From positions 1 through 50,828 of the forward strand of contig JAUVAR010000001.1 in NCBI GenBank assembly GCA_030591625.1: a stretch of DNA of 50,828 bases, read 5' to 3'. This DNA comes from Candidatus Zixiibacteriota bacterium. Lineage in GTDB: Bacteria > Zixibacteria > MSB-5A5 > GN15 > FEB-12. The translations under genes and the position numbers were made by a program. Each line of letters opens with the position of its first letter. Within the stretch, counting starts at the first letter, position 1. The notes under the pieces are model-generated. The model did not search any database. It saw only the letters and a list, made by a program, of their open reading frames with translations, and was not told the origin of the DNA. Of this stretch, positions 1 through 50,828 are shown piece after piece.

Positions 1-337
1 AAAAATTAGTCTGATTTTCTCAATTCACGTGTATTACGGCCTAATTTTCTAGCTAGTTATTGCCATATTTGTCATTATTGGTGCGTAATTTATTAAAATG
101 AACCATAGAGCCATCGTAGTAAGACGGTTAAGATCAGCTACTGGATCCCTATCTCCTGAGAAAAGTAAATATTCTCGCCAAACTATAGTTGACACCATGA
201 CGGTCGATAGTCTTAATACGATTATCGACTGTCATCTTTGACTCCCCTTCAACACGATTCTAATACTGTCGATAGATGTAAATTACAAATCTGAAGATGA
301 AATGTAATGCGATACAATAAATAACTGAGGTGAAAGA

Positions 338-925
338 ATGAAGACTCTCTCTGGAATTATCATTGTTGTTATGATGCTCGCTCTGCTTGGATGTGGAGCT
401 ACAAAAACTGTAACTCGTATTGAAACTGATACAGTTACCGACTTAAGTGGTCGTTGGAACGATACCGACTCACGTTTTGTGTCGAAGGAGATGATCGCAG
501 ACTGCCTCTCGCGTGTCTGGTTGACCGATTTTGCGGTCGCAAATGGTCGTAAGCCGGTTGTAACAGTTGGGTATATCGGAAACAAAACTGACGAACATAT
601 TGACTCCGAAACATTCACGAAAGATTTTGAACGTGAATTGATTAACTCGGGTCAGATTAAATTTGTCGGTAGTTCCTCCGAACGCCAGGAAGTTCGCGCC
701 GAACGAATGGATCAACAGGAGCACGCTTCGGCTCAAACTGTAAAAAAGCTCGCAAGCGAAACTGGTGCCGACTATGTGCTTCTTGGTTCAATTAAATCGA
801 TAAACGATGCCGAAGGAAATCGTCGCATTGTTTTCTATCAGACAGACCTGCAATTGATTCATGTTGAGACAAATGAAAAAGCATGGATTGGAACAAAGAA
901 AATCAAGAAAGATATCTCTAACTGA
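338..925 (+). CDS. LpoB-like lipoprotein (penicillin-binding-protein activator family, COG3417-like)
   Basis: 195-aa ORF with a GAGGTGA Shine-Dalgarno at 327-333. The signal peptide ends in the lipobox LLGC. The mature part shows the LpoB-family pattern (VVTVGYIGNKTDEHID..FERELINSGQIKFV..GADYVLLGSI..EKAWIG). Confidence 0.7.
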   Translation: MKTLSGIIIVVMMLALLGCGATKTVTRIETDTVTDLSGRWNDTDSRFVSKEMIADCLSRVWLTDFAVANGRKPVVTVGYIGNKTDEHIDSETFTKDFERELINSGQIKFVGSSSERQEVRAERMDQQEHASAQTVKKLASETGADYVLLGSIKSINDAEGNRRIVFYQTDLQLIHVETNEKAWIGTKKIKKDISN

Positions 926-985
926 ATTTGTTGAATATCTGATTCTAATTGGATTACAAGAACTGCGATTAACAGTCAACTTAAT

Positions 986-1021
986 GTGGGAGGCAAGTAA
1001 CTTTGCTTCCCACTTTTTTTT
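986..1021 (+). terminator. Rho-independent terminator after the LpoB-like gene
   Basis: Hairpin gtgggaggcaag / ctttgcttcccac (about 12 bp, one G-U pair) at 986-1013, followed by T8 at 1014-1021. Confidence 0.75.
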
Positions 1022-1027
1022 GAAGCT

Positions 1028-3982
1028 CTAACTTGTTAGCCGAGCGAGTCGAACCTTTGCCTCTTTGATATACTTGATTTGAATATCGGCATTTGCCCAG
1101 TAATCGAGAAACTCGCTATACAATTTTATTGCACGCTTTGTGTCTCCTTCACCTTCGGCGGCAACACCAAGCAAGTAAGTAGATACTTGATACATGTACG
1201 CGTTGTTTGTACGCAGGCGACCTGTCACAAGAATTTCCAATGTCTCTCTGCCTTCAGAAAATTCACCTGCATTGACCAGCAACTCCCCAAACTGAAAGAT
1301 GTTTTCTCGGGCATTTGCTACAGCTTCGTTCACTTTACGATTAGCCACTATCAATGCAGCGGTGTCACTCACGATGTAGGCTTCGAACATTTCTTCCAGC
1401 CCTTCTCCATAGGCCCATAACTCTTCAGGTAACCTTGTCCTGAAATCCTTAATGACTGCTTCAAAAATTGGACGAGCTTTCGCTTCATTTGCAGGGTCAA
1501 GCATAACAAGTTGCATTGGATAGCTAATCTTATTGAAAAGTTGCGCCCAATTGAATGCCTGCTCCTCATATGTAATCATCGAATCAGGCATTTCAAAACG
1601 CCTATAATAATCTGCTATTGAATTGAGAGTACCAAAGACATTCAATGAGTCGTCAGTTTCATGTGCCAGTTCAAGAGTTCTAAATTGATGATCCATAGAT
1701 GAGTGGAACTTACCTTCCCATACATCAATGTTAGCCAAAAATTGTTCACAAACAATCTTGTTAAAAACGTCTTCTGGATCTGCCTCACGAAGTATTTCTA
1801 CGTATTGACGAGCGTCGGCAAGGTTGCGCAAGTGTACTGAATTGGAAACCAATCGTCGTAACGGACGAACATCGTAAGGGAATTGATCATGCAAAGTTTT
1901 TGCTATATCAAATGCTTCCTGATATTGATGTTGAAACTGATGAATTAGTATCAGGTTTATTTTGGGGCCAAGTGAATTTGGCAGCGATGCAACCAACTGT
2001 TGAGCCAGTTTTTCTGCCCCTTCATAGTCTTCCTCTGCCGCCCGCATGGTAGCATACTGCTCAAGAGCAAAGGCATAAGTTGGATAGGTTGCAAGGACTG
2101 TATCCATGTGAGCGTGCGCTGTAACTGTATCCTGTTGGAATACATTTACAAACATGGCGTACATCGTTCTGATCTCCCCATCTTCAGGGTAGTCGCGCAA
2201 CAAAACTCTTAGTTTTGTAAAGGCATCATCAAAGTTACTATCTACCCAGGTATCGATATATGCATCGAGTATATTTCTTTCTCGGATAGGAAGACGATCT
2301 TGTCGGTCGCGCGCCATCTTGAAGTAACGCACACCTTGAGCATTTCTATTTTCGAATTTGTGTGCCATGCCTATACGCATGAACGGCAATGCAAAGCCTG
2401 AGTCCAAAGCGATAGCCTGATCAAATCTTGCAATTGCTGAATCAAACTCATTCGCCCAGAAAAGAGCCATACCAAGATGATATTGTTTAAAGGCCTCGGG
2501 GGTTGATAGCGTATTTGTAGAAACCATTGAACTTTTGTCGATGTTCAACTTGGCAGCAATTTTTGAGATGAGAGAATCAACCAGCAACATCGGGTCGGTA
2601 CCAACAACTTTTTCACCAAGAATTATATTACCGGTTTCAATGTCCTCAAGGCGAGCATCTATTCTTATTTTGTCACCAAGTTTATAAAATGAACCAGAAA
2701 GAATTCTTCCGGCACCAAGAGATTGAGCTGCTTTGGCACATTCTGCAAAAGTGTGATTGTTTTTTTTCTCTACATCAAAACAGTCAATAATTCTTTGCTG
2801 TGATACTATTTTGACTTCATTGTTTTGTGAAAGGTCAGTCAGAAGAATTTCCGGGAGTCCTGTTTCGAGCCAGTCATATTCGCTGTCACCGGTTTTATTT
2901 TCGAAACCGATAATAGCGAGCGCATCCCCCCCAGACGAAGCATTAATATCAAATGAGAAGAGTGACATGTTATAAAGAACTGCAATCAAAATAGCCACGA
3001 CTGCAACCGGCAGCATCAACCACCAATTTGATATCTTTGCTTTTATTGTATGTTCACCTGATAATCTGTTAGTAACTCCCGATAGTGCACCTGTTACACC
3101 AGAGTCGGATTGTCGGCGATGATTACGAAGATCAACAACCAAATCACGAGTATCCTGATAACGATCTGACCTGTCTTTCCTAAGACACTTATCAATGATG
3201 CGTTCAAGTTCGGGTGGGATTGCATCGTTCTTGGAACGAGGTGCTTCGTGCGGAGTCTCGAGAATTTTTGCAAGGGTCGATACTTGAGTTTGTCCCTGAA
3301 ATGGTGTCTCGCCCGTAAACATAGTGTAGAGAAGAATGCCGAACGAAAATATATCCGAACGGTTATCTACATTTTTACCCTGTACCTGCTCGGGTGACAT
3401 ATACTTAATCGTTCCAATAATTTTGCCGGCTCGTGTTAGCTCCTGCGAGACTGTTGCAGTCGAATTATTTTCATTCATCCCAACTGTGGCAACAGGTTTA
3501 GCCAATCCAAAATCAAGAATCTTGGGGTCACCATTTGCACTTACAATAATATTGTCGGGCTTAATATCACGATGTACAATGTTCAGCTGATGCGCTGCGG
3601 CCAAACCACCAGCAATTTTTTCGGCAAGTCTGACCAGCTGAGACATTTCAGGTTTTTCTGAAGTAATAAACCCCGAGAGAGATTTCCCCTCAATGTATTC
3701 CATTACAATAAAGTTTACCTCAGACGCACCCTCCGAAGGAGAGGCAGAACCGATTTCAAAAATTGACATGACATTAGGATGAGTCACCTGAGCGGCTGTT
3801 TTGGCCTCACGACGAAATCTTTCATGCCGTTCTGAGTCATCAAAAACATCAGAGGTCAAAATTTTCAGAGCGACTTGACGAGAAAGATTGAGGTCCTCAG
3901 CCAAATAGACTGCCCCCATACCGCCTTCGCCAATCTTCCTGATTATTTTAAAGTGAGAAAAAATCTGCGAGGGTTCAAGCAT
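1028..3982 (-). CDS. Hanks-type Ser/Thr protein kinase with a TM helix, a TolB-N/LpoB-like extracytoplasmic domain and a TPR-like helical repeat region
   Basis: Kinase motifs GEGGMGAV, VALK, HRDIKPDN, DFG and SPE in the first ~280 aa. One TM helix (WWLMLPVAVVAILIAVLY). Next comes 'ALAIIGFENKTGDSEYDWLETGLPEILLTDLSQ', typical of TolB-N-like sensor modules, followed by a long helical repeat region. The ATG at 3982 overlaps the stop of the upstream phosphatase (TGATG). The ORF track starts one codon earlier, at a TTG. Confidence 0.9.
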   Translation of the reverse strand: MLEPSQIFSHFKIIRKIGEGGMGAVYLAEDLNLSRQVALKILTSDVFDDSERHERFRREAKTAAQVTHPNVMSIFEIGSASPSEGASEVNFIVMEYIEGKSLSGFITSEKPEMSQLVRLAEKIAGGLAAAHQLNIVHRDIKPDNIIVSANGDPKILDFGLAKPVATVGMNENNSTATVSQELTRAGKIIGTIKYMSPEQVQGKNVDNRSDIFSFGILLYTMFTGETPFQGQTQVSTLAKILETPHEAPRSKNDAIPPELERIIDKCLRKDRSDRYQDTRDLVVDLRNHRRQSDSGVTGALSGVTNRLSGEHTIKAKISNWWLMLPVAVVAILIAVLYNMSLFSFDINASSGGDALAIIGFENKTGDSEYDWLETGLPEILLTDLSQNNEVKIVSQQRIIDCFDVEKKNNHTFAECAKAAQSLGAGRILSGSFYKLGDKIRIDARLEDIETGNIILGEKVVGTDPMLLVDSLISKIAAKLNIDKSSMVSTNTLSTPEAFKQYHLGMALFWANEFDSAIARFDQAIALDSGFALPFMRIGMAHKFENRNAQGVRYFKMARDRQDRLPIRERNILDAYIDTWVDSNFDDAFTKLRVLLRDYPEDGEIRTMYAMFVNVFQQDTVTAHAHMDTVLATYPTYAFALEQYATMRAAEEDYEGAEKLAQQLVASLPNSLGPKINLILIHQFQHQYQEAFDIAKTLHDQFPYDVRPLRRLVSNSVHLRNLADARQYVEILREADPEDVFNKIVCEQFLANIDVWEGKFHSSMDHQFRTLELAHETDDSLNVFGTLNSIADYYRRFEMPDSMITYEEQAFNWAQLFNKISYPMQLVMLDPANEAKARPIFEAVIKDFRTRLPEELWAYGEGLEEMFEAYIVSDTAALIVANRKVNEAVANARENIFQFGELLVNAGEFSEGRETLEILVTGRLRTNNAYMYQVSTYLLGVAAEGEGDTKRAIKLYSEFLDYWANADIQIKYIKEAKVRLARLTS

Positions 3983-5628
3983 CAATCTAACCTCTTAAGA
4001 AGTAACATTGTAATATCATCCGACTGTGGATGATCCTGTACAAATTCTGTAATTTCGCCTATCAAAGCTGATCCAATCTCATCAGTTGAAGCACCGCATT
4101 CTCGAACTAACATCTTTTCAAGACGCTCATCTCCGTACTGTTCGGTTGGTCCTTCCGCTTCGGTAACACCATCTGTATAAATAGCTACCAGATCATCTGG
4201 AGATAATTCAACAGTTTCTTCTACCCAACCTCCTGTTTCGAAAGCACCTATCATAAACCCCGACGGCTCCAACTGCTTTACTGATTTGTTGGCACTTATG
4301 AGCAAAGGTGGATTATGACCGGCATTGACAAAACTAAGGCGGTGCGTGCTTGTATCGATTGTACCAACAAAGAGAGTCGCAAAATCACCTGAGTTACTGT
4401 ATGCAAAGAGTTGTCGGTTTACTTGATTGACGACCTGTGCCAGATCGAAATCTGCATTACCATATAAAATCCTGAACGCTGCCAGAATGTTTGACATCAG
4501 AAGTGCTGCCCCCAAACCTTTTCCACTGACATCACCAACCATAAACAGATAACGACCATCAGGCAGCTTAATCATATCATAAAAATCACCACCAACAGCC
4601 CGGCACTGATCCTGAAAAGCATGAAAAGAATACTTTTCAACAGTCGGACATTCTCCCACCAACAATCGTTTCTGAATCAGGGAAGCTCGTTTTAGTTCTG
4701 ACTCAATCAGCTTGCGTTCCTGTCGTTCTTCCGCCAATGCAAAGCTGAGCAGGCGTGATGCAATAATATTACCAAATGTTGCCAACAGGCGAAGATATTC
4801 ATCATTATAATGATGCAATGGGTTTTTTGTGTCGGCGTACAGTATGCCCAGCACTTTCCCTTCATCAAAGAGCGGAACCGCCATCGCCGAACGAAGGGAT
4901 GAGGCAACAATCGATTTCTGCTCAGCGTAACGTGAGTCTGTTGATGGATCACCTACAACAACTGCTTGTTTCTCTTTTAGAATATCGTTAACAATTGTTT
5001 GCGACAGGGTAAACTCACCTTGATTACGAGTTCCTTCATGAAGCGTAGCCGCAGCAAATAATTCATTTGTACTTTCATTCATCATAAGAACGGCAAAACG
5101 ATCTGCAGGTATTACTTTGGCAACTAATTTAAGTGAATGATCGAGCATTTCAACTTTAGTTTCATGGGTTGACAGCGAACGGGCCAGATCAGAAAGAGCC
5201 GGAAAAAGTTCCGGGAGATCTGTAATACGACTCGGTAATGGTTTGAGCGCTTCACCAATATCAATGAAGACCGATTTTTCGGGATCAATACTTGCAAATC
5301 GTGTAGCTTTTGTTGACGGTTCGACAACCGGACCATCTTCGGCAGATAAACGAAAATCAACCTGACCGAATGATATCGTATCCCCAATTTTTATTTTGAT
5401 CGGACCAGTTACTTTGCGACTATTAACTGCTGTGCCATTGCGACTGTTCAGATCTTTAAGAGTTGCTTCAGACAGCGATGAATCAACATCTATTTCGGCA
5501 TGAAGCCGCGAGATAGTTTTATCGGGAACATAAAAATCACAATCGGGCTTGCGTCCAAGCGTATGTTTGCCGGGGACTAAATCCCATGAGTAGTATCTTG
5601 TACCATCTGTGCCAATAAGTTTAAACAT
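3982..5628 (-). CDS. FHA-GAF-PP2C (SpoIIE-family) protein serine/threonine phosphatase
   Basis: N-terminal FHA signature (GRKPDCDF..SRLHAEI..NSRNGTAVN). A central GAF-like region. A C-terminal PP2C/SpoIIE region with GGDFYD, GDVSGKG, DGVTEA and DDITML. Confidence 0.9.
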   Translation of the reverse strand: MFKLIGTDGTRYYSWDLVPGKHTLGRKPDCDFYVPDKTISRLHAEIDVDSSLSEATLKDLNSRNGTAVNSRKVTGPIKIKIGDTISFGQVDFRLSAEDGPVVEPSTKATRFASIDPEKSVFIDIGEALKPLPSRITDLPELFPALSDLARSLSTHETKVEMLDHSLKLVAKVIPADRFAVLMMNESTNELFAAATLHEGTRNQGEFTLSQTIVNDILKEKQAVVVGDPSTDSRYAEQKSIVASSLRSAMAVPLFDEGKVLGILYADTKNPLHHYNDEYLRLLATFGNIIASRLLSFALAEERQERKLIESELKRASLIQKRLLVGECPTVEKYSFHAFQDQCRAVGGDFYDMIKLPDGRYLFMVGDVSGKGLGAALLMSNILAAFRILYGNADFDLAQVVNQVNRQLFAYSNSGDFATLFVGTIDTSTHRLSFVNAGHNPPLLISANKSVKQLEPSGFMIGAFETGGWVEETVELSPDDLVAIYTDGVTEAEGPTEQYGDERLEKMLVRECGASTDEIGSALIGEITEFVQDHPQSDDITMLLLKRLD

Positions 5629-5870
5629 ATTTAATTGATACGTTGTGGAACACGCATTTCCTTCTTCTCATAATATGAGGGAAAGAGGCTGCTTCTACAA
5701 GAAGAAATCGACGTATTGGGTCTGTATTGTCATATTCGTTTATGGCTTGCTTATAATACGAGCCATTCCTTTATTACTCTAACAGGAAATCCGGATATTT
5801 TTAATGTCACTAACTATAGCCCGGACACACTCATATTAGACAAGTTGTAATAATTATATAAAGGTAAAGC

Positions 5871-7217
5871 ATGGAAGCATTTGACAATTTCTGGGCTGTC
5901 GCAGTTGATCTCGCATGGGGTCCATGGCTCGTTTGGCTACTTGTACTATCTGGCTTGTTTTTCACACTAAGGGGACGGTTCCTGCCATTTCGCGCTATTG
6001 GTCATGCTATTAATATTCTCAGGGGTAAATATGATCACGAATCCGATCCTGGCGAGATAACCCATTTTCAAGCGCTTTCATCGGCTCTCTCCGCAACTAT
6101 CGGAATGGGAAATATAGCAGGTGTTGCAATTGCAATTTCGCTGGGTGGCCCGGGAGCGATTTTCTGGATGTGGGTTGCCGGCCTTGTTGGCATGTCAACG
6201 AAGTTTTATACCTGTACTCTTTCTGTACTTTATCGCAAAAAAGATGAAAACGGTATTATGCAGGGTGGTCCGATGTACTACCTCGAAGTTGGACTTGGAA
6301 AAGCTTTCAAACCTCTTGCAATAATGTTTGCGGTCTGTGGTATGATCGGCTGTCTCACCTTGTTCCAAATGAACCAGCTTGCCGAATTAATCAAGGCAGA
6401 CTATGCGATAAGTAATGTCTGGACCGGACTCGCCTGCATGGTTATTGTCGCTGTAGTTATTCTTGGGGGAATCACACGAGTAGGGAAAGTCTCGGCAAGA
6501 GTTGTCCCGGCTATGTTCATAATGTACTTTGTCTCGGCTCTCTATATAGTGTTCATAAATATTGATGCAGTCCCCGGAATTATTGCCTCAATTTTTGAAG
6601 GAGCATTCGGTGGAGCTGCCGTTGCAGGTGGTGCAGCCGGTGTGGCAATGATGAAAGTAATGCAGATAGGGGTCCAAAGAGCTGCGTTTTCCAATGAAGC
6701 AGGAGTCGGTACGGCACCTATGGCTCACGGTGCAGCCAAAACGAAAGAGCCTATCAGAGAAGGACTTATCGCGATGTTGGGGCCATTTCTTGATACAAAT
6801 ATTGTTTGTACTCTAACAGCTATTGTAATTCTCTCATCAGGCCTTCTGAGTGGTGAACTTAATAACGATTCTGCAGTAGTAATAACTGTAAATGCATTCA
6901 CTCAGGCGATGGGTATGTTTGGCCGTTATTTGCTGACTCTCATAATTCTGCTCTTCTCAATAAGCACTATGATTTCATATTCTTACTATTCGGTCAAATG
7001 CGCTAAGTATTTGATGGGTGGCAAGATAGGCTCATATTACGTCTATATTTATTTGATTGCACTACCAATTGCCGCAGAACTCCCACCCAATACCGTTATT
7101 AACATTGTTGATACAGCTTTTGCAATGATGGCGATTCCGACCCTGATTGGAGCCCTTCTTTTGTCTGGAAAAGTGACTGACGCCCTCAAGGATTACTACG
7201 CTAGAATGGGGATATAG
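5871..7217 (+). CDS. Alanine/glycine:cation symporter (AGCS family)
   Basis: 448-aa polytopic membrane protein. It carries AGCS hallmarks (..ITHFQALSSALSATIGMGNIAGVAIAI..GGPGAIFWMW..SNEAGVGTAPMAHGAAKT..). Confidence 0.9.
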   Translation: MEAFDNFWAVAVDLAWGPWLVWLLVLSGLFFTLRGRFLPFRAIGHAINILRGKYDHESDPGEITHFQALSSALSATIGMGNIAGVAIAISLGGPGAIFWMWVAGLVGMSTKFYTCTLSVLYRKKDENGIMQGGPMYYLEVGLGKAFKPLAIMFAVCGMIGCLTLFQMNQLAELIKADYAISNVWTGLACMVIVAVVILGGITRVGKVSARVVPAMFIMYFVSALYIVFINIDAVPGIIASIFEGAFGGAAVAGGAAGVAMMKVMQIGVQRAAFSNEAGVGTAPMAHGAAKTKEPIREGLIAMLGPFLDTNIVCTLTAIVILSSGLLSGELNNDSAVVITVNAFTQAMGMFGRYLLTLIILLFSISTMISYSYYSVKCAKYLMGGKIGSYYVYIYLIALPIAAELPPNTVINIVDTAFAMMAIPTLIGALLLSGKVTDALKDYYARMGI

Positions 7218-7432
7218 GCTTCGCGAATTACGTAAGTGCTTGCTAATAAGCCCGTTACGGCAACCCAAGAGAATCATTGACTCAATTCGTTTATAGGTTA
7301 TATTGTATTGCTTGGTAACATTACCGTCGGGTCGCGATGACTTCCCGTGAGGGGTCATCTATAACGACTCAAAAGCCCCCGTCAAAATCCAGGTATAGCA
7401 AACCTTAAGACTCATGGGGTGAGAAGCCGCTT

Positions 7433-8542
7433 ATGAAAAAAGTTAGATATATACGAAACCTTGATCAGGTCAGCCAATTAACTGATGCCGAACGGACTGC
7501 ACTGGCAAAAGTTGAGAACAAATTCAAATTCAGAGCTAATGACTATTATCTCGGATTGATTAATTGGGATGATCCCAATGATCCAATCAGACGTATTATT
7601 GTCCCTCATACAGGTGAGCTCAAGGAATTTGGCGAACTTGATGCTTCAAATGAAGAAGCAAATTATGTCGCACCAGGGACTCAACATAAGTACACAAGCA
7701 CCGCTCTCTTGCTTTGCAATGAAATTTGTGGTGGCTACTGTCGTTTCTGTTTCCGTAAAAGATTATTCATGGATGGAAACGATGAAGCGTCTAATGACCT
7801 GACTGAAGGTATCAATTATATAAAAAGCCATCCTGAGATCAATAATGTTCTTCTAACCGGTGGTGATCCGTTCCTTCTTTCGACCAGACGACTCGAGTCA
7901 ATCATCCGACCGCTTCGCGAAATTGACCATATTGGAGTTATCCGAATCGGCACAAAGATGGCTGCATTTAATCCGTTTCGAATCACTCAGGATGATGAAC
8001 TTCTTGAGATGCTCTCGCAGTACTCGACTCCAAATAAGCGCATATATATAATGAACCATTTCAATGTTCCTCAGGAGCTAACTCCTCAGGCTTTTGAAGC
8101 GCTTGATTTGCTTAACCGAGCCGGAACTGTGACACTTAATCAGACTCCAATCCTCAGAGGCATTAACGACTCACCTGCGGTACTTTCAAAACTTATGAAT
8201 CTACTCAACGATGCAGGTGTGCATCCATACTATTTCTTCCAATGCAGGCCTACTGCCGGGAATGAAATATATGAGCTTCCAATTGTTGAATCGTATATGG
8301 CCTTGATAAAGGCAAAGAAAAATGTCAGCGGTCTGGCCAAACGAGCCAGAATGGTAATGTCGCACGATAGTGGTAAGATTGAAATTGTTGGTCTGACTGA
8401 TGATCATATCTATATGAAGTATCATCGCGCCAGATTTTCATCCGACGATGAACGGTTTATGATATACCATCGCGACGATAAGGCGTTTTGGTTTGATGAC
8501 CTTGTTCCTGCGGACGATTCGGAATATACCGAAACTGCATAA
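7433..8542 (+). CDS. KamA-family radical SAM aminomutase-like protein, paralog 1
   Basis: CGGYCRFC (CxxxCxxC) cluster motif and the LLTGGDP SAM motif. KamA-type N-terminal region FKFRANDYYLGLINWDDPNDPIRR, and QHKY..ALLL before the cluster. Candidate PLP lysine in SHDSGK. Confidence 0.85.
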   Translation: MKKVRYIRNLDQVSQLTDAERTALAKVENKFKFRANDYYLGLINWDDPNDPIRRIIVPHTGELKEFGELDASNEEANYVAPGTQHKYTSTALLLCNEICGGYCRFCFRKRLFMDGNDEASNDLTEGINYIKSHPEINNVLLTGGDPFLLSTRRLESIIRPLREIDHIGVIRIGTKMAAFNPFRITQDDELLEMLSQYSTPNKRIYIMNHFNVPQELTPQAFEALDLLNRAGTVTLNQTPILRGINDSPAVLSKLMNLLNDAGVHPYYFFQCRPTAGNEIYELPIVESYMALIKAKKNVSGLAKRARMVMSHDSGKIEIVGLTDDHIYMKYHRARFSSDDERFMIYHRDDKAFWFDDLVPADDSEYTETA

Positions 8543-8793
8543 TCCTGTTAATCAGAATAAATCTCATGTATTTTATGGCTCTATGGACTAATTTTATCTA
8601 TATTAGGGCATAAATTAGCAGGTAATATTATCCGCAAATGATTTATCTGATCTCTACGTATAATTTTTGCAGATGCCTCGCACCTGATACAATAGGATAT
8701 GGCTGATGGGGCTTGCGACTCCCCAATCGCAATAGAAATCAAAACCTGTTCATTCAGGATGGGGTGACTCCGGGCAAAACGTTAAGGAGTAAT

Positions 8794-9927
8794 ATGTCAG
8801 AACCAAGAATCAAATATCGCATCAACCTCAAGAAAATTGAACAGCTTTCTGTATCGCAAAGAACTGAACTTCTTCCAGTCGCACAAAAATTTAAATTTAG
8901 AGCAAACGACTATTATCTGTCGTTAATAAATTGGGATGATCCCGATGATCCGATTCGCCGGATTGTTATTCCTCAAGAAGGTGAGCTTGAGCCGTTTGGA
9001 CGGCTTGACGCATCTAATGAAGAATCAAACTATGTTGCCGCCGGCTGTCAACATAAGTACAAAGATACAGCACTATTATTGTGCAATGAAGTTTGCGGGG
9101 CATACTGTCGATTCTGTTTTCGAAAAAGACTTTTTCAGGACAACAACCATGAGGTGCTCTACGATGTCACACCCGGAATTGAATACATTGCCGCCCATCC
9201 TGAAATCAGTAACGTTCTTTTAACTGGTGGTGATCCGTTAATGCTAAAGACAGAACAGCTTGAAGATATTATTTCACGGTTGCGTGAGATCGATCATGTT
9301 TCGATCATTCGGCTCGGATCAAAAATCCCTGCCTTTAATCCGTATCGAATAATAAATGATCCCAAGTTGCTTGCTCTGTTCAAGAAATATTCTACTCGTG
9401 AAAAACGAATCTATGTCATGGCACACTTCAATCATCCGAACGAATTAACAGAGGTTTCTCGCGAGGGGCTTGATCTACTCATGCAGGCAGGAGTTATAAC
9501 TGTTAATCAGACACCAATTATTGGTGGCTTAAACGACAGCCCCGAAATACTTGCCGAGCTTATGAACAAATTATCTTATGCCGGTGTGCCCCCGTACTAT
9601 TTTTTCCAATGTCGTCCAACCGAAGGAAACGCGCCATTCGATATTCCACTTGTAAAAACTTTCAGAGTTATCGAAGAAGCGAAACGGTTAGTTTCAGGAT
9701 TAGCTAAACGTATCCGATTTGTAATGTCACACGAACTTGGGAAGATTGAAATGGTTGGTCTGACTGACCAGCATATTTATCTACGATTCCATCGCGCCAG
9801 ATACTCCGCAGATGAAGGTCGCTTTATGATTTTTCAACGCAATGATCAAGCCTTTTGGCTCGACGATCTTTCGCCAGTCAATGAAATCCCGGTTAGTGTA
9901 AGCGAGTACTGCCTGCAGGCGTCTTGA
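8794..9927 (+). CDS. KamA-family radical SAM aminomutase-like protein, paralog 2
   Basis: Roughly 60% identical by eye to paralog 1 (CGAYCRFC, LLTGGDP, SHELGK). I place the start at ATG 8794, which has an AAGGAG Shine-Dalgarno at 8784-8789 and aligns with the N-terminus of paralog 1. The ORF track's TTG at 8713 adds 27 unaligned residues. Confidence 0.85.
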   Translation: MSEPRIKYRINLKKIEQLSVSQRTELLPVAQKFKFRANDYYLSLINWDDPDDPIRRIVIPQEGELEPFGRLDASNEESNYVAAGCQHKYKDTALLLCNEVCGAYCRFCFRKRLFQDNNHEVLYDVTPGIEYIAAHPEISNVLLTGGDPLMLKTEQLEDIISRLREIDHVSIIRLGSKIPAFNPYRIINDPKLLALFKKYSTREKRIYVMAHFNHPNELTEVSREGLDLLMQAGVITVNQTPIIGGLNDSPEILAELMNKLSYAGVPPYYFFQCRPTEGNAPFDIPLVKTFRVIEEAKRLVSGLAKRIRFVMSHELGKIEMVGLTDQHIYLRFHRARYSADEGRFMIFQRNDQAFWLDDLSPVNEIPVSVSEYCLQAS

Positions 9928-9974
9928 ACAATTGGCGTCAAGTATTTATAACAATAGTATTTAACTATTGAATC

Positions 9975-10006
9975 AAAAAAGGCAGATCGCTCGAAACGAC
10001 CTGCCT
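9975..10006 (-). terminator. Rho-independent terminator of the serC operon
   Basis: On the minus strand: hairpin aggcag..(one internal mismatch)..ctgcct at 9980-10006, followed by a T-run (plus-strand A6 at 9975-9980). It lies 30 nt downstream of the serC stop. Confidence 0.6.
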
Positions 10007-10035
10007 TAGAATATATCAAAAATAATAACTACTGA

Positions 10036-11121
10036 TTAGTTAGCCTTCTTAAATGACTCCATAAATTCAACTAACTTCTCAACGCCCTCAAGAGTCATAG
10101 CATTGTAAATTGAAGCACGCACACCGCCAACCGAACGATGACCCTTAAGGCCGCTAAAACCTGCTGCACTAGCTTCGGCAATGAATTTCTTTTCGAGATC
10201 TTCGGAGGGAAGTCTGAAAGTCAAATTCATCCAACTGCGACTTTCGTCCTGAACTGTGCCTTTGTAATAATCAGGATTCAGATCAATCATCTGATAGATA
10301 CGTTCTTTCTTGGCGACATTCATTTTTTCAATCGCCGCAAGACCACCCTGCTCTTTAATCCACTCAGCGACAAGTCCAACGATATAAATCGCAAAAACTG
10401 GAGGTGTGTTATAGAGAGAATCTTTATTCGCATGAGTGCGATAGTCAAACATCGTTGGGATACCATCGTTGCACTTAACCAGCATATCTTCATGAACGAT
10501 TACAATCGTTACTCCGGCCGGTCCAAGATTTTTCTGCGCACCTGCATAAATTACCGAGAACTTGTTGAAGTCGAGTTGACGTGACAAAATATCGGATGAC
10601 ATATCACAAATCAAAGGGACCGAACCAGTATCAGGATATTCCTGAAACTGTGTTCCAAATATTGTGTTGTTCGATGTCATGTGCAAATAAGCTGCATCCG
10701 ATGGGAAGTCGATGTCGGCTGTTTTAGGAACGAATGTATGACCACCATCTTTCGATGAACCAGCCAGATGAACGGAACCGAAAGCCTTCGCTTCTTTGTA
10801 AGCTTTGCCGGCCCATGCACCAGTATCAACGTATGCGGCAGTCTTGCCCTTGCTCAGGAAATTCATTGGAATCATTGCAAACTGCGATGATGCACCACCG
10901 CCAACAAACAGGATTTTGTACTTATCGGAAAGTCCCATCAGTTCGCGCAACGAGTTCATAGTATTGTTATTGACCTCGTCAAACTCTTTTGAGCGATGCG
11001 ACATTTCGATCAATGACATTCCGGTACCATGATAGTCCAAAAATTCCGCCTGTACTTTTTTGAGAACATCAAGCGGCAGCGTTGACGGACCGGCGCTGAA
11101 ATTAAAAATTCGTTTAGCCAT
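10036..11121 (-). CDS. serC: 3-phosphoserine aminotransferase
   Basis: 361 aa. N-terminus MAKRIFNFSAGPSTLP, plus ..YAGAQKNLGPAGVT.. (PLP lysine region) and ..GHRSVGGVRASIYNA.., all canonical SerC motifs. Confidence 0.95.
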   Translation of the reverse strand: MAKRIFNFSAGPSTLPLDVLKKVQAEFLDYHGTGMSLIEMSHRSKEFDEVNNNTMNSLRELMGLSDKYKILFVGGGASSQFAMIPMNFLSKGKTAAYVDTGAWAGKAYKEAKAFGSVHLAGSSKDGGHTFVPKTADIDFPSDAAYLHMTSNNTIFGTQFQEYPDTGSVPLICDMSSDILSRQLDFNKFSVIYAGAQKNLGPAGVTIVIVHEDMLVKCNDGIPTMFDYRTHANKDSLYNTPPVFAIYIVGLVAEWIKEQGGLAAIEKMNVAKKERIYQMIDLNPDYYKGTVQDESRSWMNLTFRLPSEDLEKKFIAEASAAGFSGLKGHRSVGGVRASIYNAMTLEGVEKLVEFMESFKKAN

Positions 11122-11155
11122 ATGAGGACCTCTTCTTTACTTTCAGGAGTCGCTC

Positions 11156-12037
11156 TTAGCGGCTCGCACTATATTCTTCAATCAACTTCTCACAAATTTC
11201 ACCGATGCGTATCATATTCTCCTTGGAAGATGCACCCAGGTGTGGCATGAGAAGAGTCTTTTCACATTTCAATAACGGACAGTCTGCGTCCGGTGGATCA
11301 GAATACCATACGTCGGTCGCATAGCCTGACAGCTTTCCAGATTCCAACGCTGCGACGATATCTTCTTCTACGATACACTTACCGCGTCCGGTATTGATTA
11401 ACCAGGCGCCATCTTTGAATTTGGAAATCTGTTCTTTATTAATCAAACCTTTTGTTTCATCGGTCAAGGGCATGTGCATCGAAACATAATCTGCTTCACC
11501 CAGTGCTGTATCCAGATCGGTTTTCATTTCTGCAACGGGGGATGACTTAACAAACGGGTCATACCCAATCACTTTCATTCCGAACGCTTTCGCTCTTTCA
11601 CCAAGAGCCGAACCGATACGACCCATACCGAGCACAGCAATTGTTTTGCCCATCAACTCAGTTCGTCCAAGCTCTTTTTTGAGCCACTTACCTTCGCGCA
11701 TTGAAGCATCGGCACGACCAACATGATTGGTAATTCCAATCATCAATGCAAACGCTACTTCGGCTACTGCAACCGTTGAAGCATCAGCTGTATTAAAAAC
11801 CTGAATACCTTTTGTCTTGGCATATTCACGATCTACGTTGTCAAGACCAACACCACCTCGAATGACAAGTTTTAGATTCGGAGCACCATCAATATATTCT
11901 TTCGTTACTTTTGTTTTACTACGAATCAAAACTACTTCCGCGTCAGCCACGCGGTTTTTGTCGTCGGTCACTTCACCAAACCGTGCAAGCTTCTCAGGCA
12001 AAGTAGCTCCGAAAGCATCTGAAATTAGAATAAGCAT
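11156..12037 (-). CDS. serA: D-3-phosphoglycerate dehydrogenase, short form without an ACT domain (D-2-hydroxyacid dehydrogenase family)
   Basis: 293 aa. NAD-binding GMGRIGSALGERAKAFGMKV. Catalytic region ..NTGRG..D..AL.., and PHLGASSKE containing the catalytic His. Sits directly between serC and DUF1015. Confidence 0.75.
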   Translation of the reverse strand: MLILISDAFGATLPEKLARFGEVTDDKNRVADAEVVLIRSKTKVTKEYIDGAPNLKLVIRGGVGLDNVDREYAKTKGIQVFNTADASTVAVAEVAFALMIGITNHVGRADASMREGKWLKKELGRTELMGKTIAVLGMGRIGSALGERAKAFGMKVIGYDPFVKSSPVAEMKTDLDTALGEADYVSMHMPLTDETKGLINKEQISKFKDGAWLINTGRGKCIVEEDIVAALESGKLSGYATDVWYSDPPDADCPLLKCEKTLLMPHLGASSKENMIRIGEICEKLIEEYSASR

Positions 12038-12055
12038 ATTATATTTCTCCTGTCT

Positions 12056-13300
12056 CTATTCCGTTAAGAGATTTACCACCATCCCGGACCGAAGCTTAGG
12101 TTCGAACCAGGTCGATTTGGGTGGCATAACCTCGCCAGCGTCGGCAACATTTAGAAGTTGTTCAATCGACGTCGGATAAAGTGAAAACGCTATTTTGAAT
12201 TTACCTGAATCAACAAGGCGAACGAGTTCTTTAACACCCCGAATTCCACCTATGAAATCAATTCTCTTATCTGTCTTGGGATCATCAATACCAAGAAGTG
12301 GGGCAATAAAATTGTCTGCTAACACAGAAGCATCGATCGATTTCGTCGGATGCTTCGCATCAAAACTTCCATCTTTCGCACCAAGAAGATACCACTGACC
12401 GCCCGCATAAATACCAAACGAATGCAATTCATCGGGTTCAACTGGAATATCAGTTTTATTTACAATGAAATGTTCTTCGGCAAGCTTCATCAGTTCGTCA
12501 ATTGTATGACCATTGAGGTCATTCACGACACGATTGTACGGGAGAATACGAAGTTCATCATCGGCAAAAAGTACATTGAGAAAATAATTGGCCGGTTCGT
12601 CAGCTCCGTAGGAAGGGTTTTCTTCGCGTCGCCGTCTGAGAATTTCTGAGGCTGCCTGCGAGCGATGATGTCCGTCGGCAATATATAAAGAATCAAGTTT
12701 CGCAAATGTATCAATAATTTTTTTAATGTTTTCGGAATCAGACACAACCCATATTTCATGCTTAACATTATCGTCTGCTTTGAACGCAGTTTCGGGATCT
12801 GCTATCATGATCGTTTCAAACAAAGAACGCAATTCATCATTGGCTCGAAAAGTAGAAAAGACTGGTCCTACCTGCGCCTGTAAGTGATCAATATGATCAG
12901 CCCGATCATTTACTTTTACCGGACGAGTATGTTCATGCTTTTTGATAATACCATCGTTATATTCATCAACCGATGTAACACTAACCAATCCAGTTTGACT
13001 TCGTTCTTTCCATGTTAGCCTGTACAGATAGAACGAACGTTCGGTGTCACGAATCATAAGATTCTCACGAATCAGTCTTGCCAAGTTTTGTTTACTACGT
13101 TCGTACACTTCGGGACCATAAGGACTGGCGGAGGCATCAAACTCAAGCTCAGCTTTATTGACTCTTAAAAATGAATTCGGATTGTCCGCCGCCAGGGCAC
13201 GAGCTTCTTCCGAGCTCAGAACATCATAAGGCGGGGAGGCGACATCGCGGGCGATGTCACGTCGGGGTCTTAAACCTCTAAAGGGCATTACTTTGGCCAT
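12056..13300 (-). CDS. DUF1015 family protein (function unknown)
   Basis: N-terminus ..MPFRGLRPRRDIARDVASPPYDVLSSEEAR.., plus ..YIADGHHR.. and ..MPPKSTWFEPKLRSG.., all characteristic of DUF1015. The start is probably Met 9, 10 or 14 of the tracked ORF, which runs 12056-13327. Confidence 0.8.
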   Translation of the reverse strand: MAKVMPFRGLRPRRDIARDVASPPYDVLSSEEARALAADNPNSFLRVNKAELEFDASASPYGPEVYERSKQNLARLIRENLMIRDTERSFYLYRLTWKERSQTGLVSVTSVDEYNDGIIKKHEHTRPVKVNDRADHIDHLQAQVGPVFSTFRANDELRSLFETIMIADPETAFKADDNVKHEIWVVSDSENIKKIIDTFAKLDSLYIADGHHRSQAASEILRRRREENPSYGADEPANYFLNVLFADDELRILPYNRVVNDLNGHTIDELMKLAEEHFIVNKTDIPVEPDELHSFGIYAGGQWYLLGAKDGSFDAKHPTKSIDASVLADNFIAPLLGIDDPKTDKRIDFIGGIRGVKELVRLVDSGKFKIAFSLYPTSIEQLLNVADAGEVMPPKSTWFEPKLRSGMVVNLLTE

Positions 13301-13539
13301 CATATCACCTATAATCAAAAAGCGCAATTTGTGACTTATTTCACAGTCCGGCCAGTATAATGAAAAGGGCCAATAAACCCAACCGAAATCGGAAATTCTT
13401 GCATAGTCTTATGGCCTGAGAATTGAATTTGAAATTTAAGGATTATGTTAACAAAAACTGCCTAATGTCTGGTTATTTAGGTCTTTTCTGATTGGGTAAG
13501 AATATGATAACTCTATTTCGATGTATATTAGCCTGCTCT

Positions 13540-14958
13540 TTAAAAGCTGAAATAATCTGAATAGTCATATTTGAAATTGGGGAGTTGATATTCACCAGAC
13601 TCTATTATCAAGGTGTAGTCTTTGCAATAGTCGCCTGCAGCTATTTTTCTAATCATTTCAATTAGCTGATCTACTTCGTCACAAGTATTGTAAATTCCAA
13701 AAGAAGCCCGAACTGCTCCGGGCAAATTGGTGCGGTCACGGGCGAGAATTTCCGCTTCGTATTTTGCGGCTCGTTCATCTGAAACATGCAATAATTCCTT
13801 CACATAGGTGTGGGCACAAAAACAGCCCGATCGTACACCTATACCCCCCTCATAGCTGAGGATCGCAGCCGTCAAACCGTGAGGGATATCACCAATATTG
13901 AATGATACAACCCCAAGACGTTGCGATGCTTGTTCCGGGTTAGTGTCACCGTACAATTTGACTTCAGGAATTTTCGCTAATTCTTTTAAGGCATAAGCGA
14001 TCAGTTCCGATTCATGCTCTATGATTGAGTCCCAGCCTATCTGCTCAATCATCTTAATAGCCTGCCCCAGTGCAACTACTCCTACAATATCCGGAGTCCC
14101 TGCTTCCTCCTTATCGGGAAGATCAGCCCAATATGCTTCTTCCATAGTAACAATATCTACCACACCGCCACCAACTTCTGTTGGGTCGCCATGCTCAAAT
14201 GTTTCTTTATCTGCTACCAGCACCCCAACCCCAAAAGGAGCATACATTTTGTGTGCAGAAAAAACCAAAAAGTCAATCGCACATTCAGGGTCGTTAGCCT
14301 TTACGTCAACCGGACGGTGCGGAACTAATTGAGCACCATCGAGAACAAACTTTGCCCCAACACTGTGTGCCATTTTGGCAAAATAATCTACGTCATTAAT
14401 GTAGCCAGAGACATTTGATGCGCCCGTTATAGCGACCAGTTTTATTCTTGAGCCATACTTGCTCAGTAGCTCCTCAAAACTTTTCCTACTAATCGTGCCA
14501 TCATGATTTATTTCGATATGTTTTACATCACCAACGCGTCGCCAGGGGAGTTCGTTTGAGTGATGCTCCATCAAGGAAGTAAGAATTATATCATCCGGCT
14601 TAATAATAACGCGATTGGCTAACTTGTTAATCGCTTCGGTCGAATTTTTTGTAAACAAAACTACTTGTTTGCTTAAGTCGGCTCCAATGAATTTAGCAAC
14701 AATATTACGCGACTCCTCAAAGGCCCAACTTGATAATTGAGATTTGAATCCTGTCCCACGATGAACATTTGAATACCATCTTAGAAATTGAGTTACTGAA
14801 TCGGCTATCGGCTTAAATGTTGGTGTGGAGGCAGCATTATCTAAATTAACATAGCGCTTATCCCCATGAATAGTCGGTACTGTTGTGTCAAAACCCAGAA
14901 GAAGTCCCGGAAGGTCGGAGATTGAAATTGAATTATATCGCTGTTTTATATTTGGCAT
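13540..14958 (-). CDS. Class-V aminotransferase-fold PLP enzyme (cysteine desulfurase / SufS-CsdA-like)
   Basis: 472 aa. Contains ..LDNAASTP.., ..HHSNELPW.., the FSAHKMYAPFGVG PLP-lysine motif, and RSGCFCAH with a candidate active-site Cys. Confidence 0.8.
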   Translation of the reverse strand: MPNIKQRYNSISISDLPGLLLGFDTTVPTIHGDKRYVNLDNAASTPTFKPIADSVTQFLRWYSNVHRGTGFKSQLSSWAFEESRNIVAKFIGADLSKQVVLFTKNSTEAINKLANRVIIKPDDIILTSLMEHHSNELPWRRVGDVKHIEINHDGTISRKSFEELLSKYGSRIKLVAITGASNVSGYINDVDYFAKMAHSVGAKFVLDGAQLVPHRPVDVKANDPECAIDFLVFSAHKMYAPFGVGVLVADKETFEHGDPTEVGGGVVDIVTMEEAYWADLPDKEEAGTPDIVGVVALGQAIKMIEQIGWDSIIEHESELIAYALKELAKIPEVKLYGDTNPEQASQRLGVVSFNIGDIPHGLTAAILSYEGGIGVRSGCFCAHTYVKELLHVSDERAAKYEAEILARDRTNLPGAVRASFGIYNTCDEVDQLIEMIRKIAAGDYCKDYTLIIESGEYQLPNFKYDYSDYFSF

Positions 14959-15098
14959 TGACTAAATAGACCTTTTCCCTGATAGGATTTAATGAATCAT
15001 GTAATATAGATATATAATAATGGATCAAGCAAGGCGATAATTGACCAGGTTTATAACAATTTTTCATTAACTTAAGGAACTGTTTTTATAGAAGATTA

Positions 15099-16310
15099 TC
15101 AAACTTTTTCAAGCTGAGACAGGTAATAGGCAGCCCATCGATCTCTCGGATGGAATTCGGCTGCATGATTTTGATATTTTTCACCAAGAGAACTACCATC
15201 AATTTCACCTGATTTAAGCTCTAAAATCAATTCACACAGGTGCGAAACATCATCAGACCGATATGATAAAGCACCACCCGCTAATTCGAGTTCACGAACA
15301 GCTTCACCACCCTGCGAACCGAAAAGGATTGGTCGTCCGGAAGCCATATACTCAAAAAGTTTACATGGGAATGTACCTTTGGTAATAGGAACTTCTTTCA
15401 GAGTTTCGATCAGTACATCACTCGACTTTAAGAAAAATGGAATAGATTCAAGTGGCTGAGCACCAATAAACTCTACATTCTTAAGACCATAGTCACGAAC
15501 CATACCTTCCAAAGCACCACGTTTGCCACCATCACCCACAAATACAAACTTAATATCTGGCTGGTCGGTCAACTTGCGAGCTGCCTCGATAACAGTTTCC
15601 AGAGAATGAGCCCATCCAAGCGTGCCTGCATACAGGATCAGGAATTTTTCTTCCCATCCATATTTCTGTCGAATACCATTCTGACTGGCATTTAGAAATT
15701 CATGAGAGAAGCCGGATTTTACTGTAGCAATACGATCAGCCGGTATTTTCAAATCAATCAGAAAATCTGCTATACCGTCTGTAACTGCAATAAGTTTGTC
15801 AGCCCGTCGATATAATGAATGCATCAGAACTTTTATAGCTTTTGTCAGAATCGATTTTTCGAGGTTTCCGAAGTCCTCGGATGATTCTGGCTGTAAATCT
15901 CTTACTTCAAGTACAAATTTGGTTCGCCTCAATTTACTCAAAATCCAACCGATTACCGGCGTGTTGACAGGCGGGGTAGAAGCTAAGACCATATCAAAGT
16001 CATCTTTTATCTTGAAAGAGTTAATTAAGGCAGTAAAGCAAAAGATAACAAAACCTATCATCCTCTTACCCTGATAGAGATTTGAAGCAGGCAAGACCCA
16101 GCTTCTGTATACCTTAACTCCTTCAATCTCTTCGGCATAGAACATTCTGCCTCGGTATTTTGGAGGCACTATTCCATCGGGATAATTAGGCACAGCTGTA
16201 AGTACAGATACTTCATGGCCATTTTTGACAAAATACCTGGCAAATTCAAAAAGCCGCCGAACTGCCCCGCGTTCAGGCGGAAAATGCTGTGATACGATAA
16301 GAATTTTCAT
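15099..16310 (-). CDS. Family-4 glycosyltransferase (WcaI/WbuB-like)
   Basis: MKILIVSQHFPPERG N-terminus and a GT-B C-terminal E..G....E motif region (..CKLFEYMASGRPIL..). The start is taken at Met13 of the tracked ORF. Confidence 0.8.
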   Translation of the reverse strand: MKILIVSQHFPPERGAVRRLFEFARYFVKNGHEVSVLTAVPNYPDGIVPPKYRGRMFYAEEIEGVKVYRSWVLPASNLYQGKRMIGFVIFCFTALINSFKIKDDFDMVLASTPPVNTPVIGWILSKLRRTKFVLEVRDLQPESSEDFGNLEKSILTKAIKVLMHSLYRRADKLIAVTDGIADFLIDLKIPADRIATVKSGFSHEFLNASQNGIRQKYGWEEKFLILYAGTLGWAHSLETVIEAARKLTDQPDIKFVFVGDGGKRGALEGMVRDYGLKNVEFIGAQPLESIPFFLKSSDVLIETLKEVPITKGTFPCKLFEYMASGRPILFGSQGGEAVRELELAGGALSYRSDDVSHLCELILELKSGEIDGSSLGEKYQNHAAEFHPRDRWAAYYLSQLEKV

Positions 16311-16510
16311 ACTACACCACGAGAATTTTAGACAAATTTCAACCAAACCGCAAGAGATAATTAGCTTTTATCAGCCTTTTTTCAAAGCTTTGCGGTAAAA
16401 GCTTGACTCTGATTTTAGTGCACTATATTTTCACAATTCAAAGAAATGTTTGTGATAATTATAACTAAGATGGTATAAGAAACAGAGAGATTAACTGGAG
16501 GTCTAAACTA

Positions 16511-17026
16511 ATGAAGAAACTCACTTTGACTGTCATCCTAATGATGTCACTGGTTGCGCTTTTTGCGCTCCCTGCCTTTGCAGCCGATGCAGCCGATGCA
16601 GCCGATGATGCCCACGCTTTTGTTGGAGCCAAGAAATGTAAAACTTGCCACAAGGCTCAGTTTACATCATGGTCCGAAACTGGCCACGCCACTACCTGGG
16701 ATCGTCTGTCGGCCGAAGAGCAGAAAGACCCAAAATGTACCGGTTGCCACATGACCGGCACAACTGCCAAAGATGTTGCCCTTACTGGTGTTCAATGCGA
16801 AGCTTGTCACGGCGCTGGAGCTGATTACAAATCGGCTAAGATCATGAGCAAGAAAAAATGGAAAGCTGACCCAGAAGGTCAGAAAAAACTCGCTCTTGCT
16901 GCTGGCCTTATAATGCCAACAGAAAAAGATTGTGTAAAGTGCCACACTAAAGAAGGCAACCCGAACTTCAAAGAATTCAAATTTGAAGAAAGTGCAAAAT
17001 TGGTCCATCCAGCCCCGACCAAGTAA
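16511..17026 (+). CDS. Secreted tetraheme c-type cytochrome
   Basis: Signal peptide (..LPAFAADA..). Four CxxCH motifs: CKTCH, CTGCH, CEACH and CVKCH. GGAGG Shine-Dalgarno upstream. Confidence 0.85.
   Translation: MKKLTLTVILMMSLVALFALPAFAADAADAADDAHAFVGAKKCKTCHKAQFTSWSETGHATTWDRLSAEEQKDPKCTGCHMTGTTAKDVALTGVQCEACHGAGADYKSAKIMSKKKWKADPEGQKKLALAAGLIMPTEKDCVKCHTKEGNPNFKEFKFEESAKLVHPAPTK
16580..16606 (+). repeat. Perfect 3x tandem 9-bp repeat (gcagccgat) inside the cytochrome gene
   Basis: gcagccgat gcagccgat gcagccgat read directly from the sequence. It encodes the AADAADAAD stretch just after the signal-peptide cleavage region. Confidence 0.9.
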
Positions 17027-17047
17027 TTCTTTTTATGTAGATATTAA

Positions 17048-17075
17048 AGCGACCATTTCGATGGTCGCTTTTTTT
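17048..17075 (+). terminator. Rho-independent terminator after the cytochrome gene
   Basis: agcgaccat-ttcg-atggtcgct, a perfect 9-bp stem, followed by a T-run. Confidence 0.85.
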
Positions 17076-17088
17076 ATGAATAATTTTA

Positions 17089-17640
17089 TTACTGCGGAAG
17101 TTTGAACGATCTAACCGAAACCCATTTTCGATCAATAACCGGAGATACTAATTCAACTGCATTAGCAGTAAATTTCTCGGCGGGCAGATATCCAACAATA
17201 CGATCTTTAACCAACATCACTCGATGGTAAGAAATTTCTCTCGCAACTGTGACATGCGGAATAAATTCTCGATGAGGGAGAGCCAGATCGAGTCGTGTAT
17301 GCAGTGACTTATATAGAGAATCAAGAGCGGTATTCTGCTTAACCGACCAGTAAATTATTGGTGAGTCAGGATAAAAATCACCGATTGAATCAAGTTCAAT
17401 TTCTATTGGTTCTGAGCTATCAATCACACTACTGATCGCATCAGATATCGACTGAAGCGAAAGCCTGCTTTCGAATTCAAAAACAAGTGTTAGATGCGAA
17501 TCAACATTCGAATAATCAGGATCATACTGTTCTCTGATTGGAGCAATAATTGCATCGAGCTCACGTGGGAGCAAAATTATCACAGCCCATTCATGGCTGC
17601 GTCTTTCTTTATAGTCAGGAGAGGAAGAATCAAAATTCAT
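17089..17640 (-). CDS. 2H phosphoesterase superfamily protein (LigT / 2'-5' RNA ligase-like)
   Basis: 183 aa with two HxT/S motifs (HLTLVF and HVTVAR) at the spacing typical of the 2H fold. Confidence 0.7.
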   Translation of the reverse strand: MNFDSSSPDYKERRSHEWAVIILLPRELDAIIAPIREQYDPDYSNVDSHLTLVFEFESRLSLQSISDAISSVIDSSEPIEIELDSIGDFYPDSPIIYWSVKQNTALDSLYKSLHTRLDLALPHREFIPHVTVAREISYHRVMLVKDRIVGYLPAEKFTANAVELVSPVIDRKWVSVRSFKLPQ

Positions 17641-17657
17641 TATAATGGTTACCGTAT

Positions 17658-19175
17658 TTATCTGTAGAAAATAATCTCAACCCGGCGGTTTTTCGCTCGT
17701 CCGGCAGCAGTCTGATTGGAGGCGGTAAAATTCGTCTCACCTCGTCCAAATACTTTAATACGTTCAGTTGCCACACTCTGAGTTACCAAGTAATCTCGAA
17801 CACGATTAGCTCTTTTCTCAGAAAGCCTGCGATTCGCCACGGTGGTTCCGATATTGTCTGTATATGCATTTATTTCAATATTAATATCTGTAACAAAATT
17901 CAATAACCCGGCCAGTCGTTTTAATCTCCCTTTACTATTCGGGTCGATTTCAAACGATCCTGAAACATAATCGATATTCAAAACCATTGGCTTTGAAAAC
18001 ATTGTCAGATCAAGACAGCCATTGGGATCAACGGCCACTTCAGGAAGAGTACCGGGACAATCATCAAGCCCATCAGGAACACCATCATTGTCCTCGTCGG
18101 TCGGACAACCTCTGGCATCAACTAATGCGCCAACACGATTGTTGGGACAGGCATCAAGATAATCAGCAAGGCCATCGAAATCAGAATCTACTGCACATCC
18201 TTTGATATCAACCGTCGTGGTTGCTGCCGCCGGTGTACGCGGGCAGTCATCAAGCCCATTGGGGACACCATCACGATCAGAATCACGAGGGCAACCGGCA
18301 ATATCAACGACTACACCATACGGTGTATTGATACAATTGTCCCTGCTGTCAGGTACTCCGTCATTGTCACTATCATTTCCGGGATCAGTTCTGAATACTC
18401 GTGGCTTATCATCTTTTACGTCAGACATTCGGGACGGGAATCTCGCTCGTGCTCCAAAATTGAAATGCACCAAGGCAGAAAAACCAATCATTATTTTAGC
18501 ACGCTTATCACTCAGATCAATTTCAAACTCAGCTCCGGCCGAAGTCAAATAATTGGCTGTGCTTTCTAATGAAAATGTAAATCGAGATGATGGCTTCAAG
18601 TGCAAACCTACCATTGCCGAGAGCATAAGTTCGGTAGCTGCGAAGTCAGTAAATTCGTTGTTGGGACCACGCACTACATAGGTTGTATTTGTTTCTGGGT
18701 TTAATCCCCGCCAGATTAAAATCCCACCACCAAAACCGAGAGAAAAATTCAATCTTCGATCAGGACCTAATAGCAAGCGCTGCAGTTTTATTCCTAAGAG
18801 AGTCGCATTAATATCTAACGGTGAATTATTGTATAGTTGCCCAACAGAATCTGTTAGAGCTGTACCTATATTATTTGAAAACGTATAGCTTTGATAATTA
18901 ATACCAAATTGCCATCGGTTCGTTAAGTTGTGCGCGAGCCCAAATGTTAAACTCTTTTCTTTTTCAAAGCTGAAGAAATTTCCACCCGAAAGTGCAGCTT
19001 GAGACATGCCACTACTTATAGTGTACTTATAATCAATAGCATGAACAGGCATGCAAAGAAAGGTGACCGTAAATAGTACAATCACTAAGCTTCTTCTGAA
19101 CGAACTCACTGTCTTAATTCCCCTGCACTGATTTGATTCATAACTTTCATTCTTAGTAAAGCTTCTTAAGATCAA
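17658..19175 (-). CDS. OmpA-family outer-membrane protein with thrombospondin type-3 (TSP3) Ca-binding repeats
   Basis: Signal peptide and a beta-barrel-like N-terminal half. Four DxDxDGVPDxxDxCP repeats. C-terminal OmpA_C region (..NAYTDNIGT..N..LSEKRA..V..YL..GRAKNRRVEI). The tracked start is a TTG that overlaps the upstream gene by 23 nt, so the start is uncertain. Confidence 0.85.
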   Translation of the reverse strand: MILRSFTKNESYESNQCRGIKTVSSFRRSLVIVLFTVTFLCMPVHAIDYKYTISSGMSQAALSGGNFFSFEKEKSLTFGLAHNLTNRWQFGINYQSYTFSNNIGTALTDSVGQLYNNSPLDINATLLGIKLQRLLLGPDRRLNFSLGFGGGILIWRGLNPETNTTYVVRGPNNEFTDFAATELMLSAMVGLHLKPSSRFTFSLESTANYLTSAGAEFEIDLSDKRAKIMIGFSALVHFNFGARARFPSRMSDVKDDKPRVFRTDPGNDSDNDGVPDSRDNCINTPYGVVVDIAGCPRDSDRDGVPNGLDDCPRTPAAATTTVDIKGCAVDSDFDGLADYLDACPNNRVGALVDARGCPTDEDNDGVPDGLDDCPGTLPEVAVDPNGCLDLTMFSKPMVLNIDYVSGSFEIDPNSKGRLKRLAGLLNFVTDINIEINAYTDNIGTTVANRRLSEKRANRVRDYLVTQSVATERIKVFGRGETNFTASNQTAAGRAKNRRVEIIFYR

Positions 19176-20400
19176 CGTTAGTATAGTAGTGTTTCAGAAT
19201 TTTATCGTATGTCCATCCTTTGCGTGACTGCCCAATAGCCCCGCATTGACACATCCCAACACCATGCCCATATCCACTACCTTTGAATTCTATTCTCTGA
19301 ATATTTCCGGCTGGATCGCGGTCCAACAAAACCTTGAATCTATCGGAAGGAAGGATAAGATCAGGATTAGAAGTTCTTCCAATCACCCAGCGAATTCGAT
19401 CTTTGGCAAAACGATAGGTGTCTGTTTTGGTAACAAGATTCATTCGAGCAACTCGTCCTCCGGCAGTACGCTGCATTATTGCAATATCTTGTATAGGTCC
19501 GATTGTAATCTGACGACCCCGATCACTTGAAAGATATTGCTCAATCCGACCACGCAGTTGCTTTTCCGTAAAAACTTCGCGCCACGAATAATATTTTGAC
19601 CATGAACAGGCGGTGCCATCTTCTACAGATTTTAGATACGGTATATCTTTCTTGTCCCACACATCGGCAATATTGTCGGTAGTGCCACCACAGGTAGAAT
19701 GATAATATGCTGAAATAAAACTATCTTGATATGTCAGTACCCGTCCGGCTGTTTTTGCAATAGCATCATTTACCAATTTGTTCTCAACATCAACACCTTC
19801 ATAGACCTGATCGTATATCGATGATTTCATATCATAAGGTTGACCGACATATTGTTTCAAGTGAGCCATAGCGTAGGTACGAGCGGCAACGGCTTGCGCT
19901 TTCACTGCTTCAATTTCATTTTCTTTTCGCGGACCTATCTCCGGAGGCACAACACCCTTAAGATAATCTTCCATATAGACAACATTGATTGCTCGCACAG
20001 TTGCCCCATCCGGTACAATCTTTACAATACCACGATAACGTTTTTTGTTGAGACGAATTCGATTGGAATTACCACGCGGAATTATATTTACTTCATCCAG
20101 TCCGGATTCAATTTCATTGCCGGTAATATCACGCACTATTAATTTACGATTCATTGAAGAAACACCAACAGGTTGCGATGAATAATATACCGACTGTTTC
20201 TTTCCAACGAGACATTCAATAGCAAAAGAACCATCCGCTTGAAGCTCGATCTTGTCAGAATTTTCCGCCACCAACACACGTACAAACGGCACTCTGATAT
20301 AAGTAGAAGAAGATTCTTCTCTAAGCCCTGGAATTGATGCACAACCCCATGCAACAACCAACACTCCCAGACCTATACCAATTCGGACAGATAGTTTCAT
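19153..20400 (-). CDS. SpoIID/LytB domain protein (lytic transglycosylase / amidase-enhancer family), probable lipoprotein
   Basis: ATG at 20400 gives MKLSVRIGIGLGVLVVAWGC, which contains a lipobox. SpoIID signature ..AQAVAARTYA.. and ..YHSTCGGTT... Confidence 0.8.
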   Translation of the reverse strand: MKLSVRIGIGLGVLVVAWGCASIPGLREESSSTYIRVPFVRVLVAENSDKIELQADGSFAIECLVGKKQSVYYSSQPVGVSSMNRKLIVRDITGNEIESGLDEVNIIPRGNSNRIRLNKKRYRGIVKIVPDGATVRAINVVYMEDYLKGVVPPEIGPRKENEIEAVKAQAVAARTYAMAHLKQYVGQPYDMKSSIYDQVYEGVDVENKLVNDAIAKTAGRVLTYQDSFISAYYHSTCGGTTDNIADVWDKKDIPYLKSVEDGTACSWSKYYSWREVFTEKQLRGRIEQYLSSDRGRQITIGPIQDIAIMQRTAGGRVARMNLVTKTDTYRFAKDRIRWVIGRTSNPDLILPSDRFKVLLDRDPAGNIQRIEFKGSGYGHGVGMCQCGAIGQSRKGWTYDKILKHYYTNVDLKKLY

Positions 20401-20446
20401 TATACTTTTTAACTTTCTCAACGGACTTCTGCTTTCATATACATTA

Positions 20447-21643
20447 TCACACAATCTGTGGTGGTTGTATAATCCTTCCGGACACCGGCAACCAACGGCT
20501 CAAGCTCTTTCCGGCAACAGTCTTTCGTTTTTCTGAACGCAACGCACTGTAACCAAGCAGAGCATAGGAGGCTGCCTCAATCAGATCAGGATTAAGACCT
20601 AACTGTGCAACCGACAATACTTCAACAGACGGCATACATTCTTGCAGACGCCGACATAGGAACTTGTTATGAACTCCGCCTCCAGTCAAATACAATTTTG
20701 TAAGAGATTGGTCCTTCTTGAGAATAGGTTCAATCGCCCGACAGACTGCATAGACAGTTAATTCTGTTGCGGTCGCAAGTAAATCATTATCGCTCAATTT
20801 AAGTTTTTTCCCGAGCGATATAATTTTCTGTACTGTTTGTACTCCGAACTGTTCACGTCCTGTAGAGTGAGAGTTACCTGCAAAGTATGGCAACCCGCGT
20901 AGCAGAGTCATTAATCTTTGAGAAATGTTACCATTGCTGGCATTACGACCAAAGCGGTCAAATTTTTCATTAAACAATTTATTAGAGAGTATATCTAAAA
21001 GCACATTACCGGGGCCACAGTCGGCAGCTTTCACGATCGGTTTTTTATTTGATCCACTAAAATAGAAATAATTCGACATCCCGCCAATATTAAGCAATAG
21101 TTCCGATTTTCCTGTTTGCGGAATCAATCGCCTGAGAGCATCAACTGTTACCGGAGCCCCTTCACCACCAAGTGCAATTTCGGCTTGTCTGAAGTCAGCC
21201 ACTGTCACTTTTCCTGTGATAGTAGCTATTTGCTCAGGTGATCCGATCTGAAGTGAGCCTCTTGCATTGATACCGCCCGCTCTGCCAAATTCTGTCAGAT
21301 GTCTGACTGTTTGACCATGGGATGCGATAGCATCAATTTTAATACTTCCAGATTCTATTTTGTTGATAAAAGATTTGGCAGCACGTCCGGTAAAAATACC
21401 GAGTGCGTTGTCAAGCCGCACCAAATGATCAAGATTCACTGTTTTGGAATCGGCGATATTAAGAATGTCGGTTCGTAATTTTTCTGGATATTTTTTCGTT
21501 GAGCCACCCAGCCACTTGATAGATGTCCTGTTTCCTGAACCTGACAACTGCAGCAGAGCGAGATCGAGACCATCAGCGGATGTCCCTGAGTTGAGCCCCA
21601 GAATAACGAGCTTCTTTTTCACTGACATCCTTGTTAGCTTCAT
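20447..21643 (-). CDS. anmK: Anhydro-N-acetylmuramic acid kinase
   Basis: 398 aa. ..ILGLNSGTSADGLDLAL.. N-terminus, ..NIGGMSN.. and ..LTGGGVHN.. motifs of the AnmK/ASKHA fold. Confidence 0.9.
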   Translation of the reverse strand: MKLTRMSVKKKLVILGLNSGTSADGLDLALLQLSGSGNRTSIKWLGGSTKKYPEKLRTDILNIADSKTVNLDHLVRLDNALGIFTGRAAKSFINKIESGSIKIDAIASHGQTVRHLTEFGRAGGINARGSLQIGSPEQIATITGKVTVADFRQAEIALGGEGAPVTVDALRRLIPQTGKSELLLNIGGMSNYFYFSGSNKKPIVKAADCGPGNVLLDILSNKLFNEKFDRFGRNASNGNISQRLMTLLRGLPYFAGNSHSTGREQFGVQTVQKIISLGKKLKLSDNDLLATATELTVYAVCRAIEPILKKDQSLTKLYLTGGGVHNKFLCRRLQECMPSVEVLSVAQLGLNPDLIEAASYALLGYSALRSEKRKTVAGKSLSRWLPVSGRIIQPPQIV

Positions 21644-21644
21644 A

Positions 21645-22652
21645 TTATCTGACCATAGATCGTCCGAGTCGGTATTTTAAGCCTGCAATACGGTTGATCG
21701 ATTCGTGTAACCGTTCGAGAGGTAGCTCACCTCTACTACAAGCATCAACAAAATAATCATACGCCTGCATAGCAGCTTCTGTGTCTGATCCGAACAATAG
21801 AATATCGTGTCCTGCGTTGAATGCCGCAACAGCTCTTTATCCGTATGACCCAATAATCTCAGCTCCACCCATGCAAAGATCATCAGTAATAATTGGTCCG
21901 TCGAACTGAAGTTCATTTCGGGCAAGATCGGATATGATTTTTTCTGAGACTGTGACCATTTTGTCATCAATACTCGGTATAGTCATATGGGTAGTCATGA
22001 TCATATCGGCACCTGCTCGCACACCAGCCTCAAACGGGATTTTTTCACGTTGTTCCCAAATAATGTTATCGTAATCAGCTGTCGAGGTTTCGTTGTGGGG
22101 ATCGATATTAGACGCACCAAGGCCAGGGAAATGCTTAAGGCAGCTCATAAGACCGCTTTCACGTGCAACCTCAACCGAAGCCCGTACAAAATCTGCCACC
22201 TTTGATGGATTGTCCCCAAAGGAACGCTCTTTGAGCCAATCGTTCTGCTCATTAAGCATCAGATCAGCCACAGGGGCGAAATTTAGATTTATACCTAGCG
22301 ATTCGAGGTAAACTGCTGAGCGAGAATAAATCTCTTTAAAGAGGCTGACATCATCATCTGATGCAAATGATGACGCTGGCCTGAATTCAGCTGGTGCACC
22401 TCGCAGACGACATACCCGACCACCCTCTTGATCAACTGCGATAAAGGGAGGTGTGTCCGGCAGATATGATTTGACTTGCTCTATGTTCTCTCGAACCTGA
22501 GCATGAGTCGGGCAATTCTCTTCAAAAAGGATTAACCCGCCAATTCGTTCTTCCCTGAAAAAATCAAGGAGAGGTTCTGGCGGAGTTGCTCCTTTGAAAC
22601 CAATCACGAAGAGTTGGCCGATACTGTTAATTAGTTCCTTTGGAACTGTCAT
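21645..22652 (-). pseudogene. nagZ: Beta-N-acetylhexosaminidase NagZ (GH3) interrupted by one in-frame TAA
   Basis: The 271-aa ORF (KHFPGLG and ITDDLCMGG motifs) stops at a TAA at 21837-21839. The same frame continues for 63 codons (RAVAAFNAGHDILLFGSDTEAAMQAYDYF..INRIAGLKYRL..). That matches the conserved NagZ C-terminus and ends at TAA 21645-21647, one nt before the anmK ATG. Confidence 0.8.
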
Positions 22653-22703
22653 TGAGGACCTGCGTCCTTTCTGTGCTCTATATCAATTATATTACTCATC
22701 TTA

Positions 22704-24263
22704 TTAAACCGAACAAACAAGATTCTTGCCTGATCCTTTCGCTCTGTATAGGGCCTGATCTGCAGATGATACAAGATCTTCTGCTGATCGTCGGTTTTCA
22801 GGGTATGAACTAACCCCGACCGATATTGTAATTCTCAGTTTTCCAGCATTATCTGTATTTATAACGTTTGATTCTACTTTTTCTCTCATACGCTCAGCCA
22901 GCACCTCTGCTTCAGCCTGTGGAGTCTGGGGAAGTATAATAACAAACTCCTCACCACCATACCGAGAGAAAACATCAACATCCCGAATACAGCTTCGAAT
23001 AACTTTAGCCAGATCTGTCAGAACTATATTTCCCACCTCATGACCATACGTGTCGTTCAGTTTCTTGAACCAGTCGATATCGACCATGATTATTGAGAGT
23101 GGCAGTTTATATCTTATAGCACGCTTCTTTTCTTCCTGAAGCTTGCGCACGAAATAACGATAGTTGAATGCACGTGTAAGATCATCAATTATAGACATCT
23201 CCTCGGTACGCTTGTGAAGCTCGGCATTCTCTAAAGCCAAACCGGCAGACCGCGCGACAATTGATAGCATCTGTTCATCTTTGTCAGAAAAAACATCTTT
23301 CTTTTTCGATTCAGCCAAAAGCAGACCATGCGTGTGGCCATGTGATGACATCGGGGCTAATATTACGGCAGATGTATCCAGATGCAATGGTTCATAGTCT
23401 TCTCGGTCAGCGACATTTTTAACTCGGACGAGTTCTTCCATGTCAGCAACTTTTCGTACAAGACCATCCTTACCAGCTTGAATAGCTTTCAAATGAAAAT
23501 TAACACGGCTGTCAATTGATCTCGCTCGATAATAATACTCACCCCTGTCATTTCTGAATATAATTGCAAACTGTTCAAACTGAAGGGTTCTATCTAAAAT
23601 ACGCATTATCTCTTTTACGACACCCTCCGGTTCAAGGAGAGACGCAAGGATACGTGTATTTTCGTAAATCATTTCTATCTGAACTTGAGATTTTTCAAGT
23701 TCGGATGTTCGCATATTGAGAGTATCAAAAAGCTTCAATAATCTTTGTTCTGAACGGCGCATATAATCCGAAACGTATGAAATAGTCAGATAACAAACCC
23801 ACAAAAATCCCAAACGCATCGATATATCAAATAGATTCACAAAAGACATATGCGAGTAGAGAGTTGCAACATAAGCGATAGAAACTATAAAAGTAACCGC
23901 CGTAGCAAACCAACGAGTGACAACATAAGCAGCTACAGCAATCGTCAGAAAAAAGAGCAGGTAAAACGAGGATTGAACAAATCCTGTATGAGCTATGTAA
24001 AAAGGAATAAAGACAATATCGAATATAATGCTTGAGAGGTAGGCAAGTTTGATATCGAATTTATCACGGATTGCTAATCCAAATAGCAATAGATGAAGTG
24101 TGTAGATACCAATTATTGAATAAAGAAATAGCTGACCTGACGCCTCTGGTTCAATTACAAGAAAGAACCAGACAATTCCCGCCAGAGTCATACACCGCGT
24201 GAGGAAATAAATAAAGTCGATCCGCGGAAGCAGAGTCCTATTGCGATCCAGAAATAATTTCAT
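22704..24263 (-). CDS. Membrane-bound GAF-GGDEF diguanylate cyclase
   Basis: About 6 N-terminal TM helices, then a GAF-like region, then a GGDEF domain with active-site GGEEF. An RxxD I-site (RDVD) lies 5 residues upstream of it. Confidence 0.9.
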   Translation of the reverse strand: MKLFLDRNRTLLPRIDFIYFLTRCMTLAGIVWFFLVIEPEASGQLFLYSIIGIYTLHLLLFGLAIRDKFDIKLAYLSSIIFDIVFIPFYIAHTGFVQSSFYLLFFLTIAVAAYVVTRWFATAVTFIVSIAYVATLYSHMSFVNLFDISMRLGFLWVCYLTISYVSDYMRRSEQRLLKLFDTLNMRTSELEKSQVQIEMIYENTRILASLLEPEGVVKEIMRILDRTLQFEQFAIIFRNDRGEYYYRARSIDSRVNFHLKAIQAGKDGLVRKVADMEELVRVKNVADREDYEPLHLDTSAVILAPMSSHGHTHGLLLAESKKKDVFSDKDEQMLSIVARSAGLALENAELHKRTEEMSIIDDLTRAFNYRYFVRKLQEEKKRAIRYKLPLSIIMVDIDWFKKLNDTYGHEVGNIVLTDLAKVIRSCIRDVDVFSRYGGEEFVIILPQTPQAEAEVLAERMREKVESNVINTDNAGKLRITISVGVSSYPENRRSAEDLVSSADQALYRAKGSGKNLVCSV

Positions 24264-24590
24264 AGTATTTACCGTATATCATTGATAATATCGGCAAAAC
24301 ATTTGGTTTATTTATTTTCTGGTAACAATTTAGAGCAGATTTTCAAAAGATTACAGATACCTTTTCGAATATCCCTTAATCTTCACATTTTATTATCGAA
24401 GTATAGCAAAAAAAAAGATTCTATATCGATACGATAAAAACTTTTCTTCAAGAATCACCATTCTCATCCAGGCTATAACTTAATGACAACACTATAGTTA
24501 CGATCAAAGCTTGAGTCAGCTCAAAGTGTTTTTTGATTTAATAATTAAATTCCTTTACACATAGATACCAAATGTTCAGAAAATCACAAG

Positions 24591-24622
24591 AAAACCCCGC
24601 CAAAATGTTATATCCAACGGGG
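24591..24622 (-). terminator. Possible weak terminator after the T9SS peptidase gene
   Basis: On the minus strand: a 5-bp ccccg/cgggg stem with a long 18-nt loop, then T4. Weak. Confidence 0.3.
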
Positions 24623-24676
24623 AATATACTAAAAACAATTCAGAGAATTTCTATTAATACATTTGAATAGTTCACT

Positions 24677-27001
24677 TTATTTCAACAGAACCATTTTTTT
24701 CGTTGAGTTGAAATTTCCAGATGATAACCTGTAAAAATATATTCCAGAAGATGCTAGATTGTTGTTATGATTTCGTCCATTCCAGCTGACTTGATGTGTG
24801 CCTGCCAACATGGTTTTATTAACTAAAGTAGCAACGCAGGCTCCTGAAATATTGAAAACATCAATCCTAATATGAGATGCCTCTGGAACATCATAGTAAA
24901 AAGTCGTAGTTGGATTAAATGGGTTAGGGTAATTTTGTCCAAGCGCAAATGTTTGAGGCAATGCTTGTGAAGCTACATCAACATCTGTAACCGGCTCCTT
25001 AAAGTTTGCAGTAACACCTTTCGGTTTGTTCATAGTCAGGATAATCGGATTTAAGGGACTAAAAATTGTGCCAGCCCAAGATTTAAATTCCCATCCAAAG
25101 TTTGGTGTTGCTGTTATCCGTACATTGCTACCTTCAAGATGCCAACTTTCAGATGTAGGATTAACTGTGCCTGATCCAGGAGGACTTACATTAGTTGTAA
25201 GCCGATGTTCTTTATCAAACTTAACAGTATATGTCATACTTTGACTGATCGTTATATGATGGTTCTGTGTCCCACCATCGCTCCAATTGTCGAAGGAATA
25301 TCGACTACCATCTTCAATAACTTGAGGAGAATACACAACAAGGGAATGTTTTGAACCCTGTTCCCACAAATGAGTTCGAGGTAATATGGCAGGGCGTCCA
25401 TCAAGTAAAATTGTTCGACCTGGGGGCATTGATGCGATAGTGACTGAAAATTTAGGTGGTGGGTCAATCTTCTGTTGTGTATAAATTTCTTGAAGTCCTG
25501 TTCTATATGGATAATTAAGCGAGAACCATCGTGACTTTATGTCAGCCATATTATCAGGCTCATAATTTTTCAGAATGTACAATAAAGTGCTGAACTGATT
25601 GGGTACATTATCATCGTTTGCGGGGTCAGCAATATCATACATTGCTGCAGCTACAGCACCTTCAACAATGCCACCATCCAGATCATGATCATCTCTACAA
25701 TCGGCATACATAGCGTCTTCCAAGCTAGTCCGACCAGTAATAAAGATTGCAGCAAACTCAGCAAAGCCTTCTATTAGAGCAAATGCACCATCTGTTTCAT
25801 CGCATAGAGAGTGTGAATCATAATCCCCGCTACCAGATGGAAAATCATCGCCATACATTTTATACATTGTTGCATGAGAAAACTCATGAGTGAGCATTTT
25901 GTCATCCCACGCCCATCCACTTGCAGGAATTTCTATATTATAATATATGATAGAACCTGTAAAGTTAGGCCAGTCACCATGAGGATATTGAATATTGACT
26001 CTTGGAGTTTTGAAATTAGGTGAGGTATTCTTATAGTACTCATAAGCTGTTACCGCATAATCATAAAATGCCCATGGGATACCATCAGTAAAAGCTAAAG
26101 AACCAAAATTCACATTTCCATCAGATACGTTGTTTTTCTTGGAAGTTTCTCCCCAATACGGAGACCTGAGAATATTACCATCTGTAACTTTTGCACATTT
26201 ATCTGTTTCACCAGAACGCCAATATTGACAATGTGCCTTAACGTAAACATCGCGCCCACCTTGTCCCCATCCATCATCGTTGTTTGTTACAAATCGATAA
26301 TATCCATTAGCATCAGTATAAGTTGTTTTAAGTTTTTCATCAGGTCCGGTTTCCCCATCCCATAACTCTACCTGCACATATCGCAATGGTCTGCTATTAC
26401 CATTTTTATCTTTATATTTCCAGTAGCCATAAACAGTAATATTTCCTTCGGGCGACTTTGTATCTTGATCACCAAGTTCATTTATTGATGAATCTTTTTC
26501 CTCTTCAGTTTCTTGTTTGAGTTTTTCGATAATAGCAGCTGTATCGATTACAGCTCCGGATTGTTGAATATCCTCTTTGGGAAAGAGCTTTGCATATTCA
26601 TTGAAGCTAAGTTTTTTGAGTTGATAGCCAACACTAGAGGGTTGAATTTGAAAGGTCCAAAACCTGGATTTTTTTTCAACCCCATCTTCTATAATTGCAA
26701 TTCGAACTCTGATAGTAGCTCGTTGTTCGGATTTTATTTCAAGCGGTAACTTGAGCACTTGTGGGAAGTTATTAATCTTTCTGGAAGAATCCCCAATAAT
26801 TCCAAGCCCGTGCAATTGAACAACCTCAATAACAGCACCATCAATTTGCTCTATTGCACGACCCAGTGAGATTTTGATTGCTAAAGGCTCTTCGAGTTGG
26901 AAGTCCACCTTTTCAAATGGGAATGGCTGAGAGGCCAAAACAATACTTGGGACAGCCAGTAACGCGATAGAATGCACAAGACACATGAGCAATTTACGCA
27001 T
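24677..27001 (-). CDS. T9SS-sorted secreted protein with a peptidase-MA-like zinc-metalloprotease core
   Basis: Signal peptide. A CarboxypepD_reg-like segment (VELWDGE..TYTDANGYYRF). HEFSH ... ALIEGFAEF (HExxH plus EGxAxF, peptidase MA-type). InlB-B-repeat-like beta modules. C-terminal T9SS type-A sorting domain (FALGQNYPNPFNPTTTF..GIYFYRL..KKMVLLK). Confidence 0.75.
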   Translation of the reverse strand: MRKLLMCLVHSIALLAVPSIVLASQPFPFEKVDFQLEEPLAIKISLGRAIEQIDGAVIEVVQLHGLGIIGDSSRKINNFPQVLKLPLEIKSEQRATIRVRIAIIEDGVEKKSRFWTFQIQPSSVGYQLKKLSFNEYAKLFPKEDIQQSGAVIDTAAIIEKLKQETEEEKDSSINELGDQDTKSPEGNITVYGYWKYKDKNGNSRPLRYVQVELWDGETGPDEKLKTTYTDANGYYRFVTNNDDGWGQGGRDVYVKAHCQYWRSGETDKCAKVTDGNILRSPYWGETSKKNNVSDGNVNFGSLAFTDGIPWAFYDYAVTAYEYYKNTSPNFKTPRVNIQYPHGDWPNFTGSIIYYNIEIPASGWAWDDKMLTHEFSHATMYKMYGDDFPSGSGDYDSHSLCDETDGAFALIEGFAEFAAIFITGRTSLEDAMYADCRDDHDLDGGIVEGAVAAAMYDIADPANDDNVPNQFSTLLYILKNYEPDNMADIKSRWFSLNYPYRTGLQEIYTQQKIDPPPKFSVTIASMPPGRTILLDGRPAILPRTHLWEQGSKHSLVVYSPQVIEDGSRYSFDNWSDGGTQNHHITISQSMTYTVKFDKEHRLTTNVSPPGSGTVNPTSESWHLEGSNVRITATPNFGWEFKSWAGTIFSPLNPIILTMNKPKGVTANFKEPVTDVDVASQALPQTFALGQNYPNPFNPTTTFYYDVPEASHIRIDVFNISGACVATLVNKTMLAGTHQVSWNGRNHNNNLASSGIYFYRLSSGNFNSTKKMVLLK

Positions 27002-27262
27002 AACATACTCCGTTTTTTAAAATACTATAGGTTTTGTAATTATAATCTTCCTTGATGGTCAGGCTATAGCAAAACCAAGTTGTCGTGTGTGGAGTTGTCG
27101 ATCAAGAAGTTATTGACCATAAAACAAAGTATAATAGACCTGCTTAGCTTGTCAAGGTAAAATTCATAACAATAATTACCAGGACCACTATTTGTTAATA
27201 TCAAGATTATTTTTAGCCTCTTTTTCGTCCAGGGGTCTTAGCTTATAAACAAGCCTCGTGAA

Positions 27263-27838
27263 TTATGCTTTGTACCGTCCAAACAAAACTGCACCCCCAA
27301 ACATTAACAAAAACAGACCAAACCCAGCCTGAGCATATTCTGACCAAAACGGATGTGGCCTTAGGGTTGATTCCTGGGGGTTATCCGGGTTCACAAATAC
27401 AGTTACCGTATCACCTATGGAATACAAAGATGCTTTGATATTGGCAGTACTCCTCCGTTGATTTCGTCCCCCAAATGAAGGCTGATCAAGATCTGTTACA
27501 CCCTCAAATTCAGACTCTGCGATACTGTACTTATAAGTTACGCGAGGTCGTTTGGCTCGTTCTCCAATAACCTCAGACGCGATTATTTTTCCTGTAACTA
27601 CATCCCATGACCTCATACCAAAAGACTTCTCAAGCTGCATTCCGCCTAATATTGTAAGAACTAAGCCAATAATAGCTGCAATACCGCCTGTAATCCGCCA
27701 TTGGCGACTAAATTGAATTTGGGTTTTTCGTAATATCAAAATAATCGCTACCATGAAAATTATCGAAAAACCAACGAGATATGTAGATATCATATTAATA
27801 TGCTCCATCAATTTACAGATTATTGAAATATGTAGCAT
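27263..27838 (-). CDS. DUF3592-like membrane protein
   Basis: Topology is TM / beta-rich domain / TM, with ..GKIIASEV..RPRVTYKYS..EFEG....VTVFVNPDNP... The start could be Met1, Met11 or Met16 (27838, 27808 or 27793). Confidence 0.6.
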   Translation of the reverse strand: MLHISIICKLMEHINMISTYLVGFSIIFMVAIILILRKTQIQFSRQWRITGGIAAIIGLVLTILGGMQLEKSFGMRSWDVVTGKIIASEVIGERAKRPRVTYKYSIAESEFEGVTDLDQPSFGGRNQRRSTANIKASLYSIGDTVTVFVNPDNPQESTLRPHPFWSEYAQAGFGLFLLMFGGAVLFGRYKA

Positions 27839-27960
27839 AAAGCCCTCAGATTCAATATTTTATCTTGATTTGATTAACGCTTGAGGCAACTGTTCTCAAA
27901 CAGGCTCGTACAGTTAAGAGGCGATAGTTCTGACAACCTATTAAGGCAGCACGATTATAA

Positions 27961-29214
27961 ATGTTTAAAAATTCGATTACAGTTCTTTTCATAGCCGTTT
28001 TTTTCTTATCTTTCCCAGCAATTGAGAAAACCGAAGCTTCTATATTCAAGTCTGGCGGCAATATACACATATCCAGACTTCACCAAATCGATGACGATCT
28101 TTACAGTTTTGGAGATGACATCCAAATCGACGGCACGATCGATGGTGACCTTATCTCAATAGGTGGACAAGTAACAATTCAAGGTGAAATCAAACGCTCA
28201 GCGAATCTTCTGGGCCGATCTATTGATCACTCAGGGACTGTTAACGGCTCTCTACGTGCATGCGGGCAGATTATCAATATCAGCGGCCGGGTGGGTGGCT
28301 CGGTACTCGCAGGTGGCGAACGCCTTACTCTTGCTCCTGAAGCGAGAGTAGAACGGGACCTCAATTTTTACGGCAAAATAATCTCTATCGATGGTATGGT
28401 TAAAGGAACTGTTCATGCCGGTGGTGAAAAAATAACTCTTACAGGTACTGTAACTGGTGATGTCTATCTGGAAGGAAATGAAATTGAGATTCTCCCTCCG
28501 GCCGTTATAGTAGGAAATCTGGTTTATACGAGCCCTAACGAAATTGATATTGATCAATCAGGTGTGAATATATTAGGTGATACTGAATGGCTCGGTAAAC
28601 TTGAAGATGAGGAAGATAACTCTAGCTCGGTTCAAATTGCTGTTGCCTTCTCTATGGCCTTAGCCGCCTTCCTATTCGGTTGGATAGCGATTAGACTATT
28701 TTCAAATCAGGTCAATGCAGCTCTTGATCAGCTTCACAACAAACTTGGTTTATCGCTTGGAATCGGATTTATCGGCCTCTTTGTAATCGCATTATGTATC
28801 ACAGTATTGGGGCTCGCATCTATCTCAGCACTTCTGGGTCGAGTACTTATCGCCTCGGATCAAACAATAATCGGTTCAATACTTATGATTGTGTCGCTTT
28901 TGTTGATTCCAATCGTCAGTTTGATTTCTGTAGCTGGTGGAGTTGTATTCTATAGTAGTTCTATTCTTGTGTCGCTATTTGCAGGACTTTTAATAACTGC
29001 GAAAAAAGGATCAGGCAATAATTCACCAAATCTGCTTGCACTTCTTGTGGGGTTGACTCTGACGTCGATACTATTTGCTATACCGATAATTGGTTGGATT
29101 ATTTGTCTGTTGGTAACCCTTACTGGAGCAGGTGCTATTTTCCTGGGATTCAAAGCAACCAGAAAAACTGCCCCTAGCAAAATCGAAAACAAGCCGACTT
29201 CTGGTTCTCAATAA
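27961..29214 (+). CDS. Membrane protein with an N-terminal bactofilin-like (polymer-forming, beta-helical repeat) region and a C-terminal multi-TM domain
   Basis: Signal/anchor segment, then ~200 aa of degenerate repeats (..I.IDGTIDGDLISIGGQVTIQGEI.. / ..INISGRVGGSVLAGGERLTL.. / ..ITLTGTVTGDVYLEGNEIEI..). About 5 hydrophobic helices follow. Confidence 0.55.
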   Translation: MFKNSITVLFIAVFFLSFPAIEKTEASIFKSGGNIHISRLHQIDDDLYSFGDDIQIDGTIDGDLISIGGQVTIQGEIKRSANLLGRSIDHSGTVNGSLRACGQIINISGRVGGSVLAGGERLTLAPEARVERDLNFYGKIISIDGMVKGTVHAGGEKITLTGTVTGDVYLEGNEIEILPPAVIVGNLVYTSPNEIDIDQSGVNILGDTEWLGKLEDEEDNSSSVQIAVAFSMALAAFLFGWIAIRLFSNQVNAALDQLHNKLGLSLGIGFIGLFVIALCITVLGLASISALLGRVLIASDQTIIGSILMIVSLLLIPIVSLISVAGGVVFYSSSILVSLFAGLLITAKKGSGNNSPNLLALLVGLTLTSILFAIPIIGWIICLLVTLTGAGAIFLGFKATRKTAPSKIENKPTSGSQ

Positions 29215-30971
29215 CCAGCCGTCGCTCCTCCTCTGCGACTGTCAGATGCAGCCTGCATAAATCCGTTATCATCGATAGTAATGATATGAAGGTCGCCGTA
29301 GAGAGAACGTTCTTTCAAAATGTGACTCAGTCCCTTTAGTGCATCGACCTGTTCGGAACTGAATGCTCCTTTCTCAAAATAAAGAAGATCAGGTATCCAC
29401 TGATGATGGAACCGTGCCTTGAGCACACTCTCTTGCGGAGTCATCCTGAAACGAAATAGATTAATAATATTCTGAGCGACAGTTGTGATAATCTTTGATC
29501 CACCTGACGAACCAGTTATGAGACGCGGGCGTTTATTTTGTAGTACCAAAGTTGGTGACATTGATGAGAGCATTCTCTTGGCCGGTTCAATCTTGTTGGC
29601 TTCACCACCAATCAGTCCCCAAATATTTGGATAACCCGGTCGTATAGAAAAATCATCCATTTCATTGTTCATGAGAAAACCGGCACCACTCACAACCAAC
29701 TTTGATCCAAATGTCGCATTCAGAGTCGTTGTAATTGAAACCATATTCCCATCATTGTCACATACAGACAGATGGGTAGTTTCATCACTCTCGACCGCAG
29801 AAGGATTTCCCGGTTGTATCTCTTCGGATTGTCCGGCTCGTTCAATCGCGATTTTTTGCCTTCGGAAGTTTATATATTTTTCATCAAGCATTCCGGACGG
29901 GATTTTCCAAAAATCGGGATCACCCAAATGAGCTGAACGATCCGCAAAGGCAAGACGTGATGCCTCGGTAAACAGATGAATATACTCAGGCGAGTCAGCA
30001 TTGTACTTACTGAAATCAAACGGCTCAATCAATTTTAGAATTTGTCCCATAATTATTCCACCCGACGAAGGGGGTGGCATAGAATAAATATCGAGCGAAT
30101 CAAACTTGAAATGAATCGGGTCGAGCCATCTTACATTGTACGATTCTAAATCTTCGTGAGTGATAATTCCACCATGCGCTCCCAAACCATCAACAATAAG
30201 ATCAGCAATATTACCTCTATAGAATGTCTCAGCACCTTCTGCCGCTATCTGATACAATACAGATGCCAACTCAGGTTGAACAAATCGTTCACCAGCCTTG
30301 AGAGGACGACCATCCGGCAAAAAGAGATCACTTGTTTCGGTAAAAGCGGAAAGAGCATCAGCGTATGAAATAAAATCGTTGGCAAGTATTTCATCCACTT
30401 CAAATCCGGTTTCGGCAAATCGAGCTGCATATAAAACCAAATCATTCCATGGCAAGCTTCCATATGTTTCCCAAAGTTTATAAAGTCCTGCAACTGTACC
30501 GGGTACCCCCGAGGACAAGGCACCTTTTGTTGAGAGCCCTTCTATCACTGTTCCGGTGCTATCCTGATACATCTTTTCGAATGCTGCCGCCGGTGCTTTC
30601 TCACGAAAATCAAGGGCACGAATATCACCTGTTTGGCCATCACGGATCAACGCAAAACCACCACCACCAAGATTACCTGCCTGAGGATGAACTACTGCGA
30701 GAGTTAATGCTGTAGCAACTGCTACATCAAAAGCATTGCCACCTTTCTTAAAAACCTGACGACCAACATCTGATGCCAGCGGTGAAACTGAGGCGATAGC
30801 TCCGCGAGTGAAGTAACTCGAGACACGAATTCCCTCACATGACAAAACGACAAGAACAAGACCAAGTGTAACTATAGTCACACACAGTAACCGTATAAAT
30901 CGATTAGTCTTGTTTTTGTCGTCGTCTATCGACATAAATTTTGTCGCCGAAATGTTATTGTCGTTTTTCAA
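29208..30971 (-). CDS. ggt: Gamma-glutamyltransferase
   Basis: 587 aa. Autoprocessing/nucleophile region ..ESDETTHLSVCD... Also ..GGGGFALI.. and ..GSSGGSKIITTV.. motifs. N-terminal anchor with a possible lipobox (VLSC). The start may instead be Met13 (30935), which would remove the 17-nt overlap with the upstream gene. Confidence 0.9.
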   Translation of the reverse strand: MKNDNNISATKFMSIDDDKNKTNRFIRLLCVTIVTLGLVLVVLSCEGIRVSSYFTRGAIASVSPLASDVGRQVFKKGGNAFDVAVATALTLAVVHPQAGNLGGGGFALIRDGQTGDIRALDFREKAPAAAFEKMYQDSTGTVIEGLSTKGALSSGVPGTVAGLYKLWETYGSLPWNDLVLYAARFAETGFEVDEILANDFISYADALSAFTETSDLFLPDGRPLKAGERFVQPELASVLYQIAAEGAETFYRGNIADLIVDGLGAHGGIITHEDLESYNVRWLDPIHFKFDSLDIYSMPPPSSGGIIMGQILKLIEPFDFSKYNADSPEYIHLFTEASRLAFADRSAHLGDPDFWKIPSGMLDEKYINFRRQKIAIERAGQSEEIQPGNPSAVESDETTHLSVCDNDGNMVSITTTLNATFGSKLVVSGAGFLMNNEMDDFSIRPGYPNIWGLIGGEANKIEPAKRMLSSMSPTLVLQNKRPRLITGSSGGSKIITTVAQNIINLFRFRMTPQESVLKARFHHQWIPDLLYFEKGAFSSEQVDALKGLSHILKERSLYGDLHIITIDDNGFMQAASDSRRGGATAGY

Positions 30972-33138
30972 CTAAGAAGATCAAACCATCGGGATAGTCA
31001 ACTTCAATAGCCAGGCCGGCTTTCAACTCTTTCTGAGTTGTCTTGATCGGCTCAGCTTCTTCACCATCCAGCATGTTAGTCAATTTGAGCTTCGGTGCAT
31101 TCATCCCGCCAGCCTTAAGGTCGGCCTGAATGATAATCTCTTTGCGGCGCACTTCCATTCCGTCAGAAAGTTCTCCCGGAGGAGGAATGACAACAAACAG
31201 TGTGCCTTTCTTGTCTCCCATTTGGAATGATATATCCGCAGATGGATCCGAACAATCCAAGTATGGTGCAATTGTTTCGTTTTCCAGGATAGACTCTACA
31301 TGCGAAAGTTTGCGATGGTTGCCACCGGATGACAAATCGAAACTAAACAGATAGAAGTTTCCTTTGAAACGTGATGAACAAACACCAACAACTTTGTTTT
31401 CAGATTTGCAAAGTTTCTTGACCTTCGAATCATCTGTTGTTCTGATTGCGCCAAACAGATGCGACGTAAACGATCCAGTCTTATGTTCAACTACACCGAT
31501 CTGATAATCAACAGTTGTTTTAATACGGAAATGATTAGCCAACACCTGGCACTCTTTCATCTCTTCATCATATTTAGGCATAACACCCATCATAATGATC
31601 GTCACACCAGCCTTAGCCAATTCAACCAGGGCTTCCTGATCTCTCTCAGACATAACTTCGGTGCTCGGCATAAACAACACATTGTAGTCAGTCATTGATT
31701 CCCAGTCACGGTTCTCACGAACCGCATAATGCAACTTAAGGCGCATCATGTCATGACAGAAACCGACACTCGCCTGATTCATCAAACGTTTAACATATTT
31801 AAAATCTTTGTCTGATTCTATAAGATGAAGCCATGAGTTAATACGACTCGCAACAACTGCAATCTTAGGCTTGTTTTCCATCTCTTCAAAACCGATCAAT
31901 GAAATAGCTGTATTGAAATTCTTGGCTACTTCGTAACCGTCGGAAACAGTACCATCTTTATGCAACGGTGCTCCATGCCAATGATCTCGATCAACAAACA
32001 TATAATGATTGAGACCCTTAAATCCAGAAGACAAAGCTGCCGCATAGTAGAAACGACGCTGATTGTTTGTAACTGGTGCTAGTTTCGCTTCACGTTCTGC
32101 ATCGGTCGCTGCCACACCGGATGTAAACGAAGTTGCAAAAGCAAATCCATATTCCGACTGAAGGAATCTCGCCTTATTTACGAGATCGAAATAACTTCCC
32201 TCAGGAAAAACATTGGTACCAAGGAATGGCGCACGATCTTCCGGTACGAGATTAAATGCCGGTAGCAATTCTCCTGACCGGAAATATAGAGAACGGAACA
32301 AAAGAGGTTCAACGGTATAGCTCTTGAAAACATCCTCAAGAATTTCTAAATATTCATTGAGCATATGTTCTCTAAACCGGAGCCAGTCTAAAGCCTTCGG
32401 ATAATCTTTTAGAGTCAATCCGGTAAATTTGCGCGGAGCCTCTACAGTTTCGAAACCTTTGTGTTTCTCACGATACTTGGCGTTGAGCTTCTTAATGTCT
32501 TCATAGCGAGTTTCCAGGAACTGACCATAAGACTCAGCCAGTACATCAGGATTGAAATCGGCTGAATCAGGTGATAGAAGACGACCGAACGAAGTTTCAT
32601 AATCTAACTCAACCATGAAAATCGGTCCACGCGGATGAACATAATTTTTTGTAACTTCAATAAACGCACGGAAGAATGATTTTAGATGAAACTGGAAATT
32701 ACGATGCAGGTAAGAAGGCAAATAGCCAGCCTCTACACCATACTGATTCTCAAGTTTGATCTCTTCACCAAGCGCATTTCTTGCAAATACTTTAATATCC
32801 GTAAATAGAAAATCGGGCAAACCACCATTCTTGATCTGGCCCGAAACCCAGGGACCCGGACGCAGAATAACTTTGAAACCGAATTCACGGGCAAGCTCCA
32901 AAAATACTACGAGGTCCTTGCGAGGGTCATCAAACCCATTGAAATCAAGTGATTTTGAATTATCTTGATGAACATTCCAAGGCACAGCCGTAGAAATGAT
33001 TCTAAATCCGGCCTTTTTGATCCGTTCAAAACAGATCGACCAATACCTTTTATCAATACGAAAATAATGGAGTTCAGCCGAATATGGCTGATACGTCTCT
33101 TTTCCGATAGAAAACTTGTTGCCGATTACACCGAGCAT
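30955..33138 (-). CDS. GH35-like beta-galactosidase (cytoplasmic, no signal peptide)
   Basis: N-terminus ..YQPYSAELHYFRIDKRYWSICFERIKKAGFRIISTAVPWNVHQ.. and ..VILRPGPWVSGQIKNGGLP.. resemble the GH35 TIM-barrel start. The C-terminal ~400 aa are not assigned. Confidence 0.65.
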   Translation of the reverse strand: MLGVIGNKFSIGKETYQPYSAELHYFRIDKRYWSICFERIKKAGFRIISTAVPWNVHQDNSKSLDFNGFDDPRKDLVVFLELAREFGFKVILRPGPWVSGQIKNGGLPDFLFTDIKVFARNALGEEIKLENQYGVEAGYLPSYLHRNFQFHLKSFFRAFIEVTKNYVHPRGPIFMVELDYETSFGRLLSPDSADFNPDVLAESYGQFLETRYEDIKKLNAKYREKHKGFETVEAPRKFTGLTLKDYPKALDWLRFREHMLNEYLEILEDVFKSYTVEPLLFRSLYFRSGELLPAFNLVPEDRAPFLGTNVFPEGSYFDLVNKARFLQSEYGFAFATSFTSGVAATDAEREAKLAPVTNNQRRFYYAAALSSGFKGLNHYMFVDRDHWHGAPLHKDGTVSDGYEVAKNFNTAISLIGFEEMENKPKIAVVASRINSWLHLIESDKDFKYVKRLMNQASVGFCHDMMRLKLHYAVRENRDWESMTDYNVLFMPSTEVMSERDQEALVELAKAGVTIIMMGVMPKYDEEMKECQVLANHFRIKTTVDYQIGVVEHKTGSFTSHLFGAIRTTDDSKVKKLCKSENKVVGVCSSRFKGNFYLFSFDLSSGGNHRKLSHVESILENETIAPYLDCSDPSADISFQMGDKKGTLFVVIPPPGELSDGMEVRRKEIIIQADLKAGGMNAPKLKLTNMLDGEEAEPIKTTQKELKAGLAIEVDYPDGLIFLVEKRQ

Positions 33139-33312
33139 TGTAAGTCCTTTTATATCAAAAGCTTGGGAGAAATAAAATCTACATGAACTATAAGGATAAT
33201 ATAATAATAGCTCAGAGTCAACATATTTCGCCTAACTCACTGAATGACATAGGCTTAAAATTCGCCTTTTCCGATTGAGGAATAATTATAGTATTCTTAT
33301 ATATATCTGCGA

Positions 33313-33350
33313 TAAGAAAGGCCCCTTAGGCTTTAAATACCTGAGGGGCC
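33313..33350 (-). terminator. Rho-independent terminator after the 286-aa T9SS cargo gene
   Basis: 10-bp stem ggccccttag / ctgaggggcc (33320-33350, one G-U pair) with an 11-nt loop. On the minus strand it is followed by tttctta. Confidence 0.7.
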
Positions 33351-33390
33351 GTATCAAATCTATAAGAGATTTTGATATCTATATCTATTC

Positions 33391-34251
33391 TTATTTGAGA
33401 AGCATCATCTTATTGGTTTTAACAAAGCTGTCAGCTTCAATGCGATAGAAATAGATTCCAGAACCGTAATTGGAAGCATCCCAATTAGCAAAATGACGTC
33501 CTGCAACCATATCTTCATTTACCAAAGTTTCAACTTCTTGTCCAAGGATATTGAAAATCTTCAAAGTCACATGGGCATGACGCGGTACGTCAAAATTGAT
33601 CTTTGTGGTTGGGTTGAACGGATTCGGGTAGTTCTGAGCGAGTGCAAATTCTGTAGGAAGATTTCCACCTACATCACCAACTGCAGATGCAACATCAATA
33701 CGCCAACACATCTCATCAGACCAGTCTGGGGTAATCTGAGGGTTAACAGCGACTAAATCAGCCCATTTCCATGTACCACCTGGTGGGTAGAAGGAAGAAT
33801 CAATACAGATATGTTTACCTGCATCAGCAACAAAAGTTGGGCCGATAGTAATTGTCATAGCTACACCATCAAAGCCAGCCGGAAGACCTAAAGCAGGAGG
33901 GAAGCCAAAACTTACCCCTGCAAATCCTATAGTATCAGCAAGAGCGCCATCATCACTAAACGCATTGATGAAAGCTTGAGTATAATTTGCTTCATAATTA
34001 TTTACCCAAGCACCAACAACTGTGGTCCAAGTAGCACCATCAGGCGAACTTATTTCAAAACCATTACCAGGGTTGTAAAAATTTGCAGAAGAGTTAATAA
34101 TTCTCATACTAATAACATGCGTGTTTCCAGCTTCAAGTGTTGTGTCGTTGAGTGTATTAGTTACAGATTCAAACGATACACTCTGCTGCGCAACTGCGAC
34201 AGAGAATGACAGAACAAGCGAAAGTAAAACAATCGATAAAACTTTTTTCAT
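33391..34251 (-). CDS. Small T9SS-sorted secreted protein, N-terminal ~190-aa domain of unknown function
   Basis: Signal peptide MKKVLSIVLLSLVLSFSVAVAQ. C-terminal T9SS type-A sorting domain (FALAQNYPNPFNPTTKINF..GIYFYRIE..NKMMLLK). Confidence 0.8.
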   Translation of the reverse strand: MKKVLSIVLLSLVLSFSVAVAQQSVSFESVTNTLNDTTLEAGNTHVISMRIINSSANFYNPGNGFEISSPDGATWTTVVGAWVNNYEANYTQAFINAFSDDGALADTIGFAGVSFGFPPALGLPAGFDGVAMTITIGPTFVADAGKHICIDSSFYPPGGTWKWADLVAVNPQITPDWSDEMCWRIDVASAVGDVGGNLPTEFALAQNYPNPFNPTTKINFDVPRHAHVTLKIFNILGQEVETLVNEDMVAGRHFANWDASNYGSGIYFYRIEADSFVKTNKMMLLK

Positions 34252-34633
34252 AATAGCTCCTGCTAAAATTAAATATGTTGTAAATCCAATTTATATTTTA
34301 AATAGGCCAATCGAAAAACAACCGTGAGGCGGCCAGATTTCAAAACTCAACCTATACTTAAATAATGCGTCATCAATCTGTTAGACGTATTCCAATTTCT
34401 ATAACCGTTTTCTAACTCCTTTAGTTTCACCTCCTGGCAAAATTCATAATTAGTACAAAACGTCACTTTCCATTCAAAAAATAAATACTCAAGAGCGCTC
34501 AGTCAACTGTTTTTTAAGGAGACAGTCAACAAAAAAAGATTAGAGGAATGATGCTTAAAAGATAGCATTACCGCCTAATGCGTTGCAACACATGAAGTTG
34601 TGTCGCTTGAGGCTATGCAAAACCGGATTATTA

Positions 34634-34665
34634 TAACAAAGGCCACTTCTTGAGAGAAGTGGCCT
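34634..34665 (-). terminator. Strong rho-independent terminator after the 1,571-aa gene
   Basis: Perfect 11-bp stem aggccacttct-tgag-agaagtggcct (34640-34665). On the minus strand it is followed by tttgtt. Confidence 0.8.
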
Positions 34666-34718
34666 TCTGATCCTGATCGATTGCGTTGCGGATATTTCGA
34701 TCGAGGTGCTTTTAATAT

Positions 34719-37700
34719 CTACTGTGGCGGTTGAGGTCCCGAGTTGTAGAGGAATCTGATCATGTAGGTCACATCACCAATATTAATATCATTGTCCTTA
34801 TCTACATCTGCTGATTCTGGAATCGCTGGCGCCTCGCCTCCACGGAAGAGATAGCCAATCAGCCAGGCCAGATCATTCATCGTGTATTTCTTGTTATTAT
34901 CAAGATCACCACGCAAGAATGATACAACCCTCAATACAGTTGAAACGGTGTCTGCTAATCCAAACGGATCAGTAGCTATAAATTCAATTGCGTACATTGA
35001 ATCAAGGTATGTATTGTCCGGGGTTACAGAATAGACACCAGAACCATTACCCGAATCTACAAATCCAGCAAACAATTGAGACCACATCGGGGTTGCTGTT
35101 AGTGTTATCAGGTCGAGGTCTGGTTCAATTGAACGAACAAGTATTTGAGAGAGTGCGTTTACTGCAATGTTAATAGTATCATTGATTGTGTTAGAGAAAT
35201 AAGGTGCCTGATTTCCTGCTTCAATCACATCGACCTGAATCGACTGTGAAATTGAAAGTCCTCTATCGTCAGTTGCAATAAACAAAATGTTATATGTTCC
35301 GGCCTGAGTAAAATCAGGAGAGAAGCGGAAAGTCCCAAACCCAGGGGTTGTGCTAAAAGTAGCATTGGCTGGACTACCTGTCATCGACAACATAGGAGCC
35401 GAGCTTCCATCAAAATCGGTAGCACCAATCTGGAAAGTAACGTTATCACCTTCAGTTACCGTGAATGGTCCTTCACCATTTATAAATACAAATTCAGGCG
35501 GGGCGTTGCGATCATTTACTGTAATCTGGACCGGAGCGGTAGCGTCCTTAACTAATCCAGGATCAGCTGCATCGGTAGCAAAGAATCTGATATAGTAGAA
35601 ACTCGACGATGTACCGCCTTGAGAGTAATCCGGGTAGAATGTAAGGACACCAATACCGTTACCCGAATCTACCATTACCATATTAGGTTCAGTCAAACTT
35701 GTTTCGCCATCTATTCTTGCTCCGATAGCAGGAATCGTTCCGTCAGGATCATCTGCAAAGACGACGTACACCAAAGTATCACCTTCAAAGACTGATGCTG
35801 GCCCCATAGTAACAATTCTTGGAGCTCTATTTGAATCAATAACGATGATTGAAACAAACTCTGTATCCATTACTGTTGGAACATCAAAATCCTCTGCAAG
35901 GATAAGAATATCATAACTGCCTTCTTGCAGGTCAGTCGGAATCCATGAGAACAATCCTGTGCCATCACGATTATCTGTTACAGTTGCACCAGTAGGGAGC
36001 AAGGCACCAGTAATTAGTGGTGGTTCTGTTCCATCGATATCCTGAGTGTAAATATTGAATGAAATACTTTTAAGCTCGATACCCTGCTGATCGGTTAAGG
36101 CCGCCAGCACAGGAAGCTGGTTACCAGCATCGGCAACATCAAGAGTTATTGTAATTGTATCAGCAAGAATACCGTCTGATGCAATCAAGTCGATCGCGTA
36201 AACGCCAGCATCAAGGAAGAACGGTTCGGCGATAAAACGACCAACACCGTCACTCTCATCGGTGAAACTTACAAATGCCGGCATACTGGCTCCAACCACA
36301 TTAAGTGTGATAGAACCTTCATCAGGGTCAGATGCAGTAACTACAAATTCAAGAGTGTCACCTTCAACCATTGTTGTAGCCGGCAGAGCACCAAAGACGG
36401 GAGCCTGATCACCTGCTTCATAGACTTGAACCAAGACTACTTCTTTAGCAGTTGAAAAACCATCACTCGCTTTGACTGTAACCGAATGCAAGCCGGACTG
36501 AACAAAGTTAGGGAAAAAAGTAAAGACACCACTGCCATCACCATTATCTACAAAAGTTGAGTTTTCAGGAAGCCCTGATCCAGAAAGCGTAGGAATAGCT
36601 CCGTCTGCATCAGTTGCTGAAACATTCAAAATCAGCAAATCACCTTCGGTAACTGTTTGCGCGCCTATTGGAGCGAGCACTGGTCGAATATTTGTAGTTA
36701 CGACACTAATTTCTATGTCAATTGTGGAAGAGAGTTGAGGCAGACCTTGATCGACTGCAAGGAACGAGACTGTATTGATTCCTGCCTGGGTAGCATCTGG
36801 TACAAAAGTATAAGTTCCTGTACCGTCACCATTATCTACAAACGATGCATTTGGTATTGCTGTCAAAACTGAGAGGAAGATAGAATTGGTAAGGTTCGGG
36901 TCGGTCGAGTCGGAAACAATGATCGTGAACGAAAGGGTATCACCCACAGCGATTCCAAACGGACCAGCAACAGTCCAAAGCGGAGCCTGGTTAACATCGG
37001 TTGTTGTAATAACAAACGATGTATTACCTGTTTGTTGCGGAGTACCAAAGTCGGTAGCGAAGAAATTAACTGTGTCGATACCAGCATCGATAAAGTCAGG
37101 TGAATAACTGAAACTCGCGGTTCCGTCACCATTATCTAAGAATGTATAATTCTGTAGAGAAGTGTTAACAGATAGAATTGGGAAGAATGCTCCACCATCA
37201 GGGTCGTTCGCCGTGATAGTAATGGCGAGAACATCTCCTTCGTTAACAGTTGTATCATTTTGAATTACAAAGATCGGAGCCTGGTTGCCTGATTCATTAA
37301 CTGTGATATCAACAAACTCAGAATCTGCAAGGGTGCCATCGGAGGCAATGAATGTTACTGTAATCAAACCGGCCTGATCAAAAGCAGGTGAGAAATCAAA
37401 CGATCCAGTTCCATCAAGATTATCTATGAATGTAGCATTGAGTGGAAGATTGACCGCACTCAGCGCAGGAATCGTTCCATCAACATCGCTGGCACTAACT
37501 GCAAATGCAAGGTTGGCACCTTCATTGGTAGTTTGAGCACCAATCGCTGCCAACACAGGAGTCTGATTACCTGCTTCGGCAATAGTGACATTCACAATAC
37601 CTGAGTCAGTTTCGATTCCATCAGTAGCGTAGAAAGAGATGTCATAAATACCGGCCTGAGTGAAATCAGGAGTCCAGCTAACCAAACCAACACCATTGAG

Positions 37701-39434
37701 CGAATCAACAAATGTTGCACCAACCGGCAGATTCAATGCAGACAGAACAGGTGCTGTACCATCACCATCAGAACCATTGATCAGGAAAGTGAGAATTACA
37801 TTTTCTGTCCCAACCTGTGCAACAGGTAATGCAAGTACCGGAGCCTGGTTAGTTTCATTAACTGTAATTTGTACAACCTGTGAGTCAACGGCTAAAGAGG
37901 CATCGAGAGCTTTAAACGTTACATTATAGACACCCGACTGAGTTAGATCAGGGTTGAATGTAAATGTTCCGCTACCATCAGTGTTGTCAACAAATGTAGC
38001 GTTGGCTGGAGCATTAACAACAGATAGAGTTGGAATTTCACCATCTGCATCGGTTGCCAGAACGGTCAGAACCAACGAACCACCTTCGACCATCGTCGTG
38101 TTATTCATTGCAGCAACTACAGGAGCCTGGTTGCCAGCTTCATTTATTGTAATGACGACTGCTTCTGAATCAACCAACAAGTTGTTTATCGCATCAGTAG
38201 CGTAGAACATAATATTGTACACGCCACCAGAAGTGAAGTCAGTCTGCCAATTGAATGTTCCGGTGCCGTCAAGATTGTCAACGTATGTTGCACCGGAAGG
38301 AAGGGCAGATGCACTCAACAAGGGGGTATCGCCATCAACGTCAGACGCCGAAGTACCAAAGGTAAGCAGATCATTTTCTAAAGCGCTTTGCGCTCCGATA
38401 GCTGCAAGAACCGGTTGAGTATTAGCATCGTAATTATATGCGCCGATCAAAGTGTTGGAGCTAAGAGCGGACGACAAATTTGAAATAACTATGTCAGCCG
38501 GGCCGATTGGACCCGGAGGAGTTGTGGCTGTAATTTGATATGGAGAAATGACTGTGGCGGAAACCGGGACGGCTGCGCCAAACTGAACAGAAACACCATT
38601 CGGATCGAAATCGTTGCCTGAAATCGAAACAGTTGTTCCACCTACGGCTGGGCCATTGGACGGACTAATGGAAGTAATAGTCGGTGCCTGTGAACCAGCA
38701 GAACTAATGGAGACTACTGTTGAATGAGATGAATAATTACCTGATGCATCTTCTGCAATCAGGACATAATCGTATAAGCTGATACCATCAACTGTGTTAT
38801 CAACAAAGAAGCTGTCAACCAAACCTGCATCCAAAAGATCGCCGGCAGGATTATCAACACGGAAAAACGATCCGGTTGAGCCTGAGTTGCGTCTGTAGAG
38901 ATGGTATGTTAAACCGGCTACACCATTCCATTCAACAAGGATAGTTGATCCGGAAAGAGCCGAACCAGCAAGACCAGTTGGAGCAGATGGCAAAGCAGCT
39001 ATAGCCAAAGCAATATTTTCCTGTTGGAATGAATTGCTCGGGATACTGCTTTCCAAATGATACGCTTCACCATTAACCAAATTGATGAAATAGTAATCGT
39101 ATGGATTACCTGGCGCTTCGGTTAAGTAATTTTGGAAATCATCAAACCAGTTACCGGCATCATATCCAGCTCCTGCCGATGTTTCGATTCGGATTTCTTC
39201 GTCGGTATCATCCAGGAAACCAACAAAGCTTATCTCACCATTCGCCGGTGTTGTCAGATCCGAATTGCTTACTGTCCCAAAGATTGAACCCTGGGCAAAA
39301 GCGGAGGACGACAACAACAGCGTCACTAACAGGGCAAGTACAGGCAACGTACTTACCGATGTTCTTTTTGTATTATACCGCACAGCGGTACCTCCATATA
39401 TGTTACAACCAACATTTCTCATATTCACTAACAC
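34719..39434 (-). CDS. Large secreted repeat protein: FN3-like, IPT/TIG, ~12 cadherin/He_PIG-like repeats and a C-terminal dockerin-like module
   Basis: Signal peptide (..LPVLALLVTLLLSSSAFAQ). IPT/TIG-like segment APTITSISPSNGPAVGGTTVSISGNDF... About 12 repeats of ~93-105 aa share the pattern P.L..IG.Q...EG..L.F...A.D.DG..P.LS...LP..A.F.DN.DG.G.F...P...Q.G.Y.V.F.A.D. A GGGAG Shine-Dalgarno overlaps the stop codon of the upstream giant ORF. The start is one of GTG 39434, GTG 39428 or ATG 39422. Confidence 0.85.
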   Translation of the reverse strand: MLVNMRNVGCNIYGGTAVRYNTKRTSVSTLPVLALLVTLLLSSSAFAQGSIFGTVSNSDLTTPANGEISFVGFLDDTDEEIRIETSAGAGYDAGNWFDDFQNYLTEAPGNPYDYYFINLVNGEAYHLESSIPSNSFQQENIALAIAALPSAPTGLAGSALSGSTILVEWNGVAGLTYHLYRRNSGSTGSFFRVDNPAGDLLDAGLVDSFFVDNTVDGISLYDYVLIAEDASGNYSSHSTVVSISSAGSQAPTITSISPSNGPAVGGTTVSISGNDFDPNGVSVQFGAAVPVSATVISPYQITATTPPGPIGPADIVISNLSSALSSNTLIGAYNYDANTQPVLAAIGAQSALENDLLTFGTSASDVDGDTPLLSASALPSGATYVDNLDGTGTFNWQTDFTSGGVYNIMFYATDAINNLLVDSEAVVITINEAGNQAPVVAAMNNTTMVEGGSLVLTVLATDADGEIPTLSVVNAPANATFVDNTDGSGTFTFNPDLTQSGVYNVTFKALDASLAVDSQVVQITVNETNQAPVLALPVAQVGTENVILTFLINGSDGDGTAPVLSALNLPVGATFVDSLNGVGLVSWTPDFTQAGIYDISFYATDGIETDSGIVNVTIAEAGNQTPVLAAIGAQTTNEGANLAFAVSASDVDGTIPALSAVNLPLNATFIDNLDGTGSFDFSPAFDQAGLITVTFIASDGTLADSEFVDITVNESGNQAPIFVIQNDTTVNEGDVLAITITANDPDGGAFFPILSVNTSLQNYTFLDNGDGTASFSYSPDFIDAGIDTVNFFATDFGTPQQTGNTSFVITTTDVNQAPLWTVAGPFGIAVGDTLSFTIIVSDSTDPNLTNSIFLSVLTAIPNASFVDNGDGTGTYTFVPDATQAGINTVSFLAVDQGLPQLSSTIDIEISVVTTNIRPVLAPIGAQTVTEGDLLILNVSATDADGAIPTLSGSGLPENSTFVDNGDGSGVFTFFPNFVQSGLHSVTVKASDGFSTAKEVVLVQVYEAGDQAPVFGALPATTMVEGDTLEFVVTASDPDEGSITLNVVGASMPAFVSFTDESDGVGRFIAEPFFLDAGVYAIDLIASDGILADTITITLDVADAGNQLPVLAALTDQQGIELKSISFNIYTQDIDGTEPPLITGALLPTGATVTDNRDGTGLFSWIPTDLQEGSYDILILAEDFDVPTVMDTEFVSIIVIDSNRAPRIVTMGPASVFEGDTLVYVVFADDPDGTIPAIGARIDGETSLTEPNMVMVDSGNGIGVLTFYPDYSQGGTSSSFYYIRFFATDAADPGLVKDATAPVQITVNDRNAPPEFVFINGEGPFTVTEGDNVTFQIGATDFDGSSAPMLSMTGSPANATFSTTPGFGTFRFSPDFTQAGTYNILFIATDDRGLSISQSIQVDVIEAGNQAPYFSNTINDTINIAVNALSQILVRSIEPDLDLITLTATPMWSQLFAGFVDSGNGSGVYSVTPDNTYLDSMYAIEFIATDPFGLADTVSTVLRVVSFLRGDLDNNKKYTMNDLAWLIGYLFRGGEAPAIPESADVDKDNDINIGDVTYMIRFLYNSGPQPPQ
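34722..34916 (-). other. Dockerin-like duplicated Ca-binding (F-hand) module at the C-terminus of the 1,571-aa protein
   Basis: Two segments, GDLDNNKKYTMNDLAWLIGYLF and ADVDKDNDINIGDVTYMIRFLY. Both fit the dockerin pattern D.(D/N).(D/N)..(I/V)...D...(L/M)..(Y/F)(L/I). Confidence 0.65.
34917..38423 (-). repeat. Array of ~12 diverged coding repeats (~280-315 bp each) in the 1,571-aa gene
   Basis: Repeat boundaries are visible in translation as recurring ..(I/V)TVNE(A/S/T)GNQ(A/T)P(V/I).. junctions. Confidence 0.8.
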
Positions 39435-39441
39435 TCACTCC

Positions 39442-42400
39442 CTAAGGGGCAGGAAACGTTCCTGCAGCAGCAACATTAGCCTGATAAGGCTTGCCTGCAC
39501 GGACTGTGAAGTTAGTGCCAAATCCAGCCGCAAAACGCGAGATGTAGCTCTGCGAGCCGGATATGAATTGATTTAGTGTATTCAAATTGCCCGGGATTGA
39601 GTTTATCAAATCCTGTGCAACTGTAAAGTCATTTTCAAATTCAAACGGAACCATGATAAAGTTGAAATCAGTAGTTGCCGTTGTTACCATCGAGTAGCTA
39701 ACTGTTCCCGAGTCCGGAATATTACCGGCAGTCGAGAAGACTGCATTAGTTGCTGCATTAACTTGATATACAGTGCCAACATTCACCGAGAAGTTAACAC
39801 CAAATCCTGCTGCAAAGCGCGATTCGAATGACTGCGAAGCTGCGATGAAATTGTTCACCGTCAAAACGTTTGATCCACCAATTGCATTGATGAGTCCAAT
39901 GGCATCGGTTATTCCGCTATTTGTAAACGGAATGCCTACCAGATTGAAGTTTGTCGTTGCAGTCGCGACCAATTGGTAATCATATTCGCCGACTCGATTT
40001 GAGATCGCCGACCGATTACCGTAAATATCTACTACATCGACAGTATAGAAGTACTGATTAACTGTATCGCCGACAACATCCGCTCCACCAATATTATTAT
40101 CGGTGAAGATCGATGTAATGCCGTCCGAATATCCGACAGAATCTATAGAGCTCGGCGTAAAGTAAGCACTGGTACCACGATAGATCGTGTAATGATCTAC
40201 TGTGATAGCAAAGCCTGAGGTGTCCGAAGAAACTGTGCTCCAGGCGAGATCAATTACATCGGCAACTATTTGGATTGTCAAATCAGTAACTGCCAATGGT
40301 GGAGCACCGTTGACGACATTTATAAGAACTGTATCAGGGGCCGAGAATAGGGAGCCATCATCTACAGTAAGTTCAAATTCATAGTTACCCGGAATACCAG
40401 GAACAAAATCAGGAGTCTGAGAAAGCGTGTCAGAAAGTGTCACTGCTACTCCGGAGACCTGCTGCCAATGATATCCAAGAAGGTCGCCGTCAGGATCGGA
40501 AGATCCGAAACCATCCAAGAAGACCGGGCTGTTGGTTGGAACTGTATTCTGATCAAAACCTGCATCGGCAAGCGGTGAACGATTAACATCGTTAACAGTA
40601 ATTACAACAACCTCTGAATCGGCAAGAGCACCGTCATCGGCAATGAAGGTAACATTGTATATACCTGCATCGGTGTACGATGGTGTCCAGTCAAATGATC
40701 CGGTGCCGTCAAAGTTATCTATGAACGTTGCGCCGACAGGAAGATCAACAACCAGTAGAGTAGGGATCGTAGCATCGATATCTGTTGCAGAGATTGTAAA
40801 GTAAAGGTTCAATGTTTCGTTCGTAACCTGCGAGCCAATTGCTGCAAGAATCGGTATCTGGTTGCCCGCTTCATTAACTGTAATCGTTACTATTTCTGTA
40901 TCCGATAATCCACCGTCATCCGCGATAAACGTTACGTTGTAGATACCACCATCGGTGAACAACGGAGTCCAATCAAATGATCCGGTACCGTCTAAGTTAT
41001 CTGTGAACGTCGCGCCAGTTGGCATATTAAGGGCTGACAATGCAGGGATTGTTGCATCAACATCTGTAGCAGAAATTGTGAAGTTAAGATTTATATTTTC
41101 AGCTGTAGCCTGAGCACCAATTGAAGCAAGAACAGGAATTTGGTTGCCTGCTTCATTAACAGTTATTACAACAACTTCAGAATCAGCAAGGGCGCCGTCA
41201 TCGGCAATAAATGTAACGTTGTAAATGCCTGCTTCAATAAACGTCGGTGTCCAGTTGAACGATCCAGTGCCATCACCATTGTCAGTAAACGTTGCACCAG
41301 TTGGTACGTTAAGCGCAATCATCGTAGGAATAGTAGCGTCAATGTCTGTTGCTGAGATAGCAAAGTTAAGATTTATATTTTCAGTCGTTGACTGCGCACC
41401 AATTGAAGCGAGAACAGGAATCTGGTTACCTGCTTCATTGACTGTGATCACAACAAGTTCAGTATCGGCAAGTGCGCCATCATCGGCGATGAATGTAAGA
41501 TTGTAAACACCTGCTTGAATATACGTTGGTGTCCAGTCGAACGATCCAGTTCCGTTTAAGTTATCAGTAAATGTTGCTCCAGTCGGAAGACCAGTAGCAG
41601 AGAGTGCAGGTATTGTTGCATCAACGTCTGTTGCTGAGATAGCAAAGTTCAGATTTATATTTTCAGTCGTTGACTGTGCACCTATTGTAGCAAGAACTGG
41701 AATTTGGTTGCCTGCTTCAATTACTGTGATCACAACAAGTTCAGTATCAGCAAGTCCGCCATCATCGGCGATGAACGTTACATTATAAACACCAACTTCG
41801 ATAAACGAAGGGGTCCAGTCGAATGATCCGGTGCCGTCTGAATTATCTATAAATGTTGCTCCTGCCGGAACGTTAAGAGCCGACAATGCAGGGATTGTTG
41901 CATCAACATCTGATGCTGAGATAGCAAAGTTTAGATTGACGTTTTCAGTCGTTGACTGCGCACCAATTGTCGCAAGGACAGGAGCCTGGTTACCAGCTTC
42001 ATTAACTGTAATTACAACAAGTTCGCTGTCGGCAAGTGCGCCATCATCGGCGATGAACGTTACGTTGTAGATACCACCATCAGTAAACAAAGGTGTCCAG
42101 TCGAATGTTCCGGTACCGTCTAAGTTATCGGTGAACGTAGCACCTGTTGGTACGTTAAGCGCAATCATCGTAGGAATAGTAGCGTCAATATCTGTTGCTG
42201 AGATAGCAAAACTGAGATTAACATTTTCAGTAGTTGACTGAGCACCAATTGAAGCGAGAACAGGAATCTGGTTACCGGCTTCATTGACTGTGATTACAAC
42301 AATTTCTGAATCGGCAAGGACGCCATCATCGGCGATGAATGTAACGTTGAACACACCTGCTTGAATATACGTTGGTGTCCAGTCGAACGATCCGGAGCCG

Positions 42401-45400
42401 TCACCATTATCGGTGAACGTTGCACCTGTTGGGATGTTTAGAGCTGACAATGCCGGAATCGTTGCATCAACATCTGATGCTGAGATTCCGAAGTTAAGAT
42501 TTATATTTTCAGTCGTTGCCTGTGCACCTATTGTTGCAAGAACTGGAATTTGGTTACCTGCTTCAATTACTGTGATCGCTACTATTTCAGTATCAGCAAG
42601 TCCGCCATCATCGGCGATGAACGTTACATTATAAACACCAACTTCGATAAACGAAGGGGTCCAGTCAAACGATCCGGTGCCGTCTGAATTATCTATAAAC
42701 GTTGCTCCTGCCGGAATGTTCAGAGCCGACAATACCGGAATCGTTGCATCAACATCTGTTGCCGATATCGCAAAGTTAAGATTTATATTTTCTGTCGTTG
42801 CCTGTGCACCAATTGTTGCAAGCAGAGGAGTCTGGTTGCCTGCTTCATTGACAGTAACAACAACCTGCTCCGAATCAACGGCCGACGAATCATCGGTTGC
42901 ATAAAACGTAATATTGTAAATACCAGCCTGTACATAGCTTGGATTAAAATCAAATGTTGCAGTGCCATCACTATTGTCAACGAACGAAGCATTGGTCGGC
43001 AGAGTCGAAGTTGACATCGTAATCAGGCCAACTTCTGCGTCAGTTGCAGAAACTGCGAAGTTCAAGTTAGCACCTTCAGTCACAGCCTGGGCACCAATGC
43101 CTGCGAGCAACGGGTTCTGGTTGCCGGCATCAACGATTGTAATTGTAACTATTTCAGAATCAACAAAGATCCCGTCAGAAGCTCGGAAGGTGACATTATA
43201 AATACCCGACTGCAAGTAACCAGGAGTCCAATTAAATGATCCGGTGCCATCGCCGTTCGCCGTGAAAGTTGCACCTGAAGGAAGCGCTGTCCAACTAAGT
43301 ACAGGAACTGTGCTGTCAGGATCAGTTGCACTCACTACAAAATTGAGTGTTGTTGCTTCACCAGTTGATTGAGCACCAATCGCCGCAAGGATCGGAGACT
43401 GGTTACCCGCTTCACCAACAACTATCGAGATAGCTTCTGAATCAAATGCACCACTATCATCGGTGGCAAAGAATGTAACACTATAAAGTCCGCTCTGAGT
43501 AAAGTCCGGTGTCCAATCAAAGGTCGCAGTGCCGTCACCATTATCTGTTAGCGTTGCGCCTGTTGGAAGACCGGTCGCAGTCATAATCGAGAATGTCTGA
43601 TCGAGATCGCTTGAGCTGGCGACAAAGTTTAGATTGGTGTTTTCCGAAATATTTTTAGCACCTATCGCTGCAAGTACAGGTGTCTGGTTACCGATATCAA
43701 TAACTGTGATTGTAACAATTTCACTGTCAGAAAGAACTCCATCGTCGGCGATGAACGTTACATTATATATACCTGCATCAACATAACCCGGCGTGTAATC
43801 AAAGGTAGCGGTGCCATCACCATTGTCTGTTAATGTTGCACCTGTTGGAATGTTAAGAGCAGACAGAGCAGGAATTGTTGCATCAACATCTGATGCTGAT
43901 ATTACAAAGTTAAGATTGACAGTTTCAGTCGTTGACTGTGCACCTATTGATGCAAGCAGAGGAATTTGGTTGCCGGCTTCGTTAACAGTTATGACAACAA
44001 GTTCACTATCTGCAAGACCGCCATCATCAGCGATAAACGTAACATTATAAATGCCTGCTTCAATGAAGGTCGGAGTCCAGCTGAATGATCCGGTGCCGTC
44101 TCCATTGTCGGTAAACGTTGCGCCTGTTGGAAGATTTAAAGTTGATAGCGCAGGGATTGTTGCATCATCATCCGAGGCCGAAATTGCAAAACTTAGATTT
44201 ATATTTTCAGTTGTTGTCTGTGCACCAATCGATGCAAGCAGAGGAATCTGGTTGCCTGCTTCGTTAACAGTTATTACAACGAGCTCACTATCGGCAAGTG
44301 CTCCGTCGTCGGCAATAAACGTAACGTTGTATATACCTGCTTCAATAAACGTCGGTGTCCAACTGAATGATCCAGTACCGTCTAAATTATCTGTGAACGT
44401 TGCGCCAACTGGAAGTCCTACAACCAATAGAGCAGGAATCGTTGCGTCAACGTCTGAGGCCGAGATGGAAAAGTTAAGATTCAGATTTTCAGTTGTTGCT
44501 TGTGCACCAATTGAAGCGAGAACAGGAATCTGACTGCCTGCTTCATTAACAGTTATTACAACAAGTTCGCTATCGGCAAGACCGCCATCATCAGCGATGA
44601 ATGTAACATTATAAACACCAGCTTCAACGAACGAAGGGGTCCAACTAAATAATCCAGTTCCGTCTCCATTGTCAGTAAACGTTGCGCCAGTCGGAAGTCC
44701 TACTGTTGACAGCCCTGGAATCGTTGCATCTATATCTGTTGCTGAGATAGAAAAACTGAGATTTATATTTTCTGTAGTTGTCTGTGCACCAATCGCTGCC
44801 AGAACAGGAATCTGGTTACCTGCTTCGTTAACCGTTACCACAACGATTTCACTATCAGCAAGAAGACCGTCATCAGCTATAAATGTAACGTTATAAATAC
44901 CTGCTTCAACGAACGACGGTGTCCAACTGAATGATCCGGTGCCGTCACCATTGTCAGTAAACGTTGCGCCAGTCGGAAGATTAACAGACGAAAGGACTGG
45001 AATCGTTGCATCAAGATCAGAAGCTGAGATAACAAAGTTAAGATTTATATTTTCCGTTGTTGACTGCGCTCCGATAGCTGCAAGAACAGGATTCTGATTT
45101 CCTGATTCGTTCACCGTTAGTGTGACTTCTTCAGAATCAACCGCCAAAGAATCATCGGTTGCATAGAACGTAATATTGTAAACACCATTTTGAGTAAAGT
45201 CAGGACTGATATCGAAAATTCCGGTACCGTTACCATTGTCAATAAACGATGCGTTGGCCGGCAATGACGATGTTGTCAAAACAACCTGACCACCCTCGGC
45301 ATCAACAGCAGATATCCCAATATTCAGATTGCTGCCTTCGTTCACAAGCTGAGCGCCTATTGTTGCAAGGACTGGATTTTGGTTGCCTGCATCATTGACA

Positions 45401-48400
45401 GTAACTGTCACAATTTCTGATACAAAAGCGGTCGAATCGTCAGTCGCCGTGAATGTAATATTGTAAATACCCGACTGAGTAAAGTCAGGTGAGAAATCAA
45501 ATGTTCCGGTACCATCACCATTGTCAACAAATGTTGCGCCAGCCGGAAGTGCTGAAGTTGTCAGTACAATTAAACCACCTTCAATATCAGAAGATGAAAC
45601 AGCAAAGTTAAGATTTGCACCTTCGGTAACAACCTGCGCACCAATTGATGCAAGCACAGGGCTCTGGTTGCCAATTTCATTAACTGTTATTGTGACAACT
45701 TCATTGTCCGAAAGAGTACCGTCATCGGCAGTGAACGTTACATTATATATACCGGCATCAACAAAACCAGGCGTGTAATCAAAGGTAGCGGTGCCATCAC
45801 CATTGTCTGTAAATGTTGCACCTGACGGAAGACCTGTCGCCGAGAAAGCAGGAGTTGTGCCATCAACATCTGAGGCTGTTATTGTAAAGTTTAGATTTAC
45901 TGTTTCAGTTGTTGACTGTGCGCCAATCGCTGCAAGCACAGGCGCTTGGTTACCGGCTTCGTTAACAGTTATTACTACAAGTTCACTATCGGAAAGCAGG
46001 CCGTCATCTGCGATGAATGTAACGTTGTAAATGCCATCTTCAACGAACGAAGGAGTCCAGCTGAATGATCCTGTTCCGTCTAAGTTATCTGTGAACGATG
46101 CGCCTGTTGGAAGATTAACAGTCGAAAGAACTGGAATCGTTGCATCAACATCTGAGGCTGAGATCGGAAAACTAAGATTTATATTTTCTGTCGTTGACTG
46201 TGCACCAATCGCTGCAAGCACAGGTGTTTGGTTGCCAGCTTCATTAACTGTTATTACTACGAGCTCACTATCGGCAAGACCGCCATCATCAGCGATAAAC
46301 GTTACATTATAAACGCCAGCTTCAACGAACGTCGGTGTCCAGCTGAATGAGCCTGTGCCATCTAAGTTATCGGTGAACGTTGCACCAACCGGAAGTCCTA
46401 CCGTTGAAAGGGCAGGGATTGTTGCATCTATATCAGTTGCTGAGATTGCAAAGTTTAGATTGATGTTTTCAGTTGTTGCTTGTGCACCAATCGTTGCAAG
46501 GACTGGAATCTGGTTGCCTGCTTCATTAACTGTTATAACAACAACTTCACTATCTGCAAGCAGGCCATCGTCGGCAATGAATGTAACGTTATAAACGCCT
46601 GCTTCAATAAACGACGGAGTCCAGCTGAATAATCCGGTGCCGTCTCCATTGTCAGTAAACGTTGCTCCAGTCGGAAGATTAACAGTCGAAAGAACTGGAA
46701 TCGTTGCATCTATATCTGTTGCAAAAATACCAAAGCTAAGATTTATATTTTCAGTTGTTGACTGTGCGCCAATCGCTGCAAGCACAGGCGCTTGGTTACC
46801 GGCTTCGTTAACAGTTATTACTACAAGTTCACTATCTGCAAGCAGGCCGTCATCTGCTATAAATGTAACGTTGTAAACACCTGCTTCAACGAATGACGGA
46901 GTCCAGCTGAATGAACCTGTTCCATCTAAGTTGTCTGTGAACGATGCGCCAACAGGGAGTCCCACCGTTAAAAGAATTGGAATCGTTGCATCAACATCTG
47001 AGGCTGAGATGGAAAAACTTAGATTTATATTTTCAGTTGTTGACTGCGCACCGATAGCTGTAAGAACAGGAATCTGGTTTCCTGCTTCATTAACAGTTAT
47101 GACAACAAGTTCACTATCGGCAAGTCCGCCATCATCAGCAATGAATGTAACATTATAAACACCAGCTTCAATGAACGAAGGGGTCCAACTAAATAATCCT
47201 GTGCCGTCTCCATTGTCAGTAAACGACGCTCCAGATGGCATATTAAGGGCTGACAATATTGGTGTCGTTGCATCTATATCTGAGGCCGAAATTGCAAAGT
47301 TAAGATTAACATTTTCAGTTGTTGACTGTGCACCGATAGTTGCGAGTACAGGTGCCTGGTTGCCTGCTTCGTTAACTGTTATCACAACAACTTCACTATC
47401 TGCAAGCGCTCCGTCACCTGCTATAAACGTAACGATGTAAACACCAGACTGAATAAACGACGGGGTCCAATTGAATGATCCGGTTCCGTCTAAGTTATCT
47501 GTGAACGATGCACCACTCGGGAGGTCAACAATTGAAAGGGTTGGAGTCGTTGCATCTACGTCAGCAGCGGTAATCACGAAATTTAGATTAACATTTTCAG
47601 TAGTTGCCTGCGCACCTATTGATGTAAGCAAAGGTGCCTGGTTGCCTGCTTCATTAACTGTTATAACAACGAGTTCACTATCTGCAAGTGCTCCATCATC
47701 AGCAATAAACGTAACGTTGTAAACACCTGCTTCAATGAATGTCGGTGTCCAGCTGAATGAACCTGTTCCGTCTAAGTTATCGGTGAACGTTGCACCAGTT
47801 GGCAGATTAGCTGTTAATAGAGATGCTATTGTACCATCGACATCACTCGACGTAATCACAAAGCTGAGATTTATATTTTCAGTAGTTGACTGCGCACCGA
47901 TAGTTGCAAGGACAGGTGCCTGGTTGCCTGCTTCATTAACAGTAATTGCAACAAGCTCTGAGTCAGCAAGAGCACCATCACCTGTTATGAATGTAACATT
48001 ATAAGTACCAACATCGGTGAATGACGGCGTCCAATTAAAAGATCCGGTGCCATCAAAATTATCGACGAACGTGGCGCCCGAAGGAAGAGCAAGTGCGGAC
48101 AAGGTAGGAATAGTAGAATCCGGGTCTGATCCGTTAACCGTGAAAGACAACAAAGTACCCTCAGATACAAATTGCGGTCCAACCGGTGTCAGTACAGGTG
48201 CCTGATTTCCAGCTTCACTTACAGTTAGGAAAACAAGTTCAGAGTCAATTGCCACGCCGTCAGAAATATAGAACGATAAGCTGTAGATATCTGCCTGAAT
48301 GAAATTCGGATTAAAATCTAATGTACCGGTGCCATCGCCATTATCTAAGAATGTTGCATTAGCCGGAAGGGTTGAAGTAGTAAGAGTAAGAGCTGTTGAG

Positions 48401-50828
48401 TCGGCATCTGTTCCACTTATAACCAAATTAAGATTGTCACCCTCGGTTACGAACTGATTGCCAACCGCCGCAAGAATCGGCAACTGGTTGACATTGTTGA
48501 CAGTTATTGTTACAAGTTCGGAAGCGATAAGATCACCATCGGTGACAAAGAATGTTATGTCAAAGCTGCCAAACTGATAATAGGTCGGACTAAACGAAAG
48601 ATCACCGGTGCCATCACCATTGTCAATAAATGTAGCATTTGATGGAAGAGCACTGGTCGTCAATGTTAGTGTTTCGAGATCCGGATCTGTGCTATTTACT
48701 GTAAACCCTAAGATGCTATTTTCATCAACCAGCTGCGAACCGATACTGCTTAGAATCGGTGAACGATTGATATTGGTAACCGTTATCGTAACAATTTCAG
48801 AATGAACTGCAGCTGTGTCATCGGTCGCACTAAATGTAATGTTATAAATTCCAGACTGGAAATAATCCGGATTGAAATTAAATGTACCGGTTCCATCAAG
48901 ATTATCGATGAACGAAGCACCCGACGGAAGAGCCGATGTTGTCAGGGTTGGTATAGTGCTATCAGCGTCAGTAGCTGAAATAGTGAAATTCAAATTACTG
49001 TTTTCATCAACCAACTGACTTCCAATAGCTGCTAATACAGGCGTCTGATTGCCGGCATCATTGACAGTTACTGTCACAACTTCTGAAGAGAACGCTGAAC
49101 TATCGTCAGTTGCCGTAAATGTAATATCATAAGAACCGGACTGAATGTAGTTTGGATTGAAATCAAATGTACCGGTGCCATCACCGTTATCTATAAAGGT
49201 TGCATTCGCCGGAAGAGCTGAAGTTGTCAGAACAATTGGTCCAAACTCAGCATCAGTAGCCGAGACAACAACGTTAAGATTGTTTCCTTCAATTACATTC
49301 TGAGAACCGATTGATGCAATCAGAGGTAATTGGTTGCCGGCGTCATTGACGGTGATAAACACAACCTCAGTATCTGACGTAATACCATCATGAGCACGGA
49401 AAACAACCGAACTTATTCCCGACTGCAGGAAGTCAGGGTTGAAATCGAAAGTCGCGGTGCCATCACCATTGTCAACAAATGTCGCATTGGCGGGGAGAGC
49501 TGAACTTGTAAAAGTCGGGATCGTGGCATCATCGTCAGAGGCAGTAAGCAAGATATTAAGATTGCCACCTTCTGTAATAGTCTGTGGGCCAACTGCTGTA
49601 AGAACAGGTGCCTGGTTACCAGCTTCATTGACTGTTATACTGATTTGTTCAAAGTCAGTAAGTGAACCATCAGATGCAGTGAAAGTAATATCATAAATTC
49701 CAGCCTGTGTAAAATCAGGATTGAACGAGAAGTTTCCTGTGCCGTTACCATTGTCAACAAATGAAGCACCCGTTGGAAGCAACGAATTTGTCAATGCAGG
49801 GAAAGTGCCATCGGGGTCTGTTGATGAAATTCCAAAAGCTAATAGAATACCCTCTGTGACTGAACGATTTCCAATCGTTGCCAATACTGGAGATTGGTTA
49901 CCTGCTTCACCAACAGAAATCGCTACTATTTCTGAATCTACTGCAAGTGAGTCATCGGTTGCATAGAAAATAACCTGATAAACACCGGCTTGAGTGAAAT
50001 CCGGATTCCAATCAAATGTAGCAGTTGCATCACCATTATCTGTGAAGTTTGCACCGGATGGCAGAGTTGAAGTTGAAAGTACAATACTTCCTAATTCAGG
50101 GTCTGTTGCTGACATACCAAAGTTTATATTGATCCCTTCGGTAACAGCTTTTGGACCGATCGACGAAAGAATCGGATTCTGATTTCCAGGATCAGTAACA
50201 GTTATTGTCACTGTCTCAGAATCAACTGTTGCTGAATCATCAGTTGCATAAAATGTTACATTATATATACCTGATTGAAGGTAGTCAGGATTGAAACCAA
50301 ACGTTCCGGTGCCATTCAAATTATCCGTGAACGTTGCATTAGCCGGTAAACCTGATGTTGTCAGAACAGGAATTGTTCCGTCGGCATCCGAAGCTGTGAT
50401 TCCAAAATTAAGACTCGCACCTTCGTTAATTGACTGAGCGCCAATCACTGCAAGGACAGGATCGAGATTGACCTGATTGACAGTTATTGTCACTGTCTCA
50501 GAATCAACCGCTAAACTATCATCAGTCGAATAGAATGTTACGTCGTAACTACCAGCCTGCGTGAAGTCAGGGGTGAAGTCAAAAGTTCCAGTTCCATCAA
50601 GATTATCTATGAACGTTGCATTAGTCGGCAGAGCCGAAGTTGTCAGAACAGGAATCGTTCCGTCGGCATCACTCGCTGAAATACCAAAGTTTAGATTTGC
50701 GCCTTCGTTAATATTCTGTGCACCGATTGCTGCAAGAACTGGATCCAAATTGATCTGGTTGACAGTTATTGTCACTATCTCTGAATCAGCTGCGGCTGAA
50801 TCATCAGTCGAATAGAATGTAACATCGT
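39442..50828 (-). CDS. Giant surface repeat protein, 5'-truncated by the window edge (more than 3,794 codons): 36 cadherin/He_PIG-like repeats, PKD-like, FN3-like, and a duplicated novel C-terminal module
   Basis: The frame is open from base 50826 to the TAG at 39442-39444. The tracked 'M' at 50775 is an internal GTG: the preceding codons read DVTFYSTDDSAAADSEI and continue the repeat. See the repeat features and findings for details. Confidence 0.9.
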   Translation of the reverse strand, partial: DVTFYSTDDSAAADSEIVTITVNQINLDPVLAAIGAQNINEGANLNFGISASDADGTIPVLTTSALPTNATFIDNLDGTGTFDFTPDFTQAGSYDVTFYSTDDSLAVDSETVTITVNQVNLDPVLAVIGAQSINEGASLNFGITASDADGTIPVLTTSGLPANATFTDNLNGTGTFGFNPDYLQSGIYNVTFYATDDSATVDSETVTITVTDPGNQNPILSSIGPKAVTEGININFGMSATDPELGSIVLSTSTLPSGANFTDNGDATATFDWNPDFTQAGVYQVIFYATDDSLAVDSEIVAISVGEAGNQSPVLATIGNRSVTEGILLAFGISSTDPDGTFPALTNSLLPTGASFVDNGNGTGNFSFNPDFTQAGIYDITFTASDGSLTDFEQISITVNEAGNQAPVLTAVGPQTITEGGNLNILLTASDDDATIPTFTSSALPANATFVDNGDGTATFDFNPDFLQSGISSVVFRAHDGITSDTEVVFITVNDAGNQLPLIASIGSQNVIEGNNLNVVVSATDAEFGPIVLTTSALPANATFIDNGDGTGTFDFNPNYIQSGSYDITFTATDDSSAFSSEVVTVTVNDAGNQTPVLAAIGSQLVDENSNLNFTISATDADSTIPTLTTSALPSGASFIDNLDGTGTFNFNPDYFQSGIYNITFSATDDTAAVHSEIVTITVTNINRSPILSSIGSQLVDENSILGFTVNSTDPDLETLTLTTSALPSNATFIDNGDGTGDLSFSPTYYQFGSFDITFFVTDGDLIASELVTITVNNVNQLPILAAVGNQFVTEGDNLNLVISGTDADSTALTLTTSTLPANATFLDNGDGTGTLDFNPNFIQADIYSLSFYISDGVAIDSELVFLTVSEAGNQAPVLTPVGPQFVSEGTLLSFTVNGSDPDSTIPTLSALALPSGATFVDNFDGTGSFNWTPSFTDVGTYNVTFITGDGALADSELVAITVNEAGNQAPVLATIGAQSTTENINLSFVITSSDVDGTIASLLTANLPTGATFTDNLDGTGSFSWTPTFIEAGVYNVTFIADDGALADSELVVITVNEAGNQAPLLTSIGAQATTENVNLNFVITAADVDATTPTLSIVDLPSGASFTDNLDGTGSFNWTPSFIQSGVYIVTFIAGDGALADSEVVVITVNEAGNQAPVLATIGAQSTTENVNLNFAISASDIDATTPILSALNMPSGASFTDNGDGTGLFSWTPSFIEAGVYNVTFIADDGGLADSELVVITVNEAGNQIPVLTAIGAQSTTENINLSFSISASDVDATIPILLTVGLPVGASFTDNLDGTGSFSWTPSFVEAGVYNVTFIADDGLLADSELVVITVNEAGNQAPVLAAIGAQSTTENINLSFGIFATDIDATIPVLSTVNLPTGATFTDNGDGTGLFSWTPSFIEAGVYNVTFIADDGLLADSEVVVITVNEAGNQIPVLATIGAQATTENINLNFAISATDIDATIPALSTVGLPVGATFTDNLDGTGSFSWTPTFVEAGVYNVTFIADDGGLADSELVVITVNEAGNQTPVLAAIGAQSTTENINLSFPISASDVDATIPVLSTVNLPTGASFTDNLDGTGSFSWTPSFVEDGIYNVTFIADDGLLSDSELVVITVNEAGNQAPVLAAIGAQSTTETVNLNFTITASDVDGTTPAFSATGLPSGATFTDNGDGTATFDYTPGFVDAGIYNVTFTADDGTLSDNEVVTITVNEIGNQSPVLASIGAQVVTEGANLNFAVSSSDIEGGLIVLTTSALPAGATFVDNGDGTGTFDFSPDFTQSGIYNITFTATDDSTAFVSEIVTVTVNDAGNQNPVLATIGAQLVNEGSNLNIGISAVDAEGGQVVLTTSSLPANASFIDNGNGTGIFDISPDFTQNGVYNITFYATDDSLAVDSEEVTLTVNESGNQNPVLAAIGAQSTTENINLNFVISASDLDATIPVLSSVNLPTGATFTDNGDGTGSFSWTPSFVEAGIYNVTFIADDGLLADSEIVVVTVNEAGNQIPVLAAIGAQTTTENINLSFSISATDIDATIPGLSTVGLPTGATFTDNGDGTGLFSWTPSFVEAGVYNVTFIADDGGLADSELVVITVNEAGSQIPVLASIGAQATTENLNLNFSISASDVDATIPALLVVGLPVGATFTDNLDGTGSFSWTPTFIEAGIYNVTFIADDGALADSELVVITVNEAGNQIPLLASIGAQTTTENINLSFAISASDDDATIPALSTLNLPTGATFTDNGDGTGSFSWTPTFIEAGIYNVTFIADDGGLADSELVVITVNEAGNQIPLLASIGAQSTTETVNLNFVISASDVDATIPALSALNIPTGATLTDNGDGTATFDYTPGYVDAGIYNVTFIADDGVLSDSEIVTITVIDIGNQTPVLAAIGAKNISENTNLNFVASSSDLDQTFSIMTATGLPTGATLTDNGDGTATFDWTPDFTQSGLYSVTFFATDDSGAFDSEAISIVVGEAGNQSPILAAIGAQSTGEATTLNFVVSATDPDSTVPVLSWTALPSGATFTANGDGTGSFNWTPGYLQSGIYNVTFRASDGIFVDSEIVTITIVDAGNQNPLLAGIGAQAVTEGANLNFAVSATDAEVGLITMSTSTLPTNASFVDNSDGTATFDFNPSYVQAGIYNITFYATDDSSAVDSEQVVVTVNEAGNQTPLLATIGAQATTENINLNFAISATDVDATIPVLSALNIPAGATFIDNSDGTGSFDWTPSFIEVGVYNVTFIADDGGLADTEIVAITVIEAGNQIPVLATIGAQATTENINLNFGISASDVDATIPALSALNIPTGATFTDNGDGSGSFDWTPTYIQAGVFNVTFIADDGVLADSEIVVITVNEAGNQIPVLASIGAQSTTENVNLSFAISATDIDATIPTMIALNVPTGATFTDNLDGTGTFDWTPLFTDGGIYNVTFIADDGALADSELVVITVNEAGNQAPVLATIGAQSTTENVNLNFAISASDVDATIPALSALNVPAGATFIDNSDGTGSFDWTPSFIEVGVYNVTFIADDGGLADTELVVITVIEAGNQIPVLATIGAQSTTENINLNFAISATDVDATIPALSATGLPTGATFTDNLNGTGSFDWTPTYIQAGVYNLTFIADDGALADTELVVITVNEAGNQIPVLASIGAQSTTENINLNFAISATDIDATIPTMIALNVPTGATFTDNGDGTGSFNWTPTFIEAGIYNVTFIADDGALADSEVVVITVNEAGNQIPVLASIGAQATAENINLNFTISATDVDATIPALSALNMPTGATFTDNLDGTGSFDWTPLFTDGGIYNVTFIADDGGLSDTEIVTITVNEAGNQIPILAAIGSQVTNETLNLYFTISATDIDATIPTLLVVDLPVGATFIDNFDGTGSFDWTPSYTDAGIYNVTFIADDGALADSEVVVITVNDVNRSPLADAGFDQNTVPTNSPVFLDGFGSSDPDGDLLGYHWQQVSGVAVTLSDTLSQTPDFVPGIPGNYEFELTVDDGSLFSAPDTVLINVVNGAPPLAVTDLTIQIVADVIDLAWSTVSSDTSGFAITVDHYTIYRGTSAYFTPSSIDSVGYSDGITSIFTDNNIGGADVVGDTVNQYFYTVDVVDIYGNRSAISNRVGEYDYQLVATATTNFNLVGIPFTNSGITDAIGLINAIGGSNVLTVNNFIAASQSFESRFAAGFGVNFSVNVGTVYQVNAATNAVFSTAGNIPDSGTVSYSMVTTATTDFNFIMVPFEFENDFTVAQDLINSIPGNLNTLNQFISGSQSYISRFAAGFGTNFTVRAGKPYQANVAAAGTFPAP
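39445..39984 (-). repeat. Tandem duplication of an ~85-90-aa C-terminal module of unknown family
   Basis: YQLVATATTNFNLVGIPF..LINAIGG..LTVNNFIAASQSFESRFAAGFGVNFSVNVGTVYQVNA.. aligns with YSMVTTATTDFNFIMVPF..LINSIPG..NTLNQFISGSQSYISRFAAGFGTNFTVRAGKPYQANV... Confidence 0.75.
40576..50828 (-). repeat. Array of 36 tandem coding repeats plus one partial, period ~282 bp (94 aa)
   Basis: Consensus ..NQ.PVLA.IGAQ.TTENINLNF.ISA.DVDATIPALS..NLPTGATFTDN.DGTGSF.WTP.F.EAG.YNVTFIADDG.LADSE.VVITVNEAG. Counted unit by unit in the translation. The array ends at ..VNDVNRS|PLADAG (40575/40576). Confidence 0.9.

Follow-up and report, generated by a model that had tools for sequence, protein, structure and literature searches.

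Two adjacent genes in the window (the whole stretch of 50,828 nucleotides that was analysed) belong to a large, widespread and uncharacterised branch of the lysine-2,3-aminomutase (LAM) family, whose members carry arginine and methionine at the positions where LAM has its two lysine-binding aspartates. We call this branch the R/M clade; its pocket signature, QCRPTxGN ... MSHxxGK, is invariant. Judging from the alignments, the R/M enzymes almost certainly do not act on lysine. It is quite possible, if somewhat short of an even chance, that the clade constitutes a natural 2,3-aminomutase for a substrate used by no characterised KamA enzyme, being either an independent second glutamate 2,3-aminomutase or the first natural one for alanine, 2-aminoadipate or another acidic or small amino acid.

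The initial annotation had described an AGCS gene followed by two same-strand KamA-like genes, about 60% identical and preceded by spacers of roughly 215-250 nt, and this layout was reproduced. Both KamA-like genes are intact, copies A and B are 61% identical over 372 columns, and the spacers measure 215 nt (7218-7432) and 251 nt (8543-8793), the latter counted to the ATG at 8794. The copy B reading frame is open from a TTG at 8713, and the ATG at 8794 is most likely the start because the database gene call (P0064) uses it and the N-termini of homologues fit. The features of the locus are as follows.

5871-7217, plus strand: AGCS transporter gene, 448 aa (TIGR00835, 436.6 bits against a cut-off of 272.65, match spanning residues 16-442; PF01235, 404.9 bits)
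7277-7304, plus strand: promoter-like site 5' of copy A, TTGACT-16-TATATT (10/12 consensus match)
7433-8542, plus strand: KamA-family radical SAM/PLP gene, copy A, 369 aa (TIGR00238, 203 bits)
8666-8693, plus strand: promoter-like site 5' of copy B, TTTGCA-16-TACAAT with TG (9/12 match)
8794-9927, plus strand: KamA-family radical SAM/PLP gene, copy B, 377 aa (TIGR00238, 213 bits)
9979-10007, minus strand: GC-rich hairpin between copy B and serC, a 13-bp stem then a T-run

The two genes are best explained as encoding functional radical enzymes that depend on PLP and S-adenosylmethionine and have a KamA fold. The CxxxCxxC cluster, the GGDP motif and the candidate PLP lysine that had been read by eye in both copies were all recovered. 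In copy A the cluster is C99/C103/C106 and GGDP occupies residues 143-146, with equivalents in copy B, and these columns are invariant in the family alignment; R108 is also listed among the key residues of copy A. The candidate PLP lysine lies in SHDSGK315 of copy A and SHELGK of copy B, and the active-site signature of copy B (QCRPT, FVMSHELGK) is the same as that of copy A. The general model TIGR00238 is the only KamA-family profile whose cut-off both proteins exceed, and they lie just above it (203.3 and 213 bits against 199.2). Both fall below the cut-offs for LAM/AblA (TIGR03820, 211.9 and 222.9 bits against 525.4), EpmB (TIGR03821, 170.5 and 177.5 against 369.3), Eam (TIGR04368, 212.9 and 210.9 against 650) and arginine 2,3-aminomutase of the BlsG type (TIGR04468, 203.5 and 205.9 against 600); for calibration, a genuine Zixibacterial AblA reaches 769.7 bits and E. 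coli EpmB 534 bits, each on its own model.

An AlphaFold2 model of copy A (pLDDT 88) has the LAM of Clostridium subterminale (2A5H) as its best Foldseek match and only close structure (TM 0.77 over 360 columns), with about 30-37% sequence identity over residues 4-300. K315 starts the strand 314-321 of the model, after strand 307-311; the predicted structure is that of a LAM fold with the PLP lysine on the same C-terminal beta-hairpin, and PLP binding is predicted. CxxxCxxC, GGDP, the N-terminal YYLxLI..DPxDPIR domain and the arginine that holds the substrate alpha-carboxylate in LAM are likewise shared, the last being kept in both proteins. In contrast, Phe269 takes the place of LAM Tyr290, the PLP loop has one residue fewer (SHxxGK rather than APGGGGK), and the C-terminus is some 40-50 aa shorter. 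The zinc cysteines of LAM are absent: as noted earlier for the C-terminal tail, there is no CxCxxC and no Cys motif past residue 330, and LAM Cys268 is Ser.

Further differences lie in the substrate pocket. Asp/Asp for lysine and Lys/Asn for glutamate is a documented specificity rule (PMC3965090), and engineered alanine 2,3-aminomutases come from D331G/D339H changes at the second Asp (PMC9850924), so that these positions can be used to read specificity. Phmmer and profile alignments to 2A5H set YYIYQCD293LSLG of LAM against YYFFQCR272PTAGN of copy A, and hhalign against a genuine AblA gives the same register at Asp293/Arg272, bearing out the arginine that had been assigned to this position in both copies. 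The HMMER and hhalign alignments end at SGLAKR304, equivalent to SGLCVP(325); Met309 is placed at LAM Asp330 by ungapped extension of the register along the next strand, in agreement with the strand and hairpin of the predicted model, and Lys315 corresponds to LAM Lys337 if the loop is one residue shorter. At the Asp330 position the initial annotation had given Met or Ser. The absence of Asp stands, and the residue is Met in both copies and Ser in neither. Residues R272, P273, T274, N277, M309, S310, H311 and K315 are at least 97% conserved among 119 family members, and neither the Asp/Asp pair of LAM nor the Lys/Asn pair of Eam is present, the Arg272/Met309 pair being invariant in the R/M clade.

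That the two proteins are ordinary lysine 2,3-aminomutases, either KamA/AblA or EpmB-like, with merely divergent sequences seems to us very improbable. Their fold and cofactor motifs are those of LAM, and many database entries of the family are labelled 'lysine 2,3-aminomutase' by JGI, but both lysine-binding aspartates have given way to invariant replacements, the scores are far from the AblA and EpmB cut-offs (212-223 bits against 525 and 170-178 against 369), and the tree places the proteins in a separate clade. EpmB (YjeK) is also a short KamA-family protein without the zinc tail and lies about as far from LAM as the R/M proteins do (on non-cognate models E. coli EpmB reaches 200-250 bits), but it keeps Asp at the 293 position (YYLHVLD). 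EpmB works with EpmA and EF-P in EF-P beta-lysylation. A lack of ablB and of an EF-P/EpmA context had been reported for the neighbourhood, and this extends to the whole genome (79% complete) for AblB (best match 23 bits against a cut-off of 205) and EpmA (genX; 108 against 287), with no efp near the locus.

The R/M clade is monophyletic (support 100/99), has a stem 1.1 changes per site long and is separate in trees from LAM/AblA, Eam-like proteins and EpmB, so the phylogeny called for earlier leaves both proteins outside those groups; the tree was built without a BlsG sequence, and the BlsG family is ruled out by HMM score alone. The clade comprises thousands of sequences from at least 12 bacterial phyla and also occurs in ANME-2 and Methanoregulaceae archaea; its conservation is strong, at 54-71% identity over a range that reaches from Zixibacteria to archaea related to methanogens. 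In another Zixibacterium a genuine AblA (770 bits) exists alongside a short, divergent paralogue that has the R/M signature, and the R/M type is therefore a separate lineage rather than the phylum's version of LAM. A second KamA clade of about 600 aa, with the literal K/N signature of Eam, co-occurs with the R/M type in at least four Zixibacteria genomes, and in the tree an Eam-like protein from Zixibacteria (569 bits) falls on a different branch.

Taken with the alignment, the phylogeny leaves the original reading, that the substrate is not lysine and is probably an acidic or small amino acid, as the most reasonable one. Tentatively, we favour 2,3-aminomutase action on an acidic amino acid, most probably the conversion of glutamate to beta-glutamate. 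L-glutamate is singled out by comparison with glutamate 2,3-aminomutase and its Lys/Asn pocket: Eam of the Clostridioides difficile type, in which the first Asp has become a cationic residue, provides a precedent for a switch to an acidic substrate (PMC3965090), although its pair is Lys/Asn and that of the R/M clade Arg/Met. This mismatch removes only orthology to Eam, and glutamate is still compatible as substrate. If the chemistry is that of LAM, SAM would be cleaved by the reduced cluster, and the resulting 5'-deoxyadenosyl radical would take a hydrogen from C3 of the alpha-amino acid held on PLP as an aldimine; the amino group would then move from C2 to C3 via an azacyclopropylcarbinyl radical, giving a beta-amino acid. 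The substrate would be a free alpha-amino acid whose anionic side chain is bound by Arg272.

One subclade, from Pseudomonadota and Planctomycetota, offers a hint of dicarboxylic substrates, in that its R/M gene adjoins an orthologous aminotransferase resembling class Ib aspartate aminotransferase (AspAT). The genes occur in either order; in four loci they overlap or lie up to 21 nt apart, and in two others the gap is about 0.5-1 kb. The best solved relative of the aminotransferase is the Thermus aspartate aminotransferase. It also has Lys at the residue aligned to the AspAT lysine that we take to bind the distal carboxylate. The aminotransferase partner is missing from this genome and from most carriers, and most R/M loci have no conserved partner gene. 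According to a 2005 review (PMC1224877), early NMR labelling excluded a glutamate aminomutase as the source of beta-glutamate in methanogens. Furthermore, the presence of the K/N clade alongside the R/M type speaks against the view that both are simple glutamate 2,3-aminomutases.

A possibility that we hold to be real, if rather doubtful, is that the KamA scaffold here serves another substrate (2-aminoadipate, methionine, serine/threonine or, catabolically, a beta-amino acid) or carries out PLP-radical chemistry without a 2,3-amino shift. The position equivalent to D293 varies widely among Zixibacteria KamA paralogues (D, K, E, I/F, R), showing that the family explores many specificities, and there is no conserved operon partner to constrain the pathway. 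However, all mappable catalytic and cofactor residues of LAM are kept, favouring the same type of reaction, and an anionic group is the best explanation for the arginine.

Bulky Arg and Met could equally well fill the pocket for a small neutral substrate. We think it unlikely, though worth considering, that the reaction is of this kind, for example the interconversion of alanine and beta-alanine, with Arg272 and Met309 occupying the space of the lysine side chain and the AGCS symporter supplying or removing the amino acid. The AGCS gene lies directly upstream here and in three related genera. In the alanine 2,3-aminomutases that were engineered from the LAMs of B. subtilis and P. gingivalis (Cargill; PMC9850924), loss of the second lysine-binding Asp shifted the substrate to a small amino acid. 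Those enzymes, however, were made in the laboratory from true LAMs and retain the first Asp, and space-filling alone needs no invariant cationic Arg. Moreover, the beta-alanine supply is covered here by PanD: PanD and PanC are found in 30 and 31, respectively, of 31 related genomes, this one included, which makes the gene dispensable for beta-alanine/CoA synthesis and leaves no complementarity with PanD. We know of no natural counterpart of the engineered enzymes.

The transporter had been suggested to import the substrate or export the product, but its link to the KamA-like genes is weak. Orthologues of the AGCS gene (66-74% identity) occur in 18 of the 31 related genomes, but only four of the 31 have one just ahead of a KamA-like gene, where the two form part of a longer stretch of shared synteny. 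In other genomes the arrangement was seen at 2 of 84 homologous loci. The adjacency is limited to one small lineage, which goes part of the way towards the lack of a conserved neighbourhood that was named at the outset as counting against the proposal. Co-occurrence of the two genes does not exceed chance (Fisher p=0.48), and spacers of 215-290 nt indicate that they are not translationally coupled. We regard the AGCS gene as a neighbour through shared synteny in a few related genera rather than as a proven partner.

The tandem pair itself occurs only in this genome (84 homologous loci, 285 Zixibacteria genomes); the pair and its transporter neighbour are of local interest only. Local duplication as the origin of the pair was rejected, since the copies fall in different Zixibacterial subclades: copy A groups with P0004/L030/P0046 (support 99/95), copy B with P0078/P0079 (100/99), and the two are not sisters (AU p=0.012). 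They would represent isozymes of two old Zixibacterial lineages that have come to lie side by side.

The proposal that the two copies have different specificities is not favoured by their sequences. In the family, 127 columns are conserved at 85% or more; both copies match these barring a few conservative changes, and the copy-B subclade departs consistently at only two of them (M113Q and Y330F). Because each copy has its own promoter-like region, it is probably regulation and not chemistry in which they differ. It is also improbable that the two paralogues form an obligatory heteromer, an idea compatible with any of the readings above. In its favour, the two genes lie next to each other on one strand, and LAM itself is a tetramer (2A5H title and literature); since the zinc site joining LAM subunits is absent here, the interface must be a different one. 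On the other hand, beyond the pair being confined to this genome, about nine-tenths of carriers have a single copy, the few two-copy genomes have theirs at unlinked sites, copy B orthologues stand alone elsewhere, and each gene here has its own spacer and promoter-like site.

The KamA-family enzymes characterised so far cover, to our knowledge, just four specificities: lysine (in two stereochemistries), glutamate and arginine. If the R/M substrate were assigned, thousands of entries now annotated 'lysine 2,3-aminomutase' would be corrected, and a new natural beta-amino-acid route would be gained that could be of use in biocatalysis, where beta-amino acid and 3-hydroxypropionate routes currently depend on engineered LAMs. 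The assignment may also bear on the origin of the osmolyte beta-glutamate. If the clade is a second glutamate 2,3-aminomutase, it could supply beta-glutamate in many marine and sediment microbes; with glutamate or with another acidic or small amino acid as substrate, it would imply an unrecognised and widespread beta-amino-acid metabolism.

Neither spacer has an Rfam match or an unusual fold (z=-0.9 for 7218-7432 and -0.3 for 8543-8793). The promoter-like sites within them, one ahead of each KamA-like gene, are pattern matches only: 12.1 such sites would be expected in the region and 14 occur. The leader of L117, an orthologue of copy B, contains at the aligned position a block resembling the copy B site, TTGC..TATAAT. 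Downstream, copy B and serC are convergent. The hairpin at 9979-10007, which has no T-run after it on the plus strand, is scored as a minus-strand terminator and probably terminates serC.

Copies A and B are real, intact genes, and the sequence observations made on them and on the adjoining transporter gene in the initial annotation were all reproduced.

5871-7217, plus strand: AGCS-family transporter gene (TIGR00835, 436.6 bits against a cut-off of 272.65)
7433-8542, plus strand: KamA-like gene, copy A, 369 aa, starting 215 nt after the AGCS gene
8794-9927, plus strand: KamA-like gene, copy B, 377 aa, starting 251 nt after copy A

The two copies are 61% identical. The copy B reading frame remains open as far upstream as a TTG at 8713; the database gene call is the ATG at 8794, which has AAGGAG 8 nt before it and agrees with the N-termini of homologues. 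Genes for an FHA-GAF-PP2C phosphatase and a Ser/Thr kinase lie 5' of the AGCS gene on the opposite strand, and a convergent DUF1015-serA-serC operon lies 3' of copy B. This operon (10036-13327, minus strand, with a short serA) shares a hairpin at 9979-10007 with copy B; its juxtaposition is local, since a same-genus genome has other content downstream of its KamA-like gene.

On the general KamA-family model both copies narrowly clear the cut-off of 199.2, at 203 and 213 bits. Their scores are uniformly about 200-223 bits on the models for glutamate (cut-off 650), lysine/AblA (525) and arginine (600) 2,3-aminomutases and for AblA-like-2 (396), and 170-178 bits on the EpmB model (369). For calibration, a genuine AblA of another Zixibacterium reaches 770 bits on its own model, and E. 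coli EpmB reaches 534 bits on its own and 200-250 on the rest. The distance of the copies from any KamA enzyme so far characterised is thus about that between EpmB and lysine 2,3-aminomutase (LAM). The sole close structural relative of the AlphaFold2 model (pLDDT 88) is LAM (2A5H; TM 0.77 over 360 columns), the next matches falling below 0.46.

Phmmer, the family profile and hhalign agree in placing LAM PYYIYQCD293LSLG on PYYFFQCR272PTAGN (copy A numbering). The alignments stop at SGLAKR304, matched to SGL(C/A)VP325, and we extended the register along the next beta-strand, which sets M307-V-M309-S-H on V328-V-D330-A-P and makes Lys315 the counterpart of the LAM PLP lysine 337, provided that the loop is one residue shorter. 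The AlphaFold2 model has predicted strands at 307-311 and 314-321 around Met309 and Lys315. On this combined register, Asp293 is replaced by Arg and Asp330 by Met. Across 119 family members, R272, P273, T274, N277, M309, S310, H311, G314 and K315 are each at least 97% conserved. R108 corresponds to LAM Arg134, the residue that binds the substrate alpha-carboxylate, and LAM's four Zn ligands are missing from both copies.

Because the Arg at the specificity position is cationic, invariant and paired with a hydrophobic Met, while every mapped cofactor motif and the Arg for the alpha-carboxylate are retained, we suggest that copies A and B would act as 2,3-aminomutases whose substrate is a free alpha-amino acid carrying an anionic side chain, the simplest case being glutamate to beta-glutamate. 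From the sequence, an acidic substrate is a tentative assignment that we hold at somewhat less than even confidence, and glutamate in particular is possible but rather doubtful. The SFLD paper documents the rule by which a D/D pair denotes lysine and a K/N pair glutamate specificity (PMC3965090). Two points weigh against glutamate: a KamA clade with the K/N signature occurs alongside the Arg/Met (R/M) type in some genomes, and an old NMR-based statement holds that the beta-glutamate of methanogens is not made by an aminomutase (PMC1224877). The R/M and long K/N clades reside mostly in different families, yet at least four genomes have both, a pattern that we considered as a check on isofunctionality. 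Laboratory replacement of the second Asp has turned LAM into an alanine 2,3-aminomutase (PMC9850924); here, alanine or another small neutral amino acid is an unlikely substrate. Lysine, which the initial annotation had already argued against, is highly improbable, given that the pocket is wrong for it and that neither AblB nor EpmA was found in this Zixibacteria metagenome-assembled genome (G000, 79% complete). Some other substrate takes up the remaining probability. Separately, a necessary role in supplying beta-alanine for CoA was rejected, as almost every relative has PanD and PanC, irrespective of the gene.

In the maximum-likelihood tree the R/M type forms a monophyletic clade (100/99) whose stem is 1.1 changes per site long, apart from LAM/AblA, a D/D-type protein, an Eam-like protein, EpmB, two further odd types and the 600-aa K/N clade. 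The comparison with Eam and BlsG used HMM cut-offs and this Eam-like Zixibacterial protein, which scores 569 bits with the Eam model. A database search gave about 6,800 significant KamA-type matches, the best 120 of which are all about 370-400 aa long and share 58-69% identity with copy A. Among species-representative genomes, a scan returned 543 relatives. The best 80 of these, 52-65% identical to copy A, come from Zixibacteria, Nitrospinota, Planctomycetota, Acidobacteriota (Vicinamibacterales), Pseudomonadota (including Rhodocyclaceae), Calditrichota, KSB1, Deferribacterota, Nitrospirota, Myxococcota, Actinomycetota and Melainabacteria, and from the ANME-2/Methanosarcinales and Methanoregulaceae groups of archaea. 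Archaeal members are nested among bacterial ones in the tree, and those at six loci (L059, L097, L099, L101, L104 and L105, from Methanoregulaceae, ANME-2/Methanogaster and Methanosarcinales MAGs) are 63-67% identical to KSB1, Nitrospinaceae and Krumholzibacteria proteins, which suggests that the clade passed from bacteria to archaea. When cultured carriers of known osmolyte profile were sought, the best 120 matches to an archaeal member were all MAGs, and our literature searches found no paper describing a characterised clade member. What is new is the clade, which is an orphan variant within an enzyme family already known, rather than this particular locus.

The transporter had been proposed as a functional partner, and the comparative data do not bear this out. 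An AGCS gene followed by a KamA-like gene occurs in only 4 of 31 relatives (G000, G001, G006 and G015) and at 2 of 84 homologous loci, both belonging to those same relatives; the flanks inspected in a same-genus genome include the same upstream phosphatase and kinase genes. No association was seen between having the AGCS orthologue and having the R/M gene (11/7/6/7, Fisher p=0.48). Across the 84 loci no general conserved operon partner was found, the exception being an orthologous 434-aa class I aminotransferase that adjoins the R/M gene in a subclade of Gammaproteobacteria/Rhodocyclaceae and Planctomycetota (100/96 in the tree).

AspAT-like aminotransferase genes, by locus
L006/L043: 5670-6974
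L051: 4683-5987
L053: 4684-5988
L063: 7146-8507
L083 and L108

Where it is upstream of the R/M gene the gaps are 7-21 nt; where downstream, it overlaps in one locus and is about 0.5-1 kb off in two. It is 58-88% identical between phyla, its best solved relatives are Thermus-type aspartate aminotransferases, and it retains a Lys aligned to the one by which that enzyme recognises the distal carboxylate. We take this neighbour as a pointer to dicarboxylic amino acids that falls short of proof. Its orthologue is absent from the present genome and occurs in 4 of 31 Zixibacteria, unlinked there.

The tandem is not a recent local duplication, since the copies fall in separate groups and joining them is costly. 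Copy A groups with P0004, the single copy of a same-genus complete genome, and others (99/95), copy B with P0078/P0079 of other Zixibacteria (100/99); constraining A and B to be sisters, a group chosen after the tree was seen, costs 62.5 log-likelihood units (AU p=0.012). Either an old duplication was followed by differential loss, or a second lineage was inserted beside the first. The R/M type occurs in roughly 100 of 285 Zixibacteria genomes, about eight with two copies, which are unlinked in all except G000. Copy-B orthologues elsewhere are solitary; a partial gene 5' of one of them (locus L120), considered as a copy-A-type gene, proved unrelated. The proposal of two specificities finds no support: both copies retain the family's 127 well-conserved columns with conservative deviations only, the copy-B subclade being consistently different at no more than two of them (M113Q and Y330F). 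A heteromer of the two is likewise unsupported.

Separate transcription of the copies is plausible from the leader sequences: each spacer holds a promoter-like hexamer pair, in a scan whose total is not above chance expectation. A riboswitch or leader RNA was rejected for both spacers, with no Rfam match whether at the gathering threshold or with E<=5, no unusual fold stability (z-scores -0.9 and -0.3) and orthologue leaders alignable only near a promoter-like block. The leaders share the nonamer ATGGGGTGA (7415-7423 and 8760-8768), 10 nt before the copy A and 26 nt before the copy B start codon, which is probably either a purine run resembling a Shine-Dalgarno site or a coincidence; the GTG within it in leader B is in frame with copy B and could be an alternative start.

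Other KamA types were encountered among Zixibacteria.

K/N clade: L011, 1288-3084, minus strand; L122, 682-2130, plus strand; L128
Other KamA paralogues: L121 (genome G202); L123/L124 (G164/G165); L125 (G251); L126 (G205)

The K/N proteins (about 600 aa, with an N-terminal extension of roughly 180 aa) occur in G021, G027, G030 and about 50 other Zixibacteria, and accompany the R/M type in G190, G193, G253 and G255. They carry the very residue pair of glutamate aminomutase, the D293 position being Lys (YYTFNCKGK) and the D330 position Asn (VYNVPGLGK), yet reach only about 236 bits against the Eam cut-off of 650. Zixibacterial paralogues have D, K, E, I/F or R at the LAM Asp293 position (for example QCDPISG, NCKKLQG, YCEPAPG, QFIPTKW and QCRPT), none except a true AblA reaches an equivalog cut-off, and several orphan specificities seem to exist among them. 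A truncated 326-aa R/M relative (L033, 1291-2271, minus strand, of G010; also genus g46 genomes G120-G129) is without the N-terminal domain and has the motifs QCRPAIGNE and WVMSNSTGK; judged by score (about 145 bits, E~1e-40 to 1e-44), about 10 genomes of one genus appear to have it as their sole KamA-type gene.

Follow-up and report, generated by a model that had tools for sequence, protein, structure and literature searches.

A gene of a Zixibacteria MAG probably encodes a very acidic, enzyme-free, Sec-exported surface fibre, which would plug via its C-terminal dockerin into a T9SS-anchored cohesin of a scaffoldin encoded in the same gene cluster. The gene was analysed in a window of 50,828 nucleotides (the whole stretch of DNA studied here) from a genome that is 78.8% complete; the features of the locus are collected in Table 1.

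Table 1. Features of the dockerin fibre locus in window coordinates
Feature	Position	Strand	Remark
286-aa T9SS-CTD protein, downstream	33391..34251	-	own promoter-like site
GC-rich hairpin, 12 bp	34639..34666	-	53 nt past the stop
Dockerin fibre gene from the conserved GTG	34719..39383	-	encodes 1554 aa
Type I-like dockerin, two F-hand segments (DLDNNKKYTMND..., DVDKDNDINIGD...)	34749..34910	-	Pfam, alignment, AlphaFold2, PDB profile
12 tandem-95 / Big_9 / cadherin-like Ig repeats	34920..38423	-	aa 338-1505
IPT/TIG domain	38457..38684	-	Pfam
Fn3-like beta-sandwich	38700..38972	-	
N-terminal head, ~103 aa, beta-sandwich	38985..39293	-	most conserved part of the protein
Sec signal peptide, 30 aa, cleavage between AFA and QG	39294..39383	-	sequence reading
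Spacer between giant ORF stop (TAG 39442-39444) and likely start	39384..39441	-	58 nt
C-terminal foot of the giant ORF, ~290 aa	39445-40314	-	
Giant repeat ORF	39442..50826	-	3794 codons visible, 5' end cut by the contig end

The C-terminal module is a type I dockerin

The C-terminal module of the fibre protein is a genuine and conserved type I dockerin. Pfam Dockerin_1 (PF00404) matches the last ~65 amino acids over profile positions 2-56 of 57. For the whole protein the score (22.4 bits) is slightly below the Pfam gathering cut-off of 22.9 bits, but in the HMM check proposed in the initial annotation the last 165 amino acids alone (27.6 bits) and a six-frame search of the genome (28.9 bits) gave scores above it. 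Type I dockerins consist of two F-hand (loop-helix) segments in tandem, each of ~22 residues, in which Ca is bound by positions 1, 3, 5, 9 and 12. The two segments that had been likened to the F-hands of type I dockerins read D-L-D-N-N-K-K-Y-T-M-N-D and D-V-D-K-D-N-D-I-N-I-G-D, and the likeness holds up in the alignment of 32 orthologues, where G, D(1) and D(12) are invariant in both Ca loops; Dockerin_1 is matched by 30 of these 32 proteins. The helix faces after the Ca loops are conserved as well (YLFRxGPxP / FLYxxGPxPP), with a family-specific 'GPxP' after each helix and a conserved GP(R/Q)PPQ at the C-terminus.

AlphaFold2 modelled the last 165 amino acids with a mean pLDDT of 94.7, at least 93 over the module and no disordered segments. 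Helices at positions 113-124, 133-136 and 146-157 of this model form a compact three-helix module. The concern that the C-terminal 65 amino acids might be disordered and fail the HMM was thus not borne out. When the model of the last repeat plus dockerin was searched with Foldseek, the top 50 matches were all Ig-like and included no dockerins, as the Ig repeat dominated the query. This left the dockerin fold untouched, and therefore a profile of the family was searched against the PDB sequences instead. It gave 25 matches, every one of them to a dockerin-bearing protein (best E = 2e-12).

Architecture of the fibre protein

According to the ORF listing and its translation, the reading frame at 34719..39434 (minus strand) is intact over 1571 codons from stop to stop. 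The mature protein has ~159 kDa, a pI of ~4.05 and zero cysteines (figures counted from residue 49 of the stop-to-stop ORF). The protein has its own signal peptide, as previously noted; by sequence reading it is of the Sec type, without a lipobox cysteine, and it is conserved in the orthologues. The head behind it carries the invariant motif GAGY...WFDDFQN and belongs to no Pfam family. With Foldseek it gave generic matches alone, to tandem Fn3/cytokine-receptor-like beta-sandwiches.

A custom-built HMM counts 12 repeats in the rod, with a mean pairwise identity of 36%; among the 36 giant-ORF repeats it is 61%. This is in line with the initial annotation of about 12 copies of the same family that are more diverged than in the giant protein. 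NCBIfam NF012211 (tandem-95) scores 138.2 bits over six stretches against a curated cut-off of 90, which places the protein in this family. No enzyme or CBM families were found in Pfam and NCBIfam scans, and the view of the protein as non-enzymatic, with no GH or CBM fused to it, could be maintained.

A T9SS sorting domain (Por_Secre_tail / TIGR04183) was not found by the Pfam and NCBIfam scans, so the protein does not classify as type-A cargo. No RTX family was detected in Pfam or NCBIfam and the Sec signal is conserved, which speaks against a giant adhesin of the T1SS RTX type. An outer-membrane translocation signal could not be recognised in the fibre protein.

Cohesins and scaffoldins in the source genome

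The initial annotation saw no cohesin in the sequence. This is correct for the window, in which the giant ORF is truncated at the contig end, but not for the genome: the cohesin HMM scan of the whole bin that it had proposed found two proteins above the Pfam cut-off (PF00963). One of them, C327 (819 aa; 36.2 bits), also carries two Big_9 repeats and a T9SS sorting domain (CTD); the other, C137, scores 26.0 bits and has two cohesin-like modules and a CTD. A third protein, C208, has a borderline cohesin score and also a CTD. All cohesin proteins of the source genome end in T9SS sorting domains.

The missing cohesin in the window is therefore an assembly artefact, as the sockets are present in the genome but off this contig. 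The organism's own copy of the first scaffoldin is located on a 3.9-kb contig. C327 corresponds to ScaA (see below): it carries two cohesin modules and is orthologous over its full length (43.5% over 809 aa) to the scaffoldin encoded two genes ahead of the giant ORF in the related genome G014. Its contig and the window are physically unjoined in this MAG, the linkage being broken by contig ends. ScaB (see below) gave CTD-level matches only and was not recovered in this 78.8% complete MAG. The PorU sortase is present (528 bits); its model also picks up ~23 other ORFs, through its CTD end.

The genome encodes 14 dockerin ORFs. Six of these were scanned with Pfam and are mostly peptidases (M28, M1 and two S8 peptidases, a BACON-like protein and a DUF7451 protein). 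As there is no glycoside hydrolase among these six and no CBM was found on the scaffoldins, the system does not qualify as a cellulosome sensu stricto. The dockerins fall into at least two sequence classes, the fibre type without cysteines and a common type, 'CCxGxxGNxD...DIGDLTxLIDYLFI...C'.

The 286-aa T9SS protein downstream of the fibre gene, whose position is kept in some relatives, was considered as a hidden cohesin. This was rejected, since Pfam finds no cohesin in it and BLAST matches it to the cohesin proteins of the genome via the CTD alone.

A conserved cluster in Zixibacteria

PF00963 is matched in all 41 genomes (the source and 40 relatives) and exceeds the cut-off in 40. In at least 17 of the 40 relatives two or three CTD-ending scaffoldin genes lie directly upstream of the giant and dockerin fibre genes, with cohesin matches 0.3-11 kb from the fibre genes, so that scaffoldin and dockerin-protein genes are genetically linked as in sca clusters. 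Where the upstream region was retrieved, the gene order is ScaC-like, ScaA, ScaB, giant fibre and dockerin fibre (the scaffoldin names are labels coined in this analysis). Full-length orthologues of the dockerin fibre with 47-52% identity and a conserved dockerin occur across Zixibacteria. In the same-genus genome G001, ScaA and ScaB are followed by the beginning of the giant gene and then by a 100-N gap. A loss of the fibre in this genome was rejected, because the scaffold gap inside the giant gene accounts for its absence.

In one homologue, L080, a T9SS CTD stands in the place of the dockerin. In addition, the N-domain of the 286-aa CTD protein is homologous to the N-domain of a dockerin protein of the same genome (C95:2720). 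CTD and dockerin thus behave as interchangeable surface-attachment ends. The phylum-wide conserved cluster is not described in the papers searched, none of which names Zixibacteria together with dockerin or cohesin.

Proposed attachment and alternative explanations

The fibre is a rod of the Fn3-like domain, the TIG domain and the 12 cadherin-like Ig repeats, with the head at the N-terminus and the Ca-binding dockerin at the C-terminus. The dockerin would most likely plug into a cohesin of a cluster-encoded scaffoldin. Since each scaffoldin ends in a T9SS CTD, the scaffoldins are probably exported by the T9SS and then attached by the PorU sortase to the outer membrane. Docking would thereby tether the C-terminal end of the fibre to the cell, with the head at the far end.

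Alternatively, the dockerin might bind a stand-alone T9SS-anchored cohesin (C137 or C208), and the cluster scaffoldins might serve the Cys-flanked peptidase dockerins. This would be in agreement with the two or more dockerin classes and the several cohesin proteins outside the cluster. In at least 17 relatives, however, ScaA/ScaB and the fibre genes are linked, which points to a functional pairing, and we consider the stand-alone partner unlikely.

The module could also have no cohesin partner at all and cap the rod as a Ca-binding end piece, stabilising the last Ig repeat, self-associating or binding a ligand other than a protein; such roles have been suggested for some dockerin repeats outside cellulosomes. 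For many dockerins outside cellulosomes the partner is not known (Peer et al. 2009, cited in PMC8542988 and PMC10066038), and an Omnitrophota giant ORF that carries nine dockerin domains was interpreted as an adhesin. The fibre module, however, is single and terminal and is replaced by a T9SS anchor in L080; its conservation reaches beyond the Ca ligands to the helix faces, and the source genome and all 40 relatives encode cohesins, above the Pfam cut-off in 40 of the 41. A dockerin without a cohesin is thus improbable.

A cohesin partner might, in turn, serve export: the fibre would bind a CTD-bearing scaffoldin in the periplasm, cross the outer membrane piggy-back via the T9SS and stay attached. 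All proteins with a C-terminal dockerin lack an outer-membrane translocation signal and every cohesin protein has a T9SS CTD, which would fit such an export handle. GspD-model matches were found in 24 of 25 genomes and all are below the curated cut-off, which fits it too, but the secretin-family genes (2-4 matches per genome) could serve a T2SS-like route. Furthermore, a ~159-kDa rod or a >3800-aa fibre would be a mechanistically demanding co-passenger, and we know of no case of piggy-back transport by the T9SS, so that we regard this route as quite improbable. That the ORF is merely a decaying or mis-assembled, functionless repeat copy of the giant gene, as the common repeat family and the nearby contig end might suggest, can be dismissed with near certainty given 1571 codons in an intact frame, full-length orthologues in many genera with the same domain order and diverged yet individually conserved repeats, and the conservation of head, dockerin and SD-start.

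Relation to known systems

Cohesin-dockerin pairs are best known as connectors in Gram-positive cellulosomes. Here, they are apparently coupled to type IX secretion in a never-cultured diderm candidate phylum, where they would attach adhesin-like fibres and peptidases to the cell instead of cellulases. The cluster, conserved across Zixibacteria, provides a testable model for the attachment of these sediment and groundwater bacteria to particles or partners. It also offers a defined set of small modules for binding assays, made up of a single dockerin, a single foot and a single head together with five to seven cohesins.

The layout resembles the sca cluster of Ruminococcus flavefaciens, ScaC-ScaA-ScaB-CttA-ScaE (PMC5301203), in its scaffoldins bearing both cohesins and dockerins and in the presence, within the scaffoldin cluster, of a gene for an adhesion protein, CttA, which is non-enzymatic and ends in a dockerin. 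CttA is plugged into the cell-anchored cohesin of ScaE and sticks the cell to its substrate (PMC5301203), whereas docking is predicted from sequence for the Zixibacteria fibre. CttA consists of CBM-like modules and an X-module-dockerin dyad, whereas the fibre has 12 cadherin-like repeats, a new head and no X module. R. flavefaciens is a Gram-positive Firmicute with sortase/LPXTG anchoring to peptidoglycan, in contrast to the predicted anchoring to the outer membrane by T9SS CTD and PorU, and the scanned dockerin cargo here consists of peptidases, unlike the glycoside hydrolases of the R. flavefaciens system.

For the Cloacimonadota 'Ca. Stygibacter' a cellulosome-like system was inferred in silico only (PMC8542988). 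Like the present organism it is a diderm of the FCB group with a cohesin scaffoldin that ends in a T9SS-type CTD, and its dockerins are likewise borne by peptidases and by a mucin-like, non-enzymatic protein. It has a single scaffoldin of 3755 aa with tandem cohesins and CBMs, compared to three of ~800-950 aa here, and a giant fibre pair, a foot/head arrangement or a conserved cluster of this layout are unreported for it (PMC8542988).

The dockerin has the same two-F-hand Ca-binding module as clostridial type I dockerins (PDB 1ohz, 2ccl, 1daq, 3ul4), and both of its halves are internally symmetric, as in dockerins with a dual binding mode. Unlike the clostridial modules it forms part of an adhesin-like fibre, in a candidate phylum of diderms, and has the 'GPxP' and GP(R/Q)PPQ motifs. 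The repeat rod is a member of the tandem-95 / Big_9 / He_PIG giant surface proteins (NF012211). The definition of this family is silent on anchoring, whereas the rod here has a conserved head on one side and a dockerin on the other.

The giant ORF and a possible composite fibre

The giant ORF contains 36 tandem-95/He_PIG repeats, a PKD domain and the C-terminal foot, and neither a dockerin nor a T9SS CTD is found in its visible 3794 codons. The foot occurs in 16 of the 41 genomes, exactly those with the long head-bearing fibre. The dockerin fibre ORF has a foot-ending ORF as its immediate upstream neighbour at 46 of the 47 species loci, and the pairing of the two ORFs, whose conservation the initial annotation had put up for checking, is thus syntenic in the relatives. 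In foot-less genomes one single repeat-plus-dockerin ORF follows ScaB.

The co-occurrence of foot and head suggests a two-chain composite fibre. We tentatively consider the head as a receptor for the foot of the giant ORF, by which the two co-transcribed genes would yield one composite fibre, but the co-occurrence could also reflect two adjacent gene ends that were inherited as one block. All computed results agree with the earlier proposal of a non-enzymatic, adhesin-type dockerin protein that may dock onto another surface component to build a composite fibre: the dockerin is genuine and conserved, GH and CBM were not detected, and the synteny is kept. Under the composite reading the split fibre would be equivalent to the single ORF of the foot-less relatives. 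Scaffoldin, dockerin fibre and giant fibre might then build a three-tier plug-in filament of >5300 residues with non-covalent joints, which is possible but rather doubtful, and the small head+Fn3+dockerin paralogues (~300-520 aa, e.g., on contig C340) would be short adaptors for the foot-head joint. If true, this joint would be a new protein-protein connector beside cohesin-dockerin, self-assembling and of possible use in protein engineering.

Start codon and transcript layout

The true start of the dockerin fibre gene is most likely GTG 39383, which is preceded at a distance of 7 nt by the SD sequence GGAGG (39391-39395). The arrangement GGAG(G)-N6-8-GTG/ATG is kept in at least 33 of 42 orthologues and yields the 30-aa signal peptide (MRYNTKRTSVSTLPVLALLVTLLLSSSAFA, cleaved before QG). 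Moreover, two orthologues have an in-frame stop immediately upstream of the conserved start, and in eight a 2-nt indel puts the upstream ATG out of frame. The initial annotation had placed the start 7 nt past the stop of the giant ORF, at GTG 39434, with a GGGAG SD over the TAG. The GGGAG is present, but it is merely 3 nt away from GTG 39434 and probably not used. This start and the ATG 39422 of the NCBI record were both rejected in favour of the conserved GGAG-N6-8-GTG.

Despite the 58-nt spacer, the giant ORF and the dockerin ORF are likely co-transcribed. The hairpin downstream of the fibre gene has a weak U-tail and might act as a terminator; a simple terminator scan gave no call there.

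The fibre protein ends in a dockerin

The fibre ORF was confirmed to be open over 1571 codons, directly 3' of the giant, 5'-truncated ORF. In Pfam and NCBIfam scans the protein matches Big_9, Cadherin_5, He_PIG and 'tandem-95' repeats, one TIG domain and a C-terminal Dockerin_1, but no enzyme and no CBM family, in line with the non-enzymatic character proposed in the initial annotation. An HMM built from the repeats detects 12 copies at aa 338-1505 with a mean pairwise identity of 36% (range 22-54%) versus an average of 61% for the 36 copies of the giant ORF, so that the fibre repeats are indeed the more diverged ones. After the signal peptide the protein has ~159 kDa, a pI of ~4.05 and 183 D+E versus 27 K+R (all computed from residue 49), and cysteine is absent downstream of the signal peptide.

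The Dockerin_1 match spans 2-56 of the 57 profile positions and scores 22.4 bits when the whole protein is scanned, 27.6 when the scan is confined to the last 165 aa and 28.9 in a six-frame search (cut-off 22.9 bits). Both Ca loops carry acceptable ligands at positions 1, 3, 5, 9 and 12. Among 32 orthologues, of which 30 match Dockerin_1, neither loop varies at G, D(1) or D(12), and a family-specific GPxP after each dockerin helix is likewise invariant. A profile built from the C-terminal 70 residues matched 25 PDB sequences, every one dockerin-bearing (best E = 2e-12), and AlphaFold2 models the last repeat and the dockerin with the expected helix, short helix and helix at a mean pLDDT of 94.7. 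The C-terminal module is a genuine dockerin, as first read from the sequence, and neither escapes the HMM nor appears disordered. It is the terminal module in all but two of 44 complete family members: L072 is truncated, and in L080 a T9SS C-terminal sorting domain (CTD) takes its place.

One relative (G021:C16) has an uninterrupted 8656-aa frame composed of the same repeats, with the fibre-type dockerin at its end. The antisense ORF within the giant gene is unlikely to be a real gene; its 'homologues' in relatives are due solely to its position opposite conserved repeats.

Coordinates of features in the window and at related loci
Feature	Location	Strand	Remark
Fibre ORF	34719..39434	-	
Giant ORF	39442..50826	-	
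Foot	39445-40314	-	internal duplication of a ~95-aa unit
Head	38985-39293	-	
Shine-Dalgarno GGAGG	39391-39395		
Giant stop to Shine-Dalgarno	39396-39441	-	
Hairpin	34639-34666		12 bp, GC-rich, 53 nt past the fibre stop
CTD protein	33391-34251	-	N-domain ~170 aa, no Pfam family
GH35/GH42-like protein and gamma-glutamyltransferase	29208-33138	-	GH35/GH42-like protein is exo-beta-D-glucosaminidase-like, 727 aa; both downstream of the fibre gene
T9SS-CTD protein	24677-27001	-	774 aa; InlB B-repeat (Flg_new_2), transthyretin-like domain
Antisense ORF	44051-44533	+	160 aa
CTD-ended variant	L080:5758-12531	+	same head; end is a ~400-aa unrelated region and a CTD
Short paralogue	C340:8845-9759	+	304 aa; signal peptide, head, Fn3-like domain, Cys-flanked dockerin, nothing more
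Dockerin protein with the N-domain	C95:~440-2920		783 aa, dockerin-ended
Scaffoldin	L032:686-3172		internal dockerin-like segment pair

Cohesins, T9SS parts and the scaffoldin cluster

The initial annotation saw no cohesin in sight, which is correct for the window but not for the genome. The source MAG (2.6 Mb, 340 contigs, 78.8% complete) carries cohesin ORFs on C327, C137 and C208 and a weaker one on C289, all with a T9SS sorting domain at their end. It also encodes a PorU sortase (528 bits), ~23 further ORFs matching the CTD end of the PorU model, and 14 dockerin ORFs. Of the latter, a scan of six identified peptidases of families M28 (one), M1 (one) and S8 (two), plus a BACON-like and a DUF7451 protein.

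In the relative G014 the giant ORF is directly preceded by two cohesin+CTD genes of 828 and 911 aa, and the C327 protein (819 aa) is a full-length orthologue of the first (43.5% over 809 aa). The order ScaC-like, ScaA, ScaB, fibre gene(s) is found in G013, G018, G022, G024 and G027 (in G027 across the record origin), and part of it in G001 (ScaC-like gene not seen) and G010 (ScaA not seen). ScaC-like combines a dockerin-like segment with a CTD; its cohesin match in the source MAG, on C289, is weak (11.4 bits). ScaA has two cohesins separated by two tandem-95 repeats and followed by a dockerin-like segment and a CTD, and ScaB has a cohesin and a CTD. When cohesin and fibre coordinates were combined, the two were linked within 0.3-11 kb in at least 17 of 40 relatives. 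Since the contig end cuts the giant ORF, C327 is only a 3.9-kb contig and relatives show this linkage, the missing cohesin is an assembly artefact; from the relatives we infer the same scaffoldin-fibre linkage for the source MAG. In a same-genus genome a 100-N gap interrupts the giant gene.

The internal dockerin-like segment pair of C327 (ScaA), C289 and the L032 scaffoldin (e.g. GDINLNGLASEISDVIYFTNYF ... SDLNMDGILASISDLVALINQVV) is not called by Pfam; these segments make scaffoldin-to-scaffoldin docking possible. Most MAG dockerins (contigs C237, C95, C183, C184, C321, C340, C290, C101 and C112) are Cys-flanked: close to the end they show 'CCxGxxGNxD ... DIGDLTxLIDYLFI ... C', a pattern that points to a disulfide-clasped subclass. 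On C101 and C112 the dockerin is N-terminal, not C-terminal.

Foot and head of the fibre pair

Loci combining head, Fn3 and TIG occur almost exclusively in MAGs titled Candidatus Zixiibacteriota or Zixibacteria; some are labelled 'Ignavibacteria', a label that stems from one binning project. In G013, G014, G023 and G027 the giant ORF is followed by a full-length orthologue of 1564-1583 aa (47-52% identity); in G015 a longer one (2040 aa) occupies that position.

No part of the fibre protein is more conserved than the head (72% mean column identity). It matched no Pfam family; a high-confidence model (pLDDT 92.5) predicts it to be a beta-sandwich with an Fn3-like domain after it, and the structural neighbours of this model are generic only. 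The foot, which makes up the C-terminal 290 aa of the giant ORF, is present in 16 of 41 genomes, exactly the 16 with a long head-initiated fibre. The gene pair is syntenic: of 47 species loci, 46 have a foot-ending ORF directly ahead of the head-bearing gene, three of them with a small head+Fn3+dockerin paralogue in between, and the sole exception is the CTD-ended L080, where no foot-ending ORF lies ahead. The foot-less genomes G010, G016, G018, G022 and G024 have one repeats-plus-dockerin ORF at the fibre position, seen directly after ScaB in four of the five. This pattern fits a split fibre of two chains joined foot-to-head. Alternatively, the co-occurrence may stem from two neighbouring gene ends being passed on as a block.

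Short paralogues of 300-520 aa like that on C340 occur in many relatives, and at times, as in G031 and G037, they separate the giant gene from the long fibre gene.

Likely start codon and operon end

The initial annotation placed the start 7 nt after the giant stop, at GTG 39434, and the public record places it at ATG 39422. The GGGAG overlapping the giant ORF's TAG is present, but only 3 nt from GTG 39434. Aligned junctions of 42 orthologous loci conserve GGAG, a 6-8-nt spacer variable in sequence and GTG (rarely ATG), located 29-36 codons ahead of the mature N-terminus QGS. L053 and L102 have an in-frame stop just upstream of this start, and in an eight-locus group a 2-nt indel puts the upstream ATG out of frame. 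These features make GTG 39383 the best-supported start. From it the protein has the proposed signal peptide of its own, a classical one of 30 aa (MRYNTKRTSVSTLPVLALLVTLLLSSSAFA followed by QG).

With the resulting 58-nt spacer, co-transcription of the two genes stays likely. The 3' hairpin and a promoter-like site belonging to the next gene downstream indicate that the fibre gene is probably the last of the operon. Between giant stop and Shine-Dalgarno, a purine-rich GGAG-like stretch and an 'ATGA(A/G)AAA' motif are retained in many orthologues; this may be an AU-rich enhancer, a mini-ORF or an alternative start.

Proposed surface attachment and known systems

Next to the observed architecture, conservation, cohesin/T9SS inventory and gene linkage stands a proposed mode of attachment. 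The fibre protein would be exported by Sec, and its dockerin would then dock Ca-dependently into a cohesin of a T9SS-anchored scaffoldin, holding the fibre on the cell with the head distal. For the passage across the outer membrane, secretin-family genes exist, all scoring below the GspD cut-off; a T9SS piggy-back route is conceivable but unlikely. The N-domain of the window's CTD protein at 33391-34251 shares 36% identity over 200 aa with the N-domain of the C95 dockerin protein, so that the same passenger occurs on either anchor. Together with the L080 swap this supports dockerin and CTD as alternative routes to the same surface location.

Functionally, the nearest counterpart is CttA of R. 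flavefaciens, a non-enzymatic dockerin protein whose gene sits among the scaffoldin genes of the sca cluster and which docks into ScaE, a cohesin anchored to the cell (PMC5301203). In phylogenetic terms the nearest precedent is a 'cellulosome-like' system described in silico for Cloacimonadota, in which the cohesin scaffoldin bears a CTD and peptidases carry dockerins (PMC8542988). In Omnitrophota, non-cellulosomal dockerins on giant ORFs were interpreted as adhesins (PMC10066038). No paper in the literature searched mentions Zixibacteria together with dockerin or cohesin. The fibre dockerin is a true dockerin within a true cohesin-dockerin system, which is not a cellulosome, as no GH was found on the six scanned dockerin ORFs and no CBM on the scaffoldins, and which appears to be anchored through T9SS. 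New here is the undescribed fibre pair with its foot/head arrangement.

Around the 774-aa T9SS-CTD gene (24-28 kb) the G+C content is 0.37-0.38 versus 0.41-0.45. The position of the GH35-like and gamma-glutamyltransferase genes is kept in G015 and G016, and that of the GH35-like gene also in G013.

Follow-up and report, generated by a model that had tools for sequence, protein, structure and literature searches.

A minus-strand frame at one end of the window, by which the whole 50,828-bp stretch of DNA that was analysed is meant, makes up the last 11.4 kb, on the 3′ side, of a giant gene that is genuine and comes from a Zixibacteria-type bacterium. The visible protein has at least 3,794 aa (at least 390 kDa), and its gene is central to a conserved cluster of surface-fibre genes. 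The preferred reading, to which a probability of roughly 0.6 is assigned, is that the product is a giant fibre exported by the Sec pathway and attached non-covalently by a C-terminal foot, within a surface cluster built around a cohesin-dockerin pair and type IX secretion (T9SS). What is new is the conserved foot, the fixed partner gene with a dockerin tail and the upstream cohesin protein with a T9SS sorting domain; the repeats themselves were already known. Zixibacteria are an uncultured phylum that is widespread in sediments and groundwater and whose cell surface is essentially unknown, and the giant gene and its partner were conserved at every related locus examined. Searches of the literature for Zixibacteria in combination with giant proteins, dockerin, cohesin or T9SS returned nothing relevant, and a preprint on giant genes does not cover this family.

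Extent of the giant gene

Translation of positions 39442-50826 gave an uninterrupted frame of 3,794 sense codons and one terminal stop, which runs from the stop codon at 39442 over 11.4 kb and is still open at the window edge, as the original prediction had described. The ORF listing gives 39442..50775 only, because counting there begins at the first GTG. As the window is the entire NCBI contig, the edge of the frame is an assembly break and the 5′ end of the gene is missing; the contig ends inside the repeat array, which places the N-terminus outside the window, also as predicted. The sequence at the edge had no exact DNA match in the metagenome contigs scanned, so that the 5′ end was not recovered, and the giant's own sequence was absent from the protein collection searched. 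Promoter and terminator scans gave signal at background level only. Homologous frames are open across the full 10 kb available in approximately 25 independent assemblies, complete chromosomes among them, and one complete giant homologue has 3,408 aa; almost every homologue in the database is a fragment at the end of a contig. Given 3,794 open codons and the open homologous frames in these assemblies, the frame is a genuine gene and not a chance one. Please refer to Table 1 for the coordinates of all features.

Table 1. Features of the giant gene and its neighbours in the window
Feature	Position	Strand	Basis and remarks
C-terminal 24 aa of the 37th repeat unit, cut by the contig end	50755..50828	-	translation
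36 tandem He_PIG / Big_9 / cadherin-like Ig units, aa 25-3414, 93-95 aa each	40585..50754	-	motif spacing, Pfam, NCBIfam
PKD domain (K319L-like_PKD / PKD_4), aa 3415-3504	40315..40584	-	Pfam
FN3-like domain, aa ~3507-3611	39994..40308	-	predicted structure; no Pfam match
Module copy 1, undescribed, beta-rich, aa ~3612-3706	39709..39993	-	copy comparison, AF2
Module copy 2, aa ~3707-3794, conserved ...GTFPAP C-terminus	39445..39708	-	stop codon at 39442-39444
Partner gene, 1,567 aa from ATG	34719..39422	-	conserved neighbour; start 7-19 nt past the stop of the giant
Type I dockerin, C-terminus of the partner	34749..34910	-	Pfam Dockerin_1, 29.7 bits against a cut-off of 22.9
286-aa cargo protein with T9SS type A sorting domain	33391..34251	-	Pfam/NCBIfam; neighbour, context only

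The repeat array

The loop motif [DA]N.[DN][GA][TS][GA] occurs 36 times at a spacing of 93-95 aa, in agreement with the predicted 36 tandem cadherin/He_PIG-like repeats, and delimits 36 full units, to which the 24-aa tail of a further unit is added at the edge. At the DNA level, Tandem Repeats Finder reported a period of 282 bp at 40835-48051 (25.6 copies, 71% matches) and again at 50198-50828; the stretch between 48051 and 50198 is too divergent for the program and keeps its period at the protein level. The array had been called a near-perfect 282-bp one, which holds for the strict period and not for the sequence: the units share on average 66% DNA identity (maximum 90%) and 62% protein identity (range 39-90%), and the longest exact word common to repeat units is 81 nt. 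The exact repeat count could still be off.

In profile searches, which the original prediction had suggested for He_PIG among others, the repeat unit matched both PF05345 and NF012211. On the giant, Pfam He_PIG gave an E-value of 7.6e-149 and 485 bits (cut-off 24) over 26 stretches and the NCBIfam tandem-95 repeat model (NF012211) 203 bits against a cut-off of 90; the scores of He_PIG, Big_9 and the tandem-95 repeat all exceed the curated cut-offs, and Cadherin_5 and Cadherin_4 matched the repeats as well. As judged from these profiles, the repeats are He_PIG (PF05345) / tandem-95 repeat domains, a known kind. Pfam matches of the giant to DHDPS, Golvesin_C, DUF3707 and Ribophorin were rejected as artefacts, being weak matches summed over 36 repeats, and a search for a close solved homologue of the repeat unit found none. 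Giant surface proteins of the tandem-95 / He_PIG type share the period of ~95 aa, the acidity and the extracellular location, whereas their family models describe the repeat only, and the PKD-FN3-double-module end and fixed gene neighbourhood of the giant occur in no described family.

The composition is extremely acidic, with 446 acidic against 14 basic residues and a pI of 4.05; each unit has approximately 12 invariant D/E/N positions, and a cadherin-like NEAGNQxP linker is present. From the invariant positions, the linker and the pI, stiffening of the fibre by Ca2+ is plausible.

The C-terminal foot

Behind the array the protein ends in a PKD domain, an FN3-like domain and two copies of a beta-rich module. 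The PKD and FN3-like units had been recognised in the original prediction; the former was matched by Pfam K319L-like_PKD (E 9.2e-15) and the latter, in a Foldseek search with its predicted structure, by FN3 domains (e.g. 1k85, TM 0.79). The two modules are 51% identical (E 3e-23) and were predicted with high confidence by AF2, both together with the FN3-like domain (pLDDT 96.2, pTM 0.91) and as a pair alone (pLDDT 94.3). The FN3-plus-double-module end is 52-75% identical across 48 protein clusters and 73 Zixibacteria-type genome loci; it is strictly C-terminal, with an invariant ...F-P-x-P terminus, and its modules carry invariant polar loops (SQS.ESRFAAGFG.NF).

Neither the window copy of the double module nor distant family members had a match in Pfam or NCBIfam, and comparison of its sequence profile with the PDB returned no credible match. 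Foldseek against the PDB gave nothing below an E-value of 0.001, the best match being the lumenal domain of GGCX (E 0.039, TM 0.22). The double module was also considered as a cohesin, which was rejected as it had no match to cohesin structures. In a viral structure library the single match (E 1.7e-4, TMq 0.55) was to a "putative hemin binding protein" of a marine phage and is uninformative as to module function.

The module had been described as a duplicated orphan. The duplication is real, but the module is no orphan: its family comprises 674 protein cluster representatives, extracellular proteins of diverse kinds that have it at their C-terminal end or close to it. The domain is widespread and undescribed, and the analysis exposes a confidently folding family of 674 clusters with no entry in Pfam, NCBIfam or the PDB. 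Chloroflexota encode cohesin-FN3-module-module proteins, in which the modules occupy the place expected of an anchoring module, and KSB1-like and other proteins carry a normal type A sorting domain after the foot cassette. Small proteins consisting of a signal peptide and the double module alone also exist; they are a poor fit to the double module as a pure anchor.

The conserved gene neighbourhood

The original prediction had left the anchoring route of the giant blank, a view that no longer holds as the cluster to which the gene belongs is conserved and includes the dockerin-tailed partner as well as a cohesin protein bearing a T9SS sorting domain. The He_PIG partner (1,560-2,570 aa) lies directly downstream of the giant in 73/73 Zixibacteria-type loci, where its N-terminal region, with a mean identity of 57%, adjoins the giant in every case. 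In the window it has a signal peptide, followed by this conserved N-terminal region, which contains a TIG domain, by He_PIG/tandem-95 repeats and by a dockerin at the C-terminus. A type I dockerin forms the end of 46 of the 47 complete partners, Dockerin_1 matched 43 of 45 orthologous partner tails, and the partner tail matched dockerins of the PDB at 8e-13 to 1e-9.

At each of the five loci in which the 5′ side of the giant is visible (L016, L026, L062, L061 and L080), a cohesin protein with a T9SS type A sorting domain is encoded one or two genes upstream (5/5). No cohesin gene was detectable in the window, its expected position being beyond the contig end. The 286-aa neighbour, which has an uncharacterised N-terminal domain, gave one local BLASTP match to a Zixibacteria cohesin (E 4e-6) and was considered as the missing cohesin; neither Pfam nor a profile search of the PDB nor profile-profile comparison bore this out, and the candidate was not accepted. 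The tie of the giant to the cohesin-dockerin pair is one of gene neighbourhood only, and neither Cohesin nor Dockerin matched its 3,794 aa.

The cluster resembles cellulosome-type assemblies in the type I dockerin of the partner and, at related loci, in the cohesin protein with its T9SS type A sorting domain. For Cloacimonadota, a cohesin scaffold held on the cell surface by a T9SS sorting domain has already been suggested, and the scaffoldin put forward for 'Ca. Stygibacter' embodies the same idea (PMC8542988). Cellulosomal dockerins are carried by enzymes, whereas here a non-catalytic He_PIG fibre bears the dockerin, neither domain of the pair is present in the giant, and no carbohydrate-active enzymes are fixed in the Zixibacteria cluster. 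The cluster may represent a non-cellulosomal use of cohesin-dockerin pairing with T9SS anchoring, for long fibres and not for enzyme complexes.

Proposed export and attachment of the giant

Six complete homologues (L016, L026, L030, L059, L062 and P0050/L080) start with Sec-type signal peptides, as judged by eye, and by homology to these relatives we infer that the giant is exported through Sec. In L016 and L026 the repeats follow directly after a cleavable-looking signal peptide with no N-terminal retention or anchor domain, whereas others carry extra N-terminal domains that vary between lineages; a distal ligand-binding head, which had been predicted to lie outside the window, is accordingly optional.

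No anchor motif, transmembrane helix or sorting domain was found in the giant. Its last 398 aa gave no Pfam or NCBIfam match to a T9SS sorting domain of type A (TIGR04183) or type B (TIGR04131), in keeping with the predicted absence of such a domain; a sortase LPXTG or PEP-CTERM motif with a transmembrane helix and a basic tail was not found, and the highest 19-residue hydropathy, 1.69, falls within a beta-strand. A protein of this size (>390 kDa) would have to cross the outer membrane, and neither an autotransporter barrel nor a T1SS signal or T9SS sorting domain was recognised in it.

From these features we infer the following route of export and anchoring. The protein forms a fibre that is long and extremely acidic, with at least 36 He_PIG / cadherin-like Ig domains to which Ca2+ probably gives stiffness; this supports the earlier reading of a very long secreted or surface fibre. 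It ends in the compact, phylum-conserved foot of PKD, FN3 and two undescribed beta-rich modules. T9SS would export the cohesin protein and fix it on the outer membrane, and the dockerin of the partner fibre would plug into this anchored cohesin. The giant, having no anchor of its own, would be tied by its foot, in a non-covalent manner, to the assembly or to the cell surface, and its variable N-terminal end would face outward as the contact end. Should the foot turn out to serve for docking or anchoring, the display of giant proteins without any known anchor by diderm bacteria would be explained.

An elaboration that is put forward tentatively, and is considered rather unlikely, is a modular and so far undescribed surface appendage of two segments, in which the T9SS-anchored cohesin protein would hold the dockerin fibre and the foot of the giant, with its new fold, would cap the conserved N-terminal head of that fibre end to end. 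Such an appendage would exceed 5,300 residues, reach ~200 nm or more at ~4.5 nm per Ig domain and be put together non-covalently outside the cell, and the double module would represent a new type of domain for protein-protein docking, in wide use among Zixibacteria, KSB1, Chloroflexota and others.

The extremely acidic composition, the lack of any anchor motif, transmembrane helix or sorting domain and the occurrence of the module alone in small secreted proteins would also suit a released fibre of a matrix or biofilm, an unattached scaffold crosslinked by Ca2+ in which the foot is a lectin or self-association domain. This is considered unlikely, as the invariable pairing with a dockerin-tailed fibre (73/73) and the upstream cohesin/T9SS protein point to a cell-attached assembly, and as conservation is strong in the C-terminal foot but the N-termini differ.

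The polarity of the fibre could also be reversed, with the foot as the far tip that binds a ligand and the N-terminus, which lies beyond the contig, as the point of attachment. RTX adhesins carry their ligand-binding modules at the C-terminal end, and the invariant polar loops of the modules could form a binding site. Two homologues, L016 and L026, have only a signal peptide before the repeats, and the N-terminal domains of the others vary by lineage, as expected for an end that touches variable targets; reversal is thus regarded as rather improbable.

Still less probable is that the FN3-double-module end is a lineage-specific T9SS sorting domain and the giant a non-canonical T9SS cargo. The host, a member of the Fibrobacterota-Chlorobiota-Bacteroidota (FCB) group, encodes T9SS cargo proteins, the giant is encoded among their genes, and its end is strictly C-terminal and conserved down to the invariant F-P-x-P. 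The giant differs from canonical cargo (TIGR04183), however, in having no sorting domain by HMM or by profile-profile comparison, in which the double module, tried as a divergent sorting domain, gave a probability of 0.3% against the type A alignment. KSB1-like and other proteins have a normal type A sorting domain behind the cassette, which is therefore not the signal there; the cassette also terminates proteins of Chloroflexota, a phylum that is not known to be among the lineages with described T9SS.

Membership of the class of RTX adhesins exported by T1SS (LapA, SiiE, MpIBP), with which the array had originally been compared, is already contradicted and very improbable. The comparison holds for the long stalk of acidic Ig-like domains, probably Ca2+-binding and with one end far from the cell, and the giant has a weak sequence match to a domain of MpIBP (E 1e-3). 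It does not extend to the class, because homologues have Sec signal peptides and RTX nonapeptide repeats (GGxGxDxUx) occur nowhere in the visible protein; nor was a C-terminal T1SS signal seen. T1SS genes were absent from the window ORFs scanned, from the flanking genes scanned at related loci and from the called genes of L080, and no ABC transporter, membrane fusion protein or TolC was present in the window ORFs or in the flanking genes scanned at related loci.

That the giant ORF is merely apparent, through collapse, expansion or chimerism in the assembly, is hardly credible even though the contig breaks off inside the array and homologues are mostly fragments at contig ends, given the divergence of the units, the 11.4 kb free of stops and the same architecture in many independent assemblies, including complete chromosomes and the complete 3,408-aa homologue. 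The giant and its partner are among the largest genes of these genomes, and short-read assemblies routinely break there.

Giant fibre and its repeat array

The repeat array of the giant (the minus-strand gene whose 5' end lies beyond the contig edge) is by itself an unexceptional case of a known type, for which the expected NCBI name is "tandem-95 repeat protein". What is new is the conserved foot at its C-terminus, an FN3 domain followed by a double module whose fold has no solved relative, and a phylum-wide cluster of giant fibre, dockerin-tailed fibre and cohesin protein with T9SS sorting domain; no literature on such a foot or cluster in Zixibacteria was found. If the foot is a new docking or anchoring module, the finding would gain interest.

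Translation of the minus strand from position 50826 to the stop codon at 39442-39444 gave 3,794 sense codons uninterrupted by stops, so that the frame is unbroken up to the edge and the predicted ORF of more than 3,794 codons does run off the window; an ORF listing gives 39442..50775 because it starts at the first GTG. Loop motifs of the DN(G/L)DGTG type, variants included, recur 36 times at a spacing of 93-95 residues, which sets the 36 full units originally predicted (residues 25-3414), and the final 24 residues of a 37th unit are present at the edge. Tandem Repeats Finder reported a 282-bp period at 40835-48051 (25.6 copies, 71% matches) that recurs at 50198-50828. The array, described in the original prediction as near-perfect, is so in period but not in sequence: mean identity between units is 62% for protein (range 39-90%) and 66% for DNA (maximum 90%), and the longest exact word common to units is 81 nt. 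Units 29-31 recur as units 32-34, giving a super-repeat of three units (846 nt), and within units 29-34 the pair with 90% DNA identity marks the most recent duplication. As the window is the complete 50,828-bp NCBI contig, its edge inside the array is an assembly break, and no continuation past it was found by searches that included exact DNA scans of metagenome contigs.

Pfam He_PIG matched the repeats in 26 stretches with an E-value of 7.6e-149, together with Big_9, Cadherin_5 and Cadherin_4, bearing out the He_PIG-like character claimed for them, and the NCBIfam "tandem-95 repeat" domain scored 203 bits (cut-off 90), making the repeat type one already known. The PKD-like unit expected after the array was recovered as K319L-like_PKD (9.2e-15). 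Pfam matches to DHDPS (E 6.5e-48), Golvesin_C, DUF3707 and Ribophorin_II were rejected as real domains, since weak scores add up across 36 repeats. No solved close homologue of the repeats was found.

The visible part has a mass of 390 kDa and a pI near 4.05, with 321 Asp and 125 Glu against 3 Lys and 11 Arg; Cys is absent. The near absence of Lys is striking; it might confer resistance to trypsin-like proteases or keep the protein from being cross-linked. About 12 D/E/N positions are invariant in each unit, and NEAGNQxP forms a cadherin-like inter-domain linker; by analogy with the extender domains of cadherins and RTX adhesins, such a composition would fit Ca2+-dependent stiffening. An Ig-like domain of the cadherin type measures roughly 4.5 nm, at which value the 36 domains would span about 160 nm.

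Conserved foot

The last 288 residues matched nothing in Pfam or NCBIfam. AlphaFold2, supplied with an alignment of 49 homologues, predicted one compact three-domain unit (pLDDT 96.2, pTM 0.91). Its first domain was assigned by Foldseek to many FN3 domains with a probability of 1.0 (TM 0.79 to that of chitinase A1, 1k85), in agreement with the FN3-like unit predicted, and the duplication of the following module was verified, the two copies being 51% identical (E 3e-23). Each copy is predicted to contain six strands and one helix, and the pair modelled alone reached a pLDDT of 94.3. Against the PDB, the pair gave no sequence-profile match and no structural match below an E-value of 0.001 (best 0.039, TM 0.22). 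In a viral structure library the only significant neighbour of the double-module model was A0A8D9C8P8 from an uncultured marine phage (E 1.7e-4, TMq 0.55), labelled "putative hemin binding protein".

The same 288 residues matched 48 protein clusters at 52-75% identity, for which all given source names are Zixibacteria; most matches are short fragments, NCBI flags several as partial, and the giant gene routinely breaks assemblies. Among GTDB species representatives the foot was found at 73 loci (52-74% identity), including the complete chromosomes OY760907.1, OY969724.1 and CP070766.1, and at about 30% identity at six more in Zixibacteria, KSB1 and Chloroflexota/Anaerolineae. Many cassette-bearing species representatives are titled "uncultured Ignavibacteria/Ignavibacteriales" (third-party-annotated, automatically named 'binchicken' assemblies); the author-named ones are Zixibacteria, and the Ignavibacteria labels are probably inexact. 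At about 25 loci the frame was unbroken across all 10 kb available upstream (at least 3,600 aa), and giant size is therefore conserved rather than artefactual. Among complete homologues the shortest has about 1,900 aa (L016) and the longest about 3,600 aa (L030), P0050 having 3,408 aa, and all start with Sec signal peptides of typical form as judged by eye, followed directly by repeats at L016 and L026 and by additional N-terminal domains at L059 and L062. By homology, the part missing from the window would include a signal peptide and may add further repeats and, perhaps, a head domain.

Double module in other proteins

Searched against 1.84 billion representatives, the module-pair profile retrieved 674 proteins at E-values up to 1e-3 and 270 at up to 1e-10, and the region was never named in family members by Pfam or NCBIfam; the module, originally called an orphan, is thus a widespread domain without a name. 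It occurs in two contexts. In the first, about 200 residues and then a canonical type A T9SS sorting domain come after FN3-module-module (KSB1-type L076, P0064, P0074); in the second, found in Chloroflexota and others, the module pair is the protein end, usually ...W-P. N-terminal payloads include cohesin (L077, L079), right-handed beta-helix (L074), Agd3-type deacetylase (L075), beta-propeller with CarboxypepD_reg, LRR with Ig domains, and FG-GAP/RGL11; P0049 (Peptidase_C25) aligned to the FN3-like part only and then breaks off. Given the varied payloads and two contexts, many extracellular proteins therefore carry the cassette at their C-terminal end or close to it. The second context also takes in small proteins (about 230 aa) whose only parts are the double module and a signal peptide or hydrophobic N-terminal segment (P0152, P0157, P0161, P0162, P0183, P0186, P0189, P0197), so the module's role needs no payload. 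The Chloroflexota/Anaerolineae proteins L077:46-1533 and L079:2743-4161 consist of signal peptide, cohesin, FN3, module and module, an architecture that connects the module with cohesin-dockerin systems also in a second phylum; the cassette there occupies the same place as the anchoring module in anchoring scaffoldins.

Partner and cohesin genes

The partner, on the same strand, starts 7-19 nt past the giant's stop and encodes 1,567 aa arranged as signal peptide, conserved N-terminal region with TIG, He_PIG/tandem-95 repeats and C-terminal dockerin. Its non-repeat N-terminal 340 residues were found just downstream of the giant at 73/73 Zixibacteria-type loci (mean identity 57%) and at 0/6 distant loci; no other window gene showed synteny with the giant across loci. 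The dockerin is genuine: Dockerin_1 matched the window partner's tail alone with 29.7 bits (cut-off 22.9) and 43/45 partner tails overall, and a profile of the tails matched solved dockerins at 8e-13 to 1e-9. It forms the C-terminal end in 46 of 47 complete partners; the remaining one (L051:5994-12885, titled Gemmatimonadota) ends in a T9SS type A sorting domain without dockerin, which suggests that the two are interchangeable attachments of the same fibre.

Upstream of the giant, a cohesin protein with T9SS type A sorting domain, often with He_PIG and dockerin too, was present in 5/5 loci with a visible 5' side, immediately adjacent at L026, L062, L061 and L080 and second at L016, where another sorting-domain gene lies in between. 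In the window the expected position falls past the contig end.

Proposed mechanism and alternatives

The giant is a real ORF with a defined domain make-up and a conserved foot, giant and partner are strictly paired, and related clusters hold a cohesin protein with T9SS sorting domain. The mechanism draws on established Sec, T9SS and cohesin-dockerin knowledge and on a proposal for Cloacimonadota, in which a cohesin scaffold is attached to the cell surface via a T9SS sorting domain (PMC8542988). The cohesin protein would be exported and surface-attached by T9SS, the dockerin of the partner fibre would dock into it, and the giant, having neither anchor nor sorting signal, would join via its foot, whose target may be the N-terminal head of the partner, conserved to the same degree (the two fibres then extending end to end), or a conserved envelope component. 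The giant's variable N-terminus would face outward; outer-membrane crossing of a protein of more than 390 kDa is the weakest link of the proposal.

No transmembrane helix was found in the visible giant and no LPXTG or PEP-CTERM-like end; that it is a released matrix fibre is unlikely, though the most credible alternative, and attachment with reversed polarity is rather less probable. The predicted lack of a T9SS C-terminal domain held, the foot being rejected as a type A sorting domain (probability 0.3%), and we consider it improbable that the giant's end is a non-canonical T9SS sorting signal. A T1SS RTX adhesin is contradicted by the signal peptides of homologues, the absence of RTX repeats (no nonapeptides in the visible giant) and of T1SS genes nearby, and an assembly artefact by unit divergence and independent complete assemblies, leaving both highly implausible.

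Other genes

The 286-aa cargo protein downstream of the partner has only about six homologue clusters and an uncharacterised N-terminal domain. Local BLASTP aligned it to half of one Zixibacteria cohesin (E 4e-6, motif IDSxFxPPGG); as a cohesin it was not detectable, with Pfam, PDB profile search and hhalign negative. A conserved ORF without Pfam match, about 1,170 aa long, lies 0.5-0.9 kb downstream of the partner in 14 loci (L016:16461-19982 and 13 others) and is not present at the corresponding position in the window. Positions 1-34000 resemble ordinary chromosome.

Features of the window with their positions
Feature	Position	Strand	Remark
Giant	39442-50828	minus	5' end beyond contig edge
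Giant, residues counted for composition	39445-50826	minus	3,794 residues
Rejected Pfam matches on giant	39442-50826	minus	
Super-repeat, units 29-34	about 41431-43122	minus	
PKD	40315..40584	minus	
Double module	39445..39993	minus	two copies
Partner	34719..39422	minus	
T9SS type A cargo protein, 286 aa	33391-34251	minus	downstream of partner
Second T9SS cargo protein	24677-27001		
OmpA protein	17658-19175		thrombospondin type 3 repeats
Small multihaem cytochrome	16511-17026		
Other genes	within 1-34000		LpoB, Ser/Thr kinase with TPR repeats, FHA-GAF-SpoIIE phosphatase, two radical-SAM proteins, SpoIID, AnmK, GGDEF cyclase, bactofilin-domain protein, gamma-glutamyltransferase, GH35-like glycosidase
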